A stretch of DNA of 62,905 bases, counting the filler, from Craspedostauros australis (Eukaryota), in assembly GCA_030167865.1 (NCBI GenBank). It is 8 parts of 8 records of this genome, joined end to end, with 100 filler letters (N's around TTAATTAATTAA, not from the genome) between each part and the next. Parts side by side here need not be neighbours in the genome. Positions count along the whole stretch, not along the records: positions 1 to 20,314 come from JALAGF010004488.1; 7 more parts are not named here. One strand, given 5' to 3'. This document shows positions 1 to 62,905 of the stretch, piece after piece. The notes below the pieces were generated by a model that was not told the DNA's origin, did not search any database, and was given only the letters and a program-made list of their open reading frames with translations. Position 1 is the first letter of the stretch. Every line of letters starts with the position of its first letter. The position numbers and the translations under genes were made by a program.

Positions 1-3000
1 CTGAGAGCCAACATCGAGCTTCTCCATGGTGGTTGGTTGAAGTGGTTTGAAGATTACTTGGGCCACCGAAACAAAACACCGAAGCGAATCACGGCATGTT
101 CGTGGCTACCGCAGTATCATGATATGGGTCTGATCCAAATGGGCATTGCGCCATTGGCGGGTGCCTTTCGTCTCCACATGATATCACCGGTCTCGTTCAT
201 CCGCAACCCGTTGCTCTGGATTGACCTCATGTCGCAACACAAGTGCCACATCAGCGCCGCTCCCGACTTCGGTTATCGTCTTGTCGCGCGCAAGTTTAGC
301 GAGGCGATGAGCAAACAAAACGGGCAAGCTCATCCCATCCCCAACCTTGACCTCTCCAGCGTGTATCATCTGCAGAACGCGGCGGAACCAACGCGGCTTG
401 ACACGGAAAAACACTTCTCTGACTCATTCTGTTCGTATGGCCTGCGCAAGGACTGGTTCCTCGCAGGGTATGGACTAGCAGAGAACGTTGTTGGTGTCAG
501 CTACAATCACGGCTCTCATCTTTCCGCCATCCGCGAAGGTGAAGATCTTCAACCATTTATCGCCATCGCGCAACGCATCAATCTACACAGCTCCATCGAT
601 ATCATCATCGTGGACCCGGATACTCGTGTACAACGTCCAGACAACGTCACGGGAGAGATCTGGATCACTGGGGCCTCTGTGACCGCTGGGTACTACAATC
701 AGCCACAGCTCACCGCCGAAACGTTCCAAGCTACACTCCGGCGTGATTCATCATCTGATGCGGACGGCAAGATGTACTTGCGGACAGGAGACTACGGATT
801 CTACCAAGATGACTACCTCTACATCTGCGGACGTAAGAAGGATATCATCATCGTCAACGGTGTCAACTACTACCCGCAAGATATCGAGCACGCTGTTGAA
901 GAAGCCTCATCTGCCGTCCGCCCGGGCTGTGTCGCGGCATTCTCATCAGATGAATCAGGCAACGACGGACAACTCGAGATCGTCTTTGAGATCCGAGCCA
1001 ATCACGCAGACGATGCCGCAATAGTCTGTCAGGAGATCAGAAAGACCGTGATCGAGCAAATTGGATTGACACCTGTCACAATCGCAGCCGTCAAGGAACG
1101 CACCATCTCCAAAACAACAAGCGGCAAGATCCAGAGACGCCAAAATCGCCAGCGTCTTCGCGATGGAGACCAGAAAGCAATATTCAACTTCAGTGCAAAC
1201 CCAACTCCAACCTCCCAAGTTGCACTGGATGGCGATGCCAAGTCGTCCACCAAAACAATATCGACCAGAAACACCGACCAATTCGAAGACAGCAGAGACA
1301 AAGACTTTTGCGAGCTTGTGAAGAGCTGCATTGGAGCAGACGTCAAGGCCGAAGACACGTGGAAGGACATTGGGCTATCATCCATGATGGAGATCGAGCT
1401 GCGACAGTCCCTTGCTCAACGATACAACACGTCTCTCCCTTCCAACTGCTTCGAGCTGTTCCCGACAGTCGTAGACTTGGAAGTATTCCTGGAGGCATCT
1501 ACTGGGCAGGCGCTGCCAACCAGCCTTCCAAAACTCAAGAGACTTGTCACCTTTCCAGATGAGAAACCGCTTGCACCGCTCGCATCCGCCACCATTCAGT
1601 TCATCGGTGTGCTCGTCATCCTCTTCATGTTCGCACTTCCCATCGTGCCCGCCTACGAGATTGGGAAGGTGCTGATCAACGACGATCGCGCCTACGAGCT
1701 CTTCTTCATTGACCTCTCTCCGTACGTGTGGGTGTGGTATCCACTGGTCGTCCCGTTCTGGGCCATCACATTCACCATCGAAGTCGTTCTCGCAAAGTGG
1801 ATCGTCATTGGCAGATACAGAGAGGGGTACACCAGTCAGACCAACATTTACTTTCTTCGATGGTGGTTCGTGGATCGACTTCTGCACATCTGGGAGAGCT
1901 TCCTTGGACGCTTCATCATGGACACCCCATTGTTGGTGTTCTTCGATTACTTGATGGGAGCAAATGTGCATGCATCATCGAGCATCGATGAATTCATCCG
2001 TGAGTTCGACCTCGTGGATATCGGTCCTGATGCCACGGTGAGCGAGGGTATCCGGTGTCGCATGTTCGGTCCTTGCAAAGACGGCTGCCAAGGCCTCACC
2101 TTGAGATTTCGCAAGATCCAAGTTGGAGCAAGTGCAGATATCAAGGGCATTCTTTGTCCTGGAGTCAACGTTGGGTCCAACTGCCAAATCTCTCACACGT
2201 CTGTGCTAGTGGAAGGAGCACAAGCACCGCCCAACACTACCATCCGCGGCAATCCAGGCTTCATCCATTCCACACGCACGCATGGAGCCACAGACGCAGA
2301 CGCTGGCAGTAACAATGGCAGTCTGGAGATGACGACAAGCGAAACTCGCCCCAACACACAATCCACCGCAGGTAGTCGCAGATGGATCATATTGAGTGCG
2401 ATGAAAATGCTGTGGTTGCTGGTGGAACTTTACTTCACTTTCACCTGCTTTCTGGTGGTCGACATCCTGGTCCGGGATGAGTTGCCAGACTGGAGGTATG
2501 CGAGGCTGCTCTATTGGATTACTTCCATTGGTCTAACTTCCACATTCTTCATCGTTTCCAGCATCATGCTCAAGTGGGTGATGATCGGCAAAAAACGGCC
2601 AGGCCCTGCATGTCAGAGTGTACCATCGGAACTTGCCAGTTGGGCATGTGACTTCCACTACAGCCTCGGAGGCGCCGTGCTATATGGATTGACGTTTCAC
2701 TCATCGATTTGGAATGTCATCCTCTTGGCATTCGGGATGGACATTGATCTCCGATCGCATGTCGCAGCACATGCCTTCCTTCCATCCCAATTGGATCTCA
2801 TCACAGTCAAACGATCCTTCGTGTCCAAATCTACCTTCGACACCAAAGACCATGGCCAATACAAAGCCATCAAGGTTGAAGACAGCAGCATCGGGTTGAA
2901 CGTGGTCTGCGACCCAGGAGTGACAGTCAGAAAATCCTTGGTGTCTCCAGCCACGTACGTCACCACCAACCTGATCCACGATCAACACGACCAGAGAAAC

Positions 3001-3780
3001 GAACCTGTCACAGGTTGGGAGTTGATACGAATCACCCTCCTGAACACGATCCTGCACATCATCATGCTAGTCATGGTCGCTGCCAGCTTCATTCCAGCAT
3101 TCGAGCTGTGGATGAATGTCATCAAGCCACAGACGCCGTTGGGTGCGGTGCCGGTCGTTGTAGCGTGCGTCATCATCCAGACCGTCGTTTGGCTCATCCT
3201 GTTGCGAGCAGTTGAGCTAGTCACGCTCGCGGGAAATGGGAGCCGCATCGAACCATGGTGCGTCCCATTGTACATGGTCTACCAATCCTTGTGCTACTCG
3301 GTCCAAGTCTGGTCCTTCGTGTCGCTTTTGTGGGGCACACCAATGATGAATNCAGTGCTCCGACTGCAGGGTGCAGATGTACAGGGAAGATTGCTGTACT
3401 TTGGNTTNCGNNTNTACGAANCTTCTCTGATGNTATTTGGTGATGGGGCTGTGGTGGACGAATCNNGCATCTCTGGCCATTACGGCATATTCTCAACGAT
3501 CACTCTGGGAAAATGCTACATCGATGGCATCATGCATCAAAGATGCTTTACATTGACTCGGAGCGTGCCAACAACCCAAACTGCATGTCCAACCACGATT
3601 GAGCACGGCCCAGGTAAGATGGTCTGCGATTTCGGATCATCATGCTTGAGGCAGCCGCAGGAGCCGTCGCAGCGATCAATCAGTGATGGATCATGTGAAG
3701 AACTGTCGGCAAAAGCGGAGCAAGGAGGGCTAGGTTATCCTGCGACCACGGTGAGCGATGCGCAAGCAGCTTGTGTCTGA
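1..3780 (+). CDS. NRPS-like membrane synthetase: fatty acyl-AMP ligase (FAAL) A domain + ACP/PCP + Pls/PosA-type C-terminal region (TM pairs alternating with left-handed beta-helix-like repeats); 5' end lies upstream of the window
   Basis: Frame is open from base 1 (LRANIELLHGGW). FAAL/A motifs SWLPQYHDMGLI, GYGLAEN, YLRTGD, GRKKDIIIVNGVNYYPQDIE, KTTSGKIQR. Carrier Ser motif DIGLSSM near 1370. Pls-like motifs KWIVIGRYREG, RWWFVDRL, EFDLVDIG, KWVMIGKKRPG with three hydrophobic blocks. Confidence 0.85.
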   Translation: MRANIELLHGGWLKWFEDYLGHRNKTPKRITACSWLPQYHDMGLIQMGIAPLAGAFRLHMISPVSFIRNPLLWIDLMSQHKCHISAAPDFGYRLVARKFSEAMSKQNGQAHPIPNLDLSSVYHLQNAAEPTRLDTEKHFSDSFCSYGLRKDWFLAGYGLAENVVGVSYNHGSHLSAIREGEDLQPFIAIAQRINLHSSIDIIIVDPDTRVQRPDNVTGEIWITGASVTAGYYNQPQLTAETFQATLRRDSSSDADGKMYLRTGDYGFYQDDYLYICGRKKDIIIVNGVNYYPQDIEHAVEEASSAVRPGCVAAFSSDESGNDGQLEIVFEIRANHADDAAIVCQEIRKTVIEQIGLTPVTIAAVKERTISKTTSGKIQRRQNRQRLRDGDQKAIFNFSANPTPTSQVALDGDAKSSTKTISTRNTDQFEDSRDKDFCELVKSCIGADVKAEDTWKDIGLSSMMEIELRQSLAQRYNTSLPSNCFELFPTVVDLEVFLEASTGQALPTSLPKLKRLVTFPDEKPLAPLASATIQFIGVLVILFMFALPIVPAYEIGKVLINDDRAYELFFIDLSPYVWVWYPLVVPFWAITFTIEVVLAKWIVIGRYREGYTSQTNIYFLRWWFVDRLLHIWESFLGRFIMDTPLLVFFDYLMGANVHASSSIDEFIREFDLVDIGPDATVSEGIRCRMFGPCKDGCQGLTLRFRKIQVGASADIKGILCPGVNVGSNCQISHTSVLVEGAQAPPNTTIRGNPGFIHSTRTHGATDADAGSNNGSLEMTTSETRPNTQSTAGSRRWIILSAMKMLWLLVELYFTFTCFLVVDILVRDELPDWRYARLLYWITSIGLTSTFFIVSSIMLKWVMIGKKRPGPACQSVPSELASWACDFHYSLGGAVLYGLTFHSSIWNVILLAFGMDIDLRSHVAAHAFLPSQLDLITVKRSFVSKSTFDTKDHGQYKAIKVEDSSIGLNVVCDPGVTVRKSLVSPATYVTTNLIHDQHDQRNEPVTGWELIRITLLNTILHIIMLVMVAASFIPAFELWMNVIKPQTPLGAVPVVVACVIIQTVVWLILLRAVELVTLAGNGSRIEPWCVPLYMVYQSLCYSVQVWSFVSLLWGTPMMNXVLRLQGADVQGRLLYFXXXXYEXSLMXFGDGAVVDEXXISGHYGIFSTITLGKCYIDGIMHQRCFTLTRSVPTTQTACPTTIEHGPGKMVCDFGSSCLRQPQEPSQRSISDGSCEELSAKAEQGGLGYPATTVSDAQAACV

Positions 3781-4041
3781 TTGCTCAATCAGAATCACAA
3801 TGAGGTAAACAACTCAAAGCGTTGTACTTTCTCTAGATCGTATGGTTGCTGCAACTATTTGTATCAGACATGATTCTACGAATCCGTTCTTTGGGGCACA
3901 CCGTTGATGAGCGTTTCGCAGCGGTTCTTCGTTCTCTCCGCCGCCGATGCTGCTGTACTCTCGAGTATCGCATTGCTACCAGTGCGTTCGTCAGCCATGG
4001 TTGCATTCTTTGCGGAGGGCGGAAAAGTGATGACAGCTGTG

Positions 4042-4858
4042 TGTCGAGATGTACATGTGAGTATATGTCGAGATGTACGCGTATATGTGCATCGCTCACC
4101 CACTATTCTCTCATACGCACTTGGACGGTACAACTGCACTCGTGTCAATAGCATTCTGTGGTTTGTCAGAATTACAGCGGAAATGGAACACACAAAAGTG
4201 AACAGAATTTCTGGAGGAAATTTGCAAACACCAATTTCTGAAGGTATCAGAAATATCGTCCATCCATCCATCCATCCATCCATCAATGAAAGCATACAAC
4301 ACCGAGCAAAGCTCAATGTACCTCCCAACTAAACCCCAGATGACAATATCATCTGAGAGACCACTGCATCACCAATGGAATGTGACATCTGGAGGAACGT
4401 GGAACATGACAGCTGACATCATCAGGATGTCATCGTGTCACCACGTCAACATCTGTCTCTATGTCAGAAGCAGAAGGTGAAGATCCAAGGATCAAAGAGC
4501 ATCAAGATCATGGATACACAAGAGGGAGTTCAAGTGGCAAGCACTTGTGGAGTAGCAAGCCAGTAATGAATGAACGGAGAGTCGAATGTGGAGTATGCAT
4601 TGAACATGGAGTGTTGCGTAGCATGAGCACGCAATACTGAGAGAGAGAGAATACGAATAGCAGCAAGAGAGCATCTTGCACACTGACTCATAGTTGGGAG
4701 ATCAATCTACAAAACAGAAAGACGCACTGAGAGCATCGGGCAAGAGAATGGACACCAAGAGGATCGGAGTCTCAACGTAATGAAATAGCAACAGAACGAC
4801 TATCAACCAACACCATCTTCTGCGATCGTACAGTAACCATTCACGGAACTTGCCAACA
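4042..4858 (+). mobile_element. LTR family A (TG..CA, about 815 bp), apparently solo
   Basis: Starts TGTCGAGATG and ends GGAACTTGCCAACA; colinear with 49708-50518 (5' LTR of a gag-pol) and 58485-59281 (minus). No matching TSD. Confidence 0.85.
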
Positions 4859-5171
4859 CTTGTCCGTCGATACATGTCAACTCGTTGGGACTTATTGACA
4901 GTATTGCACATAGTCTTGGCTCATGTGCGAATACATCCCTAGTGGTCGAATCATAGGTTCGCCCTCATTTCAGTGATGGTGCTTGGATAGACTCTATGGC
5001 GGGACATGACTGCGTTTGGTGTCAGTCACTGAAGGAGGAGTGGAGGAGGGACAAGCTACAAGGTGGTCCGAGTGTGATCAACAATGCTGATTCCATTGAG
5101 TTGTGAAGATGTTATTGGGAGGTGCGCCAATCATGGGTACCTTGGTAAAAGCATACCCCTGATTCCTGACA

Positions 5172-5190
5172 TGAGCGGAACTTGCCAACA
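5172..5190 (+). repeat. Short remnant of the LTR-A 3' end
   Basis: TGAGCGGAACTTGCCAACA matches the end of the LTR-A copy at 58485; copia RT sequence begins right after it. Confidence 0.6.
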
Positions 5191-7219
5191 GGCAATGATA
5201 CTTTGGGACCTGTCAGGGATTCTGATTGATTTCAAGACTGCCTTCTTGCATGGCAATCTTGAAGAAGAAATCTACATGGAGGTTCCAGAAGGAGTGGAAG
5301 GGGCAATGACGAGTTTTTGCTACTGATGAAAACAATCTACGGACTCGTGCAAAGCGCACGACAATGGTACAAGAAACTCATCAGCATACTCATTGGACTG
5401 GGTTTCAGACAAAGCCGAACTGACCCTTGTCTCCTCATCCAACAAAGAGAAGGCAAGATTGTGATGTTCACAACATACGTGGACGACTGCCTGTGCATCG
5501 ACCATAAGGATGAACTCCTGAGACTTGTGGAAGAGATCAAGGAAAGTGGCTTCAACATCAAGGTGGAGATGGATATGACGGATTACTTGTCCTGCAATAT
5601 CATCATGAACCGAGACCGCTTTGGATGTGGATTGGACATCCCCATGTCATGGCAAATATGAGGAAGCACTTTGGACCTTGGGTTGCAGGATTGCAGAAGT
5701 ACAAGACTCCTGGTACGCCACACCAAGGGATACTGCGACCAAAGGAAGAGGATGCCAAGGTAGACAAGGAGAGACATTAGATGTATTGAAGCGGAGCTGG
5801 CATGCTTCTGTACCTGATCAAGCACTCTAGACCCAATATTTCCAACACGGTGAGAGACCTATCAAAGGTGCTGGATGGACCCACAGATGCAGCGAACAAA
5901 GAGATGCTGCGATTGATCAAGTTTGTGTCGGACACAGACGGTTGTGGATTGAGGATGCAACCAACCAGAGGAGGTGACTGATTCCGATGGAACTTGCGAA
6001 TGTACACCGACAGCGAGTTAGCGGGCGACAAAGATGTCAGGATCAGTGCTGGAGGATTCATCCTCCTCGTCATGGGAGCACCAATCCTATGGAGGTCAAG
6101 AGCGCAACGAAGCGTCACGCTCAGCTCATCAGAAGCCGAGTATGTGGCTCTTTCAGAGGCGGCGAAGGAGATCATGATAGTTGATGGTTATCTAAAGAAC
6201 AGACTACCTTCCACTTAGTGTGTCCCTTGTTGCACCATGAAATTGTTTTGGCGCGTCAATTTTGGCATGAAACCTTCCGCCTACAAATACGGAAAATCCT
6301 CCTTCTCCTTTCCTCCCGCTCTCACTCACGAATCACTGCTGATTCAACCCACCTGACTCGCTGGACACAAACTACTCCGGGAACTATATGCTCCCCTGAA
6401 TCAGCGTGTTACAGCCCATCTCGATTCCATTGTCAGCTCTAATGACTACCAGCTCCACACAACAATAACAAGGAGATCCACCCTGTCTCAACATGAGCAG
6501 GGAATCCAACAGCAACTCCTATTGCCTGACAACCTATGTTCTCAATTGCAACCTCAACCAAGGTGTCAGGGTTTTGTACTCGAGCGTAGAACAGCTACCA
6601 CAGATAGGAGAGAGAGAGGAGGGAGCTTTGTCCGTTCTCAGCACTGAACCTCTGAAGGTCAGTGCAGAGCCGCACTATCCAACTGAACATCGTTTCTTCA
6701 TCCTACATCTTAAACTGATCAACTCACAATGCAGACTCTTCAAAATAACAATAGCACAACTCAAGATCAGCACAACAGCACTAATCTACTCATTGTCACC
6801 TACAACTACCTTCCCAGACGGTCATCCCTTGCCAACTGCATCATCAGCTTCATCGAAACTGGCAGTCGGCTAGGCCTCCCCTTCCGGATCGTGTCTCAAC
6901 ACTACACGAAAATCCAACTATGTTCATAAAGTACCTTCCAGCAGACATGGGAGTGGTTGTGGTGACACCAATTCAGGTGATGGTGGATGACGTGGGAACC
7001 ATCTACATGACCAACAACCCGTCAACCTCCAGTCGAACAAGGCATGTGGACACGAGATACCACTACATGCGCCAATTCGTGGTGGATGGACTGATGGAGT
7101 TTGTGTTCGTGCGATCAGAGGAAAACCTGGTGGATGGATTCACCGAGAACACAATGAGAGAGACATACAAGAGACACACGGCTGAATACATGTGGCAGAA
7201 GAGAGAGATTGATGATTGA
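5191..7219 (+). pseudogene. Degenerate Ty1/copia RT-RNase H (element B), split by a solo LTR
   Basis: IDFKTAFLHGNLEEEIYM, IYGLVQSARQW, DPCL, YVDD, YTDSELAGD, SSSEAEYVAL, then RTRHVDTRYHY and SEENLVDGFT; frameshifts and stops. Confidence 0.92.
6179..6919 (+). mobile_element. Solo LTR family C with AGTTG..CAACT termini, inserted in RNase H
   Basis: Flanked by ATGAT (6174-6178) and ATGTT (6920-6924); excision restores EIM-FIK. Shares GAACAGACTA, TTGTTTTGGCGCG, GGGAACTATATGCTCC and CATCGTTTCTTCA with 23441-24123. Confidence 0.85.
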
Positions 7220-7250
7220 ATCATTGCAATGCTTCATCGGCTTGGAAGGG

Positions 7251-7532
7251 CGTCAGGAATCGCAGATACTATGAAACCTTATGAAGACCAGCAGAATGTC
7301 AGTGGCACACCAGGCGAAGAGAAATGTACAAGTCGAACAATGAATGTACAGCATGAATACAAAATGGAAATGGGAAATTGTGTGACAAGATGGAAATCTT
7401 GGTCTCATAATCTGTCATCGAGAACAGCAACAACAACAAGAACAACAAGAACAACAAGAACAACAACATGAAATAAAGCACACTTTGTGCGAAACGAGGA
7501 CTCTCAATTTACGCCAAGTGGGTTTCTTAACA
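7251..7532 (+). mobile_element. 3' LTR of copia element B (LTR family B, about 280 bp)
   Basis: Follows the RNase H stop and purine tract GGAAGGG; (C/T)GTCAGGAAT..TTTCTTAACA; homologous to the reverse complement of 11371-11646. Confidence 0.85.
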
Positions 7533-7651
7533 CATGAAGGCCCAATGAAGAGGGCGAGTTTGCCATCATCCGTCAGGTGGCTGGCCCAAACCCTTCAAGA
7601 CCTGGAGTTGGCGTGGAGCCGGAGGAAGAATGCACTTGTGCTGCTGTTCCC

Positions 7652-10201
7652 TCAAGTCGGTTTGGTGCAGGTGTCTGGGCAAGAGCTGCCGGAGGCAATG
7701 GTCAAGACGGTATCGAGAGGCGCGCAGGTGGAAGCCGACGTTATGTCGGATTTGCATCGGTTGCAGTTGGTGCTGATCCCGACGGGGGTATCGTTGCACA
7801 CGCTGTTGCCGAGGATGATGTCCGCGTTAAAGTAGCGGCCGCTGCCCATGCGAAAGCAGGAGGCATCCGGCACGCATGTACCATCACCGATAAGTATGTC
7901 TCCCTCGAACTGGTTGTAGAACGTTGAAGTGACGTACTGAGCGTTCATGTTCGTGCACGAGTTGGCGTTGACACAGGACCCGGTTCCCACGATAGTGTTG
8001 GATACACGCTTGTTGTCGGTGGTGCCGTTGCCCCGTTTGGGGAATATGGTTGCGTAGTCTGCTGGTCCAGAACCCATGCCATAGCAGGCTTGTATTGCAG
8101 CGCATGATCCTGCGCCAATAATGGCGTCGCCGTTGGACTGTTGCGCGAATCTGTGGCATGCTTCTTGTCCAATGCACGATCCTGGGCCAATGATGGAGGC
8201 CTTGTCACTTCCAGAGTTGAAGTTGAAGAGGGGGCATGAAGAAGTGCCAGAGTGGCAGGATCCCTGGAAGATCATGGACTGAGTCTCGATGAAGATGCAT
8301 GCCGTCCTCCCAATGCAACTGTTGGATGCGATAGATGCGATGCCAGCCCAGGAGCAGGCTTTGTCTCCGTGGCAGCATGTGCGTCCTTCCTCCCCACACC
8401 AATCAATAGCATCAGCTACGGTTCCCGTGAACATCTCACCGGTGGCAGCGGCGGCCGCGCTGAAGATATCGAGGACACCGGTCTTTCCGCTGATGGTATT
8501 GAAGAGAGCGACGCCGTCAGCAATGGTTGCCTGGTTTTCGAAGATCCCGAGGAGATCAGCTTCGTTTTGGATAATGAAGAGAAGTTCTGCTCCCACGGCT
8601 GTGCCTGGTGTTCCGAGAGCAGACAGGAATGCCGATGTCGGTGCCGAAGTTGGCGCACTCGTTGGTGCGCTGGTCGGCACAGATGTCGGCGAAGCAGTTG
8701 GAGCAGTGGGGGCTGATGTGGGAGGTGATGTGACAGGTGTTGGGAAAGGGGTGGGGGAAAAGGTTGGAGAGTCTGTGGGCAAGGTGTCCTTGCCAATGCA
8801 ATACTCATCCACCTTGTCACCAGTGGGATTATTGTTGGTGTCATTGCCTCCTTTTGGACAGGCCCCATCGACATCACTCATGATGTAGACTTCGTCGGAG
8901 CTGCACTCCGTCTTCGTCATGCATCCTCTGCAGCCTTCGAAACTTCCGCATCCACCAGGAGGAATGATGATGTCTGTCTTCATCAGGTCATTGAATCCCA
9001 TCTTCTCACATGATCCATCGGCGGCACAGCCACCAGCACCAATGGTTAGGCTGCCTGTATGCTTGCCATCAGTATCATAGTTGACAGTGGAATGGGCATC
9101 CTTGCAGGCATTGCTGCCAACGCACGCATTCTCACCAATGTCAATGTGGCTGCGGATGCGGATGGGGGTCTTCTGCACGACGCGGCGTCCAGCTGCGTTG
9201 CATGCGTCTGACCCAACGCATGCACCGGTCTGGATGGTGACATCACCATGAGAACGACGCCCCACTCCCTCACAAGAATGAGGGGTGGTGCATGCCATCT
9301 CACTGACGAAGGTGACTCCTGTGATGGACGGGTTGATTTCATTTTCGTTCATCAACTCGCACGCACTTGTGCCAGTGCAGGAGGAATCGAGAATGAGGGG
9401 ATTGGGGCCCATATCCTTGCATGCGCTGTCGCCAGTGCATGCCGTGATCGCGATGGTCATGAATGGAGGAGAGTTGGAGGCGGAACCGGTGACTGAGGTG
9501 CATCCCGAGGATCCTTGGCAGCATGGGGCTGCGACAGCAGGCGATTGCATCGCAGCGATGTCCGCGCATGCTGCCTTCATCACGTCTGGTCGTTCGGTGA
9601 TGAGGAGCTGTTTGGTGGCAGCGACCAGGGCCAATTGGCCAGCAAGCACGTCATGCGACGCGTACTTGTTGAAGAGCTTGCGTGCGGCTCCTTCACCGAG
9701 GTCTCCAGCGCAGGCGAAGAAGTTCTGCAGCTCCGCGGACTCCTTGACAGCGGACACTGCCTCACGGCAGGATGATTTGTTCGCATCGCAAATGATGGTC
9801 TTGGGGCTTGCCTCTTGTGGTGTGAGGGTGGTGGTGCCATCCGGCTGGCAAATGATCTGGATGGTGGAATCGAAGACGGTTGAAGCAGCTGATGGTTTGG
9901 ATGTTGGCAGGCGGGTGGACTGGGAGGTCTGTGACGCAGTCGGCGACCCAGTAGGCAATGCGGTTGGCGCTGTTGTTTTCGCACCAGCCGGGTTCTCAGT
10001 GGGTGGCACTCGGTTGTTCTTGTTGCCCTTGTTGGTGTTTGCGTCACCGTCGGCGTCCTTAAGGATGCGGGTCTTCGTCATCATCATGTGGAGTTCCTTA
10101 GTTGGATCCACGGGAGTTCTGTTGCCACGGAGGACAGCATGGGCTGTTGCCGTGTTGGTGACAGCGATGAAAGCCGCGAAAGCTGCCTTGGTGCAGAGCA
10201 T
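7652..10201 (-). CDS. Secreted cysteine-repeat protein with Pro/Thr-rich mucin-like linkers (about 849 aa)
   Basis: Signal peptide MLCTKAAFAAFIAVTNTATAHA, then LRG and RIL (RXL-like) motifs; many IxxxxCxGxxAC repeats in two arrays; PTSAPTSAPT tracts. Confidence 0.85.
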   Translation of the reverse strand: MLCTKAAFAAFIAVTNTATAHAVLRGNRTPVDPTKELHMMMTKTRILKDADGDANTNKGNKNNRVPPTENPAGAKTTAPTALPTGSPTASQTSQSTRLPTSKPSAASTVFDSTIQIICQPDGTTTLTPQEASPKTIICDANKSSCREAVSAVKESAELQNFFACAGDLGEGAARKLFNKYASHDVLAGQLALVAATKQLLITERPDVMKAACADIAAMQSPAVAAPCCQGSSGCTSVTGSASNSPPFMTIAITACTGDSACKDMGPNPLILDSSCTGTSACELMNENEINPSITGVTFVSEMACTTPHSCEGVGRRSHGDVTIQTGACVGSDACNAAGRRVVQKTPIRIRSHIDIGENACVGSNACKDAHSTVNYDTDGKHTGSLTIGAGGCAADGSCEKMGFNDLMKTDIIIPPGGCGSFEGCRGCMTKTECSSDEVYIMSDVDGACPKGGNDTNNNPTGDKVDEYCIGKDTLPTDSPTFSPTPFPTPVTSPPTSAPTAPTASPTSVPTSAPTSAPTSAPTSAFLSALGTPGTAVGAELLFIIQNEADLLGIFENQATIADGVALFNTISGKTGVLDIFSAAAAATGEMFTGTVADAIDWCGEEGRTCCHGDKACSWAGIASIASNSCIGRTACIFIETQSMIFQGSCHSGTSSCPLFNFNSGSDKASIIGPGSCIGQEACHRFAQQSNGDAIIGAGSCAAIQACYGMGSGPADYATIFPKRGNGTTDNKRVSNTIVGTGSCVNANSCTNMNAQYVTSTFYNQFEGDILIGDGTCVPDASCFRMGSGRYFNADIILGNSVCNDTPVGISTNCNRCKSDITSASTCAPLDTVLTIASGSSCPDTCTKPT

Positions 10202-11350
10202 CTTTGCTGTTGTCTTCGTCGCCGTCGCGAGTCTGTTTGGTTCTGCACGTCGGGCGCATTTGTATGTGCGCATGTATGCATACGTGTCACGAGAATGGTT
10301 TGGTACGGATCACGTATGGGTTGAGATTGGCAATGCGAGCATCATGTGTGAGTTTGGCGGCGAGTTCCGTCCCACGAAGAACGGCAACGATTGTGAGTGT
10401 TGCAGTGATGTGTTCGTTTGTGTGAGCGTCATTGTTGGTGTGTGAAATGACGTGAGACGTGGTGGCGAGCAACGACAACGACAGCAATCAATGAAGATTA
10501 ACGAGATCCATCAATCGACGCAACATCGTGACGATTCGATCACGTCAAGATTGCGCACACAGGAGGCATCAGTTGCGCAGGCAAAGGGAAGGGAAGGGGA
10601 GAGAAGGAACGATGGTGATGGAAAAGAGCAGCTTGAGTTAATTCGGCTTGGAGGAGGTGCGGGATGTGAGCACCTGGATGTGGAGTGGTGCGAGTCTAGA
10701 ATTGGCAGGGCATGAGGCATCCTGGAGGAGATGGTCGCCACCGACAGGCGCCGCAGCGCCGCGGAACAACGAGCCGCGAAGATTGACTGGAATGTAGTAT
10801 GGTGCTCATACTCGCAGGTATCTTGCATTTCGACCGGTGGTGCGTGCTGCCGTTTCATCAGTGCTGCTGCCTCATCTGCGACGCTATCCGCGGTTCGCGT
10901 GCGTGTTGACGTCGGTTTCGCAAATGAATGCACTCTCCGTTGTGTAGGTGCGAGTGTGAATCTGCGCGTGTGCGTTGTCGATTCTTCCTCACGCATCAGC
11001 TCGCCTTCCATCCCCTTGTCTTCGTGATGTGCGCGTACCTTTTGAGCTGTTTCTCTTCTTTGCGGCCTCAGAGGGACTTGTCGTCTCTTTCTTACGCCTG
11101 CTGGTTGTTAGTTGATTGCTGGTTGCTGGCGTTTCCGATCTGATGATTGATTTGTTTTATGAGACTTTGTGTCGATTTCGGAGGCAACGAGGTGATTCCT
11201 GTGAGTTTGTTTCGCGGTGTTCTTAGTGAACATTCCTCTGAAGGAAGATTGGGGGATCAGTGATAGCCAATTCTTCTTCCGAAGGAAGACCTCCCTCTGA
11301 AGGAAGGTTTCCGCCCTCTCAGGAGACAGCCAACCCGAAACACCTCCAAA

Positions 11351-11366
11351 CGCAAACTGGAGACCA
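11351..11366 (-). promoter_or_regulatory. Candidate primer-binding site downstream of LTR-B
   Basis: Minus strand reads AGTG-TGGTCTCCAGTTTGCG just after the LTR's CA end; TGG would pair with tRNA CCA. Confidence 0.45.
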
Positions 11367-11370
11367 CACT

Positions 11371-11646
11371 TGTTGAGAAATCCACTTGCCGTCAATTCAG
11401 AGTCCTTGTTTCACACAAATTGTGCTTTGTTTCTCATTTTGCTTTGTTATCGTCATCGTTGTCTTGTTCTCGGTGGCGAATCATGAGGCCAAAATCTCCA
11501 TCTTGTCACACAATTTCCCTTCTCCATTTTTTTATTCACACTTTGCATTCATTGTCCCACTCGCACAATTCTCTTCATCTGGTGTGCCACTGACATGATG
11601 CTGCTCTTCATGCGGTTTCAGAGTATTGCATCTGTTATTCCTGACA
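11371..11646 (-). mobile_element. LTR family B, 5'-LTR-like copy
   Basis: TGTCAGGAAT..TTTCTCAACA on the minus strand; shares ATGTCAGTGGCACACCAG and GGGAAATTGTGTGACAAGATGGA with 7251-7532. Confidence 0.85.
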
Positions 11647-12135
11647 TGCCCTGCGTACAAACAAGACGGTATTTCCGTTACGAGCCCCTCGAGCGGGTCG
11701 ACCTGCACTTAGAAATGGGCATTCTAATTCTTGGTCTGCGATATCCAAACCAAGCACATATTCGTAATCCTTGTAATCTCCTCATAAGGAATCAACCAAC
11801 AGAATTTAGTTATGTCCTAGTTGAAGTTTTATGGATCTATCTATGCAAACATATCAGACAGGTGGTCCAACAACACAAAATTCGTTGTTTTTTGCCGAAG
11901 GTTCAATGTTCTTGGGAATCTGTCCTGAGATACCCAGTCACGGAAGACATTCTGAAGGTGTGGTTTGTTTGATGCGCGATAATTACACGTTGACATGTGC
12001 CAAATCGTTCGACATTAGAGAGTTATCGCTTGTAACTTTAAGCCATCCCCTGACCCTGTCGATGTGACATGGATTGGGAAGCCTCCCCAAACCTACGCCG
12101 TGACATTGAATCTTGGAAGGATTGGAATGAATCAT

Positions 12136-12659
12136 TAATAGAGCCCAAACGTAATAGCTTATCACTTGTTAGCTGTTGTTGGCTGTAGAGGCTTGATTGG
12201 CAAGCGGGTCCAAACGAGAGTCTTCTGTTCCACAAGTAGTCAATTGAGAATACTGGTAGATGGTGAAGAAACGTGCGGATTATGAGATTAGTGCTATGGT
12301 TCTTTCCTTCGGGGAGGATCTCCTGTGGTGTCCTGAATGACAATGTGTGTGGGTTGTGTAGCCCAAGTACCGTGGGTCGAGATCCGTTGTCTGAGTTCCG
12401 TGAGAGACAATGGGCGATGATGCGTGTTGCTGGGGCTCTGTTTCCGTGTGTCGGCGTTTTGGCGATGGTGGGTGTCAGAAACTTGGGTATCGGAACCCTA
12501 TTGGTTCCCTGACACGAATTCCGAAGATCTGCTTCAAGGTTCTGGATCTGTCTCCAAACGTGGGGTCCGGTGAAGTATCCGTTCGATCTACTGGAATGCT
12601 GACGAGTCGGATGATTCGTAGTCTCTCTCGCTAAGGTGGTTACTAGTTTAGCTCTATTA
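12136..12659 (-). mobile_element. Putative 3' LTR (family D, 524 bp) with TAATAGAGC..GCTCTATTA termini
   Basis: Abuts polypurine tract GAGATGAAGGGGAG (12673-12660), about 85 nt after the pol stop; perfect 9-bp terminal inverted repeat at 12136-12144 and 12651-12659. Confidence 0.7.
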
Positions 12660-12757
12660 CTCCCCTTCATCTCACGTTGAAACGTGAGTTGACTGAAAGC
12701 AAGAAAGCTAATCGTAGTGTGGTTTGTTCCGCCGCCCAAGATGGCGGCGAGCGGGCT

Positions 12758-15700
12758 TCATTCGGACTGTTCGTTGTTGTCGTAGTAGCCGCGGCCTTGG
12801 TGGCGGTTGGTGAGCATGGCTTCCAATGCCTTGTTCAACGAGGAGGTGATGCTGACTTGCTGGACTTGGTTGATGTGGTCAAGCCCTCCGCGGAAAAGGA
12901 TATCGGCGAGGGTTTGGATGACCATAGGTGTCCTCTCGTCGTTTTGGAGGACGGCCTTGATCTGAGCTGTGGGGTCGGGGGGCATCTGGAAGATGGATGG
13001 TTGCATCATCGTTGGTCCTCGGTTGCTGGACATGATGTATCCGGACCGAAGGCGTCGGGGTGACGGGTATGCTATCGTTGGTCGGGCCTCCGTTCGGGCT
13101 CTCTTGTTAGCATTGCTGGTCTCCGGAGTGTCGGGGGTCGATGGTAGGGGATGGTTCGAGGCACGGAGTTGGCGGGTATTGATGCTCGCATACTCATTGT
13201 AATTCACAGGTGCCGGGTACGCGGTTGCTACCGGCACGTCATCATCGGTTGGTCCCTCCAGTGGTGTAGGGACCTCTGGTTGCTCATCCTGGGTTATGGG
13301 AGGCATCGGCTCTGCTGCCTTGGGAGGATTCTCCGCGGCCGTGGTAGGAGCTCTCTTCGCGTTGATGGTCCCACTCGTGGATTTCTTGGCGGATCTGACC
13401 TGTTTGATCGTCTTGATTCCCGACATTCCCGAGGAAATGGTGGAGTCCTCGGATTCGTCGAAGAGCCCCTTTCTTTTGGGGCGATTGCTTTGCTTGCTGC
13501 TGGCTCCAGAGCTGGGTCGTCGCGATGATTGGTTCCGGTCGATTGAGTTGTCTTCTGGTCGGAAGATGGACCCAGAATCGTCACTGTCGCCGGGCTCTGG
13601 GATGGACGCGCTGTCCACGGAGTGGTCGGTTGGGATCATGGGCTTTGGGCGTACCTTGTCGGTATACCCTTGTCCATCTCGCGTGGCGGTCAAGATTTTG
13701 GACGCCGGTGATGGTCGTGATGATCGTCTGATGGGAGGTCTGGGATGGCTGATCACCGCTCCACTTGCGATCTCTGCTTCCACGTCAATCACACTTCCTG
13801 GGTCTTGCGGATCCTGATCTTCCTCTTGGTATGCCTCTGGATCGGATCCGTGGCGGTTGACTTCTTCCGCGGTCATCTTCTCGTCGAAGTGTCCGTCGGG
13901 GATCTCATCCAAGAACCTGCTATCAGGCGTCTCTCCTTCTTCAAGACTGAGTCTGGTATCCTCGAAGGCAGGTATGCTGTCGATCATCTCGTCCTCACTG
14001 GTGGGTGGGTTGGGTTCTCCTGCGAGTGCATTCTCCTCTCGCCTGAGATTGTTGGCGAGAGTGTCACTTTGCTTTCGGACCCCTCGGGCCTTCTGTGCTC
14101 GCGCGAGGATGATCGGGACTCGGTTCTTCCTTACTTTGAAGAAGTGGCAGATGGATGGTTTCCGCATGGTCGCGCGGAACGAGTCTGGTTGCTTGGCCCA
14201 TGCGCCGTCTTCAGCGGAGTAGAAGCATTGACCATTGGCTATGGCGATGCTGAGGACTTCATTGGCTTGGAGGTCGTTGTCCATATATTCGGAGAGGGTG
14301 AGAGGGTAGATGGATTGTTTCTCTACATAGGTGACAAGGCCGGTTGGTGCATTCTTGTTTCCTTTTGTGCAGTAGATATGCACTCTGCGGCCGCTGTACC
14401 CAACAACGATTCCTTGGAAGGTTCCCTTCTTTCCTGCAGGGTACAGCACTCTGGACCCAGGGACGGGGCATCGGTTGCCATCGTAGAATGGGGTGTACTT
14501 TGGGAACGTCATGGTGGGAGCTCTTGTCTGGAGTGGGGTGAAGTTGTGTCCAGGGTCTCGATTATGGCGGCTCTGTTTTTGAGGGGAAGGCATGTTCATG
14601 TTGCGGAATGCGAAAGAGGGTGCGGTCGCATTCCGTGCCAGGTCCTCCTGGAGTTCAGCAATCAGCATGTCACATCTGTATGTTTTGTGCTCAGGTGTGA
14701 CGAAAACCCGAGGTGTCAGGCCCGTGTGGAAGGAAGTTTCACAGTTACCTTCTTCGATAGCCGGCATGGTAGCTCCAGGTGGCGGTTTCCGGAACTTGGT
14801 CGATGTGGCGACGTGTGATTGGTTGTTTGGCATGATGGGCCCTGTCTCCAGCATGTCTCTTGGGTAGTAGAGAACTTCGCTTCCACATGATGCCGCGGAG
14901 GGGTTGATACTCGAGAGTGTGCTGAATTTGTCGGTGAGGGCTGATGGTGGTGTGTCACCACGCTGGATCAGGAATTTGTCGGTTGGCGCACCTGCTGGCT
15001 CGTGGTTCTGATTCGTGGTACGGTTGTCGGTCATGTCGTATACAACACTGGAATTTAGCGTCTGTTGGCGGTTGGGCGAGGCCGGTGTGCTCTTGGTGCG
15101 CTTGATGGGTCTGGATGGTTTCCTTTGTGCCGTTTCGAGGGGGTTCGGTTCTTGTTGGGTTCTGGTTAGCCGAAGGGTTTTCGATGTCGGGCTGTATTTC
15201 ATGGAGGTCTGTTGATACCTCGCCATGTTCACGCTCATAGTGTGTTCTTCCTTCGGCAGTGGTGGTCCTTGCGTTTCTGTGGCCATTAGATCGGGATCAT
15301 CGTCTGCTCTGGTCGTCCTGCTCTGTGTTATAGCTTGTGATATGACTTCGCTGTGGTATCCGGACTCATGGATTGAGTTCCGGAATATCGTTCTCGACGT
15401 GATGTGGTGGAATGGTGTCTTGGAAAGAGGTTTGGTTAGTATGTCGGCGATGTTGTCAACTGACGCAATGTGGGCGAACACGATGATTCCAGCGGCGATG
15501 CATTCCCGGATTTGGTGGAAAGCCAATGAGCAGTGTTTCTTCTTCAGTGTTGAGGATGGGACCGTAGTGTTGAGTACCACCGCTTTGTTGTCTCTGAGCA
15601 TGATTGCAGGTCCGTCGATGGGGACTCCGAGGTCTCTCAGCATGTAGCGCAGACCTGTGACCGCCTCGGTAGCTATCCTGGCTGCTACCAATTCGGATCC

Positions 15701-17245
15701 GTAGGTGGATGTTTCCACTGTGTTCTGTCGCTTGCAGATGGTCTTGACAATGGTATTGTTGATCAATAGTACCACTCTCGTCATGGATTTCCGTGTGACC
15801 TGGTCATGGCCATGGTCGGCGTCCACGTAACACGTGATTTGGACCGGCTTCCCTTTTGGTGTTGGTACTGATACGGGGGTGACTTCTGCTGCGGTAGGGT
15901 AGAATTCTCTCCAGTGGCTTGAGAGGGTAGTGTCGATGTTTGTGTGGTCCACTGGGTTGGGGTCGCAAAGGATGGCTCCCCTTTCTCGACCTTTGAGGTA
16001 CCCAATGATACGTTGGATGGTCAGGAGATGTCCTTCCCTTGGTGCCATAGCGAACCGTGCCATCGTCGTCGTGGCATATTGGATGTCCAACCTCCCGAGG
16101 GTCACAACCCAATTGAGGCAACCCAGTATTGATCGGTAGGTCCTGGCGTCTTCAGTGCTTGTGAGATCCGAGGTGTCGCTTTCTGGGTGACAGGCCTCTA
16201 CCATGGGAGTGGATGCCTTCGGGATTGTCTTCCCTACTAGTTGCTCCACTCGTTTGATGACGCTTCCAATGTATGTCTGGGCCGAGAGTCCGATGTTGAC
16301 TCCCCTATCCTTCCAGTTCTTGGGAAGGTCGACGATGTTTCTGCCAAGGTAGTACTCTGGGTCACCACATTGCTTCATGGTGTACCGTTTCTTGAGGTCG
16401 TCGATGATTGGGATGGGGTCCTTGATGAAGACCAGCACGTCATCCGCGTATGTGGTGATCATCTCGTAGTGGTTGTCGGCTTCTCGGGTGTAGATGTCGT
16501 TGTCGGCTTTGGAGGGTAGGAATTCCATGGTTCGGAGGGTGTCCGCGAAGTGTTCGTGGAACCTCGCACTTGATGTCCTCAGGCCGTAGAGTCCCTTTTG
16601 GATGATGAGGGGTTTGCCTTCGAGGTCGCCAAATTCAGGTCCTGCTCGGATGTAGCATTTCTTGAGGGTGTCTGCGTATAGAAACGCGTTCCCTACGTCG
16701 CCGGCGTATGCTCTCAGTCCGTTGGCTGCTGTGATGGCGAAGGCGATTTGGATGGTGTCTGATGCTACCACCCCTGAGTATACGTCTTCTGTTGGTGGGG
16801 ATGTCTTGTTTCCGTTTGCCACCAGTCTTGCCTTTCGACGTAGGTCGAACTTCACGTCGTAGACGATGTGGTATGGGATCTTGGTGTACCCATCTAGTGC
16901 TTCGTTCGGTCTCAGTTGTCTGAAGGTTCCCAACCGTTTGATCTGGTCCAGTTCCTTGTTGATGGCTTCGCTCCAGAGTCCGTTTCCGCTGAGCCTGTCG
17001 ATAGCCATGGCGTGTTTCAGGCTGTTGGATACCAGGGTGCCGAACTTGTACTTGTTTCCTGGGCGATGGTTCGCCAGTTTGGTGGCTAACATTGATCGCA
17101 TGTGCTGGTTCCTTGCTCTGTGGAGTTCCACCCATTCGAACCCTTTCTGGTCCTGTAGGCGGTTCTGCTCGGTGTATTCGATGATGATGTCCGGCTGTTG
17201 GGCCCTTAGGTCTCCCATCCTGCACCATGATCGCATTCCGTTCAT
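12758..17245 (-). CDS. CoDi pol RT-RNase H with an in-frame C-terminal extension of about 870 aa
   Basis: 1495-aa ORF; RNase H ends near 15390 but the frame stays open to 12758. Confidence 0.8.
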   Translation of the reverse strand: MNGMRSWCRMGDLRAQQPDIIIEYTEQNRLQDQKGFEWVELHRARNQHMRSMLATKLANHRPGNKYKFGTLVSNSLKHAMAIDRLSGNGLWSEAINKELDQIKRLGTFRQLRPNEALDGYTKIPYHIVYDVKFDLRRKARLVANGNKTSPPTEDVYSGVVASDTIQIAFAITAANGLRAYAGDVGNAFLYADTLKKCYIRAGPEFGDLEGKPLIIQKGLYGLRTSSARFHEHFADTLRTMEFLPSKADNDIYTREADNHYEMITTYADDVLVFIKDPIPIIDDLKKRYTMKQCGDPEYYLGRNIVDLPKNWKDRGVNIGLSAQTYIGSVIKRVEQLVGKTIPKASTPMVEACHPESDTSDLTSTEDARTYRSILGCLNWVVTLGRLDIQYATTTMARFAMAPREGHLLTIQRIIGYLKGRERGAILCDPNPVDHTNIDTTLSSHWREFYPTAAEVTPVSVPTPKGKPVQITCYVDADHGHDQVTRKSMTRVVLLINNTIVKTICKRQNTVETSTYGSELVAARIATEAVTGLRYMLRDLGVPIDGPAIMLRDNKAVVLNTTVPSSTLKKKHCSLAFHQIRECIAAGIIVFAHIASVDNIADILTKPLSKTPFHHITSRTIFRNSIHESGYHSEVISQAITQSRTTRADDDPDLMATETQGPPLPKEEHTMSVNMARYQQTSMKYSPTSKTLRLTRTQQEPNPLETAQRKPSRPIKRTKSTPASPNRQQTLNSSVVYDMTDNRTTNQNHEPAGAPTDKFLIQRGDTPPSALTDKFSTLSSINPSAASCGSEVLYYPRDMLETGPIMPNNQSHVATSTKFRKPPPGATMPAIEEGNCETSFHTGLTPRVFVTPEHKTYRCDMLIAELQEDLARNATAPSFAFRNMNMPSPQKQSRHNRDPGHNFTPLQTRAPTMTFPKYTPFYDGNRCPVPGSRVLYPAGKKGTFQGIVVGYSGRRVHIYCTKGNKNAPTGLVTYVEKQSIYPLTLSEYMDNDLQANEVLSIAIANGQCFYSAEDGAWAKQPDSFRATMRKPSICHFFKVRKNRVPIILARAQKARGVRKQSDTLANNLRREENALAGEPNPPTSEDEMIDSIPAFEDTRLSLEEGETPDSRFLDEIPDGHFDEKMTAEEVNRHGSDPEAYQEEDQDPQDPGSVIDVEAEIASGAVISHPRPPIRRSSRPSPASKILTATRDGQGYTDKVRPKPMIPTDHSVDSASIPEPGDSDDSGSIFRPEDNSIDRNQSSRRPSSGASSKQSNRPKRKGLFDESEDSTISSGMSGIKTIKQVRSAKKSTSGTINAKRAPTTAAENPPKAAEPMPPITQDEQPEVPTPLEGPTDDDVPVATAYPAPVNYNEYASINTRQLRASNHPLPSTPDTPETSNANKRARTEARPTIAYPSPRRLRSGYIMSSNRGPTMMQPSIFQMPPDPTAQIKAVLQNDERTPMVIQTLADILFRGGLDHINQVQQVSITSSLNKALEAMLTNRHQGRGYYDNNEQSE

Positions 17246-20200
17246 CCATAGGATCTCTAGGATTGCTTTGGTGGTTCCGTCCTCTCGTGTCTCGTGGTGG
17301 TGACGGGTGATTCCCTTTGCCTTCCAGTTGAGGTTCCTTCCATTGAGGATGAAGTTGTCTCTTTCGGTGTACTGGTCGCATTGTGCCAGGTATGCAAGTT
17401 AGTTGACTTCTGTTGCTGTGAGGTTGCAGGCAAAAGAGATGGATGTCATGTCCCATGGGATGTTCGTGTTGCACTCTGGTGGGTTTTGCCTCGGGTTCCC
17501 TGGATGGTTTGTTAGGGTGGGTACCCTTTGCGGTGGCGCGGTATTCACGCCTGTCGTGACTGGATCCGCTGCGATGGTCTGGATTATGGATCTGATCGTT
17601 CCATGGACGATGTTCTTCCATGGGATNNNNNNNNNNNNNNNNNNNNNNNNNNNNNNNNGTTTGTTTTGCTTGGTCCTCTTATTCCCTCCCCTTTCTTCGG
17701 GGCCGTCATCCATGCGTTGGTATGATGGTGGTCCCGACGAACATGGAAGATACGAAGATCCTGGATCAGAGTCTCCCCTGTCTGGCGTATCGCGGTTTGC
17801 TTGGGGTTTGTCCTTCTCGGTGGCACGTGTCGTGGGTGTCTTCGCTGTTCGCTTGGTTAGCGTTTGGGATTGGGTGACGGGTCCTGTGTTCCGTGCCTCC
17901 CCTGAGTTTGGGATCCCGGCGGGTCGCGTCAGTTTGTTGGTCTTGTTCTCCCATGCCCGTGGGTGCGTCGTCTTGGCCGTCGCTGCATACCCTCTTTTCG
18001 GTGGGGTCTTGGTCTTCCACCCTTGTGGGGTACCGGACAGTTCCAGCAGGGTCCGTGTGCTGGGGTTATCCGCCTCGGGGTCCATGTCTTGGTCGAAGGT
18101 GACACGCCTGTTGTTGTGTATACCTTTCCGGAAGGGGCGGACCACGCTCCATACCAACACGCGTCGGGATTCGTCGTCCAGCACGTGGTAGGTGAGGAAA
18201 TCCCCATGGGACTCTGCCACACCAAGCCAGTATCCTGATTTCTCCTTCGAGTTCGGGAAGGTAGCGTTGGGGTCATGGTACAAGACCTTCTCGTAGAATT
18301 GAAAGGTCAAGAGCGCAGAGATGTCGACGGTCTCTCCGTGTCGTACAGTGTATGGGATTGCGTATCGTAGGGACGGGTCTGATGTATGGTTGTGCACGTA
18401 GCACATATATCGGAAAGCGTGGAACCACGCCTTTGGTGGTGCCACAGTTTGGTCGATGAGTGTTGTGACGCATCGCTTCATGTACAGGATGGCATTGTGC
18501 TCGGCCGGGTTCTACTGCTGGTTGTGCGGTTCTGTCAGCCTTGATTTGATGTGGAGGTCCCTAAGAAGCTTGAGGACCTTCTCTCCGGTCTGTTCCTTCG
18601 CGTTGTCGCTGTGGAAGGCCCATGGTGCTCCCTCTGTCCTGATGAAATCCTGGAAGGCGACGAAAACCCCTTCTTTCTTCTTCAGGCCGTATGCGTTGAT
18701 CATGTGGGAGGATGTTCCGTAGAAGATTTGTGCCATGGAGTATCCGTCTCCGAAAGACTTGACGTTGGAGAATATGGTGTCTGTCGCCACGATCTCCCGG
18801 ATTCGTTGTCGTTGCATCCATTCGAACCTGGACTTCTTGTGCCTTCGCATAGGGTAGGTGATCACTGCCTGCGTGAGTTGTGTGGTTCTGGCGAGGGTCT
18901 GTTTGATCACGTGCATGGGTAGGTACCCGAGGTACGGTTGGATCTTGTGAAGATCGATGGACTTCCATTTAGCTCGGAAAGGAAACCCTTGGTGGCTGTA
19001 CTCGGTCATGGCTTCTGCAGGGTGTCGGTCCATGGTATCCATGGGATTATCCTTTCCCGGTTCATCAGTGCCGGTGGGGTTCTCGCCTTTGGTGTGCCCA
19101 TGGTATTCAGGTGCGCTTTGTGGGTCTCCCCGGAGGGTGTCAGCGCGTGTTGCCTTGGTCACGCCGATCTTGTTGGGGATGCGAAATGTCTCCCGATTTC
19201 TCTGGAACGCCGGTTCGGATCCTACCGAGTGTAAGGATGAGATGGCGCTGTCTGCCTCGTCATCCGGGTCTGGTACCTTTGTCAGTGGTACGTTGGTTGA
19301 CTCGGTGTATCCCTTCTGGTCCGTTCCTACCGCGTTAGCCTTGCGATCGATGCCTAGCTCCCTGTATAGGTGGTCGATGTCTCCCGCAGAGAGATTGTCC
19401 ACCAGGTCGAAGAGGGTGCCTTGGATCAAGATGGCCGTGTCGGTGGCCGATTTCGCGAACGTCACCGTGTCAATTGCATGTGACATTCCGATGAGCTCCT
19501 CAAGACTTAGAGTGTCAAGAAATGCGTCCACTTTGGGGTATTCCTCGTGTACACGGTTGGGGTCTCCTGTGGCGTGCTCATCTGGATGATGGGCGTTGGG
19601 GTCCATGGGTTCTCGTCCCTTCACGGGATTATCCGGGGTGCCGTCCTTGGCCTGGCGTGTCCCGGGTTCCATGGGATCCATTGATGCGTTGTGAGCGCTT
19701 GGATCCATCGCTCCAGCGTCATGCGGTGCATCAGGTCGGCCATCCCAATCAACTACCTTTTCTCCTCCGATTGGGTCCCTGGTAAGGTAGCAACCCATGG
19801 GCATGTTGCATACGTGTCCTCCTTGGTGATCCGAAGGGTTCCATCCTTGCTTTGGGGTGATGTCGTGGGTGGGCAGATCCTCATCGTCCTCCATGATGGG
19901 GAAGACGTCGAACGTCATCAGCACGTCTTGCATCTCCAAGTTGATCGTTGTGTCCTCGTCAGGCATCAGGCATTGTCTTCCTGTGCCTGGTGTCGAGAAC
20001 GATGCCCGGTGTTCCGACGAAACCGTATCGAGGACGGTTCCACTGGCCCGAATTTGGTGGTCGGAGAGCAGCGTTACCCGGCTGTCAACGTTCAGGGCGG
20101 CTTTGTAGATCCGGAGGATCACTTCGTTGCCTTCCCTGGTCCTGGCCTTGATGCTCGCGTCTATCACCGCGAGGTTGTTCTTCCTCATCGTGCTTGCCAC

Positions 20201-20358
20201 GGCACCGACGATGTTGTACGTCCGATGCGAGTATACGTAGTCAATCTTCCAGACTCGGTCCTTGTTCCCAATGACGCAGCATTGTGCGCCGCCGTCGCAT
20301 ACTGCGTATGTTTGNNNNNNNNNNNNNNNNNNNNNNNNNNNNNNNNNNNNNNNNNNNN

Positions 20359-20370
20359 TTAATTAATTAA
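20359..20370. other. Artificial contig linker TTAATTAATTAA within N runs (also at 46016, 47349, 49652, 54520, 56727, 59382)
   Basis: Identical 12-mer with stops in all six frames, always embedded in N runs. Confidence 0.97.
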
Positions 20371-20414
20371 NNNNNNNNNNNNNNNNNNNNNNNNNNNNNN
20401 NNNNNNNNNNNNNN

Positions 20415-20700
20415 TGTAACCAACTGTAACCAATGAGATCCAAAAAAATTCCAGTCTGTCCGTCGTCCGATGGAAAAACCACACCAAGGGGGTCAACATA
20501 CAGATAAAGATCGACAAGATGGTAGTAACAACAAGATAATGTTATTGCTTTCCTGGATAGCCCTGAGTCTTAAGTTTAGGTAGATGCAAAGAGATGTTCG
20601 ATTGAGTGTCTATAACTTTAAGTCTGAGATCGGGAAAATTGGATCCAAAATCTGTAACCAATTGTAACCAATTTTTGGGGTCCGGCTCTTTGAGGCACTA
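20415..20700. repeat. Possible DNA-transposon end with subterminal direct repeats
   Basis: TGTAACCAAYTGTAACCAAT at 20415 and 20653, GATCCAAAA twice; ends ..GAGGCACTA (TAGTG on minus) where the copia ORF starts abruptly. Confidence 0.35.
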
Positions 20701-20702
20701 GC

Positions 20703-23700
20703 ATGCAAGAAATCGAACAGGAGACAACCACCAGGGAACTACACCCTGATTCCGCATCAATCATCACATTCTCACAAGCTGTCGTTGATTGCTTACACAC
20801 AATCAAGCCTCTCCAACGCGAAGGCAGCGACTCTCTCTCCATCGACCTACACCAATTCAAGGTTGACGCCCACTACTTGCTACGCAGGCTCCGACTTCGA
20901 TTCAACACATTGAATCCACAACCAACCAACGTCAGCCTTCCAACATTCGAGCCAAGGGCAACAGTTGCCCAAGAAGCAAGCATCAACATGGCTGACTGGT
21001 GGCAACCGGACCCCGACGACATGACCAAGGAAGGAGCAACTCCATTCCAGGAGACATACAACAATTTCCACTTGGACATGGAGGATCACTTCGAAAAGGA
21101 CCTCAACAGCGTGTTTCTCAACGAAGACTTCCTCCGACTGGCCACCGACCACGCTGTCGAGCAATTCGTGGAGAAGCTGAGCACCTTCATCAGCACTGGC
21201 ACGATGGAACCCCGCTTCGACGCTCTCGATTTCATGTCCAAGGCCAAATCAGGACCATGGTACTACCAAGATCCTGAGCACCTCATGAATCAAGGGTACC
21301 TTCCACCCAAGTCAGCATTCAGTGCAGATGCATTTGTCCAAAGGACTCGCTCCGTGTGGAACGCAATGATCGAGAATCATCACTACCGTCTTGCATTCGA
21401 GTTGCTCCGTCGCCAGATGACAACGATCCGCCCAGGACCGTGGCTACTTCCAAGCGAATTTGAAATCGAGCAATTCGTTCAAGGAATGATCGAATCAAAC
21501 ACAGCGCCACTCACATCGGCCCCAGTGACTCGCTCTCCCAACCAAGGATCCACACTTGACATCAACCCGTCATTCATTCTCGACACAGCGAAGTGCATTC
21601 CACCAGCCACATAGGCAAACATCGAGCAACATGCTTACTCCGTCGCAATCATCGAGCCACAGCGGGATGCAACAAACTTCCCGACCTACGTCGATAATCG
21701 CATGATCAGCTACTTCGCCGCAGGCGGCGATTTGGATATCGCCGAACGCACTTCCGTGTACAAGGCATCCAACACCGACCCAGACACTCTCTCCTTCGAC
21801 GAAGCCATTCGCGATGACAACAAGGACGAGTGGATGAAAGCCGCCGAAAAGGAGATCCGCGATCTCACAGAAAAGGGAACATGGGAGGAAGTGAAGAAGA
21901 TCAACGTCGTCAACGATCGCATCTTTCTGGGAACCTAGGTCTTTCGCCGCAAGCGCCTTCCTGATGGAACCATCAAGAAGTACAAGGGATGCTGGTGTTG
22001 CCAAGGAGACCTCATGAATGAGGACGCTTCCACCTATGCACCAGTCGTCGCTTGGTCATCCATCTGCATCTTCCTCAGCACATCCATTGTCATGGGTTGG
22101 GCAACAACGTCCATCGACTTCACGAACGCCTTCGTGCAGGCTTCCATTCACAAGCCCGTGTACCTTCATCTCCCTCGCGGATTCAAGTCAACGAAGGGAC
22201 CTGATACCTGCCTCAAGCTCCGCAAGAGCTTGTACGGCTTGACGATTGCTCCTCGTCTCTGGTACAAACACCTGATTCGAGTGCTCACCACGATCGGCTT
22301 CAAGGCCTGCGACCAAGAGCAGTGCCTGTTCATCAAACCGGACATCATGATAGTCCTCTACGTTGACGACGTAGGCATCGCCTCCAAGACCAAGCAAGCC
22401 GCCGACGATTTCATCAAGTCAATGCGCGACCTCGGCTTCGAGCTCGCCCAAGAAGGCAGCTTCAACGAATTCCTGGGAATCGAGCTCAGCCGTGACCCAA
22501 AAGCAGACACAGTCCATCTCCGCCAGCCAGGATTGATCAAGAAGATCCTCGCAACCACGAAGATGGCAAACTGCAGTCCGTGCCCTGTGCCAACCACTCA
22601 GCTCGCACTTGGAAAATGCAAGGATGAGCCACCCATGAACGAGCCATGGAACTACCGCTCCGTCGTCGGCATGTTGCTGTATCTCACGACCAACACTCGC
22701 CCCGACCTAGCATTTGCGGTCTCCCAAGTCGCTCGCTTCGGAAGTGACCCTCGTCGCTCGCATGCTAAGGCCATCAAGCACATCATGCGCTACCTCAAAC
22801 ATACTGAGGACAAGGGCACCATTGTGCGTCCCACTGGGCAGCTTGATCTCAAGTGCTACGTGGATGCAGACTTCGCAGGGCTCTACGGACGAGAGGACAG
22901 CCAGGACCCCGTCTCCGTCAAATCGCGCACCGGCTACCTCATCACATTGGGAGGGTGCCCCCTTATTTGGAAGTCCAAACTCCAAACTGAGATTGCGCTA
23001 TCCACGATGGAGTCCGAGTACGCCGCTCTCTCTCTGGCAATGCGCACGTTGATTCCCATCCAACAGCTCATCCGCCAAGTCATCAACAACGCAGGCACCA
23101 ACATGCCGCTGCACACCAACCTCCAGTGTACCGTTTTTGAGGACAACCAAGCCTGCATTTCCCTCGCCACCAATCATCAACCAACCGCGCGCATCAAACA
23201 CTTCCTGACTAAGTGGCGCTTCTTTTGGTACTGGGTTAAGGCAGGGTTCATCTACATCCAGCACATCGCAACACCGGAGCAACTGGCCGACATCTTCACC
23301 AAAGGATTGTCCATCGCAGTCTTCGAATACCTACGATTCAAGATCATGGGTTGGTAACAACCAACAACAACAAACAACAACGAAGGATGAAGTTTTCATC
23401 AATACCACAACTCCAATCACGACCCAACACTGAGAGGGAAAGTTGAGATTCAATGAGGAACAGACTATTACCGGACATGGTATCAACCCAATTGGAGAAA
23501 TTCTTGTTTTGGCGCGAAATCTTCCGACTTGATCGACCACCAAATCTTTTCTCCTCCTTCCCCTCCTCATTCACAAATCCATCATGACTCAAACCTGACC
23601 GACCTGACTCACACCCACTTGGGAACTATATGCTCCTCAGATCCTCTTACTACAATATACCTCGATTCCCTTCATGCTGACGACTACTGCATCACTGCCG

Positions 23701-24123
23701 TAGTCTCAACGTGCGTATCCAACTTGCTTCAACTCGAGCAATGGAATCCGAGGGTCAGCTCCAGCCACAGCCACTGCTTCATGACTGTCACCAACATGCG
23801 TCATGGCCTATACAACAGTGAATCTACATGTGCGGAGAGCAAGGCGCTGTAATGACCGTATACCCTGTAGCACTGAATCAAGTGCATCAGTGCAGGGTCT
23901 CGCCAAGTTGTGTGGCATCGTTTCTTCACCCTACTAACACTATAAGCTAACTCATAATAAACAGACAAGGATTAGCTACAAAGCACTCTACTACTCATCG
24001 TTACAAGTTATAACTCTTCAACCAGCACACCTCTCTTGAACTGCATCACACGGCTATCCCGAAGCCGGCAGATCCAAGAGGCATCCTCCACCGATTCGCG
24101 CCGACTACGCCCGAATCCTAACT
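20703..24123 (+). mobile_element. Ty1/copia element C, 3' half (INT-RT spacer, RT, RNase H, PPT, LTR-C); pseudogenised
   Basis: DPDTLSFDEA, FRRKRLPDG, IDFTNAFVQA, KSLYGL, YVDD, YVDADFAG, STMESEY, QLADIFTKGL; TAG stops at 21612 and 21936; PPT TGAGAGGGAA at 23431-23440. Confidence 0.93.
23441..24123 (+). mobile_element. 3' LTR family C (AGTTG..TAACT, 683 bp)
   Basis: Starts immediately after the PPT; homology with 6179-6919 stops at AATCCTAACT. Confidence 0.8.
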
Positions 24124-24745
24124 CACTCTACTTTACCAACGGCAGGTTGACTCACTGACCTGGGTCGTATCTTCGACAAGTCTGACCATTCGGCTCCATC
24201 AATAATTGTGTGGTATATCATAAATGAACCGCAGCTTTCAAAGCCACTTGACCATTAGTTGAAAGCGGGACTCCCTATCGTCTCGTTCGACTGTGGCCGA
24301 ACAGATGTCGATGCGCAGCCAAAAGAACTGTCTTGTTCGTGTCGGAGGAAGGTGGACATCAGCAGACACAAAAGACATCAACGAATTGGTATCTTTGGCT
24401 CCGCGACACGAACAGGAGAAGAGACAAGAACAGAGCATCGAAGAGCAACACAACAAGGGAAAGGAGGACGAGACACCAGGAGACGAGGCGAGGCGAGGCA
24501 GAGAGAACAGAACAGAACGCAACAAGAACACACGAGAGAGGAAGGATCCCAAGATCAGACCCACAATCACAAATCCTCTATCGGAATGGGAGTGCTCGTT
24601 CCACAACTCTCTGGCGCCATCTATCCATTCTGCGACTCGCACCACGCACCACAACACAAGGCCCACAACACAAGGCCTGCCGCCAGAAACGCTCCGTCAC
24701 CACACGAACCTGCTCCAATACGCTGATATTCCCCAAGAGTGCACC

Positions 24746-26050
24746 ATGCGCCTCACGTCAACCCAAGTCTCCGCTCTGTTCGCAGCCTCCACCCTCGCAG
24801 GGGTGTCTGCCTTCAACGCGCTGCCCACTACGTCCAAGCCAATGCGGCCCACACACAGCGCAGGTGCCGCAATCCCAACCTCAACAACTTCGCTCCATGT
24901 GGGAATGACGCTGAACATGCCTCCGAGTCGAGAAGATGGCGAATTCGATGGCAGCGATCCCTTCATGGTGACTCAGATGGCACAGGACTGCGCAGATTCG
25001 GACACCTGCTCGGTGGAAGATGCGGAGAAGTACCTTCGAGGCTTGCTGATGATCCAGAGCGACTGCGCTGCCAATATCCTGGATGAAGAAAACGCGATCT
25101 GCAGAGATGTTGGCACCGCTGCCGCCCTCGTCGCCGCCCTTCGAGACAAGATCAAATTCGGCCAAGCAGAGCTCGCTCGGTAAGCGTGAAAACAGAGTTT
25201 GCAATGGGATGCTTCGTCTCGCAGTCACCATCCTCGCACTCTCGTGTAAAAACTCAGTTCAGAATCCAAGTGGGCAAAGCAACAAACGACTTCGTGTGCG
25301 AGCATTCGACATCCAATTGAATCTCTCCATCCATTCTGTTTTCTCACTTATCTTCTCGTACATGTATTACTCGCACCATAATCGTGTATCACCAGACAAA
25401 CCAATTTCAACACGGTCGCATCATTCGGACTTGGAGCTGCGGCGCTGTTGTTCGCGTCCACCCTCGCTGTTTCCGTCCTGTCAGCCCAGCCGGATGCAGC
25501 ACCATTCACAATGCAAGAATGGTGGTGGGCCGCACGTGATGGTTACTTGGGCACCATGATGGCGCATTTCGTGCGTCATGGGGGACTTGTTGCAGCAGAA
25601 GCGGTGGATGGAACACAGAGCAACAGCAACAACCCATTTCTCATGACGTTGACATTGCGAGAGTGGGTGTGGGCCATCCAGGGTGGATACTTCGATAACA
25701 TGGTGGTGCAGCTGTTCCGAGAAGGTGGCATGGAATTGGCGTCGGCTGCTTCGTCTGCACCAGCATCAGCAATTTCGCCATCGTCATCGTTGTTGCAGGA
25801 AACTGCAAGCGCTGCATCCTCGCTCGATGGAGTCCTCGTAGCGAATCTGACACCGCAGGAGGTTTGGTGGGCCATCCGAGGATCGTACGTGGATACCCTG
25901 TTGTCCCATGTCTATCACAATGGCGGATTGGCCGTCACTGACTACGATTCGGACGCGGTGTCCTTTTCGATCGAAGAATGGAAGCACGCCATGCGAGATG
26001 GATACATGGATGACATGGTGGCGAGCTTTTACACGAAGGGCGGGTTGTAA
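24746..26050 (+). CDS. Plastid-targeted protein with an N-terminal Cys-containing helical domain, one TM segment and four xTxQEWWWAxRDGY...GGL repeats (exons 24746-25179, 25396-26050)
   Basis: Signal peptide + VSA|F cleavage motif + Ser/Thr-rich transit peptide; GTAAGC..ACCAG intron 25180-25395 joins the two ORFs in frame. Confidence 0.85.
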
Positions 26051-27007
26051 TGTCCTTAATCAATGCCAACTCATTCTCTCTCCCTCCAGTATTATATTTG
26101 GGCGCGCTACCGAACAAATACCCATACTCAACCACATACGACCAAGTGCATGCCACGAAGCCCAGCGGAGGGTGTGGATGGAATGAAAGCGGACGAGGAC
26201 GATCGGAAGTCGAGGAGAGTTCTCCGACTCGCACCTCATGTGAATTTGTGAGCGGCACGCTCATCCTCCAGCAGCAGCGTACGAATGCAGCACGAGGTAC
26301 TCTACTCTCCATGGCGAAGTGGGATATATGATATTAGTAGTAGTATGCACAGTGCAGAGCGCAGAGTGCAACAAGTAGTAGCTCGTATTCTATAACACGA
26401 GTCTGCCATTCTGTTCGTTTGACTCATTCCGTCCCAGCTCTCTACTTCGTAGGTCAGAGCTTGCTTGTGCTTCCTGCACCTCTTCTGGTCACGGTGGATT
26501 CGCTGGCTTGGGGTGGGAAAAACACTAATTCAGTCGCACAGGACGAAACGGAACAAACAGACGCCGCCACACCAGACGCACCACCATGGCTGTGCCTGCA
26601 ACGTCAACCAGACACAGCGACACTCTCAGCAATCTCCACAACCTCAACAACAAGATCGGCGAGAGGGGAGCAGCACAAGAACGAACACGTGTGTCAGCAG
26701 TTGCACCAACGAGCATTCTCTCCACTCGCATGGTACTACACATATAATCGTGGAAAGCACAAGGCACCAACAGCAACCATCCAATCTCCCATACCTCCCA
26801 TACCTCCCATACCTCCCATACGTGCGACTGCTCTCTCCAGAGAACACTGGTGAAGAAAAAGCACCAGCGACGAGAACCGTGCAACAACCCTCCCATCACA
26901 ACAGATCGTACTCCACAACCAAATCACACCCCTCTTGGCCTGCTATCCGACTGCTGAAATCTCCGCGTACGTGTTACAGCACGTGTAGCACTACGAGCAA
27001 CACTACG

Positions 27008-29098
27008 ATGGCTGACATGAGCACGGAGCAGATGGCGGACGCGGAGCCTGTGGAGAAAATCACCAAATCGCGATCAGAAGCCGATGAGGCATACTTCGTC
27101 CAAAGATCCAACAACACCTACCACATGTTTTCCCAAGCAACGACCGATGAAGGTGCTGACATCAGCAGCTGCACGCCGACGAGGGAAGACCAAGCAATCT
27201 CCCGCATGATGCGGCTGGTGGATGAGTTCTTCGCATTCCGGACTTGGGAGGACGCCAAGTACGCCCACCATCGCCCAGACTGCGACTCGCGCCGCGACGC
27301 TCTTAATTTCGGCATCAAGACCTCGTGGGAGAAGGTGCATCCAGGGGACCATCTTGGTGCCTGCATCGCCCTGTACATCACGTGGGCGAACGTCTTTCGA
27401 GAGCCGACCATCAGCCTGACCACCATCATGGCGAATGATGCATGTCGAGCATTCAGAGAAATCACCCGCAGATTTCGCGATTGGAGTCCCATCGACGCTC
27501 CTCCACCAGGTCCCAGCGAAGGCCTGAGGGAGCTGGGGAGGACGTCGAACAGCTTCAGGGATCTCTACTGCACATTGAAGCAACTTTCCTGCAAGAAGCC
27601 AGCAGCTGTGCAACGCGCTGAACAGGAGATGCGCAAGGAAATTCAAAGAAGCCGACAAGAATCTCCTCTCATTGAAGCGCCACCTACAACACCAAGTGCT
27701 CCAATGAAATTTGAATCGAAGGGAGATGCTGGCAACGAGACAAAGCAACGAACGGGAGCGAACGTGCCAGACGACGGCGTTGGGGCATGTGATGGAGGCT
27801 CTCCATGCAGCACCATGCGACTCAGGCGATCGCCAAGGTTGCGATCAGCCAACGAAGTTGGTGCTGAAGATGGTCAGAATTGTGCGGTCACGGCTGACGC
27901 TGCGGCTCAGGGATGTGCTCCATCCCAAGGACAAAAGCACAATGGTCGCAATCAGGAACCACATCCAACCAAACGATACTCACTTGTCGCTCGCTTGCCA
28001 ACGAAGGACTGGACCAAATTCCTTCCTTCCAAACGACGACGATCGCCGGCGAGGCAAGAGGAATGCACCAAGGGCGGAACGAAGAGTTGCGAGACTGAGA
28101 AGAAGCGGGAGGGATTCAGTGCGAGTGTCTCTACACCTCGCAAGTGCAAGCGCAAGTCTGCATCCAAGACAACAGCGTCAACGGCAACATCGGCAGCTGT
28201 GCCAGCATCCGCATCACAATCTGTTGGTCGCACCAAATCGCCATCTTGCTCGCAACAGTTGCAGATCATCGATACTGACGGACGGAAAATGACAGCACGA
28301 GATACCACATATCCACACCCAGCAGTGGTATCGCCTGCTGTCTGCAAGCCAACGCCCAAGACGCTCGAGAGGGAGAAAGGGGCAGAGACAAGCATGGAGG
28401 CAAAGGTGTTGGACCTGGAAAACGAAGTAAGGATGAGCCGGCAAAGAATCAAGCATCTCGACAGTCAAATTCTTCGCATGGCAACAGAGAACCTGAGCAT
28501 GAAACACAGCGAAGCTGATAGTCTCGCAAAGGCGACGGAGGCGTTGCAACAGTACAAGGAATGGAGAACCAAGGCCGAATACATGGCTATCCACCAAAGA
28601 AAGTTGCGAGAGATGGCGACCAAATCCGCCGCCAGAGTCCAGGAGCTGGAGCAGGAGATCGCTCAAGGCAAGGCAGCGTTGCAGATCATGGCAGATGCGA
28701 AAGCGAAGTGGGAAACGACCTGCTCAGCAGAAACGGAGAAGCGGAAGAAGTTGGAAGCGGAGGTTCAAGATCTGAAAGGCCAACTTGAGGAGCAGCAGGC
28801 GAAGGCACGCGCCAAATGGAAAGAGGAGCATGACAAACTGCTGAAGAAAACAGCGACGAAACTCGCCCACGTACGGAACGAAAATCAGCGTCTGATGAGT
28901 GTGAATGAAGCGTTCGTGTCCAGCGAAGAACAGTGCAGCAAGGTAATGGCGGCATTGCAGGCAGACAACCAGAGGCTGATGGAAGAAAACCACGATCTTC
29001 GCAGCAGACGCGCGGATCCAACTGTGGAAGAGGAACTGCGGGCGTCGTTGGAGGAGTACAAGGAAAGATGCAGGAAATTTCAGACTCGATTGGGATGA
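27008..29098 (+). CDS. Hypothetical protein with a disordered basic middle and a long C-terminal coiled coil
   Basis: Long ORF; heptad-rich E/K/Q/A/L region from about 28390; start taken at MADMSTEQ. Confidence 0.65.
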   Translation: MADMSTEQMADAEPVEKITKSRSEADEAYFVQRSNNTYHMFSQATTDEGADISSCTPTREDQAISRMMRLVDEFFAFRTWEDAKYAHHRPDCDSRRDALNFGIKTSWEKVHPGDHLGACIALYITWANVFREPTISLTTIMANDACRAFREITRRFRDWSPIDAPPPGPSEGLRELGRTSNSFRDLYCTLKQLSCKKPAAVQRAEQEMRKEIQRSRQESPLIEAPPTTPSAPMKFESKGDAGNETKQRTGANVPDDGVGACDGGSPCSTMRLRRSPRLRSANEVGAEDGQNCAVTADAAAQGCAPSQGQKHNGRNQEPHPTKRYSLVARLPTKDWTKFLPSKRRRSPARQEECTKGGTKSCETEKKREGFSASVSTPRKCKRKSASKTTASTATSAAVPASASQSVGRTKSPSCSQQLQIIDTDGRKMTARDTTYPHPAVVSPAVCKPTPKTLEREKGAETSMEAKVLDLENEVRMSRQRIKHLDSQILRMATENLSMKHSEADSLAKATEALQQYKEWRTKAEYMAIHQRKLREMATKSAARVQELEQEIAQGKAALQIMADAKAKWETTCSAETEKRKKLEAEVQDLKGQLEEQQAKARAKWKEEHDKLLKKTATKLAHVRNENQRLMSVNEAFVSSEEQCSKVMAALQADNQRLMEENHDLRSRRADPTVEEELRASLEEYKERCRKFQTRLG

Positions 29099-29618
29099 CG
29101 TGCTGTGAACGCAACAGGATGGCCGAGCATGGCACCACCACCGGTACTCGAATCATGGATTACATGCGAGCTATTGAGGAAGTTGCAGCAACAGAGTAGG
29201 ACACAAATGTTAATGCATACCATGGCACACAGATCGTATAGGAGACTGCAATACACGTACGATCCATTTTATGCGTACGCAACAGAGTGCTCGTTGGTGC
29301 AGGCACACGCGGTCGACACGTTTCTTCGCTATCGGCGCTGGTCGATAATTGGCTGAGAACAGGATCGAAGCGCAAAGAGGGACAACTTCGCCGAGATCTG
29401 GAACGGTGAAGTGTCAGAAGAGCGCCAACCAAACGAGTTGATGTGTGACGTGCAGCAGCAGAACAGTGACGCTGCTCATCGTTGCGAAGATTCTTCGGCG
29501 GAGACAGAAGATGAGCCGTCGATCTGCCTCTTGTCATAAATCAGAACGAGCAGTTCCGGAGAGCAACCAGCCCACTCGACAGACTCGTAGAGCACCCACG
29601 TTGCAGCCGCACCAGTTG

Positions 29619-29660
29619 CAACCACAACCACAACCACAACCACAACCACAACCACAACCA
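29619..29660 (+). repeat. (CAACCA)7 microsatellite just upstream of the methyltransferase start
   Basis: Read directly from the sequence. Confidence 0.9.
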
Positions 29661-29688
29661 CAACAAGGAATCAGCAACCAAAGAGGTG

Positions 29689-30516
29689 ATGAGACAGGAG
29701 CTTGCACAGATCGCGACATTGATTAGCGTGACAGCACTGTTGATTGCTTCCTTGACATCCGCTTCTCTGAGCTTCACCATCTCCGCATCCGGACTTGCCA
29801 TGGGTTGGACGGACACTTGGGACGACATCCTGAATGGCGGCAGCCCACGATGGAAGGTGACCGACTTGTCGGCCAAGGAGATCGCCTTGAACTACATCAA
29901 GGAGTACGCCAAGACATCCATCGATGGCAGCGGCGCAAAGGACGCAACGGAGGATCCCAAGCTGCGCATCTTCTGCCCGCTGGCTGGTGACGACATGTTC
30001 GTCCATTACGCTTGGAGCAAGGGCCACACGGTCTCCTCCGTCGATCTGGTGCCTGCGGCCGTCGCGGCCATGCGTCAGCAGTTTGGAGGCGAGGAGGAGT
30101 GGACGGAGGAGGAACTTCCGAAGGACATCGTCAAGTGGACCCACAAGAGCGGCCGTGCGACGCTGTACCAGGGCGATGCCTTCACTCCGCTGGCGGCCCT
30201 GGACGGAACCATCGACGCCGTCTACGATAAAGATTCCTTCGGTGCGCTGGATCCTCCCATGCGCGTGGATTTCTGCAAGCGGGTTTCGGAGTACGTGAAA
30301 CCGGGAGGCATCGTGTACACCGAGGTGAAGTTCAAGGATGCGGACAGCCCAAGCAGGAACAGCGGGCCGCCGTACCATGTGGAGGAGAAGGATCTGATGG
30401 AGGCCGACAAGTTCGGGTCAATGTTCGAGTACGTTGCCTCATTGGGCGAGCTGTACCCTCTTCCCATTCCAGGGATGAAGCAGACAGGGCATATCTTGCG
30501 CCGTTTGGCCAAGTAG
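29689..30516 (+). CDS. Thiopurine/thiol/halide S-methyltransferase (TPMT) family, SAM-dependent, with an N-terminal presequence
   Basis: RIFCPLAGD, GHTVSSVDLVPAAV, YQGDAF, DAVYDKDSFGALDPPMR, GPPYHV. Confidence 0.88.
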   Translation: MRQELAQIATLISVTALLIASLTSASLSFTISASGLAMGWTDTWDDILNGGSPRWKVTDLSAKEIALNYIKEYAKTSIDGSGAKDATEDPKLRIFCPLAGDDMFVHYAWSKGHTVSSVDLVPAAVAAMRQQFGGEEEWTEEELPKDIVKWTHKSGRATLYQGDAFTPLAALDGTIDAVYDKDSFGALDPPMRVDFCKRVSEYVKPGGIVYTEVKFKDADSPSRNSGPPYHVEEKDLMEADKFGSMFEYVASLGELYPLPIPGMKQTGHILRRLAK

Positions 30517-31451
30517 ATCAGCACAAAGCGGAGCGAGGGGAGCGGAGCAGGCTGGTCATGTACCTACCTGCCATACTCGTGCGCCCGGATCGATTGGAAG
30601 AGGAAGCAGGAATATGACTTGCGCGGAAACGAAACAATTGAAGGCTCTCGACAACCCCAATGTCGATTGATACATACTCGTACAAGTAGCTCTTGGAAGT
30701 AGCTCGTATGGTGCAAGTGGCGTGGAATGCGATGGATCTGCAAAAGACGCCCTCTGCACTCCTCTATCCTTACTGATACGAAGACCACATTCATCAACAA
30801 TGGCTATCATCTATTCTATTTTACTACGGTTTAATCGTTTGGTACATACGAATAGAGTGTAGCACCAATAATAGTATTCTATTATTATGTAATCCTATTC
30901 GTGGAGAACCGTGCGTCCAACGATTGTATGGTCTGTCGTTTCCATCGATGCTCCATCCATGAACTGTCCACACACGTCGGTGTCCCGCTGACACCCGCTG
31001 GTTGTGTGTGAGTATCGTTTCAAGATCCGAATACACATGGAATGTCGATGTGGAACATGGATTGACACGAGTAATTTTCGTGTTCACCACAAAAAGGTGC
31101 GCGTTCTTGAAATTTGTGAGGTCAACTTCCGTATTTTTGGCGAAGTGGTGGTTGCGTATTAATAGTGGTGGAATTAGCACAATAGTTACGATGGATGATT
31201 GCATAATGCCATTTGAATGTGTTCTGCTATACGTTGGAATGATGTGACAGTGGATGGCGCACCTTCCTCATTTCCTCTTCTTCTCCCTCACAAACCACAA
31301 CAACCAAAATCGCCATCCCAATCTTCATCATTGCTAACATCATTGCTAACATCATCGTTAACATCATCGTTAACATCAACTGGCATCACTAACATCGACA
31401 AGCGCCGATCAGATCAGTGCAACTATCAGCAACCTCATCACGAATATCACC

Positions 31452-32195
31452 ATGGAAACCTACCAATCCTCGTACGAGCGCCCTGGTGACAAGATGAACA
31501 TGGGGTCTTCCGAGAAACAGGCTTCCATGGATCTGCACCAGCCATTGATCGAGGCGGACAGCATCGCCATGATCCCCGCACTCGCACCTACCACGTCTAC
31601 ATCCACGATGATGTCCACAATGATGTCCAAGCCGACCAGTGCGCCATTCCCATCGCGCTCCGCTATGATGCTTGCGGGCATTTTCAGCGGCCTCGTCGTC
31701 CAGATCATCTCGTTGGGATCCTACGGCCTCCTCATGGTGGACGCCAGCAGCCCGATGCTGGGTTCCGCCGCGACTGCCGTCCTGCAGTTCCTCACCAAGG
31801 TCGATTTCTACATTTACATCTCGATCTGGGGCGCCTTCACGTTCACCATGACGACGACGGGCATGAACACTGTGCAATCCTGCGTTGGCGCTGCGATGCC
31901 ATTGACCCGCCGCACCGTCTTCGTCGGCGGCGTGTTCTTTCTCATCGGCATCGTGGGCGGCGCCTTCCTGGCATGGATGGCGATGGATGCCTACCTCGGA
32001 GATCCGATTCCTTACACGCCGCTCTTCGCCACCGTGATGGTAGATCTTCTGCTGTGCTACTTGATGATCGTGTGTTATGATTATGGCAACTCTGGAATGG
32101 ACAGCACCGACGAAGAAGAACACGAGGAAGAGGCGGGAGTGACAGAGCAGGGCAGCAGCTGCGTCGATGGCAAGGGTTGCCAGGAGTGTTGCTGA
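31452..32195 (+). CDS. Four-TM membrane protein of unknown function (paralog 1)
   Basis: Four hydrophobic segments and an acidic tail; aligns with 36026-36919. Confidence 0.8.
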   Translation: METYQSSYERPGDKMNMGSSEKQASMDLHQPLIEADSIAMIPALAPTTSTSTMMSTMMSKPTSAPFPSRSAMMLAGIFSGLVVQIISLGSYGLLMVDASSPMLGSAATAVLQFLTKVDFYIYISIWGAFTFTMTTTGMNTVQSCVGAAMPLTRRTVFVGGVFFLIGIVGGAFLAWMAMDAYLGDPIPYTPLFATVMVDLLLCYLMIVCYDYGNSGMDSTDEEEHEEEAGVTEQGSSCVDGKGCQECC

Positions 32196-32903
32196 TGATC
32201 CACAGCAGCACAAGAAGAAGCCGCTGGTGCGGATCCAGCCACAACACAATACATAGCAGGTACATATATTATACAGGCGAACCGCGTCCACTACTAGAAA
32301 AATACACTTGGATTCGATCACTGCAGCTTGGCTGGTGGTGAGCGCCTTTCGCAAAGGCGCGCAGACATTCGCCGTGGTTAAGATTCGGCCAACATGTGCG
32401 CGCATATGCGTGTTCAAGTGTGACGCTTCGTAGGTCGTACGAGTATCGACCACTCTCATCTGAATTGATCCATTCTCTCAACCTCGTCTGATGGATGTGG
32501 GGTCGAGAGACGGCGGAACGGCTTTGGCCACCAATTCGCACTCTCCCTTGTTGTTCTCTCGTGTTGCTAGGGATGATGGTGAGTGCTGTGTGCACATGCC
32601 CTATCCCTTGCACTCTGCCATATTCATGCTCGTGCCCATGGGGTACATGCATAAGAGGGTTCCACTTTGCACCAAGTGCGAGGATGATATCCAGCAAACC
32701 AGCTTTTTGTTCATCCTTCGCAGTCCATCCTCCATCGTCCACTGTCCACAATCCGCTATCCAATCGCCGAGCGTCTACTCTCTTCTTCGTCATTCGCCAT
32801 TCGTAATTGATTCATTTCCAAACATGCCAATCCATAGCCGGCGATGGTCCTCAACACAATGCTCTTCCGAGTATTCTACCTTTACCAATGGAATGCACCA
32901 TTC

Positions 32904-34039
32904 TCATGTTTCCCGGAATGGAACTGGCGCGAGGAATCTCCACCCCGGCCGAAGTCGGATGACATCCTTGTCCTGGAACCGGTAATCCCTGAGGAAGTCC
33001 TCTGGCTTGGCCTCCTTGGAATGGCGTTCCGACATGCTCTGCGCGGCCTTGGCATCCTGCAACGCCATGGTGACGAGCCAAGCGCTGGGCGAGGTGGGAC
33101 CGGGATTCCGATCGTGGTACCCGATGGCGTACATGAAGGCGCCGAGCAGACCGAGGGTCGAGTGCGCTCGTTCGTAGCGCTTCTCCTTGGACAGCGTGAC
33201 CCACCGGTCGCGAAACTCCTGCAGGTTCTTGCGCACGATCTTCTCCATCGTCACATCCGCCTCCGTCTCTTCGTAGAGTGGATCGTTCCTGCGTTCGTTG
33301 GGATACGCGAGCGGCATCAGTATGACGGATCGGGATTGCGACACCTCCAGACGCTGCAGCAACGGCCTCGCGACGATGCCTTGGCCCGCCGTCGCCTCCA
33401 TTAGGAGCAGGTTGGATGGGTCCGATTCCTGTGCAGTGTTGCTGGCATATCCCGGAACAATGATGCCTATCCATTTGGAATGTGCAATGCAATGCAATGC
33501 AATGGTATTGTGTGGGATGACATGACATGCCATGAGATGAATGATGCAAGTGCATATGCGAGCACAAGTGCAAGTGCACATCAAGGCAAGGCAAGGCAAG
33601 TGGACATATCCCAACAAAGACAGCACATTGCACTACACACAGTGAAGCACACGGCAGTACGATACAGCGCAAACGCAACTCAATGTACGCACGTACCAAC
33701 ATGATCAAAGACGCCCTCCGAATTGGCCTTGTTGACATCGTGGGTGCAGAGGAATTTGCGCGCGAGGATGCACAGAATGGCCGATAGCGGCCCTGCCGAG
33801 CACAGCTCCCAACGTCGATCGAAGAGCAGGACGTCACCGGGACGGCAGCGCTCGATCATGAGGTCATCGACGGTCTGAACGTTGGGGACGCGGACCCGTG
33901 TGCGGACATCCTCCAAACGCTTGTTGCGCTCGTTGATGGACCAATTCCACCAGACGAAGACGGGAACGGAGGTTCCGACGACGCCGATCGCCATGTGACG
34001 CAGCACGCGCACGCGTTGGGGAGTGAAGATGCCGTTCAT
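32904..34039 (-). CDS. Permuted papain-like (NlpC/P60, YaeF/YiiX-like) protein with an N-terminal TM (exons 34039-33697, 33466-32904)
   Basis: RPGDVLLF...FDHVG|GII...LLMEAT; GTACGT..ATAG intron 33696-33467 restores DHVGIIVPG. Confidence 0.7.
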
Positions 34040-36025
34040 CCTCTGCTGCAGCTTCTATGACTGAACTAGTTGTGGAAATACGTGATGAAGTTGCCGATGA
34101 GCCATTCCACAAGTGCGAGCTATTGGTGTCGAGGTTGGTGCTGAGAGTGATGTCGAGGGTGATGGTCGAATGATGAAACCACCCAACTTGCAGATCGGAG
34201 AAGCACACACCACCACCAACAACAAGAGGATTCCACGATGAATCATGAATCGTGGATGATCCACGTTGGTTCGGTTTTGATGATGTGGATTTTCGTCATT
34301 CGTTCCATTTGCAAATAGTCGGTTCAATCAAACGGATGCGGTTTAATCGATCCGGTCGTACAAGTAAATGGCAGTGGTTTGATCTGTCCTTCCTCAGCTT
34401 GTTCATGAAGGTCACAGGAAGGAAAAGAAACTCGGACATCGAACGGAATGCGAAGCAAGACTGAGACATAATGATACAGCACAAAGAAGCACGCACAAAG
34501 CGAAGCCACAGGCCCAGCACGAAAGAGAACATGGGCGCGTTGGGAAGTTTCTCGTCTGCTCTCGCGAGGCGATGCCTCGGATGTTGCCGTTGGTTTCTTG
34601 TGATGTTCCGTTTGGGGCAGGCACATCACAAGGGAAGGAGGACTGCGAAAGTGCGCCAGTCCGCAGAGTAGAGCGGAGAAGAATACGGTGGAGCAGGCAG
34701 GGAGGTACGAGCTGTGGCTATACACGCACCTTCTCTACTGACTCCGCCCTCCAGATGTTTCTGTTGCTGTCGCGCTTTTGTCCATTGTTGGTGATGGTAG
34801 CTATTGTTGCGGCTGGTTTGTTGCCATGTTCGCTGCGATCGGCGATAATCCTCTTCCGCGTTGTTGTGGTTGTCCGCATTGTTGGTCGTGTTGGGCCTGT
34901 CCGCATTTGTCAGCGGTCATCACGATGATGGCATCCATGACGAAACGCGCTGAGCTTTTAGATCCTAGCTATCATTTAGCCACATGGGAGAAACTCAACT
35001 ATGCTCAATTCCCACAATTGACATTATTGAGGCACGGTAGTAACATTGCACACTTGAAGCGTCATTTCAATGTCTTTGGTATTTATGAGCGCTGCGCGAT
35101 ACAGTCATTTCACATGCGTCCATGAGAACCTGGATGTCTCGAAGATATCTGATCGTGGAACGGATGGGCTGGTACGGTCTTTACGGACAGCACGTGTTGT
35201 TTTCGCTTTTGTCGTTGCTTGCTTGTGTCAGAAGGACACAACGCTGTGCAAGCGTGACGCAGCGAAGCAAACTGCACTTCAACGTGACGAAAGCGCAAAC
35301 TTCCTGCAGAAAAGGCCGATGTGCGGCTACGGACAGAACGAAGGAGGAAAGGAGGAAAGCGGGAAGAGCCAACAAACAACGAGAAACTCGCATAGTGTTG
35401 TGCCACGGCTGTGCTGTGTTGTGGTATGCTTTCCAATGGAACATGTGGAAGAGGCGAGGAGCACATCGGCAACCGGCACGCAAAGGGAAAAGCGAGCCTG
35501 GATTCACCCACGTGCACAAAGACGCTGTTCCACTCTTCGTGTGGACCAGCGAATCGGATCGGTTGCGTGTATCTCCGCCTCAACACGCCACAAATCTGGC
35601 AATGCCAAACACACGTACTCCCACGATACTCCACAAGCATACGCACCCGTACCTGTAGGTCGTAACCACCGACTCCGACATCGACTCCAGAGACCATCGG
35701 CTCCACTTCTCCCCCTTGGATTCGCTTGGCGACTGTGTTTCTGCCTCTCTATTGGTACCTGTTATCACATCCGTACATTATTATAGGTCCTACATCGCAT
35801 TCTATTATACAAGCCACATCCAAGCACGCCAAAGCGCATCGAAGCGAGCACGCACATAGAGTCCTCTTTTGCAATCCTCGCACTCGTACCAGCCAAACCA
35901 ACCTTCGCCTCCTTGGGCAGGTCTGTCATCATTTGACGTCATAAAATCACAAACTGCACAACAACACATCTTCCAAGACGAGCACAGACAATCAACCCAA
36001 ACACTGTCCAGAAGAACAACCAACG

Positions 36026-36919
36026 ATGTCTTCCACACAGCCACAGCACCCAGGTCACCACCAACAACACCAACAGCAGCAGCAGCAGGTGTTGCAGAGC
36101 GAGAGCCAATCAACCGACCAAAACCCACTGCTCTTCGTGGACGAAGAAGCCATGGTTCCGTCCCAACTCCCGGCGTCAACAACAGTGGCGTCAACAGCAG
36201 AGACAACAGCGACTGACAAACAAGCACTGTCCTTCCCAATGCTGTGGTTTGCGTTGGGCGCCATCCTCGGCTTGACGGTCCAGTTCATCACTGTTGGCAC
36301 CCACGCCTACATCCTCTTACACCGTTCCAAGTCCACACCGTCGGCGCAATACCTCGATCCGTTCCTGCCTTCTCACATCGCCAGACACCATGACAACGGC
36401 CTCCGAACGATCGCGATGAACATCACCCACAACACCGACGCCAACCTTGACGTCGACGTGGAAGCATGGCGGTCCAACCCGCTGCTGCTGCTCGGCATGC
36501 ACATCGACTTTCTGTTCTACGGCACCATCTGGATCCTCTTCATCTGCACCATGACGAAGTGCGGTCGTAGACTTCTACCATCCTGCATGCGGTCCGTCTC
36601 GAAGGAGGCGCTCTTCTCCATCGGCTGCAACGTCCTCATCGGTTCTGTCGCTGGTTCGTTCGTCGCTTGGCTGTTGATGGATAGACAGTTCGGCCTCCCC
36701 CTACCCATGGGATCGATCATCTGTACCGTCTACATCGATTGTATACTCTGTTACCTCCTTGCCACCTGGGGCCGCGAGAGCATGGAGGATGAAGAGCAAT
36801 CGGAACAACACGAGCAACAACAGAAGCAGCAGCAACAGCAGCAACGCGGGCTAAACCACGACAGCGGCAAGGTCGATGATGGAGAAGGCTTGCATCTCAC
36901 AGCCGCCTGCATCGTGTAG
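36026..36919 (+). CDS. Four-TM membrane protein of unknown function (paralog 2)
   Basis: GLTVQFITVG, IDFLFYGTIW..TMT, GSFVAWLLMD, TVYIDCILCYL match paralog 1; polyQ tracts. Confidence 0.8.
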   Translation: MSSTQPQHPGHHQQHQQQQQQVLQSESQSTDQNPLLFVDEEAMVPSQLPASTTVASTAETTATDKQALSFPMLWFALGAILGLTVQFITVGTHAYILLHRSKSTPSAQYLDPFLPSHIARHHDNGLRTIAMNITHNTDANLDVDVEAWRSNPLLLLGMHIDFLFYGTIWILFICTMTKCGRRLLPSCMRSVSKEALFSIGCNVLIGSVAGSFVAWLLMDRQFGLPLPMGSIICTVYIDCILCYLLATWGRESMEDEEQSEQHEQQQKQQQQQQRGLNHDSGKVDDGEGLHLTAACIV

Positions 36920-38027
36920 ACCAAGGATGCTTTAGGAGTTCATGGCAGCTCCAAGCGTGCATCAACATCAACATCAGCAACAACTCATCCGTGCAATGCG
37001 CACCAACGAAACAAATGACGCCTTCTCTTTCTTCGGAACTTCAATTTTGGATTGCTCGGCGTCAACGAAAGAAGGCGAGCGCGTGTAGTCCATCGCCAAC
37101 TACAACCAACTACAACGACGACGCCGGCATTAGCAGCACTTCCACAGCACCCACTCTCCTTTGCAAACACAAACCCATACCCATGGCGATCAAACATAAT
37201 AGAACAACACAGCTAGAGTATCAATATGTAATAGAATAGAATACTGCTGCGATATGTATTACAACACAGGGCCTGTACACAATCGTGCACTCGGATAGGC
37301 AGCGTCGGTGATCGTGATCATCAGCAGGAGTACTACGAGATATTATCACGTACAATACGTACAATACGTACCTTCGTTCAACATGCTCTCTACTCGTAGT
37401 CGTGCCTCTCCCAGACCCATACTCTCCAAGCTACTCTTACGATTACGCATGGTTCAATAGGTAGAGCACGAGCTATGGGCACTGGCTCTGTTCTCCTCTC
37501 CTTGCGCAACGTCCAACCGAGTACTCAACACAAGCATCACCGTGGATCGATTACAGCAAGAGGTCGTACAAATGGCAATTGGAGGAGAGTAAGTACAGAC
37601 ATCCATCGAAATGGAGTGCCATGCCGTATGGTATTCTACCCTGCCTTTGAGTAGGGCACTCCAGCACAGGAGCAACAGAACTTGCGAGGTTGAATCGCAT
37701 CCCGATTGTGGCGCCAAAACGAATCTTCTCACTGGAGTTCGTGTAAATGTGTTTATTCTTGAATAACTCGTGTCTTGACAATTTCATGAATTAAGACATG
37801 CAATATACATTTACCGCAACTTTTCCATGATGTGCTCCAAGATGAGATGAGAACCCCTTTTCAACCATCGAACATCGCAAAGAGGAAAGCAATCCTCCTC
37901 GAGATTGTGGAGGACAATCATCCTGTCACCACAATCACATCACCAGTGTTGTGCTCCGTCATCATCATTCCCAAGACATCTTGCGAGGCGGCGCTTGTGG
38001 TGACAATCAGCGTAGCGTGAAACCGAG

Positions 38028-38154
38028 ATGGAGGCTGAGCCGGAACAACCGCTACAGCATCGTCGCATCGCGTTGGGTCGCGTCGACATCGATGCCTTGC
38101 TGAGCATCCGCAGCCATGTCTGTCCCAGTGCGGGGGACCATGCGCACCATGACA

Positions 38155-38188
<34 letters not shown>

Positions 38189-39890
38189 TTATTCCCACGT
38201 TGGAACGATCGCCGCCTTGATCGTGTTTCACGCATCGTGGAATGGATTGCCATCTCCCACGGCGGACATCGAGCAGAGCCTGGATTACCTGCTGCAGGGA
38301 GTGGATGCATCTTTCGGCAAAGCAGCGAACGAAGGCAGCGAGAGTGGCAGTGCCGTCTTCGCCACGGGCTTCTGCCAGGTGGATGCTTCGGACGCTAGTC
38401 TCGATGTGTTTTGCGATGATGTGGGTCCAAACACCAACGTGAACAACGTGGACAACGATGACTGCTTCGATGCCAGAAGGAGGCTCAAGTTGGCACCGAC
38501 TTCGCAGCTTCCCGACACCCTGCCATCGCTGGCATTGCTGATTGACCGTATTGTTCAGCCCAGGGGAAGCAATGAATCAGGTGGACACGCTTTGGCATCG
38601 CCATCGTCATTATCACCACCATCCGCAGTAAAAGCGCATCACAGCGCCCCTTCCTTCCACTTTCTCCAGTCGTTACCATCGCATGCCTTGCTGCGCATGT
38701 GGAAGCATCTGGGACCTCCCATGTCGCCATTCGAAAGGCATCACCTGCTTGCAGACGTCATGGAAGAAATTCAAAGCACCCTAGGTGCTCCCCAAACAAC
38801 AGCACCACCACCACTACCGCCATCATCAACGGTGCCAACATCGACGACGATAACACCGACACATTCCTCACTCGCCCACCAACGAGAGCCAAGCGATAGT
38901 CCAAAGAGGAAGTTGCTTCATCGAGAACCCACCGAATCGGCTGGACCCGCACGGTTGTTCATCGCTGGCGATCGCATGTCCGTCGGAAAGACCAGCGTAT
39001 GCCTCGGTCTGCTTGGTAGCCTCGTCAATGCTGGCTACGATCCGAGCACGTTGGCCTACATCAAGCCGGCCACGCAAAACGAAGATGAGCAGCTGGTCGC
39101 CAAATACTGCCGACGCGCTGGCATACACTGCGTGCCCATCGGCCCCATTGTGTACTACCGCGGATTCACGAGAGCGTTCCTGGCTGGGGAGACGGATTCG
39201 ACGCAGGTCTTGCTCAACAAAGTGTCCGAGGTCGTCGATCAGCTTGCGCAAGGCCACAAGCGCGTCATCATCATTGACGGTGTCGGTTTTCCCGCGGTCG
39301 GCTCGATCTGCGGCACGGACAATGCCACCGTCGCCCGGGCATGCGGAAGTCCAGTGGTTGGACCAGGAAGAGCAGCAGATCCAGCGAATGGAGCATCGGC
39401 AGCCACACGCCACCGCCAGCCACCGGGCGTCCTGCTGGTGGGAGGAGTTGGCGTGGGATCTGCCGTGGATTCGTACAATCTCAACAGGACCTACTTCGAG
39501 CAACGCGGCGTGCCTGTCGTCGGTGCCATCTTCAACAAGCTCCCGTTGGACGGATTCTACTCTCTGGAGAACTGCAGGGAGCAGGTGGGGCTTTACTTCG
39601 CGCAGAACCCCGACAAGGGCCGTCCATTTGGATTCGTCCCGCTCATGAAGAATATGTCGGTGGAAACCATCGACGAATACATCCGTCTGTTTGGTCAGCA
39701 CGTCGATGTTACCAAGATCATCGATGCGGCCGCCAAGGCATCGCAATCCAGCATCGGCGGAGAAGACGACGCGTCAGCCGTGAAAAGGCAAAGGATGATA
39801 GCTGCGGCCCATCCAACATCGTCCAAGGCCAGAAGCCGTGCCGAGATTGAACAAGGGGCAATCAAGGCCGGTGCCCAGCAGTCGGAATGA
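38028..39890 (+). CDS. P-loop NTPase of the dethiobiotin synthetase / phosphotransacetylase N-terminal (AAA_26) type with an N-terminal extension
   Basis: RLFIAGDRMSVGKTSVCLGL, YIKPATQ, IIIDGVG..GS..DNATVA, GAIFNK. Confidence 0.8.
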
Positions 39891-40557
39891 TCCAAGAAGA
39901 AGTGCTCCTAGGCGATGGTGCGAGTACCCACTGAACTCGTACCGCTGTACTATTACATGGATGGTACAATGCCATATCCGCTTGCCTGTACTGGCGGTGG
40001 AAGAACAGTGCGATCGACGAGCAGCATGCACGCATGCATGCACACTCGAGCGCGCAGTTCCAAAAAGGAGCACAGACCTGCCATACCGGCAACCAAGACT
40101 TGAGCTGAACAATTGAACGATTGTGAGGAGTACTCTGCTACAATACCATCCTTTATGGCATGTAGAGTGCTCGTGCACATGGCACACTCGAGCATAAATT
40201 CGTATGTGCATCAGATCTCGAACCGTAATGACGCCTTCCTTCTGCGAACAACCTGAATGGTGCCACTACCATACAGGAGGACTCGGAGAACGAAGACTGA
40301 GCAAGAGTAAGAGGGACCCCACGATGCGGATTGAACCCACAGACGCAAGCGTATGAGCCAAGCGTAGACTAATCATCGCTGGAGCTGATTTTGCATTGAG
40401 AAGAATGAGGCAGTGCCATAGCCTGTATTGTACAAGAGTACCTATGCTTGTAAATGCAATTTGTAGCTCGTAAATGCAGTACTATGATTCTCTCTGACTT
40501 CCATGATTCCCACCTCTCCGCATTATACCGTTAGCACGGCCGTCACGGGCCCACGTT

Positions 40558-43500
40558 TCAGGAACCCCAAAGCTTGTTCTTCATGGCCTCCGATGCCTTG
40601 ACTTTGCCGTTGGCGCCCCAAAGTCTGTACAATTTGATGGAATCCTTCATCTCTCTTCGCCCGTCGCAGCTGGCGTCAGCATCGCCAGCAGTGCCATCAG
40701 CGTGACACCTCGGGCCTCCCTTGGCGCTGCCGTTGCTCTTCGCATTGTTCACCTCCAACAGCAATGTTGCCAACCGTTCGCTGGCCAGCGCTTGATCATG
40801 CATGATGCCCTGCTGATTGGCCCATTGCACCGCTCTCCTGTAGGAAGCGATGGCTTTCTCCGCCTTCCCGTGACACCTCTCCTCCTCTGCCACCAACAGC
40901 TTCAAGTTGTGGGTGTAGTTCGGATTGAAAGTCTGCGTCCATCCCTTCAGCATCTTCTGGCACTTCCTGCCACCTCGAAGGTACCGCTGCCTTTTGCTTT
41001 TGCTTCGTCCTGACGTCTTGTCGGAGGCTGCGGCGTAGCAGCAGAACCCACCATAGAATGCGGCCATCGGTAGCATCGCAAGTCCAGCGAATTGGACGAC
41101 GATGTCATCCATCGCGCCCTCCACCAGGTCGGCGCCAACCTCGTATTCTCCAAAGTACGTTGCGCACATGAGCTTGTGGATTTTGAAAGAGACGAGCCTG
41201 GCTTTACCCATCTCTCCCAGGTCCTGGCCGAGGATCTCGTCTTCGTCGATCGCGTCGCCGATCAGCTTCGTGGTGTGATTCGACGTGCCCAAGAGATTCT
41301 GCACGGCCTGCCAGAAGATCTTCACAGCCATGAGCTGATGGTGTTGGCGGAAGTCATGCATGGTCCTGGAATAGGTGCCTACCTCCCAGTCGATCTTTGG
41401 CAGCGGCAGTCCTACAAAGAAGCCTTTCTGCAGGTAGTGGTAGATGGACCACATGGCGAACTCCACGGAGCCTGTCGACATGCCCACCTGGTAGGACTGA
41501 AGCAGGTTCTGCCGCACCTCCTCCAGCGGATTCATCCAGTGCCATGTCATGGAATTGACAATAAGCATGGTCTCCGCCTTGGTCGCCTGGTCGTCGACGG
41601 CATCCGACATGGCCAACGCGACGGATGCGATGTTCCGCGCGGACCGCACGTCACCGAGGAAGAAGCCGACGACCATGGCTTGATAGGCAAACGCCGGCGG
41701 TGATTGAGATGTGACGCCGAACTTTTGCGCGCGTCGGACTCTCTTGAAGGTGACCAACGGCATCAGGTCCGGGTCGGTGACGTACGCCACACTTGCGAGG
41801 CGATTGAGCGTGCCCATGATGGCGGTCTCGGTCTCGTCATTCAGTACGCGGATATCTTGCAACACGTCGCTTGCGTACCTGGAGGTGCCCATCTTGGTCC
41901 TCACCATGCCGCGGATGAGCGCCATGGTACGGCCGAATTTGCTTTTGGGGAAGTGGCAGCCCAGCTCTTCCAGCAGTGACAGGCACAATTGAAGGCAGGT
42001 GGATTTCTTCTGCTGAAGATCTCCTTTGCGATCACCGTTGCCGTCTGTGCCTTCGCCATTGCCCTTGTCGCTGTTACCCTTGTCGCCGTTGGTGTTGGCG
42101 CTGTCCGCGCCAATCCGATCGCCGCCGTTAGTCGCCTCTGCCTTCGTGAGTTCACTGGCCTGGTCAGACTCGACCTGGTTCATGGCAGATTCGGTCATCA
42201 AGGCCCCGATGAGGACATGGTACGCACGGATCTTCTTGAGGACGTCGCAATCCAATCTAATGATGATGCTGCAGTACTTCTCCATCAGCGCGATCTTTGG
42301 CACCAAGGACGCGCATTCAGCCGCCGAGGAGTAGATGTTGATGCTGAGCTGGAGATGTGATTTCCAATGATCCTTGGGAAGGAGCAGCATCGCATTCTGG
42401 AAGTACTGCAAGGCGGTGTCGAAGGAGGAGCATTCCGTCGATTGAGTGCCGGCCTTGTAGTTGAGCTCAACGATCTTCATCCTGCGATCGCCGGTCTTTT
42501 CATTGTGAATCAAATCCAGCCTCTTGTTGATGAGGTTGGTGATGAGGAAGTGCCTTCCCTTCTGCTCATCGGGCGTCAGGCTGGACAGGAGAACATCGCC
42601 GACCCTGTACTGGAACTCGTTTAGCCTGTCCGTGGCGATGAGCGACATCGCTGCTTCGCGCACCTTCTCGTGGATGAAGGAGTACTGCCTGCGCTTGGAG
42701 GATTTGCTCGACGCATCGGCCTTCTTGCTGCGCTTGCCTTGCTTGCGTTTGCCGCCAGCACGTCGCTTGGACGAGCCGTGGGCTTCCACCAAACCGGAGC
42801 GCTCGCAGATGCTGAGGCTGTCGTTGATCTGTTCTTCGGAGAGGAAGGTCGAGACTCCGAATAGTTCCTGGAAGAACTTGGAGTGGCTGGAGTGGATCAT
42901 CATGGTGCGGATGATGATGACCATGATCCACTTGGAGAAGGTGAATCCCAGGCAAGCCGCCACAGGCAAGATGAGCTTGGCCTCCTGCAGCCGTCTGACC
43001 TTGTCCTGCATCAGCTCGATGACGTTCAGCGTGGCGGACGATCGAGCCAGAATGGCGTCCTTGTCCCACGCCCAGCCCACCGTCGATTCCTTCTTGAACC
43101 TGAGCAGACCATCCTGTACCAAGGACTGGAGGTACTGCTGCACGAAGTAGGCGCTGCCGTTTGTCCTTCGGTACACGATCTGCGCGAGATCGGCAACTTC
43201 CTCGTCGGTGGTCTTGTGGAGGAGCTCCTTCAGCATCGTGGTGATGTTGTCCAGCGACATGTTCTCCAACGTGATGCTGATGACGTGGATGGAACGCTCC
43301 TGCCGGTACTTTTGCACGGTCTCCATCATGTTGACGAGGCTGCCGTTCTCCTCGAGCTGGTTCGATCGGTAGCAACAGACTATCATGAGCGAGCGGATCC
43401 TGACGTCCAGCAGCCACGACTGAATAAGATCCATCGAAGCCCTGTCGATCCACTGCACGTTGTCGATGGCCAGCACCAGCGGGCGGTAGTCGCAGACGAT

Positions 43501-44628
43501 CTGGAAGAATCTGGAGAAGACGAACAGCAGCCGGTCCGACTGCTCCCTGTATCCGGTCTCGACGGTCTTGTGCGTGCGAGTTCCGGCCTCTTTCCCTGCC
43601 TTGGTTTGCGATTGTGATTGCGTCGAGGACTTGTCCGACTTGTGTCCACCGGGGGCGGCATCATGACCGAACGAGGACTTCTTCAATATGCCGCGCGGTT
43701 GATCAGCCTGCTGCTGCTGCTCGTCTGGCGCAGTGATGAACTTGGAGAGCTTTGGGATGACGCCGCAGAGGATGGTGCGCTCTTCCTTGGTCATGCCAAG
43801 CCGCAGCGACTCCGCAAGCGTCGGCGCAGATGGAGGAGGTGTCTGTGGCTGCTCAGAGGTCTCGTTGATGATCGCGGGCCTCGCGATGTCTGATCCGTGC
43901 ATGTGCTCGCAAAGCTGGCGCATGATGTCCTTGATCGTGTAGTATGGCTCCTCGAGCTGCTGGTCTTCAAACTTGGAATAGACGAAGAGCGACTTTCCAC
44001 CCTCCTGCTCGATCTGCGAGCGGCAGTTCATGGCAAGGGCGGACTTGCCGCAGCCTGGCTCTCCCGAGATCCATGCCACAGTTCGAACAGGTCGATGCTG
44101 CGAGGTTCCCTTGAGTCGATCAGTCTCAGCGTTCGTGTTAGTGTTGGTGTTAGTGTCATTCTCGTGAAAAGAATCGGAAGGTGATGGGGTCGACCGGGGC
44201 GAATGGATCAATGGAGCCGACGCCGAAGACGAAGAGGTCACGGAGATTGATGCATCGTTGCTGATGCCATCGTTCTCCTCCGAACCCTTCCCAGGTGCTG
44301 CATCCAAGTTGGTGAGCTGCACCTGCATCTCCATGGACTGCCCATTGCTGTTGTCAATGTCAATGTCAATGCCATTGCTGCTGCTGTCGTCCATGGAGTT
44401 GATGCCATTCGCACTGTCAGAAGGCGCCAGTTGGCTCCGCGATCTGACGAGGCGCTTGATGGCCTGCCGCAGCTGGCGCTTTTCCTTCTCACGGCCAACG
44501 AAGCCCGCATTCTGGAAGTTCAGCTGGTCAGCCTGACTGGCGAACGTCGATTCATCATCGAACGTGAAGTCGTTCGATGTGGTTGATCTTGTTGGTACAC
44601 GGTCGGATGACAGACGGAGCAGCAGCAA
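40558..44628 (-). CDS. STAND-class AAA ATPase (AAA_16) with a helical/TPR-like C-terminus, resembling the core of Ser/Thr kinase-AAA-histidine kinase proteins; true start unresolved
   Basis: FVGREKE, GEPGCGKSAL, KFEDQQ..PY, LVLAIDNVQWID, RTNGSAYFV, AACLG, YSFIHEKVREAA, HDQALASERLA. Confidence 0.85.
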   Translation of the reverse strand: MLLLRLSSDRVPTRSTTSNDFTFDDESTFASQADQLNFQNAGFVGREKEKRQLRQAIKRLVRSRSQLAPSDSANGINSMDDSSSNGIDIDIDNSNGQSMEMQVQLTNLDAAPGKGSEENDGISNDASISVTSSSSASAPLIHSPRSTPSPSDSFHENDTNTNTNTNAETDRLKGTSQHRPVRTVAWISGEPGCGKSALAMNCRSQIEQEGGKSLFVYSKFEDQQLEEPYYTIKDIMRQLCEHMHGSDIARPAIINETSEQPQTPPPSAPTLAESLRLGMTKEERTILCGVIPKLSKFITAPDEQQQQADQPRGILKKSSFGHDAAPGGHKSDKSSTQSQSQTKAGKEAGTRTHKTVETGYREQSDRLLFVFSRFFQIVCDYRPLVLAIDNVQWIDRASMDLIQSWLLDVRIRSLMIVCCYRSNQLEENGSLVNMMETVQKYRQERSIHVISITLENMSLDNITTMLKELLHKTTDEEVADLAQIVYRRTNGSAYFVQQYLQSLVQDGLLRFKKESTVGWAWDKDAILARSSATLNVIELMQDKVRRLQEAKLILPVAACLGFTFSKWIMVIIIRTMMIHSSHSKFFQELFGVSTFLSEEQINDSLSICERSGLVEAHGSSKRRAGGKRKQGKRSKKADASSKSSKRRQYSFIHEKVREAAMSLIATDRLNEFQYRVGDVLLSSLTPDEQKGRHFLITNLINKRLDLIHNEKTGDRRMKIVELNYKAGTQSTECSSFDTALQYFQNAMLLLPKDHWKSHLQLSINIYSSAAECASLVPKIALMEKYCSIIIRLDCDVLKKIRAYHVLIGALMTESAMNQVESDQASELTKAEATNGGDRIGADSANTNGDKGNSDKGNGEGTDGNGDRKGDLQQKKSTCLQLCLSLLEELGCHFPKSKFGRTMALIRGMVRTKMGTSRYASDVLQDIRVLNDETETAIMGTLNRLASVAYVTDPDLMPLVTFKRVRRAQKFGVTSQSPPAFAYQAMVVGFFLGDVRSARNIASVALAMSDAVDDQATKAETMLIVNSMTWHWMNPLEEVRQNLLQSYQVGMSTGSVEFAMWSIYHYLQKGFFVGLPLPKIDWEVGTYSRTMHDFRQHHQLMAVKIFWQAVQNLLGTSNHTTKLIGDAIDEDEILGQDLGEMGKARLVSFKIHKLMCATYFGEYEVGADLVEGAMDDIVVQFAGLAMLPMAAFYGGFCCYAAASDKTSGRSKSKRQRYLRGGRKCQKMLKGWTQTFNPNYTHNLKLLVAEEERCHGKAEKAIASYRRAVQWANQQGIMHDQALASERLATLLLEVNNAKSNGSAKGGPRCHADGTAGDADASCDGRREMKDSIKLYRLWGANGKVKASEAMKNKLWGS

Positions 44629-46071
44629 ATCCCATGTTCACAGCCTCTGCGGAGACAATCAGAGTATCCATAATAATCTCACGTCACACACACACACACA
44701 ACACATCCGTATCGTCTCCCGATCATCACAGATCTTCCCTCGCTGGCAGACACCTCATCAAAATCGCTCCTCGATGTGCTCAGAGTTCGGCTGTAGTATC
44801 CCATCGTCGGCTTTCCTTGCTTTTTGATCGTCCGAGTATGATGCTCTGCTTGCTTTTGATGTCCAGGGAGTGGTTGCTGATTGTTGCCGACTGTTGTTCG
44901 TGAGTTGGCTGTCGGAGTTGTTGGAGCTGTTGGAGCTGTTGAATTATGAGCTCACCTGTGATGTAGCCTTTGACGTGATCTTTGGTGTGTTTTGGCTTCG
45001 TCGGATGCATGTGCGTTGTCATGTACATTTGTGATCATAGGCCGTCGTAGTACATGCGACCTATTACGGTCAGCGCCAGGTGATTGCAAACAGTCGCAGA
45101 TTCCATTCGCAAGTGTTTCTAGGCGCATGGGAGGAACGCCTCCATCCGTTTGGTACGATCTGCCCTACCCTCGTATAATTGGTCGGTACCACACAAACTT
45201 GAGCGACAACCTCATGATGACTTCTCTCTCCCAGGTCATCATCACCCCTGCGGCAGCAATACTCCAACACGAGCACCTGTAGCTCCCATGGTAGGTCGTA
45301 CGACGATGGCACGAGCGCATTGCAACGTTTCCGAGATCGGAGCAGGAAGCGTGGAAGGTGGCGAACAGGAAGATCTTTTCAGCCGCGAGCGCTTTCCACG
45401 TCTTCAGCAACAGTGGGTCGAAAAACCTGCTCAGTCCTTGTGGATCGTATACTCGTGGTAGGTCGGATGATTTACAGGTAGAGAAAGAATTCGCACAGCT
45501 CCCCCTCTGAAAGGTGCGAGACTTACTACCTCCAGGTCGCAGTTGATGCACTCACGATAACACTAGTTGTGGAGTTTTGGCCCCTTGTTGTCACTGGTTT
45601 GCTTGCTTTTGGGAGAAACGGCGATTGGATANNNNNNNNNNNNNNNNNNNNNNNNNNNNNNNNNNNNNNNNNNNNNNNNNNNNNNNNNNNNNNNNNNNNN
45701 NNNNNNNNNNNNNNNNNNNNNNNNNNNNNNNNNNNNNNNNNNNNNNNNNNNNNNNNNNNNNNNNNNNNNNNNNNNNNACAACAGAATGTGCCAGGCCAGG
45801 ACAGCCAACAACACTCCACGTTGACCAGTCTCACAATGGAAACCAGCAACATCCAATCGTCTCGGAATACAACGAAGCGCATTGGCAATCTGTACGACGC
45901 AGACGACAGTGCTTCGCCAATCACCACAACATCGTCTTCACCTCGGCTGCCAATCCTGTGAATGATGCATGNNNNNNNNNNNNNNNNNNNNNNNNNNNNN
46001 NNNNNNNNNNNNNNNTTAATTAATTAANNNNNNNNNNNNNNNNNNNNNNNNNNNNNNNNNNNNNNNNNNNN

Positions 46072-47304
46072 GAGCCCTGGCTGCCGCAAGTGGATGTAGT
46101 CGGCTTGTGGGTCACGGTTGACTTCGATGCCGAGGAACTCGTTGAAGCTTCCTTCTTGGGTGAGTTCGAATCCTCGGTTTCGCATTGAGCGGATGAAGTC
46201 GTCTGCGAATTTCTTGGTCTTGGATGCGATGNNNNNNNNNNNNNNNNNNNNNNNNNNNNNNNNNNNNNNNNNNNNNNNNNNNNNNNNNNNNNNNNNNNNN
46301 NNNNNNNNNNNNNNNNNNNNNNNNNNNNNNNNNNNNNNNNNNNNNNNNNNNNNNNNNNNNNNNNNNAGGCCGTATAGGCTCTTTCTGAGGACAAGGCAGG
46401 TGTTCGACCCCTTGCTTGACTTGAATCCTCGTGGTAGATGGAGGAACACCGGCTTGTGAATCTCTGCTTGGACGAAGGCGTTGGTGAAGTCGATTGATGT
46501 TGTGACCCATCCCAGAACGATGGATGTGATCAGGAAGATGCGGACGGAGGACCATGCCACGACTAGCGCATAAGTCGAAGCATCTTCGAGGATGAGATCG
46601 CCGCGGCAGCACCATCGACCCTTGTACTTCTTGATTGTACCGTCGGGGAGGCGTTTGCGGCGGAAGACCCACGTACCTGGGTAGATTCTTTCTCCATAGG
46701 GCACGGTGTTCTTGTCGACTTCCTCCCATGTACCCTTCTCGGTGAGATCTTGGATTTCTTTGTTCGCCGCTTGCATCCATGCGTCTCTATTGTCATCGCG
46801 GATGGCCTCGTCGAAGGAGAGTGTGTCTGGGTCGGAGGTCGAAGCCTTGTACACTGCCGTTCGCTCAGAAATGTCGAGGTCGGCGCCTGTAGCGAAGTAG
46901 CTCATGAGTTGCCAGTCAACATAAGCTGGGAAGTTGGTGGCATCTGGCTGTGGCTCGATGATGTTCACTGAGTATGCGTGTTGNTCNATGTTGGCCCAAT
47001 CCTTCTGTGGGATGCAGTTGTTNGTGTCGAGAATGTAGCTNGGGTCAACTGTTAGGGTGCTTTGGAGGATGGCTTGATAGTCNGTCTCGCGCGTGTTGGG
47101 TANGTGATGAACCGGCTCGGTGCCTCCTTCTTGCACTCCGAGGTTGAATTGCTGAACTTCGAACTTGCTGGGTTGCTGCCATGGTCCTGGGCGAATGGTG
47201 CTTGTTTGATGTCGCAAGGATTCGAACGCCAGCCGGTAGTCGTGGCTCTGTCCGATTGCATTCCAGATGGAGAGGAACTTTGCCTTGAACATTGTTGCTC
47301 CGAG
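46072..47304 (-). pseudogene. Second, diverged copy of the copia family C pol (spacer + RT), gapped contig
   Basis: YRLAFESLRHQTSTIRPGPW, DPDTLSFDEAIRDDN, GTWVFRRKRLPDG, IDFTNAFVQA align with 21380-22530. Confidence 0.9.
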
Positions 47305-47473
47305 NNNNNNNNNNNNNNNNNNNNNNNNNNNNNNNNNNNNNNNNNNNNTTAATTAATTAANNNNNNNNNNNNNNNNNNNNNNNNNNNNNNNNNNNNNNNN
47401 NNNNCCCGCCATTCATTGCTCTTCTTGGGATCCACATGACCCCGTCATTCGTCAATTGTGGTTGGATCCAGCA

Positions 47474-49440
47474 TCATTGCGACATTTGCTTGCTCGGATC
47501 CCTCTCTTCGTTCTGTCTGTAGTTCAATGCTTGGTTCGCAGTGATGAAGTCACCCAGGCTCATCTTCTCATGAGTGGTGTCAATCGTCATGCCTGCGATA
47601 TCTCTGTTGAATGTTGACCCTTCTGTGTGAATGTTGGGTCCTCCTGTCGCCGATGGTGTGGTAGTCATCTCTCGAGTGGTCTCATACCCCTCATCATTCT
47701 CTGATTCTGATTCTCCACCTGATCCGAGTTCTCGCTCCTCCTTCGGATGGGTGTATTGTTGCATCCCACGAGAGCACTCAGCATCCTCGGCATGTGCAAG
47801 ACAGGTTCTGCGATTGGGACTGTGTTTGGTGCGTTCTCGACCAAATCGTCTTGTCCCGTCTCATCGTCCCTTCCAGATTCATCGTCGTCGTCATCGTACG
47901 ATTCATTGTCCCCTTGGATAGGGAGCAAGTCATCTTGCCCTCGAGCAGCGTCTTCTGTATCTGTATCCTCTCCGGCTCTTCTGCTCTGATCAGCGTCGTC
48001 GGTCTCCATGCTTCGGATGGTATCCGCACGCCGCTCCCAAGTCACTCTTCTATCTGGGGTAATCATCCCTGAAGTAGAGTCGCCATCTCCCAGGTCTGTC
48101 AGTACTGACCTGCTGGCATTCTCAATACTCTCGAATTGCTCACATGACGTATCCATCCATGTCACGTTCATCGTGATTAGGATCCTGGTCATCACCAGGT
48201 TCACTCGTGCGGTCCATACCGCTTGCATGCGACTTCTGTATCCAATCAGCATCTGTTGGGTTGGAGCGAGGTTGCTGTTCTCCAGCATGTCGTTGATTGC
48301 GTACACATTGCGAGCCACGTCGAGTGCGCTCCGCACGCCAATCTCATGCATCATGTAGTGCTTATGCATCATGTAGTGCAACCCGCATGGGTGCACTCAT
48401 CTGCACAGTCGTCTCTCGAATTCGTCGATCGCATCGTCGCAGATCATCGAAAGCTCGACGCGCACATCGTTGGCAGACGTCATGCTGCTCAACGAGTATC
48501 GAGCCAAGAGGCAGATCGGACCTGCATTAATGTGCAGTCCTCTGCGCTCCTCATTCTCGTTCGCCTTCGTTGTAGTTGGCGTTGCCGTCTTCCTCTTCAT
48601 TCTCGGATGGAAAGGGTTGTCTGTTGATCAACTCCATCGTGATCGTTCGTAGACCCGTAGTAGCTATACACTCCTGGAGTGTACTCGGCTATCTCCTCCC
48701 TGGTCCACTCGTAGTCGTTGACTGGTGTTCCGCTGTCGAAGCCGGAAACCCCATCATTGTTGATTGTTACGAGTGCCATGTTGTTCGTGATCGCGTTGTC
48801 GTCGCGCATCGCCGTGTGGTTTCTCATGGTCACATTTTTGGTCGTTGTTCGCGATTTCGGTGATGGCCACAAATTTCGCGTTGGTCACATTTTTGATGCC
48901 GACCACATTTTCGTTGATGGGCATGGACATCGGCTCGTCGGTTGTGATGAGAGCGATGTCATCCATCCCGTCTATCGCGACCTTGGTCGACCTGGCTTCC
49001 TTCATCTCACTATCGTGGGCATCGCGGTTAGGGCGTCTGCTCCTGAACCGACCGATCCGTTGTCAGTGTCATCTTTATCTCACTCTCTTACTGCCGTTGC
49101 CTCGTGCACACTTATAACCGTGTTTGATACGGTGGCGGTCGTAGATGAGGCTCATGGCTCTGCGGATGTCTGGAATCATCGTCTTTTCCGATGGCGAGGA
49201 CACCTCCTGTTCCTCGTCTTTCGTATTGAGCCTGGGATCGAAGCGCGGAAGGACCTCCCGTCCAGCTTGTTCCAGCGCTTTCCCTTCTCGTCGAAGCACA
49301 CACTTCCTGTGTTGCTATTTTCGTTGTTGTTGCCAATTCGTGGCTTGGTAGGTTGCATCCTTACCATCTCGATCATCTCACAGTAGGAATCGCAGCCAGC
49401 CCTCGAGCATGTATCTCACGACGGCAGTTGGTGCCACATG
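47474..49440 (-). pseudogene. Heavily decayed gag-like/retroelement remnant
   Basis: Broken ORFs with gag-like helices (KRWNKL, IPDIRRAMSLIYDR), acidic tracts and a segment resembling the gag-PR insert at 52600-52850. Confidence 0.35.
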
Positions 49441-49707
49441 ATCATCTCGATGCTTTCCATTGCTGCTCCTCGCGTCACTCTTGATGTCGTCTCGATTATG
49501 GGCCATGCCCATTCCTGCGTAGGTCTAGATCGTCCTTCATCTTATCATCCCTGCCTGCATGCTCGTGCTCGATTGCGTCGCGCGCGCCATGCGCACAGAC
49601 GTTCAGCNNNNNNNNNNNNNNNNNNNNNNNNNNNNNNNNNNNNNNNNNNNNTTAATTAATTAANNNNNNNNNNNNNNNNNNNNNNNNNNNNNNNNNNNNN
49701 NNNNNNN

Positions 49708-50518
49708 TGTAGAGATATCATTGACACCTGTGTCGAGATGTACATTCGTGTATGTGCATCGTTCACCCGTTTTCTTTTTACTCATGTACAGATGGTACAA
49801 CTACATTCGTGTCAATAGTGAACTGTGATTTGCCAACATCACATCATGAAATGGAACACACGAAAACGAACTGAATTTCTGGAGGAAATCTGTAAGCACG
49901 GATTTCTGAGATTATGAGGAACATCGTCTGTCCATCCATCAACAAAACATGTGATATCAAGTCAGGCTTGATATACTTCCCAACTAAACCTCAAATGACG
50001 ATACCCTTGCTGACCCATTGCATCATCAATGGAATGTGGAATGACAAGGACCTTGGAATCTGACAGCTGACATCAACAAGATGTCATTGTGTCACCACAT
50101 TGGCATCTGTCTCCACATCAGATCAAGAAGGCAAAGATTCAATGACCAAGGGACATCAAGATCATAAGTATGCAAGGAGGAATACAGTGTGGGTGCATTG
50201 ACAATTACTCATGGAGTAGTGAGCTTGTAGATAACGAAATGCGGAGTATGCATCGAATACATAATATTGCATGGTGTGAACATGCAATACCAAGAGAGAG
50301 AGAGAGAGAGAGAGAACACACACAAGAGTAAGAGAGTATCTTGTGTACCGACTCATAGTCAGACCATCGAACAGATGTGCCAAGAGCATCAGTCGAAGCA
50401 ACAGAGTACACCAAGCAGATTGGAGTAGCAGCATAATGAAATATCAGAGAGAATCAGCACCAAACAACAACACCATCTTCCACGATCGCAAGGTATCCGT
50501 TCACGGAACTTGCCAATA
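49708..50518 (+). mobile_element. 5' LTR (family A) of the gag-pol element
   Basis: Colinear with 4042-4858; ends GGAACTTGCCAATA; followed by a leader and gag. Confidence 0.85.
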
Positions 50519-50827
50519 CTTTTATGAACAATAGATCAGGGCAAGCCTGCGGATTGGATTGTGCAAGGAAGACAACATCATTCAAGAGCAGCAGGCTGAA
50601 TGAGCAAGGAAGAGGAATTGAAAGACATCCCTCTGTCCCAACTGGCTATCAAGCAAGAAGAAGGTGCGAGTGAGACTCAACCATGACAAGAGAAGGAAGC
50701 AGCCGCGGCTACTGTCCTATCAGGCGTAGACGCAAGCGCAATCAACGAGATCGAAGAGGAACGGTCTGCAAGACTACACCGTGAGGAGAAGAGGATTCTC
50801 AAGACGGTCAAGCAAGAGGAGACTGGT

Positions 50828-53800
50828 GTGACGGAGAGCATTCGCACAGCCAAACAGGGTGGGAAAAGTGAGACACCACCAGGAGGAGAATTTGTGAGCA
50901 AATCAATCCTTGCGAAACAACAAGCGAAAATCGAGGAATCGACAACACAGAAACAAACGGAAATCAAGGGCGCGAGCGCACCAACAACGAAACAACAAGT
51001 CAACATGGCGACACCAGCCAACACGAACAAGCGACGCATCAAGGCGCCAATATTCAGTGGTGAACAAGAGGATTATAGCGCATGGGAGTCCCAAGCAAAG
51101 GCATACACTTGTACACAGAAGACGAGAGACGTGATGTTGGGCAAGACGAAGATCCCAACAGTGAGTGAGATCGAGGCAGCCGTCAACGATGCCAAGGAAG
51201 CGATGGAGGAAATCTACGAGCTGGGATGCGACTGCTTCAGCGATCTGGTCCTCATGATGGATGCAGAGAAAGGAAAAGGCAAGCAGGCCATCCAGTACAT
51301 CAACCAATGCGTCTCCGACGATTATCCCGAAGGAGATCCACACGCAGCGTGGAATGTTCTCGCGGAGAAGTTCCGTCCATCCGATGCAGCAACGAAGATC
51401 AAACTCAAGCGACAGTTCAACAACGAAAAGATGAAGAGAAACACGGACCCCGACATCTACATCACGCGACTCGAGGGTCTACGATCGCGTCTCCACGATG
51501 TCAAGTACAAGATCACGGACGAGGAAATGATCATGCAGATCCTCAGCACGGTGAGCGTGGAATACAGAACCCACATCGTGAACTTCCAACACCAACTCAC
51601 GTTTAATCCGGAACTGGTTACCATCAACGCGATCAGAGGAGTACTCCGCACAGCATACGCCACTCATCAAGGAGGCAAGGCATACGTGGACGACTTCCAA
51701 GACAGTAACACGAAGAGCAACGACACCGGTTTCACGAGTACCGGTAACTTCAAGGGTACCTGCCACAACTGTGGTGTGTATGGTCACAGATCCGCCGATT
51801 GCCCAGAACGCAAGAAATCGAACAACAAGAAAAACAACAACAATAACAAGATGAACGGAAAGCGCAACAACAATCGCAACAAGGGAAGCGGTTTCAAGGG
51901 CAAGTGCAACTACTGCGGCATCTTCGGACATCGCGAGGCAGAATGCCGAAAGAAGAAGTTCAACGAGAAGAAGAAGGCCGACGAACAGGCCAACACAGCA
52001 ACACAAGGACACGACAAGAGCGGGCACGAGATGGTACTCTCGGCAAAGGACATGCCGCTCTGCATGTTGGTGTCCGACGACTACATCGAAGACTCCTTCT
52101 TCGATAGCTTCGAGTACGTTGGAAGTGACGACGAAGCGCAGGACGATGAGATCGTCCCAGAATGGCTCAGCGAGGAGCCCATCATCCACGAGGTGGATCC
52201 AAGACGCGAAGTGAGCTACGAATGCTGCTTCAACGCGCACGACCTGATCGGTCCATACGGCGACGGAGCTGAGATGGGCAACGAGGCCATCGATAGCGAC
52301 ATCAAGGAGGCCATGAGTGAAGAAGATGACGACGAACCCAACAAGAATGACAGAGGCCGAGATGAAACGAATGGCGGCGCGGCGCCGCCCGCTCCAGCGG
52401 CAGGGAATAACAGATCGGGTATCTTCGATGAAGACGATAGTGATGAAACAGAATATCACCCAGACGACAGCTTCAATCCGAACGAGCGTGTCGTCTATCC
52501 GACAGGGATCCAATTCCCACCAGTCGAGAATCCCAACAGGTCGAGTCAAATCCATCGACATGACACAATCCCCCACGGAACGGCCACAGCATTGACGATT
52601 CAAAAGCAACTGATTTTCGACGCTGTGATGGCAGTGGGAGTGGAGATGTTCTCAGGAACTCCAGAAGGAGCATTCATGCCAATATGGGTGAACATGATGG
52701 GATCCATTCTGTCTGAGAACTTCAGATCCATTGAAGAGATTCTCGCCAACTCAGTCATCATCAATCGACTGTTGGAAGCAGAAGACACAGAAACGATCCC
52801 AGAGACGGATCTGCATTACATCCTTGGAGGGTGTATGCGCGTGCTACTGCGTGAGCGATCACGAGTAGCACCTTTCGATCCAGTCACCAGAACTCATCGA
52901 AACAGCACAGTTCCATCGGACTATGCACAACTACCCGACGACATGGATGATGAGAATCACCACAATCCATACAACAAAGATGGAGCTCACGAAGACGACG
53001 ACGATGACAGCTTTGACGACGAGATAGCTGCAGCAGCCGTAGAGCAGCTCCACGAGCTGAGCACCAGATACAAGGACAAGGTCAACAAGGACACCTGGCT
53101 TGCTGACAGTGGAGCTTCGTGGCACATCGTCAATTCAGACGCCGCCCTCTTCAACGTGCGACACATCAAGTCTTTCGTCCAAGTGGGAGACAGCATGAAG
53201 CTGGATTCTCCCAAGATGGGATCCATCCGCTTGAAAATCAAGCAACGAGACAACACTGGCCACACCATCTGGCTCGATGATGTAAAGTACACACCCAAGA
53301 TGGTGGTGAACCTTTTCTCTATGAACAAGGCTCTGTACAACAGTTACCAGATTGGGAACAACGGCATTCTGATGGACATCATCAACAGAGCTGGGAAGAA
53401 GATCATCTTCGATTGGATCTTTTGCACCTCCAACGGATTCATCACGGGAGTGCAGATGCATCCCATCATGCCATCTGAGGACGACAAGACTTCCACAGCC
53501 ATCATCAAGAATCCATCCAAAGAGGTGAGCGCAGTGAACCTGCACCGAATGCTCGGCCACGCGCCACTTGAGACCATGAAGCGGACGGCCGCTCAATACG
53601 GATGGAAGATCATCGGCGAGATGCCGGTATGTCGCGACTGCGCAGTCGCGAATGCGAGAGTGAAGAACATCTTGAAGACCAGAATCCCAAGAGCGAGTTG
53701 CCGCGGCGAACGCCTTTTCATTGACATTAGTTACACTACACACATAAGCTTCGGAGATAAACGTTAATGGACTCTGATTGTGGACAACTGCACAGACTAC

Positions 53801-54475
53801 TGCTGGAGCTTCTTTCTGAAGAACAAAAGTAACCAACCAGGATACATCAAATGATTTGTGCAAACGATCAAATCACCGACAGGTGACCAACAAATCATCT
53901 TCCGAGGAGACAACAGCGGAGAGAACAAATCCACGCAGGACATTCTCGTCAATGCTGGACTGAATGCGAAATTCGAGTTCACGGCATCCAACACGCCACA
54001 GCAGAATGGTAGAGTAGAACACAAGTTTGTGTATCTCTACACCAAGATCGGCTCCATGCTCAATGGAGCACAACTCAATGACAAGTACAGGCATGGCCTG
54101 TGGGCAGCAGCCGTGAGCACTGCCACCGCCATCGCCAACATCACCGTAGCGAAGAATCAGAAGAAGCCACCACACCGCCAATTCTTCGATAGTGATCCAC
54201 CATATGCTGATGCACTTCGAACATTCGGAAAGGTGGGTGTTGTGAAGACGACCTATGGTGGGATCACTGCCAAACTCAAGAATAGAGGAGAAGAGATGGT
54301 GTTCATTGGATATGCACACCAACACGCATCAGGAGTGTACAACATGTACAGACCATCAACCAAGTCACTGGTCTGTTCTCGCAACATCAAATGGCTCAAT
54401 CAATCATACGGACTGTTCCGTGGCTGGGCGCAAGCACCAAACACAGTCAACAATGCAGACACCACGGACGCAGAC
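50828..54475 (+). pseudogene. Ty1/copia gag-pol of element A (gag, two zinc knuckles, protease, integrase); internal stops, cut by a contig end
   Basis: PIFSGEQEDYSAW, CHNCGVYGHRSADC, CNYCGIFGHREAEC, WLADSGASWH, LHRMLGH..CRDC, FIDIS, RGDNSGE, PQQNGRVE; stops at 53765 and 53832. Confidence 0.93.
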
Positions 54476-55318
54476 NNNNNNNNNNNNNNNNNNNNNNNNN
54501 NNNNNNNNNNNNNNNNNNNTTAATTAATTAANNNNNNNNNNNNNNNNNNNNNNNNNNNNNNNNNNNNNNNNNNNNCCTCCGCCTGCGACAAGCCACGAAG
54601 AACTTGTTGTTGTGTCATAGATGTATTCGTTGTTCACCCATGCATGTTGTAGAGAACGATTGTGTAGAAAGGCCATGAGTCCGATTTCCCAACCGCGTAG
54701 AGTATGTACTGTTGCCACGCCCACAATTACGTGTCACACCTGCATTTGTGTTGATGCGCACACGTCATACAATAGCAGCTTTCTCACACCGGAAGAACGG
54801 AAATGACGTTGTCTGCCAAACCGCCCCAAAAGATATGAATGACTTGCCGTATGCTTGAAGCACAACTGACATGGGATACTCTAGAGAGCGTCTTACGTGC
54901 AGCACCGTCAACACCAACCAGTGTCGTTGCATGACATGATGTCAACGAACGTCATACAAGAGCAACCATCAAAGCGACGAGAGCTGACATCATCTGTGAC
55001 AGTGACACCGATTGTTCTGCAGAATAGTAGTTGTCACCAACCAGCACGCACTTGAACCGACATGCATGCAACGATCTTTGAACGGCAATGTTGTCATCCC
55101 TGTTCCGTACACAGCCGGCAACCAGAGCGCCAGAACGCATTTGTGTAGAATCCTACAGCCACATTTGTTGATTCATACTGTGCGATGCTTTCACCATGTC
55201 TGCTGCATGCGATTTCCCACAGTCATTTGGTAGGCCACCAAGCTGTTGCGTTGCTGTAGTGAATGCACAAAGTCTGACGCAGGTATGTTCTCACAAAATA
55301 GCAAGGTGTCTACAAATT

Positions 55319-55348
<30 letters not shown>
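55319..55348 (+). repeat. (AAC)n microsatellite upstream of the ATG at 55358
   Basis: Read directly from the sequence. Confidence 0.9.
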
Positions 55349-55349
<1 letters not shown>

Positions 55350-55357
55350 TTATCAAC

Positions 55358-56682
55358 ATGGGCAAACCGTGGAAACGCACCGCACGCGAGGTTGTGGACC
55401 TAAAACGCATGATTGCCGCAGGTGACATTCCAAGAAAATGGACTCCTGCCTTCGTCTATGACAAGTTCGAAGACCTTCACGTTTTCAACCGCGCTAACTT
55501 TTCCCGCAACTACAAAAACCTGTGGGTGTCGCACCTGGAGGAGGTAAAGGAAGCAGGTACGTGTTTGTGTCGACCTTGGCTGGGGGCATTGATGTGCTGT
55601 GTATGCCCTTTCATCTTTTTCGCTCACACACTTGCACAGAAGACACGAAGGCAAAGAACACACCAGGTGTAAAAGAGTACATAAAAAACAAAGAGTACCT
55701 GAAATCCGAAGTCGGCTGGGCTGTCTCTGTTCCCCCGTCCCACTTTCTCAAAACCGCTTCTCAATCCAACATTGCGTCTCCCTCCACCAATCCAACAGAA
55801 ACTCTCCAATCAACAGAACACCCAATGACTCCACCACGTCCGAATCAAGCAAGGATGCGTGCGACAAGAACCAACAAGGTAAGTACAATTGTGCATGGAC
55901 AGAGCGAAGATGTCCCTGGCGAAGACGTGTCTGAACCTGAGGAACCTGTGTCTGTGACTCCTGCGCGAATCAAGGAGACAACAGTTCTGACCACTGCGTC
56001 CTGGCTTGAACGCAACAGAACTGTGGGGATTGCCGCGCACCGCCACGAATACATGCATGAGAACCATCGTGTCATCGGTATTGACTTTGTTCTCCCTGGT
56101 GGAACATGTGCGGATGATGTTGAATGTATCATTGTTAACGGCACTCAACTTCACATCAAGGTGGAGGCCAATGCCGCACTCACAAACACAACCTTGCATC
56201 AAGACCGCGAACTCCTTTCTTTGTACAACGAAGAGCCAAACAACAAAACAGCCCCCAATGCCACAGCTTTCTACCTTCAAGGCGAACGCAAGCTTGCATA
56301 CAAACGCGCGACAAAATGTGTCTGGAATTCTGCAGACACCAAAACGCGCGTACATCGCGAAGACCTTCCTTGTGTTGTGGCTGGGATGCTCGATAATGAC
56401 CCATTTGGTGTGTTTTTGCACCTCAACTTCATTGAGCCCCTTGTCCCTCTCAACTCTTCTACCCGCAACAAACAGCAAATCGCGCGAGTGCCAATGCTCC
56501 TTGTCCGGATGGTGGAGGCACTTCCAGAAACAACACTGGCGCTCAAGCCTACGAAGAGAGCCGCGCGCAACACGCCACATCCTCCCCACATGAGCGACCT
56601 TCGCGCCCCCCTCCCCAAGAAAGCGCGCACGACTAAGCTTGACAAACTGTGCGCGATTCTGGACTCCGACAGTTTGTCCGAC
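55358..56682 (+). CDS. Hypothetical protein: N-terminal helical (possibly DNA-binding) domain + HSP20/CS-like beta region; intron 55557-55639; 3' truncated
   Basis: GTACGT..GCACAG intron joins KEA|EDTKAK in frame; KPWKRT..LKRMIAAGDI..PAFVY..FSRNYKNL; IDFVLPGG..DVECIIVNGTQLHIKV. Confidence 0.55.
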
Positions 56683-56782
56683 NNNNNNNNNNNNNNNNNN
56701 NNNNNNNNNNNNNNNNNNNNNNNNNNTTAATTAATTAANNNNNNNNNNNNNNNNNNNNNNNNNNNNNNNNNNNNNNNNNNNN

Positions 56783-57456
56783 AAGACGATCAGCATCGTC
56801 GGCAGATCGATGATTCGACGCCGTTCACACTCAACTTCATCAGCATCACCAAAACCAAAGAACATCATATCCCAATGAACGAAATGTGCAGAGCCGCCTA
56901 CGAGCATGGCGCTGACTACATCGTGCGTATCAACGATGACTCCGAATTCAAAACTCAGAACTGGGCTACGAAGGGTGTCGATAGACTCATGAGCTACAGT
57001 CCCCCGAACATCGGTGTGGTCGGCCCCACCTGCAAGCAAGGGAAGGTGACTATTCTGACACACGATATGGTCCATCGAAGCCATCTGGACATCTTCGGTT
57101 ATTACTATCCGATCGAATTTGACAATTGGTATATCGATGACTGGATCACGCGTGTGTATGGTAACAATCGCACGACGAAACTGGCTGACTGGAAAGTGAA
57201 ACATCACGTCAGGAAGCACGGTACGCGATACGATGTGGACAAGAGTCAAAAACAGCTGTTGAGGGATACCGTAATCCGCGGGAAGCGCACCTTGGTCGAG
57301 TACTTTGAGCAGAACGCCACCAAGCCGGCATCGGATTACCAAGTGCTGGGCACATCGAGGATAGGCATGTCGACCGGGCCGATCCACACAACACATGCGC
57401 GGATGAAGGGGCAAGGCACCAATCATTTGGCCGCGATCAAGTTGACACAAGCTTGA
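56783..57456 (+). CDS. GT-A fold glycosyltransferase (GT2-like), 5' truncated by a contig break
   Basis: ADYIVRINDD, PPNIGVVGP, ILTHDMVHRSHLDIFGYYYP..FDNWYIDDWITRVYG. Confidence 0.75.
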
Positions 57457-57869
57457 GCAGCTGTACTCCGCACGAGGGATGCCATTTTCATCAGCTGCCA
57501 ACTACGAAAATGCCGCGATCGTTGTTTGCAGGCGGAACAACTGCCTTCGGGCAGGATCGTGCTCCACAGCAATGCCGTCATTATGCATTCGGTTCTGACT
57601 TGGCATTGTGCACTTCCCGACTGTGGACGATGCTCTTTCTGCGGAATACTACACCAACGACATCATACGCCACACTCCGTACTTGCATGGCACAATAATA
57701 CTTTCAATAAGTAAATAAATAAATAACTCAAGGATTAGTCAGTCTTATGCTGTGACTGCGTCGGCGACGCTTTTCTCCGCCTCCTTTCAACTCCATGTGG
57801 AACACATGGAGGGGGTACGGAATCTGAGATATATGTGCTGGGTTTTGGCTACGTCCATGTTGTGTTCTC

Positions 57870-58484
57870 TCACTTGGGTGTCTCTGTCGGACGTCGGATT
57901 TGGAAACCTGTGCGCGAGTGGACGCTCATCCATTTGGACAGCGGTCCTACAGCTACACGAGTACGGAGGAGCCTTGCGGCTTGCTCCATCCACAGAGCTA
58001 TGCTTGCTGCATCCGCGTCCCGTCCTGGGTATGATTTGCGGACTCGTTTGTGTGCGATATTGTTGTCTTGGAGCATGTCGGCCAGATCTTGCGACCTGGT
58101 CCGCATAGCCTCCTGCATATCTTGCTCAGCTGACTAGACTTCGTTAAACATGTCATGATTTCGAAGCTGCCATTGCTCCCACACTATTTTCCATATGCGT
58201 CGGCCCAGCTCTGCCCCCCACGCTAGGGGCGATCGTCGTGATCCTTGACTTACCAGGAAATCTGTCTGCATGTTCACCCATTTGGAACCGATCATACCTC
58301 GCGAGAGGGAGACATGACCTATCCGCCGTTGCTGCTCCACTGCTGCCGCCGTTTCTCCACGCACGCCGGTCGATTGTAGGTGGGCCGCTCCAGCAAACTG
58401 GCTTTTCAGCATCGCCGTTATCGCTGCTGTGACTTGCGGACTCGTCGGGTACTTCGCCATCCACATCCGGATGCCGTGCAAATG
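57870..58484 (-). pseudogene. C-terminal remnant of a non-LTR retrotransposon ORF, interrupted by LTR-A
   Basis: Trp-spaced motif EQQRRIG..LSRGMIGSKW..MQ..W...IWKIVWEQWQLRN; internal TAG at 58134. Confidence 0.55.
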
Positions 58485-59281
58485 TGTTGGCAAGTTCCGC
58501 TCACAGTAACCTACGATTGTGGAAGATGGTGTTGGTTGATAGTCGTTCGTTTGCTATTTCATTACTTGGCTACTCCGATCCTCTCGGTGTACGCCGTTCT
58601 CTTGCCCGATGCTCTCGGTGCTTCAATCTGTTTCGTAGATTCAGTCTCCGACTATGAGTNNNNNNGCGAGATGCTCTCTCGCTCCTCTCTGTATTCTCTC
58701 TCTTTCTCTCTCTCTCAACATCGTGTGCTCGTGCCACACGATACTCCGTGTTCGATGCGTACTCCGTATTCGACACTCCGTTCGTTCAGTACTGGTTCCT
58801 ACTCCATGAGTACTCACCATTTGAAGTTCACCTTCAGTATCCATGATCTTCATGGGTCATCGGATCTTCGCCTCCTGCTCTGACTTGGAGACAGATGTCG
58901 ACGTGGTGGCATGATGACATCCTGTCGACGTCAGTAGGCGTCCTTCTGCTCTCCAGATGTCACGTTCCATTGGTGATGCAGGAGTCTGTCAGATGATATC
59001 GTCATCTNNNNNNNNNNNNNNNNNNNNNNNNNNNNNNNNNNNNNNNNNNNNNNNNNNNNNNNNNNNNNNNNNNNNNNNNNNNNNNNNNNNNNNNATTGCA
59101 AATTTCCTCCAGAAATCTTGCTCATTTTCGTGTGTTCCATTTCCGCTGTAATTCTGACGAATCACAGCATACTATCGACACGAGTGTAGCTATACCGTCC
59201 AAGTGCGTATGAGAGAATGACGGGTGAACGATGCACATATACTCGTACATCTCGACGTATACTCACATGTACATCTCGACA
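58485..59281 (-). mobile_element. LTR family A
   Basis: Reverse complement of TGTCGAGATG..GGAACTTGCCAACA, with an internal N gap. Confidence 0.88.
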
Positions 59282-59437
59282 CCCTTCCTGTGTGCATTCG
59301 GTCATTCGAATGTTCTCGATGTGTCAAGGTACGACTTNNNNNNNNNNNNNNNNNNNNNNNNNNNNNNNNNNNNNNNNNNNNTTAATTAATTAANNNNNNN
59401 NNNNNNNNNNNNNNNNNNNNNNNNNNNNNNNNNNNNN

Positions 59438-59518
59438 AAGTGCGTATGAGAGAATAGCGGGTGAACGATGCACATATACACGTACATCTTGACATATACT
59501 CACATGTACATCTCGACA
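59438..59518 (-). mobile_element. 5' end of another LTR-A copy, inserted into the protease region of a CoDi element
   Basis: TGTCGAGATGTACATGTGAG begins at 59518, directly after SLFNTHHMR. Confidence 0.8.
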
Positions 59519-61360
59519 TGCGCATGTGGTGTGTATTGAACAGCGACTGCATCTGCTGTGGATGCTTGTCAAGAGCCATGTAATATGCCTTGCTGAGGAT
59601 CACTCTGCCTTCTGGCGGCTCGTACGCTGCCACTGCGTCAACCATTGGAAACGTCTCGATTTGCGAGTCCACTGTCGCCACTTGGGGTGGAACTGCTGCT
59701 GGTGATTTTGGGCTACCACCCATCCAGAATCATGAACAATGTCGCCGTCCGCGCCTGAGTCTAGAATGATATAGCCATGGCTACTATTCGTTACTCTTGC
59801 CCGTCGAATCGTGTGCTCTGTATGCGGGTCGGCGCTTCTTGGACGCGACTCTCGTAGCGTATCCGGGGTCATATGCCCTGGCCCGCTCTCCGCGGCCTTT
59901 TGCGTCAAGTCCACACTGTCTTAGTCCTTGATGCATATGGCGACCTCTGACTGCTGGCACAAAGTGCCCATCATTGGTTGTCAGGAGCCATTGTCACATG
60001 GTCCATACTTCTTGGTTCGATTGGTCTTGTTGCCAAATCTGGTGCGCTTGTTGGATTTGCGCTGAGTGTGATGCTCCTGGGTCTTCGCGCACTCAGCAGG
60101 TTTGTTGCGCTTGAACGTCTCCTTGCTGATGAGTTCTCCTGTCTCGCGGAAGTGACGCGAGGATTCCACCACAATCATTTGTGCGGGGGCGGGAAGGCTA
60201 CAGAATATAATGTCTGGTAGTCGGTATATCGGTGGTTTCTTGCGATCCCCGGATGTAGATTCAAATGGTCGCTTGCGGTCCGTTTGCCTGTCCTTCTGGT
60301 GTGCGCGTCGATTGCGCTGTGGAGATCTGTCGATCTCCGCGTTGGAGAGGACCTTGTCGTGCTTCATGAGAGTCTCGCAGATCCAATTGAAGGACTCGTC
60401 TGTCTCTTGAAGGCAAGAGACCGTACTGGTGAATCGCTCATCGCGAATGTTGCGAAAGAATCTTGCAATCTTCTGCTTGTCGCTCATTGCCTTTCCGTTG
60501 TTTTCCATTGCCTGAACAGACATGGAGAAGTCATTGACGAACGCGCTGAACGGTCCAGATCCGTTGTAGACGAGTTTGGACAGTTTTTCCTCCTCTGTTG
60601 CCACAATGTCGGCCCTGTTCTCAGTGGATTTGTATGTGCAGATGAGAGCCTGGAAGGCTGCATGACTGCTGTCTCTTTCCGCGAGGACCATGTAGTTAGC
60701 GTGTCCTTTGCATGTTTTCGAGTTGAGCACTGTGTAGAACTGGGTGTCAACGTCCTTGTGGTAGTGGGCCCGGCGTGTCTCTTGCATGTAGTCTGCGTAT
60801 CTGGTCGTGACCAGCTGGCGGATGAAGTTGATCTTCCACTGGTACCATTCGATGTTGAGTCCGCTGAATGGCTCCACCTCTAGCAGGGTAACTTGTCATA
60901 CTTCCATCCAGTTGGCGTTGATGGCGATCGGTGTACTTCCAGTGGGCGCCTTGGTGAGTGTACCACAACCTCGCGGCTTGTTGCCTCAGCAAGTTCACGA
61001 TTGGCGGCTTCCTTCATCGCGAGTTTCAATCGCATTTGGGTTGCCTTGCTGGTGACAGGAGTCTCGATGGTTGGTACCTCATACCCGGTCGTTGTAGTGA
61101 ACTTGTTGATGGCTGCCCAATCGGTTGCTTGGTCGATTTGCCGTTCTTTTGCGAAAGCGAAGATGCAAAGGATGTTCTCAATGTTGATCGAGGTGAGTGT
61201 TGGTGAGAGAGCCAGCGCTTGGATGTATTTTATCTGGACTCTTGATGGCGCGTTCGATCCTTCTGAGTTGCTTGTTGATGAACTCCATTTCTTTGTCATC
61301 GAGGTCAGCAAGTTCCTTAGTTACGGCTGTCAAAGCTTGGTTGTTGATCGGTCTCGCCAT
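59519..61360 (-). pseudogene. Decayed CoDi-type gag and protease
   Basis: EPFSGLNIEWYQWK, LSKLVYNGSGPFSAFVNDF, MSDKQKIARFFRNIRD; protease IILDSGAD near 59760; frameshifts and stops. Confidence 0.8.
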
Positions 61361-62905
61361 GGTGGTTGATGTTGTAAAGGCGATTAGCTTGTTGGTAAAC
61401 CACGACTCTTAATCTGTCAAAGTGCACAAGTAACTACTGGAGACATTTCGGCCCATTGTTGCATGCCCTGGTCAGAGCTCTTGTTCTTTTATTGTGAGTT
61501 GTCCGAGGACAATCTCCAACCAGTACTTTGACTCATATGATTTGTAAAGAGGTAAAAAGTACAGAGAAAGCTGTCACCTGCCATCATCACCATTGTTTTT
61601 CTTGCCAATACTACCTTCATTGCCATCACCATCGCCTCCCATGGCAGAATCATTCGGGTTGCTTTCCCCATCACCATCTTTGTTGCCATCACCACCATTG
61701 TCCTTGACAACAGCATCGCTGTGGCTAGCACCACCACCTTCGTTGCCGTGGTGGCGACCATAGCCACTGACAACGCTATCCTGGGCGTCATCACAGCTGT
61801 CTATGTCAACGCTGCCCCAATCAACACCACCGTCGCTGTCAGCATCATCGTGGCCATCGAATGCATGACGGATAACGCCATGTCCGTCATGAAATAGGAG
61901 CAGAACCTTTGTGTGCTGTCTGTGGTAGCCGTCGTCAAAAACGGAATGGTTGATGTAGATCTTCATGAACAAGTTGAAAAACGCAGATGATAGTTGAATT
62001 GGATAGATCGCCCTGATTATTTTTTGTCGATGGCATGGATGATACCAATGGAGGGTTGTTGACAAACAGGATGGCGACGAGGAGCACTGCCTTATGCCAG
62101 CAGACGATTGAGGGATAATTGTAGATTATGATTACCTTCCTTCCTTCTTGCCTCCACCTGCTCTACTTCGCGTTACTCCACAAGTAGCGCACTCTGCCAN
62201 GNCGCCTCTGCTTACTCCGTGCCTGTTCCAAGAACCACGCCTGAATTCCAAACCTGCGCCACCTGGTCGCTCATTTACTTGCTTCCATGTTTTGGCATCA
62301 AGTTTGGTGGTGGCATGTTTCCATATGTTGGCCCCGCAGTTACGACTGAGTCGAGTCTCGCATGGTTGGACTCGACTGACTGGTCTCAGTCACGGACGTT
62401 ACTGGACTCGATCCAGTGCTGGTAACAGTAGATACATGACTGGACTCAATTGAGAGACTAGGATATTCTAGCTAGTTATCAGTCTAGGTCAAGCACGTAG
62501 CCTGTGACGAACAAGGCAATTCGCATGCACAAGAAGCTGCAGGAGAATCAAGACAACCAACTGCGGAAACCAGAGAATAGCGCAATGAAATGCCCATCAT
62601 GAATAGATCAAGATAGTGACGTTGCGATGGGAAGAAATGCTGGTGAGGTGCGTATCGCCAAAATATAACCGTAATTAACCGAAAAGACACCATCGAAAAT
62701 AGTAAGTCACGAACAACCAAGACCCATTTCCGAAATTTGAGGAGGAAAAATAACACGGCGTTGTGCGTGGTAGATAAGGGCGCATAACTTTGGAAGCAAA
62801 GGTCGGATGAAGACCATTTTTATATCCATAATGATTTTGGCCTGGTACTGGCCTACGTAGCTTGCGTCCGGACGCAAATTGGACGCTCAGTTTGCGTCCC
62901 CACGC

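Follow-up and report, generated by a model that had tools for sequence, protein, structure and literature searches.

An 876-codon coding extension of pol beyond RNase H in a Ty1/copia retrotransposon copy from Craspedostauros australis

Accessory genes of LTR retrotransposons give infrequent glimpses of the interaction between element and host, including targeting, nuclear entry and escape from silencing, and to our knowledge such genes have hardly been studied except in plants and animals. Sirevirus-type Ty1/copia elements possess a lengthy additional coding region downstream of pol, an env-like ORF. Chromoviruses, which belong to Ty3/gypsy, bear a chromodomain at the pol C terminus, following integrase. 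Additional sense ORFs located between pol and the 3' LTR are recognised as a class, aORF-3S, in PMC7264820. Lineages of diatom copia elements are named CoDi, CoDi1-7, in an excerpt of Maumus et al. 2009 (PMC2806351).

The window analysed here, a stretch of 62,905 nucleotides from Craspedostauros australis, contains on its minus strand a single open frame of 1546 codons (17398-12761) that spans RT and RNase H (Table 1). The first-pass annotation had described a pol frame staying open for about 2.6 kb beyond RNase H, and this description is confirmed: 876 codons follow without a stop, up to the TGA at 12760-12758. The added sequence starts directly past the last motif common to relatives (...TIFR, ending at 15389), and the ADILTK motif lies before it at 15448-15431 (-). 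Neither N letters nor a composition step occur between 17398 and 12758.

Table 1. Features of the element and of the in-frame extension, in window coordinates.
Feature	Position	Strand	Remark
Purine run GAGATGAAGGGGAG then TA, candidate PPT and LTR start	12660..12673	-	85 nt past TGA
TGA closing the 1546-codon frame	12758..12760	-	
Extension P0001, 876 codons in frame with pol	12761..15388	-	no relative detectable
C-terminal block, residues 803-876, most hydrophobic, helix-looking	12761..12982	-	hydropathy
Acidic stretch, extension residues 451-550, net charge -25	13739..14038	-	charge
Basic "island", extension residues 301-450, net charge +14	14039..14488	-	strongest coding score
First 281 codons of extension, P/S/T/Q-rich, weakest coding signal	14545..15388	-	composition, periodicity p=0.027
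Conserved pol: chromo-like stretch, RT (RVT_2), RNase H, through ADILTK to ...TIFR	15389..17398	-	
In-frame TAA in conserved polyprotein, just before L.Y.Q	17399..17401	-	
Upstream pol, protease-like and integrase region	17402..20314	-	carries 32-N gap 17627-17658
In-frame TAG, integrase core region	18512..18514	-	
Break N44-TTAATTAATTAA-N44, removing gag/5' LTR side of element	20315..20414	.	

Like aORF-3S genes, the locus offers additional sense coding capacity that follows RNase H and precedes the element's 3' end, for a protein without a known family. It differs from them in that the extension continues the pol frame with neither a stop nor a gap in between and has no TM or env-like features, in that it is seen in a single copy, a conserved aORF being one present and open in all or most copies of its family, and in that the host is not a plant. 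Being of the copia superfamily and having much additional coding sequence downstream of pol, it also resembles the Sireviruses, but its extension has no predicted membrane segment, is not a separate ORF and shares no sequence similarity with theirs, and the RT belongs to another lineage. Env-like proteins are recognised by a TM segment in a separate ORF after pol; here the frame is continuous with pol, and the earlier view that the tail contains no TM segment and is not env-like is borne out by 19-residue Kyte-Doolittle windows that all score 0.75 or less, the top one being at residue 821 (0.75). A reader-type small barrel appended to Pol, the role proposed in the first-pass annotation, would recall the chromoviruses. 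However, in chromoviruses and in the clade of the window element such modules follow integrase or precede RT, and the extension comes after RNase H; among the relatives scanned, a Chromo domain is found in three proteins and a PTM/DIR17 Tudor domain in two, about 300-400 residues before RT.

The extension is true coding sequence, with a gene-like codon structure and the codon dialect of the element's own pol. Its reading frame holds no stop, against 28 and 25 stops in the other sense frames and 15, 16 and 38 in the antisense frames, and 2000 mononucleotide shuffles of the extension contain 28.8 stops on average and never fewer than 12. Codon-position periodicity is pronounced over the whole extension (chi2 80.3, p=3e-15) and is detected in its four sub-blocks (p=0.027, 2.4e-5, 3.5e-6 and 5.6e-5, the last value for 12761-13108). 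The 717 nt past the TGA (12041-12757) exhibit no periodicity (p=0.63), and there the same frame likewise stays open over 239 noncoding codons. In sliding windows over the extension, frame 0 ranks top among the three sense frames in ten of ten. Towards either end of the extension, a codon score trained on pol drops to around zero or below (-8.8, -1.7 and -2.5 bits); over the first 281 codons it ranges from -8.8 to +4.2 bits, yet remains the top of six frames, and across the final two windows (13588-12914) one antisense frame is slightly ahead (8.0 and -0.3).

Synonymous codon usage of the extension leans towards pol, with a log-likelihood ratio (LLR) of +17.8 overall and positive values in all four sub-blocks (+7.8, +4.9, +0.9 and +4.2). 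Pol pieces left out of the training score +3.6 to +48.6, whereas six host genes in the window score -30.8 to -86.1 and two other copia elements score -27.3 and -24.4. Expressed per codon, the value for the extension (+0.020) falls near the bottom of the range spanned by the pol pieces (+0.013 to +0.072). Because its synonymous usage is pol-like and its periodicity ceases at the stop codon, the extension has the appearance of a sequence long resident in the element, as opposed to a host exon.

The part of the frame preceding the extension is a well-conserved pol. Its RT matches Pfam RVT_2 at E=8.4e-21, and an RVT_2-type RT followed by RNase H assigns the element to Ty1/copia (Pseudoviridae-type). 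This part is 47-55% identical to 120 database polyproteins, the RNase H region retains all invariant columns when aligned with 29 relatives, and pol is complete up to the last conserved motif of the clade. Upstream of RT, where the Ty1/copia order PR-IN-RT-RH places integrase, the upstream ORF has an rve (integrase) match at its residues 545-598, with 16.6 bits (E=0.0098), below the curated cut-off of 32.6. A stop and a frameshift had been attributed to the upstream pol; two in-frame stops, a TAA and a TAG, are indeed present, but a frameshift is not demonstrable in this region, which a 32-N gap interrupts. The copy in the window is dead, as follows from the two nonsense codons upstream in pol, and the frame must therefore have been intact in an active parent. 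Elsewhere in the element stops occur at a rate of 2 per 1630 other codons, which gives a probability of 0.34 for no stop in 876 codons; the openness of the extension despite the upstream stops thus needs no special constraint.

The boundaries of the element are less distinct. The frame had been said to run up to the PPT, and a purine run does lie shortly past the stop (Table 1), but 15 runs of comparable quality occur in the 9.3 kb examined, so that a PPT-like run is weak evidence. Ty1/copia elements have two LTRs, with a PBS, a PPT and a target-site duplication; a search for LTRs found no direct repeat involving the element within the window, and the TA..TA LTR of the first-pass annotation is not confirmed. 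The sole repeat touching 10400-12760 is a 294-nt inverted match between 11371-11652 and 7532-7247 (76%), which fails to extend and was rejected as an LTR pair. Past the break on the other side lies a different copia on the opposite strand.

The relatives of the element are aquatic-metagenome elements. The extension was sought in about 200 of them, with RT/RNase H 39-56% identical, and is present in none: their pol ends 1-132 residues after the same last motif, with a single long-tailed exception whose tail has 303 residues. Since pol in the window is complete to that motif, the added sequence begins within the narrow zone of the relatives' variable tails (1-132 residues). An exhaustive phmmer search with the extension against 1.84 billion representative proteins returned no match; the organism's own proteome seems to be missing from this set, given that the best RT match is only 55% identical. 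Among proteins of 850-2706 residues, none of 6238 candidates scored, 30 pattern matches in metagenome contigs yielded no confirmed case, and no locus was found in viral contigs. The best tblastn match to 80 related loci has an E of 1.3, a Pfam scan of the whole extension identified no family, and nothing usable came from querying the Atlas with the entire tail. Only one copy of the extension exists within the window, where a second copy was sought and not found. Internal repeats or duplications that could account for the origin of the tail are likewise absent from it, and comparison with the element's own upstream polyprotein reveals no similarity (best E 1.4).

The extension had been described earlier as mostly P/S/T/D-rich; P, S and T together make up 28% of its residues, and it holds five or more short basic clusters. 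The beta-looking core of the island covers 14300-14467 (PVPGSRV...SIYPL). The proposal that the island is globular is not confirmed, single-sequence AlphaFold2 giving a mean pLDDT of 36.3. An SH3/KOW/Tudor fold likewise finds no support from Pfam, PDB phmmer, hhalign, hmmsearch or AlphaFold2: a Pfam scan of the island gave no match at E<=10, KOW included, PDB phmmer with the island gave none, and Pfam matches to chromo, Tudor or PWWP domains are absent from the extension as a whole. The first Atlas matches to the island were to PWWP/Tudor proteins at a score of 0.81, a level that shuffled proteins reach one third of the time.

The idea of an accessory ORF 3' of pol is plausible for the clade. 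A separate small ORF just after pol is present in six of 80 related loci (L004, L005, L006, L010, L047 and L064) and in 13 database proteins (P0123-P0135). These ORFs encode 124-213 residues, separate from pol, and Pfam recognises a KOW domain in eight of ten. A PDB search matches this protein to Spt5 (E=2e-6), and Foldseek superpositions give an rmsd of 1.0-1.7 A. In L004 and L005 the small ORF lies in frame right behind the pol stop. The literature searched contained no description of a 3' ORF of the Spt5 KOW type. The ORFs downstream of pol in L040, L001, L032, L078 and L002 belong to no Pfam family, and the one downstream in L063 is a host PAP_fibrillin gene.

These observations suggest, with some reservation, that the extension is a real, element-borne and lineage-specific sense additional ORF that forms the last 876 residues of Pol through in-frame reading. 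It would occupy the position that accessory genes take in LTR retrotransposons, with RNase H on one side and the 3' end on the other. The element's protease probably frees it after translation, or else it may remain attached to RT/RNase H. The predicted product would be mostly disordered, with a basic core of 150 residues (+14), an acidic stretch (-25) and short basic clusters; to judge from composition, it would most likely bind nucleic acids or chromatin, or else deliver the replication complex to the nucleus. The first-pass annotation had conjectured a chromatin-targeting or anti-silencing protein. If sibling copies keep the tail open and under selection, it would represent a new Pol appendage of very large size, carried by a copia element whose host is alga-like, and such conservation would give a handle on what these appendages do.

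A somewhat unlikely alternative is that the tail derives by capture (transduction) from a host gene or a different mobile element, is confined to this copy or a few copies and is translated accidentally, with no role in the life cycle. Its absence from all relatives examined, the orphan character of the sequence, the single copy visible in the window and the weak coding score at both ends would fit such an event, and transduced ORFs are described as occurring in one or a few copies in an excerpt of PMC7264820. However, the extension sides with pol in codon usage, whereas the six host genes and two other copia elements side with the host, and no host-like relative appeared among the 1.84 billion representatives, a set seemingly without the organism's own proteome. 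It is highly improbable that the frame results from a junction artefact, in which a 3'-truncated copy was joined to an unrelated host exon or a draft contig is chimeric. The window is a draft of joined pieces with gaps and no LTR pair was found for the element, but the break would need to fall by chance within a few dozen bases past the last pol motif with the frame kept, the sequence from 17398 to 12758 is uninterrupted by N or by a composition step, and codon usage is pol-like on either side of the junction. The probability of a chance open frame in T-poor noncoding DNA is close to nil. Although T is scarce on the coding strand (AT skew -0.2 to -0.4) and the frame also stays open through the 239 noncoding codons past the stop, none of the 2000 composition-matched shuffles had fewer than 12 stops, and periodicity at p=3e-15 in the extension compares with p=0.63 in the next 717 nt; the shuffle stop counts and the codon periodicity together reject this explanation.

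The small KOW ORF of the sister elements offers a further alternative, in which the extension is its fused, expanded and fast-diverged counterpart, the island corresponding to the KOW barrel, the C-terminal block to its two helices, and the intervening stop having been lost. This derivation appears decidedly doubtful. The two share their position in the element, a broad clade, and an order of parts running from a short beta-rich, barrel-like segment through a disordered stretch to a helical end; they differ in that the relatives' ORF is separate, 124-213 residues long and recognisable as KOW, whereas the extension is fused, 876 residues long and without detectable homology. In the tree, the RT/RNase H of the window element falls inside a clade of 34 rows (SH-aLRT 98) that holds five of the six KOW-ORF loci, and the in-frame placement of the small ORF directly after the pol stop in L004 and L005 would favour this reading as well. 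However, the pairing of the window element with L040 in this tree is flagged as a long-branch join. An hhalign comparison of the island with the relatives' KOW ORF picks the expected register, PGSRVLYPAGKKGTFQGIVVG against G.R..V..G.yKG..G.I, but at a probability of 0.5% and with a score of 10.99 that 59 of 300 shuffles equal. Against ten KOW blocks, the mean Smith-Waterman score of the island is reached by 25 of 1000 shuffles, but the maximum by 279 of 1000, and for the C-terminal block against the relatives' C-terminal helices the figure is 322 of 1000; no test is significant. An hmmsearch with the profile of the relatives' ORF reported nothing, and the Pfam KOW family is absent at E<=10.

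The broader form of this idea holds that a copia clade of aquatic microbial eukaryotes encodes an Spt5-like KOW protein 3' of pol, and that the tail represents this gene after fusion to Pol and growth by about 700 disordered residues; as a whole it seems quite unlikely. Were it true, the elements would come equipped with a mimic of a KOW module of the Pol II elongation or ribosome type, which could, for example, act on transcription or silencing of the element's own copies. The relatives' small conserved KOW ORF, a by-product of this analysis, may be more useful than the tail itself.

The RVT_2 domain occupies residues 173–385 (Pfam, E=8.4e-21) of a single long minus-strand frame, and the RNase H part of this frame retains all columns that are invariant in an alignment with 29 relatives. 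The final motif in common with relatives (ADxLTKPL....F......LFR) extends to 15389. From this point the frame stays open for 876 codons (the extension, or tail, P0001) up to its TGA, in agreement with the ~870 residues past RNase H described in the first-pass annotation. This openness is more than chance. The extension has no stop in its own frame, versus 28 and 25 in the other sense frames and 15, 16 and 38 in the antisense frames, and composition-matched shuffles (n=2000) carry 28.8 stops on average and at least 12. Nucleotide bias by codon position is strong across the extension (chi2 80.3, p=3e-15) and remains significant when four sub-blocks are tested separately (p=0.027, 2.4e-5, 3.5e-6 and 5.6e-5). 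The same frame is also open for 717 nt past the stop, yet codon periodicity is absent there (p=0.63). Under a codon model trained on pol, frame 0 ranks top among the sense frames in all ten sliding windows and among all six frames in eight; the signal is weak at both ends of the extension (-8.8, -1.7 and -2.5 bits), and an antisense frame is slightly ahead in the last two windows.

Synonymous codon usage identifies the extension as part of the element. Judged between a pol model and one built on six host genes in this window, the extension lies on the pol side by +17.8 log-likelihood units, with positive values in all four sub-blocks. Pieces of pol that were left out range from +3.6 to +48.6 and host genes, each left out in turn, from -30.8 to -86.1; the window's two other copia elements reach -27.3 and -24.4. 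The open frame is real, and in the parent of this element it very probably formed part of the coding sequence. The upstream part, with in-frame TAA and TAG codons, shows that this copy is dead. At the rate of two stops in the 1630 other codons, the probability of no stop in 876 codons is 0.34, so survival of the frame beside two nonsense codons needs no special explanation; openness indicates that the frame was intact in the active parent and is uninformative about selection since insertion. The gag side and 5' LTR are missing because of the break at 20315–20414, and the window contains no direct repeats involving the element. A purine run (12673–12660, followed by TA) lies 85 nt past the stop, but is weak evidence for a PPT, since 15 comparable runs occur in 9.3 kb.

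Features of the studied element, of its relatives and of other copia elements in the window
Feature	Position	Strand	Remark
Single frame	17398-12761	minus	1546 codons
TGA ending this frame	12760-12758	minus	
ADILTK	begins 15448	minus	
Extension (P0001)	15388-12761	minus	876 codons
In-frame TAA	17399-17401		within conserved polyprotein sequence
In-frame TAG	18512-18514		within conserved polyprotein sequence
32-N gap	17627-17658		upstream part
N44-TTAATTAATTAA-N44 interruption	20315-20414		other side is a different copia, opposite strand
Island	tail residues 301-450		basic, net +14
Acidic stretch	tail residues 451-550		net -25, directly after island
Other copia, RT/RNase H ORF	21939-23357	plus	24% identical to studied element
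Other copia, short RT-like match	46366-46779	minus	
Other copia, gag/zinc-knuckle/Pol_BBD ORF	50687-53767	plus	
Small KOW ORF	L004:1982-2488		
Small KOW ORF	L005:3955-4536		
Small KOW ORF	L006:2937-3371		
Small KOW ORF	L047:1314-1748		
Small KOW ORF	L010:1707-2147		
Small KOW ORF	L064:1105-1542		

The relatives of this pol do not share the tail. A search with RT/RNase H yields 757 database matches, the best 120 of which are 47–55% identical, so that no close sibling exists among database proteins. In 119 of these 120, pol terminates 2–131 residues past the point where the tail starts, and one has a 303-residue low-complexity tail; the AD..TK motif is present in 94, at a median of 40 residues from the end. 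Among 80 related metagenome loci (39–56% identical), the pol tail is 1–132 residues long in the 73 with a stop and an alignment covering the end of RNase H; six others ran off the contig and in one the alignment ended early. No extension-like sequence occurs in the 80 loci (best tblastn E 1.3). As a query, the extension finds nothing in Pfam, database proteins, metagenome or viral contigs, or the Atlas, and has no match among 1.84 billion representative proteins; by these searches the tail is a lineage-specific orphan. Five contigs (L002, L053, L057, L058 and L078) bear exact 111–120 nt terminal direct repeats and a gag-pol ORF that restarts past pol, and look like LTR elements assembled as circles. 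The distance from pol stop to gag is ~1.1–1.9 kb in L003, L006, L057, L058 and L080, a spacing into which an extra 2.6 kb ORF would not fit. At L063:2396–3244, a PAP_fibrillin (plastid lipid-associated) gene adjoins a related element, indicating that at least this relative's host is plastid-bearing.

Six of the 80 loci, with RT/RNase H 52–54% identical to that of the window, carry a small ORF just past pol. It is in frame and directly behind the pol stop in L004 and L005, and in another frame, 65–175 nt downstream or overlapping, in the other four. A profile of this ORF matches 13 database proteins of 124–213 residues (P0123–P0135) as well as PDB entries for Spt5 KOW domains (E=2e-6), and Pfam KOW is found in eight of ten aligned members (best E=1e-6). 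Modeling with AlphaFold2 from the alignment predicts an Spt5-like KOW barrel (residues 1–50, pLDDT 83–92), then a disordered linker and, at the C terminus, two helices (pLDDT 67–75); the barrel superimposes on Spt5 KOW5 with rmsd 1.0–1.7 A over 48–51 columns (Foldseek). No description of such an ORF was found in the literature searched, where KOW combined with retrotransposons returned nothing, author-name matches or plant SPT5L/KTF1 papers. Some copies (L005:4250–4360; P0124, P0131) contain a short insert matching the N-terminal RT region, 76% identical to that of database protein P0025, which suggests that the 3' ORF and pol have recombined.

In a 74-row RT/RNase H tree, the window has a long branch (0.77 versus a median of 0.23) and falls within a 34-row clade (SH-aLRT 98) that includes five of the six small-ORF loci; its pairing with metagenome locus L040 bears a long-branch flag. 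A diverged KOW ORF fused to pol is a reading to be weighed: the island resembles a KOW motif by eye, and hhalign chooses the KOW register. However, hhalign gives this match a probability of 0.5%, and its score (10.99) is equaled by 59 of 300 shuffles; hmmsearch of the island with the KOW ORF profile reports nothing. Smith-Waterman scores against the KOW blocks are reached by 25 of 1000 shuffles for the mean and 279 of 1000 for the maximum, and the C-terminal block's score against the relatives' helices by 322 of 1000. With no test favoring homology, the fused KOW ORF stays a minority possibility. The SH3/KOW/Tudor-like fold proposed earlier for the island is likewise not borne out: single-sequence AlphaFold2 yields pLDDT 36.3, and neither Pfam (E<=10) nor PDB phmmer returns anything. 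An Atlas feature search places the island near PWWP and Tudor clusters at 0.81, a value that shuffled proteins attain one third of the time.

Capture of a foreign fragment by this one copy would also produce an orphan tail; set beside the pol-like synonymous usage, it is an unlikely origin. A junction artefact is less probable still, and the sequence from RT to the stop contains neither N nor a composition step. The tail contains no internal repeats and does not resemble the upstream protein of the same element. The most suitable label for the extension is an additional ORF carried in frame on copia pol. In plant elements, sense-strand ORFs located after pol and before the 3' LTR are a described class (PMC7264820). 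Passages of the CoDi founding paper mention ORF1 and ORF2 alone (PMC2806351).

Several short basic clusters are spread along the tail, and the earlier view that it lacks a TM segment holds (top 19-residue hydropathy 0.75). Its composition suggests that it is most likely a disordered, charged accessory part acting in nucleic-acid or chromatin binding or in nuclear delivery, and it may be cleaved off by the protease of the element or remain joined to RT/RNase H. Some relatives in the clade do have reader-type modules, though at a different position: Chromo in P0037, P0049 and P0085 and a PTM/DIR17-type Tudor in P0091 and P0113, ~300–400 residues before RT and past the integrase. A conserved W...W..G...W..L...P....YA stretch, chromo-like by look, lies just before RT in relatives and also in the window (~17130–17280).

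The window has seven pairs of 44-N runs separated by 12 bases (at 20315–20414, 45972, 47305, 49608, 54476, 56683 and 59338). The bases within the first, TTAATTAATTAA, introduce a stop into each of the six frames; the pieces are apparently linker-joined or masked, and genome adjacency across the pairs may fail. A 294 nt inverted repeat (76% identity, 7247–7532 and 11371–11652) flanks a DUF7640 host gene at 7652–10309; it does not extend and is no LTR pair of the studied element. Codon usage in the copia ORFs at 21939–23357 and 50687–53767 is host-like, unlike that of the studied pol.
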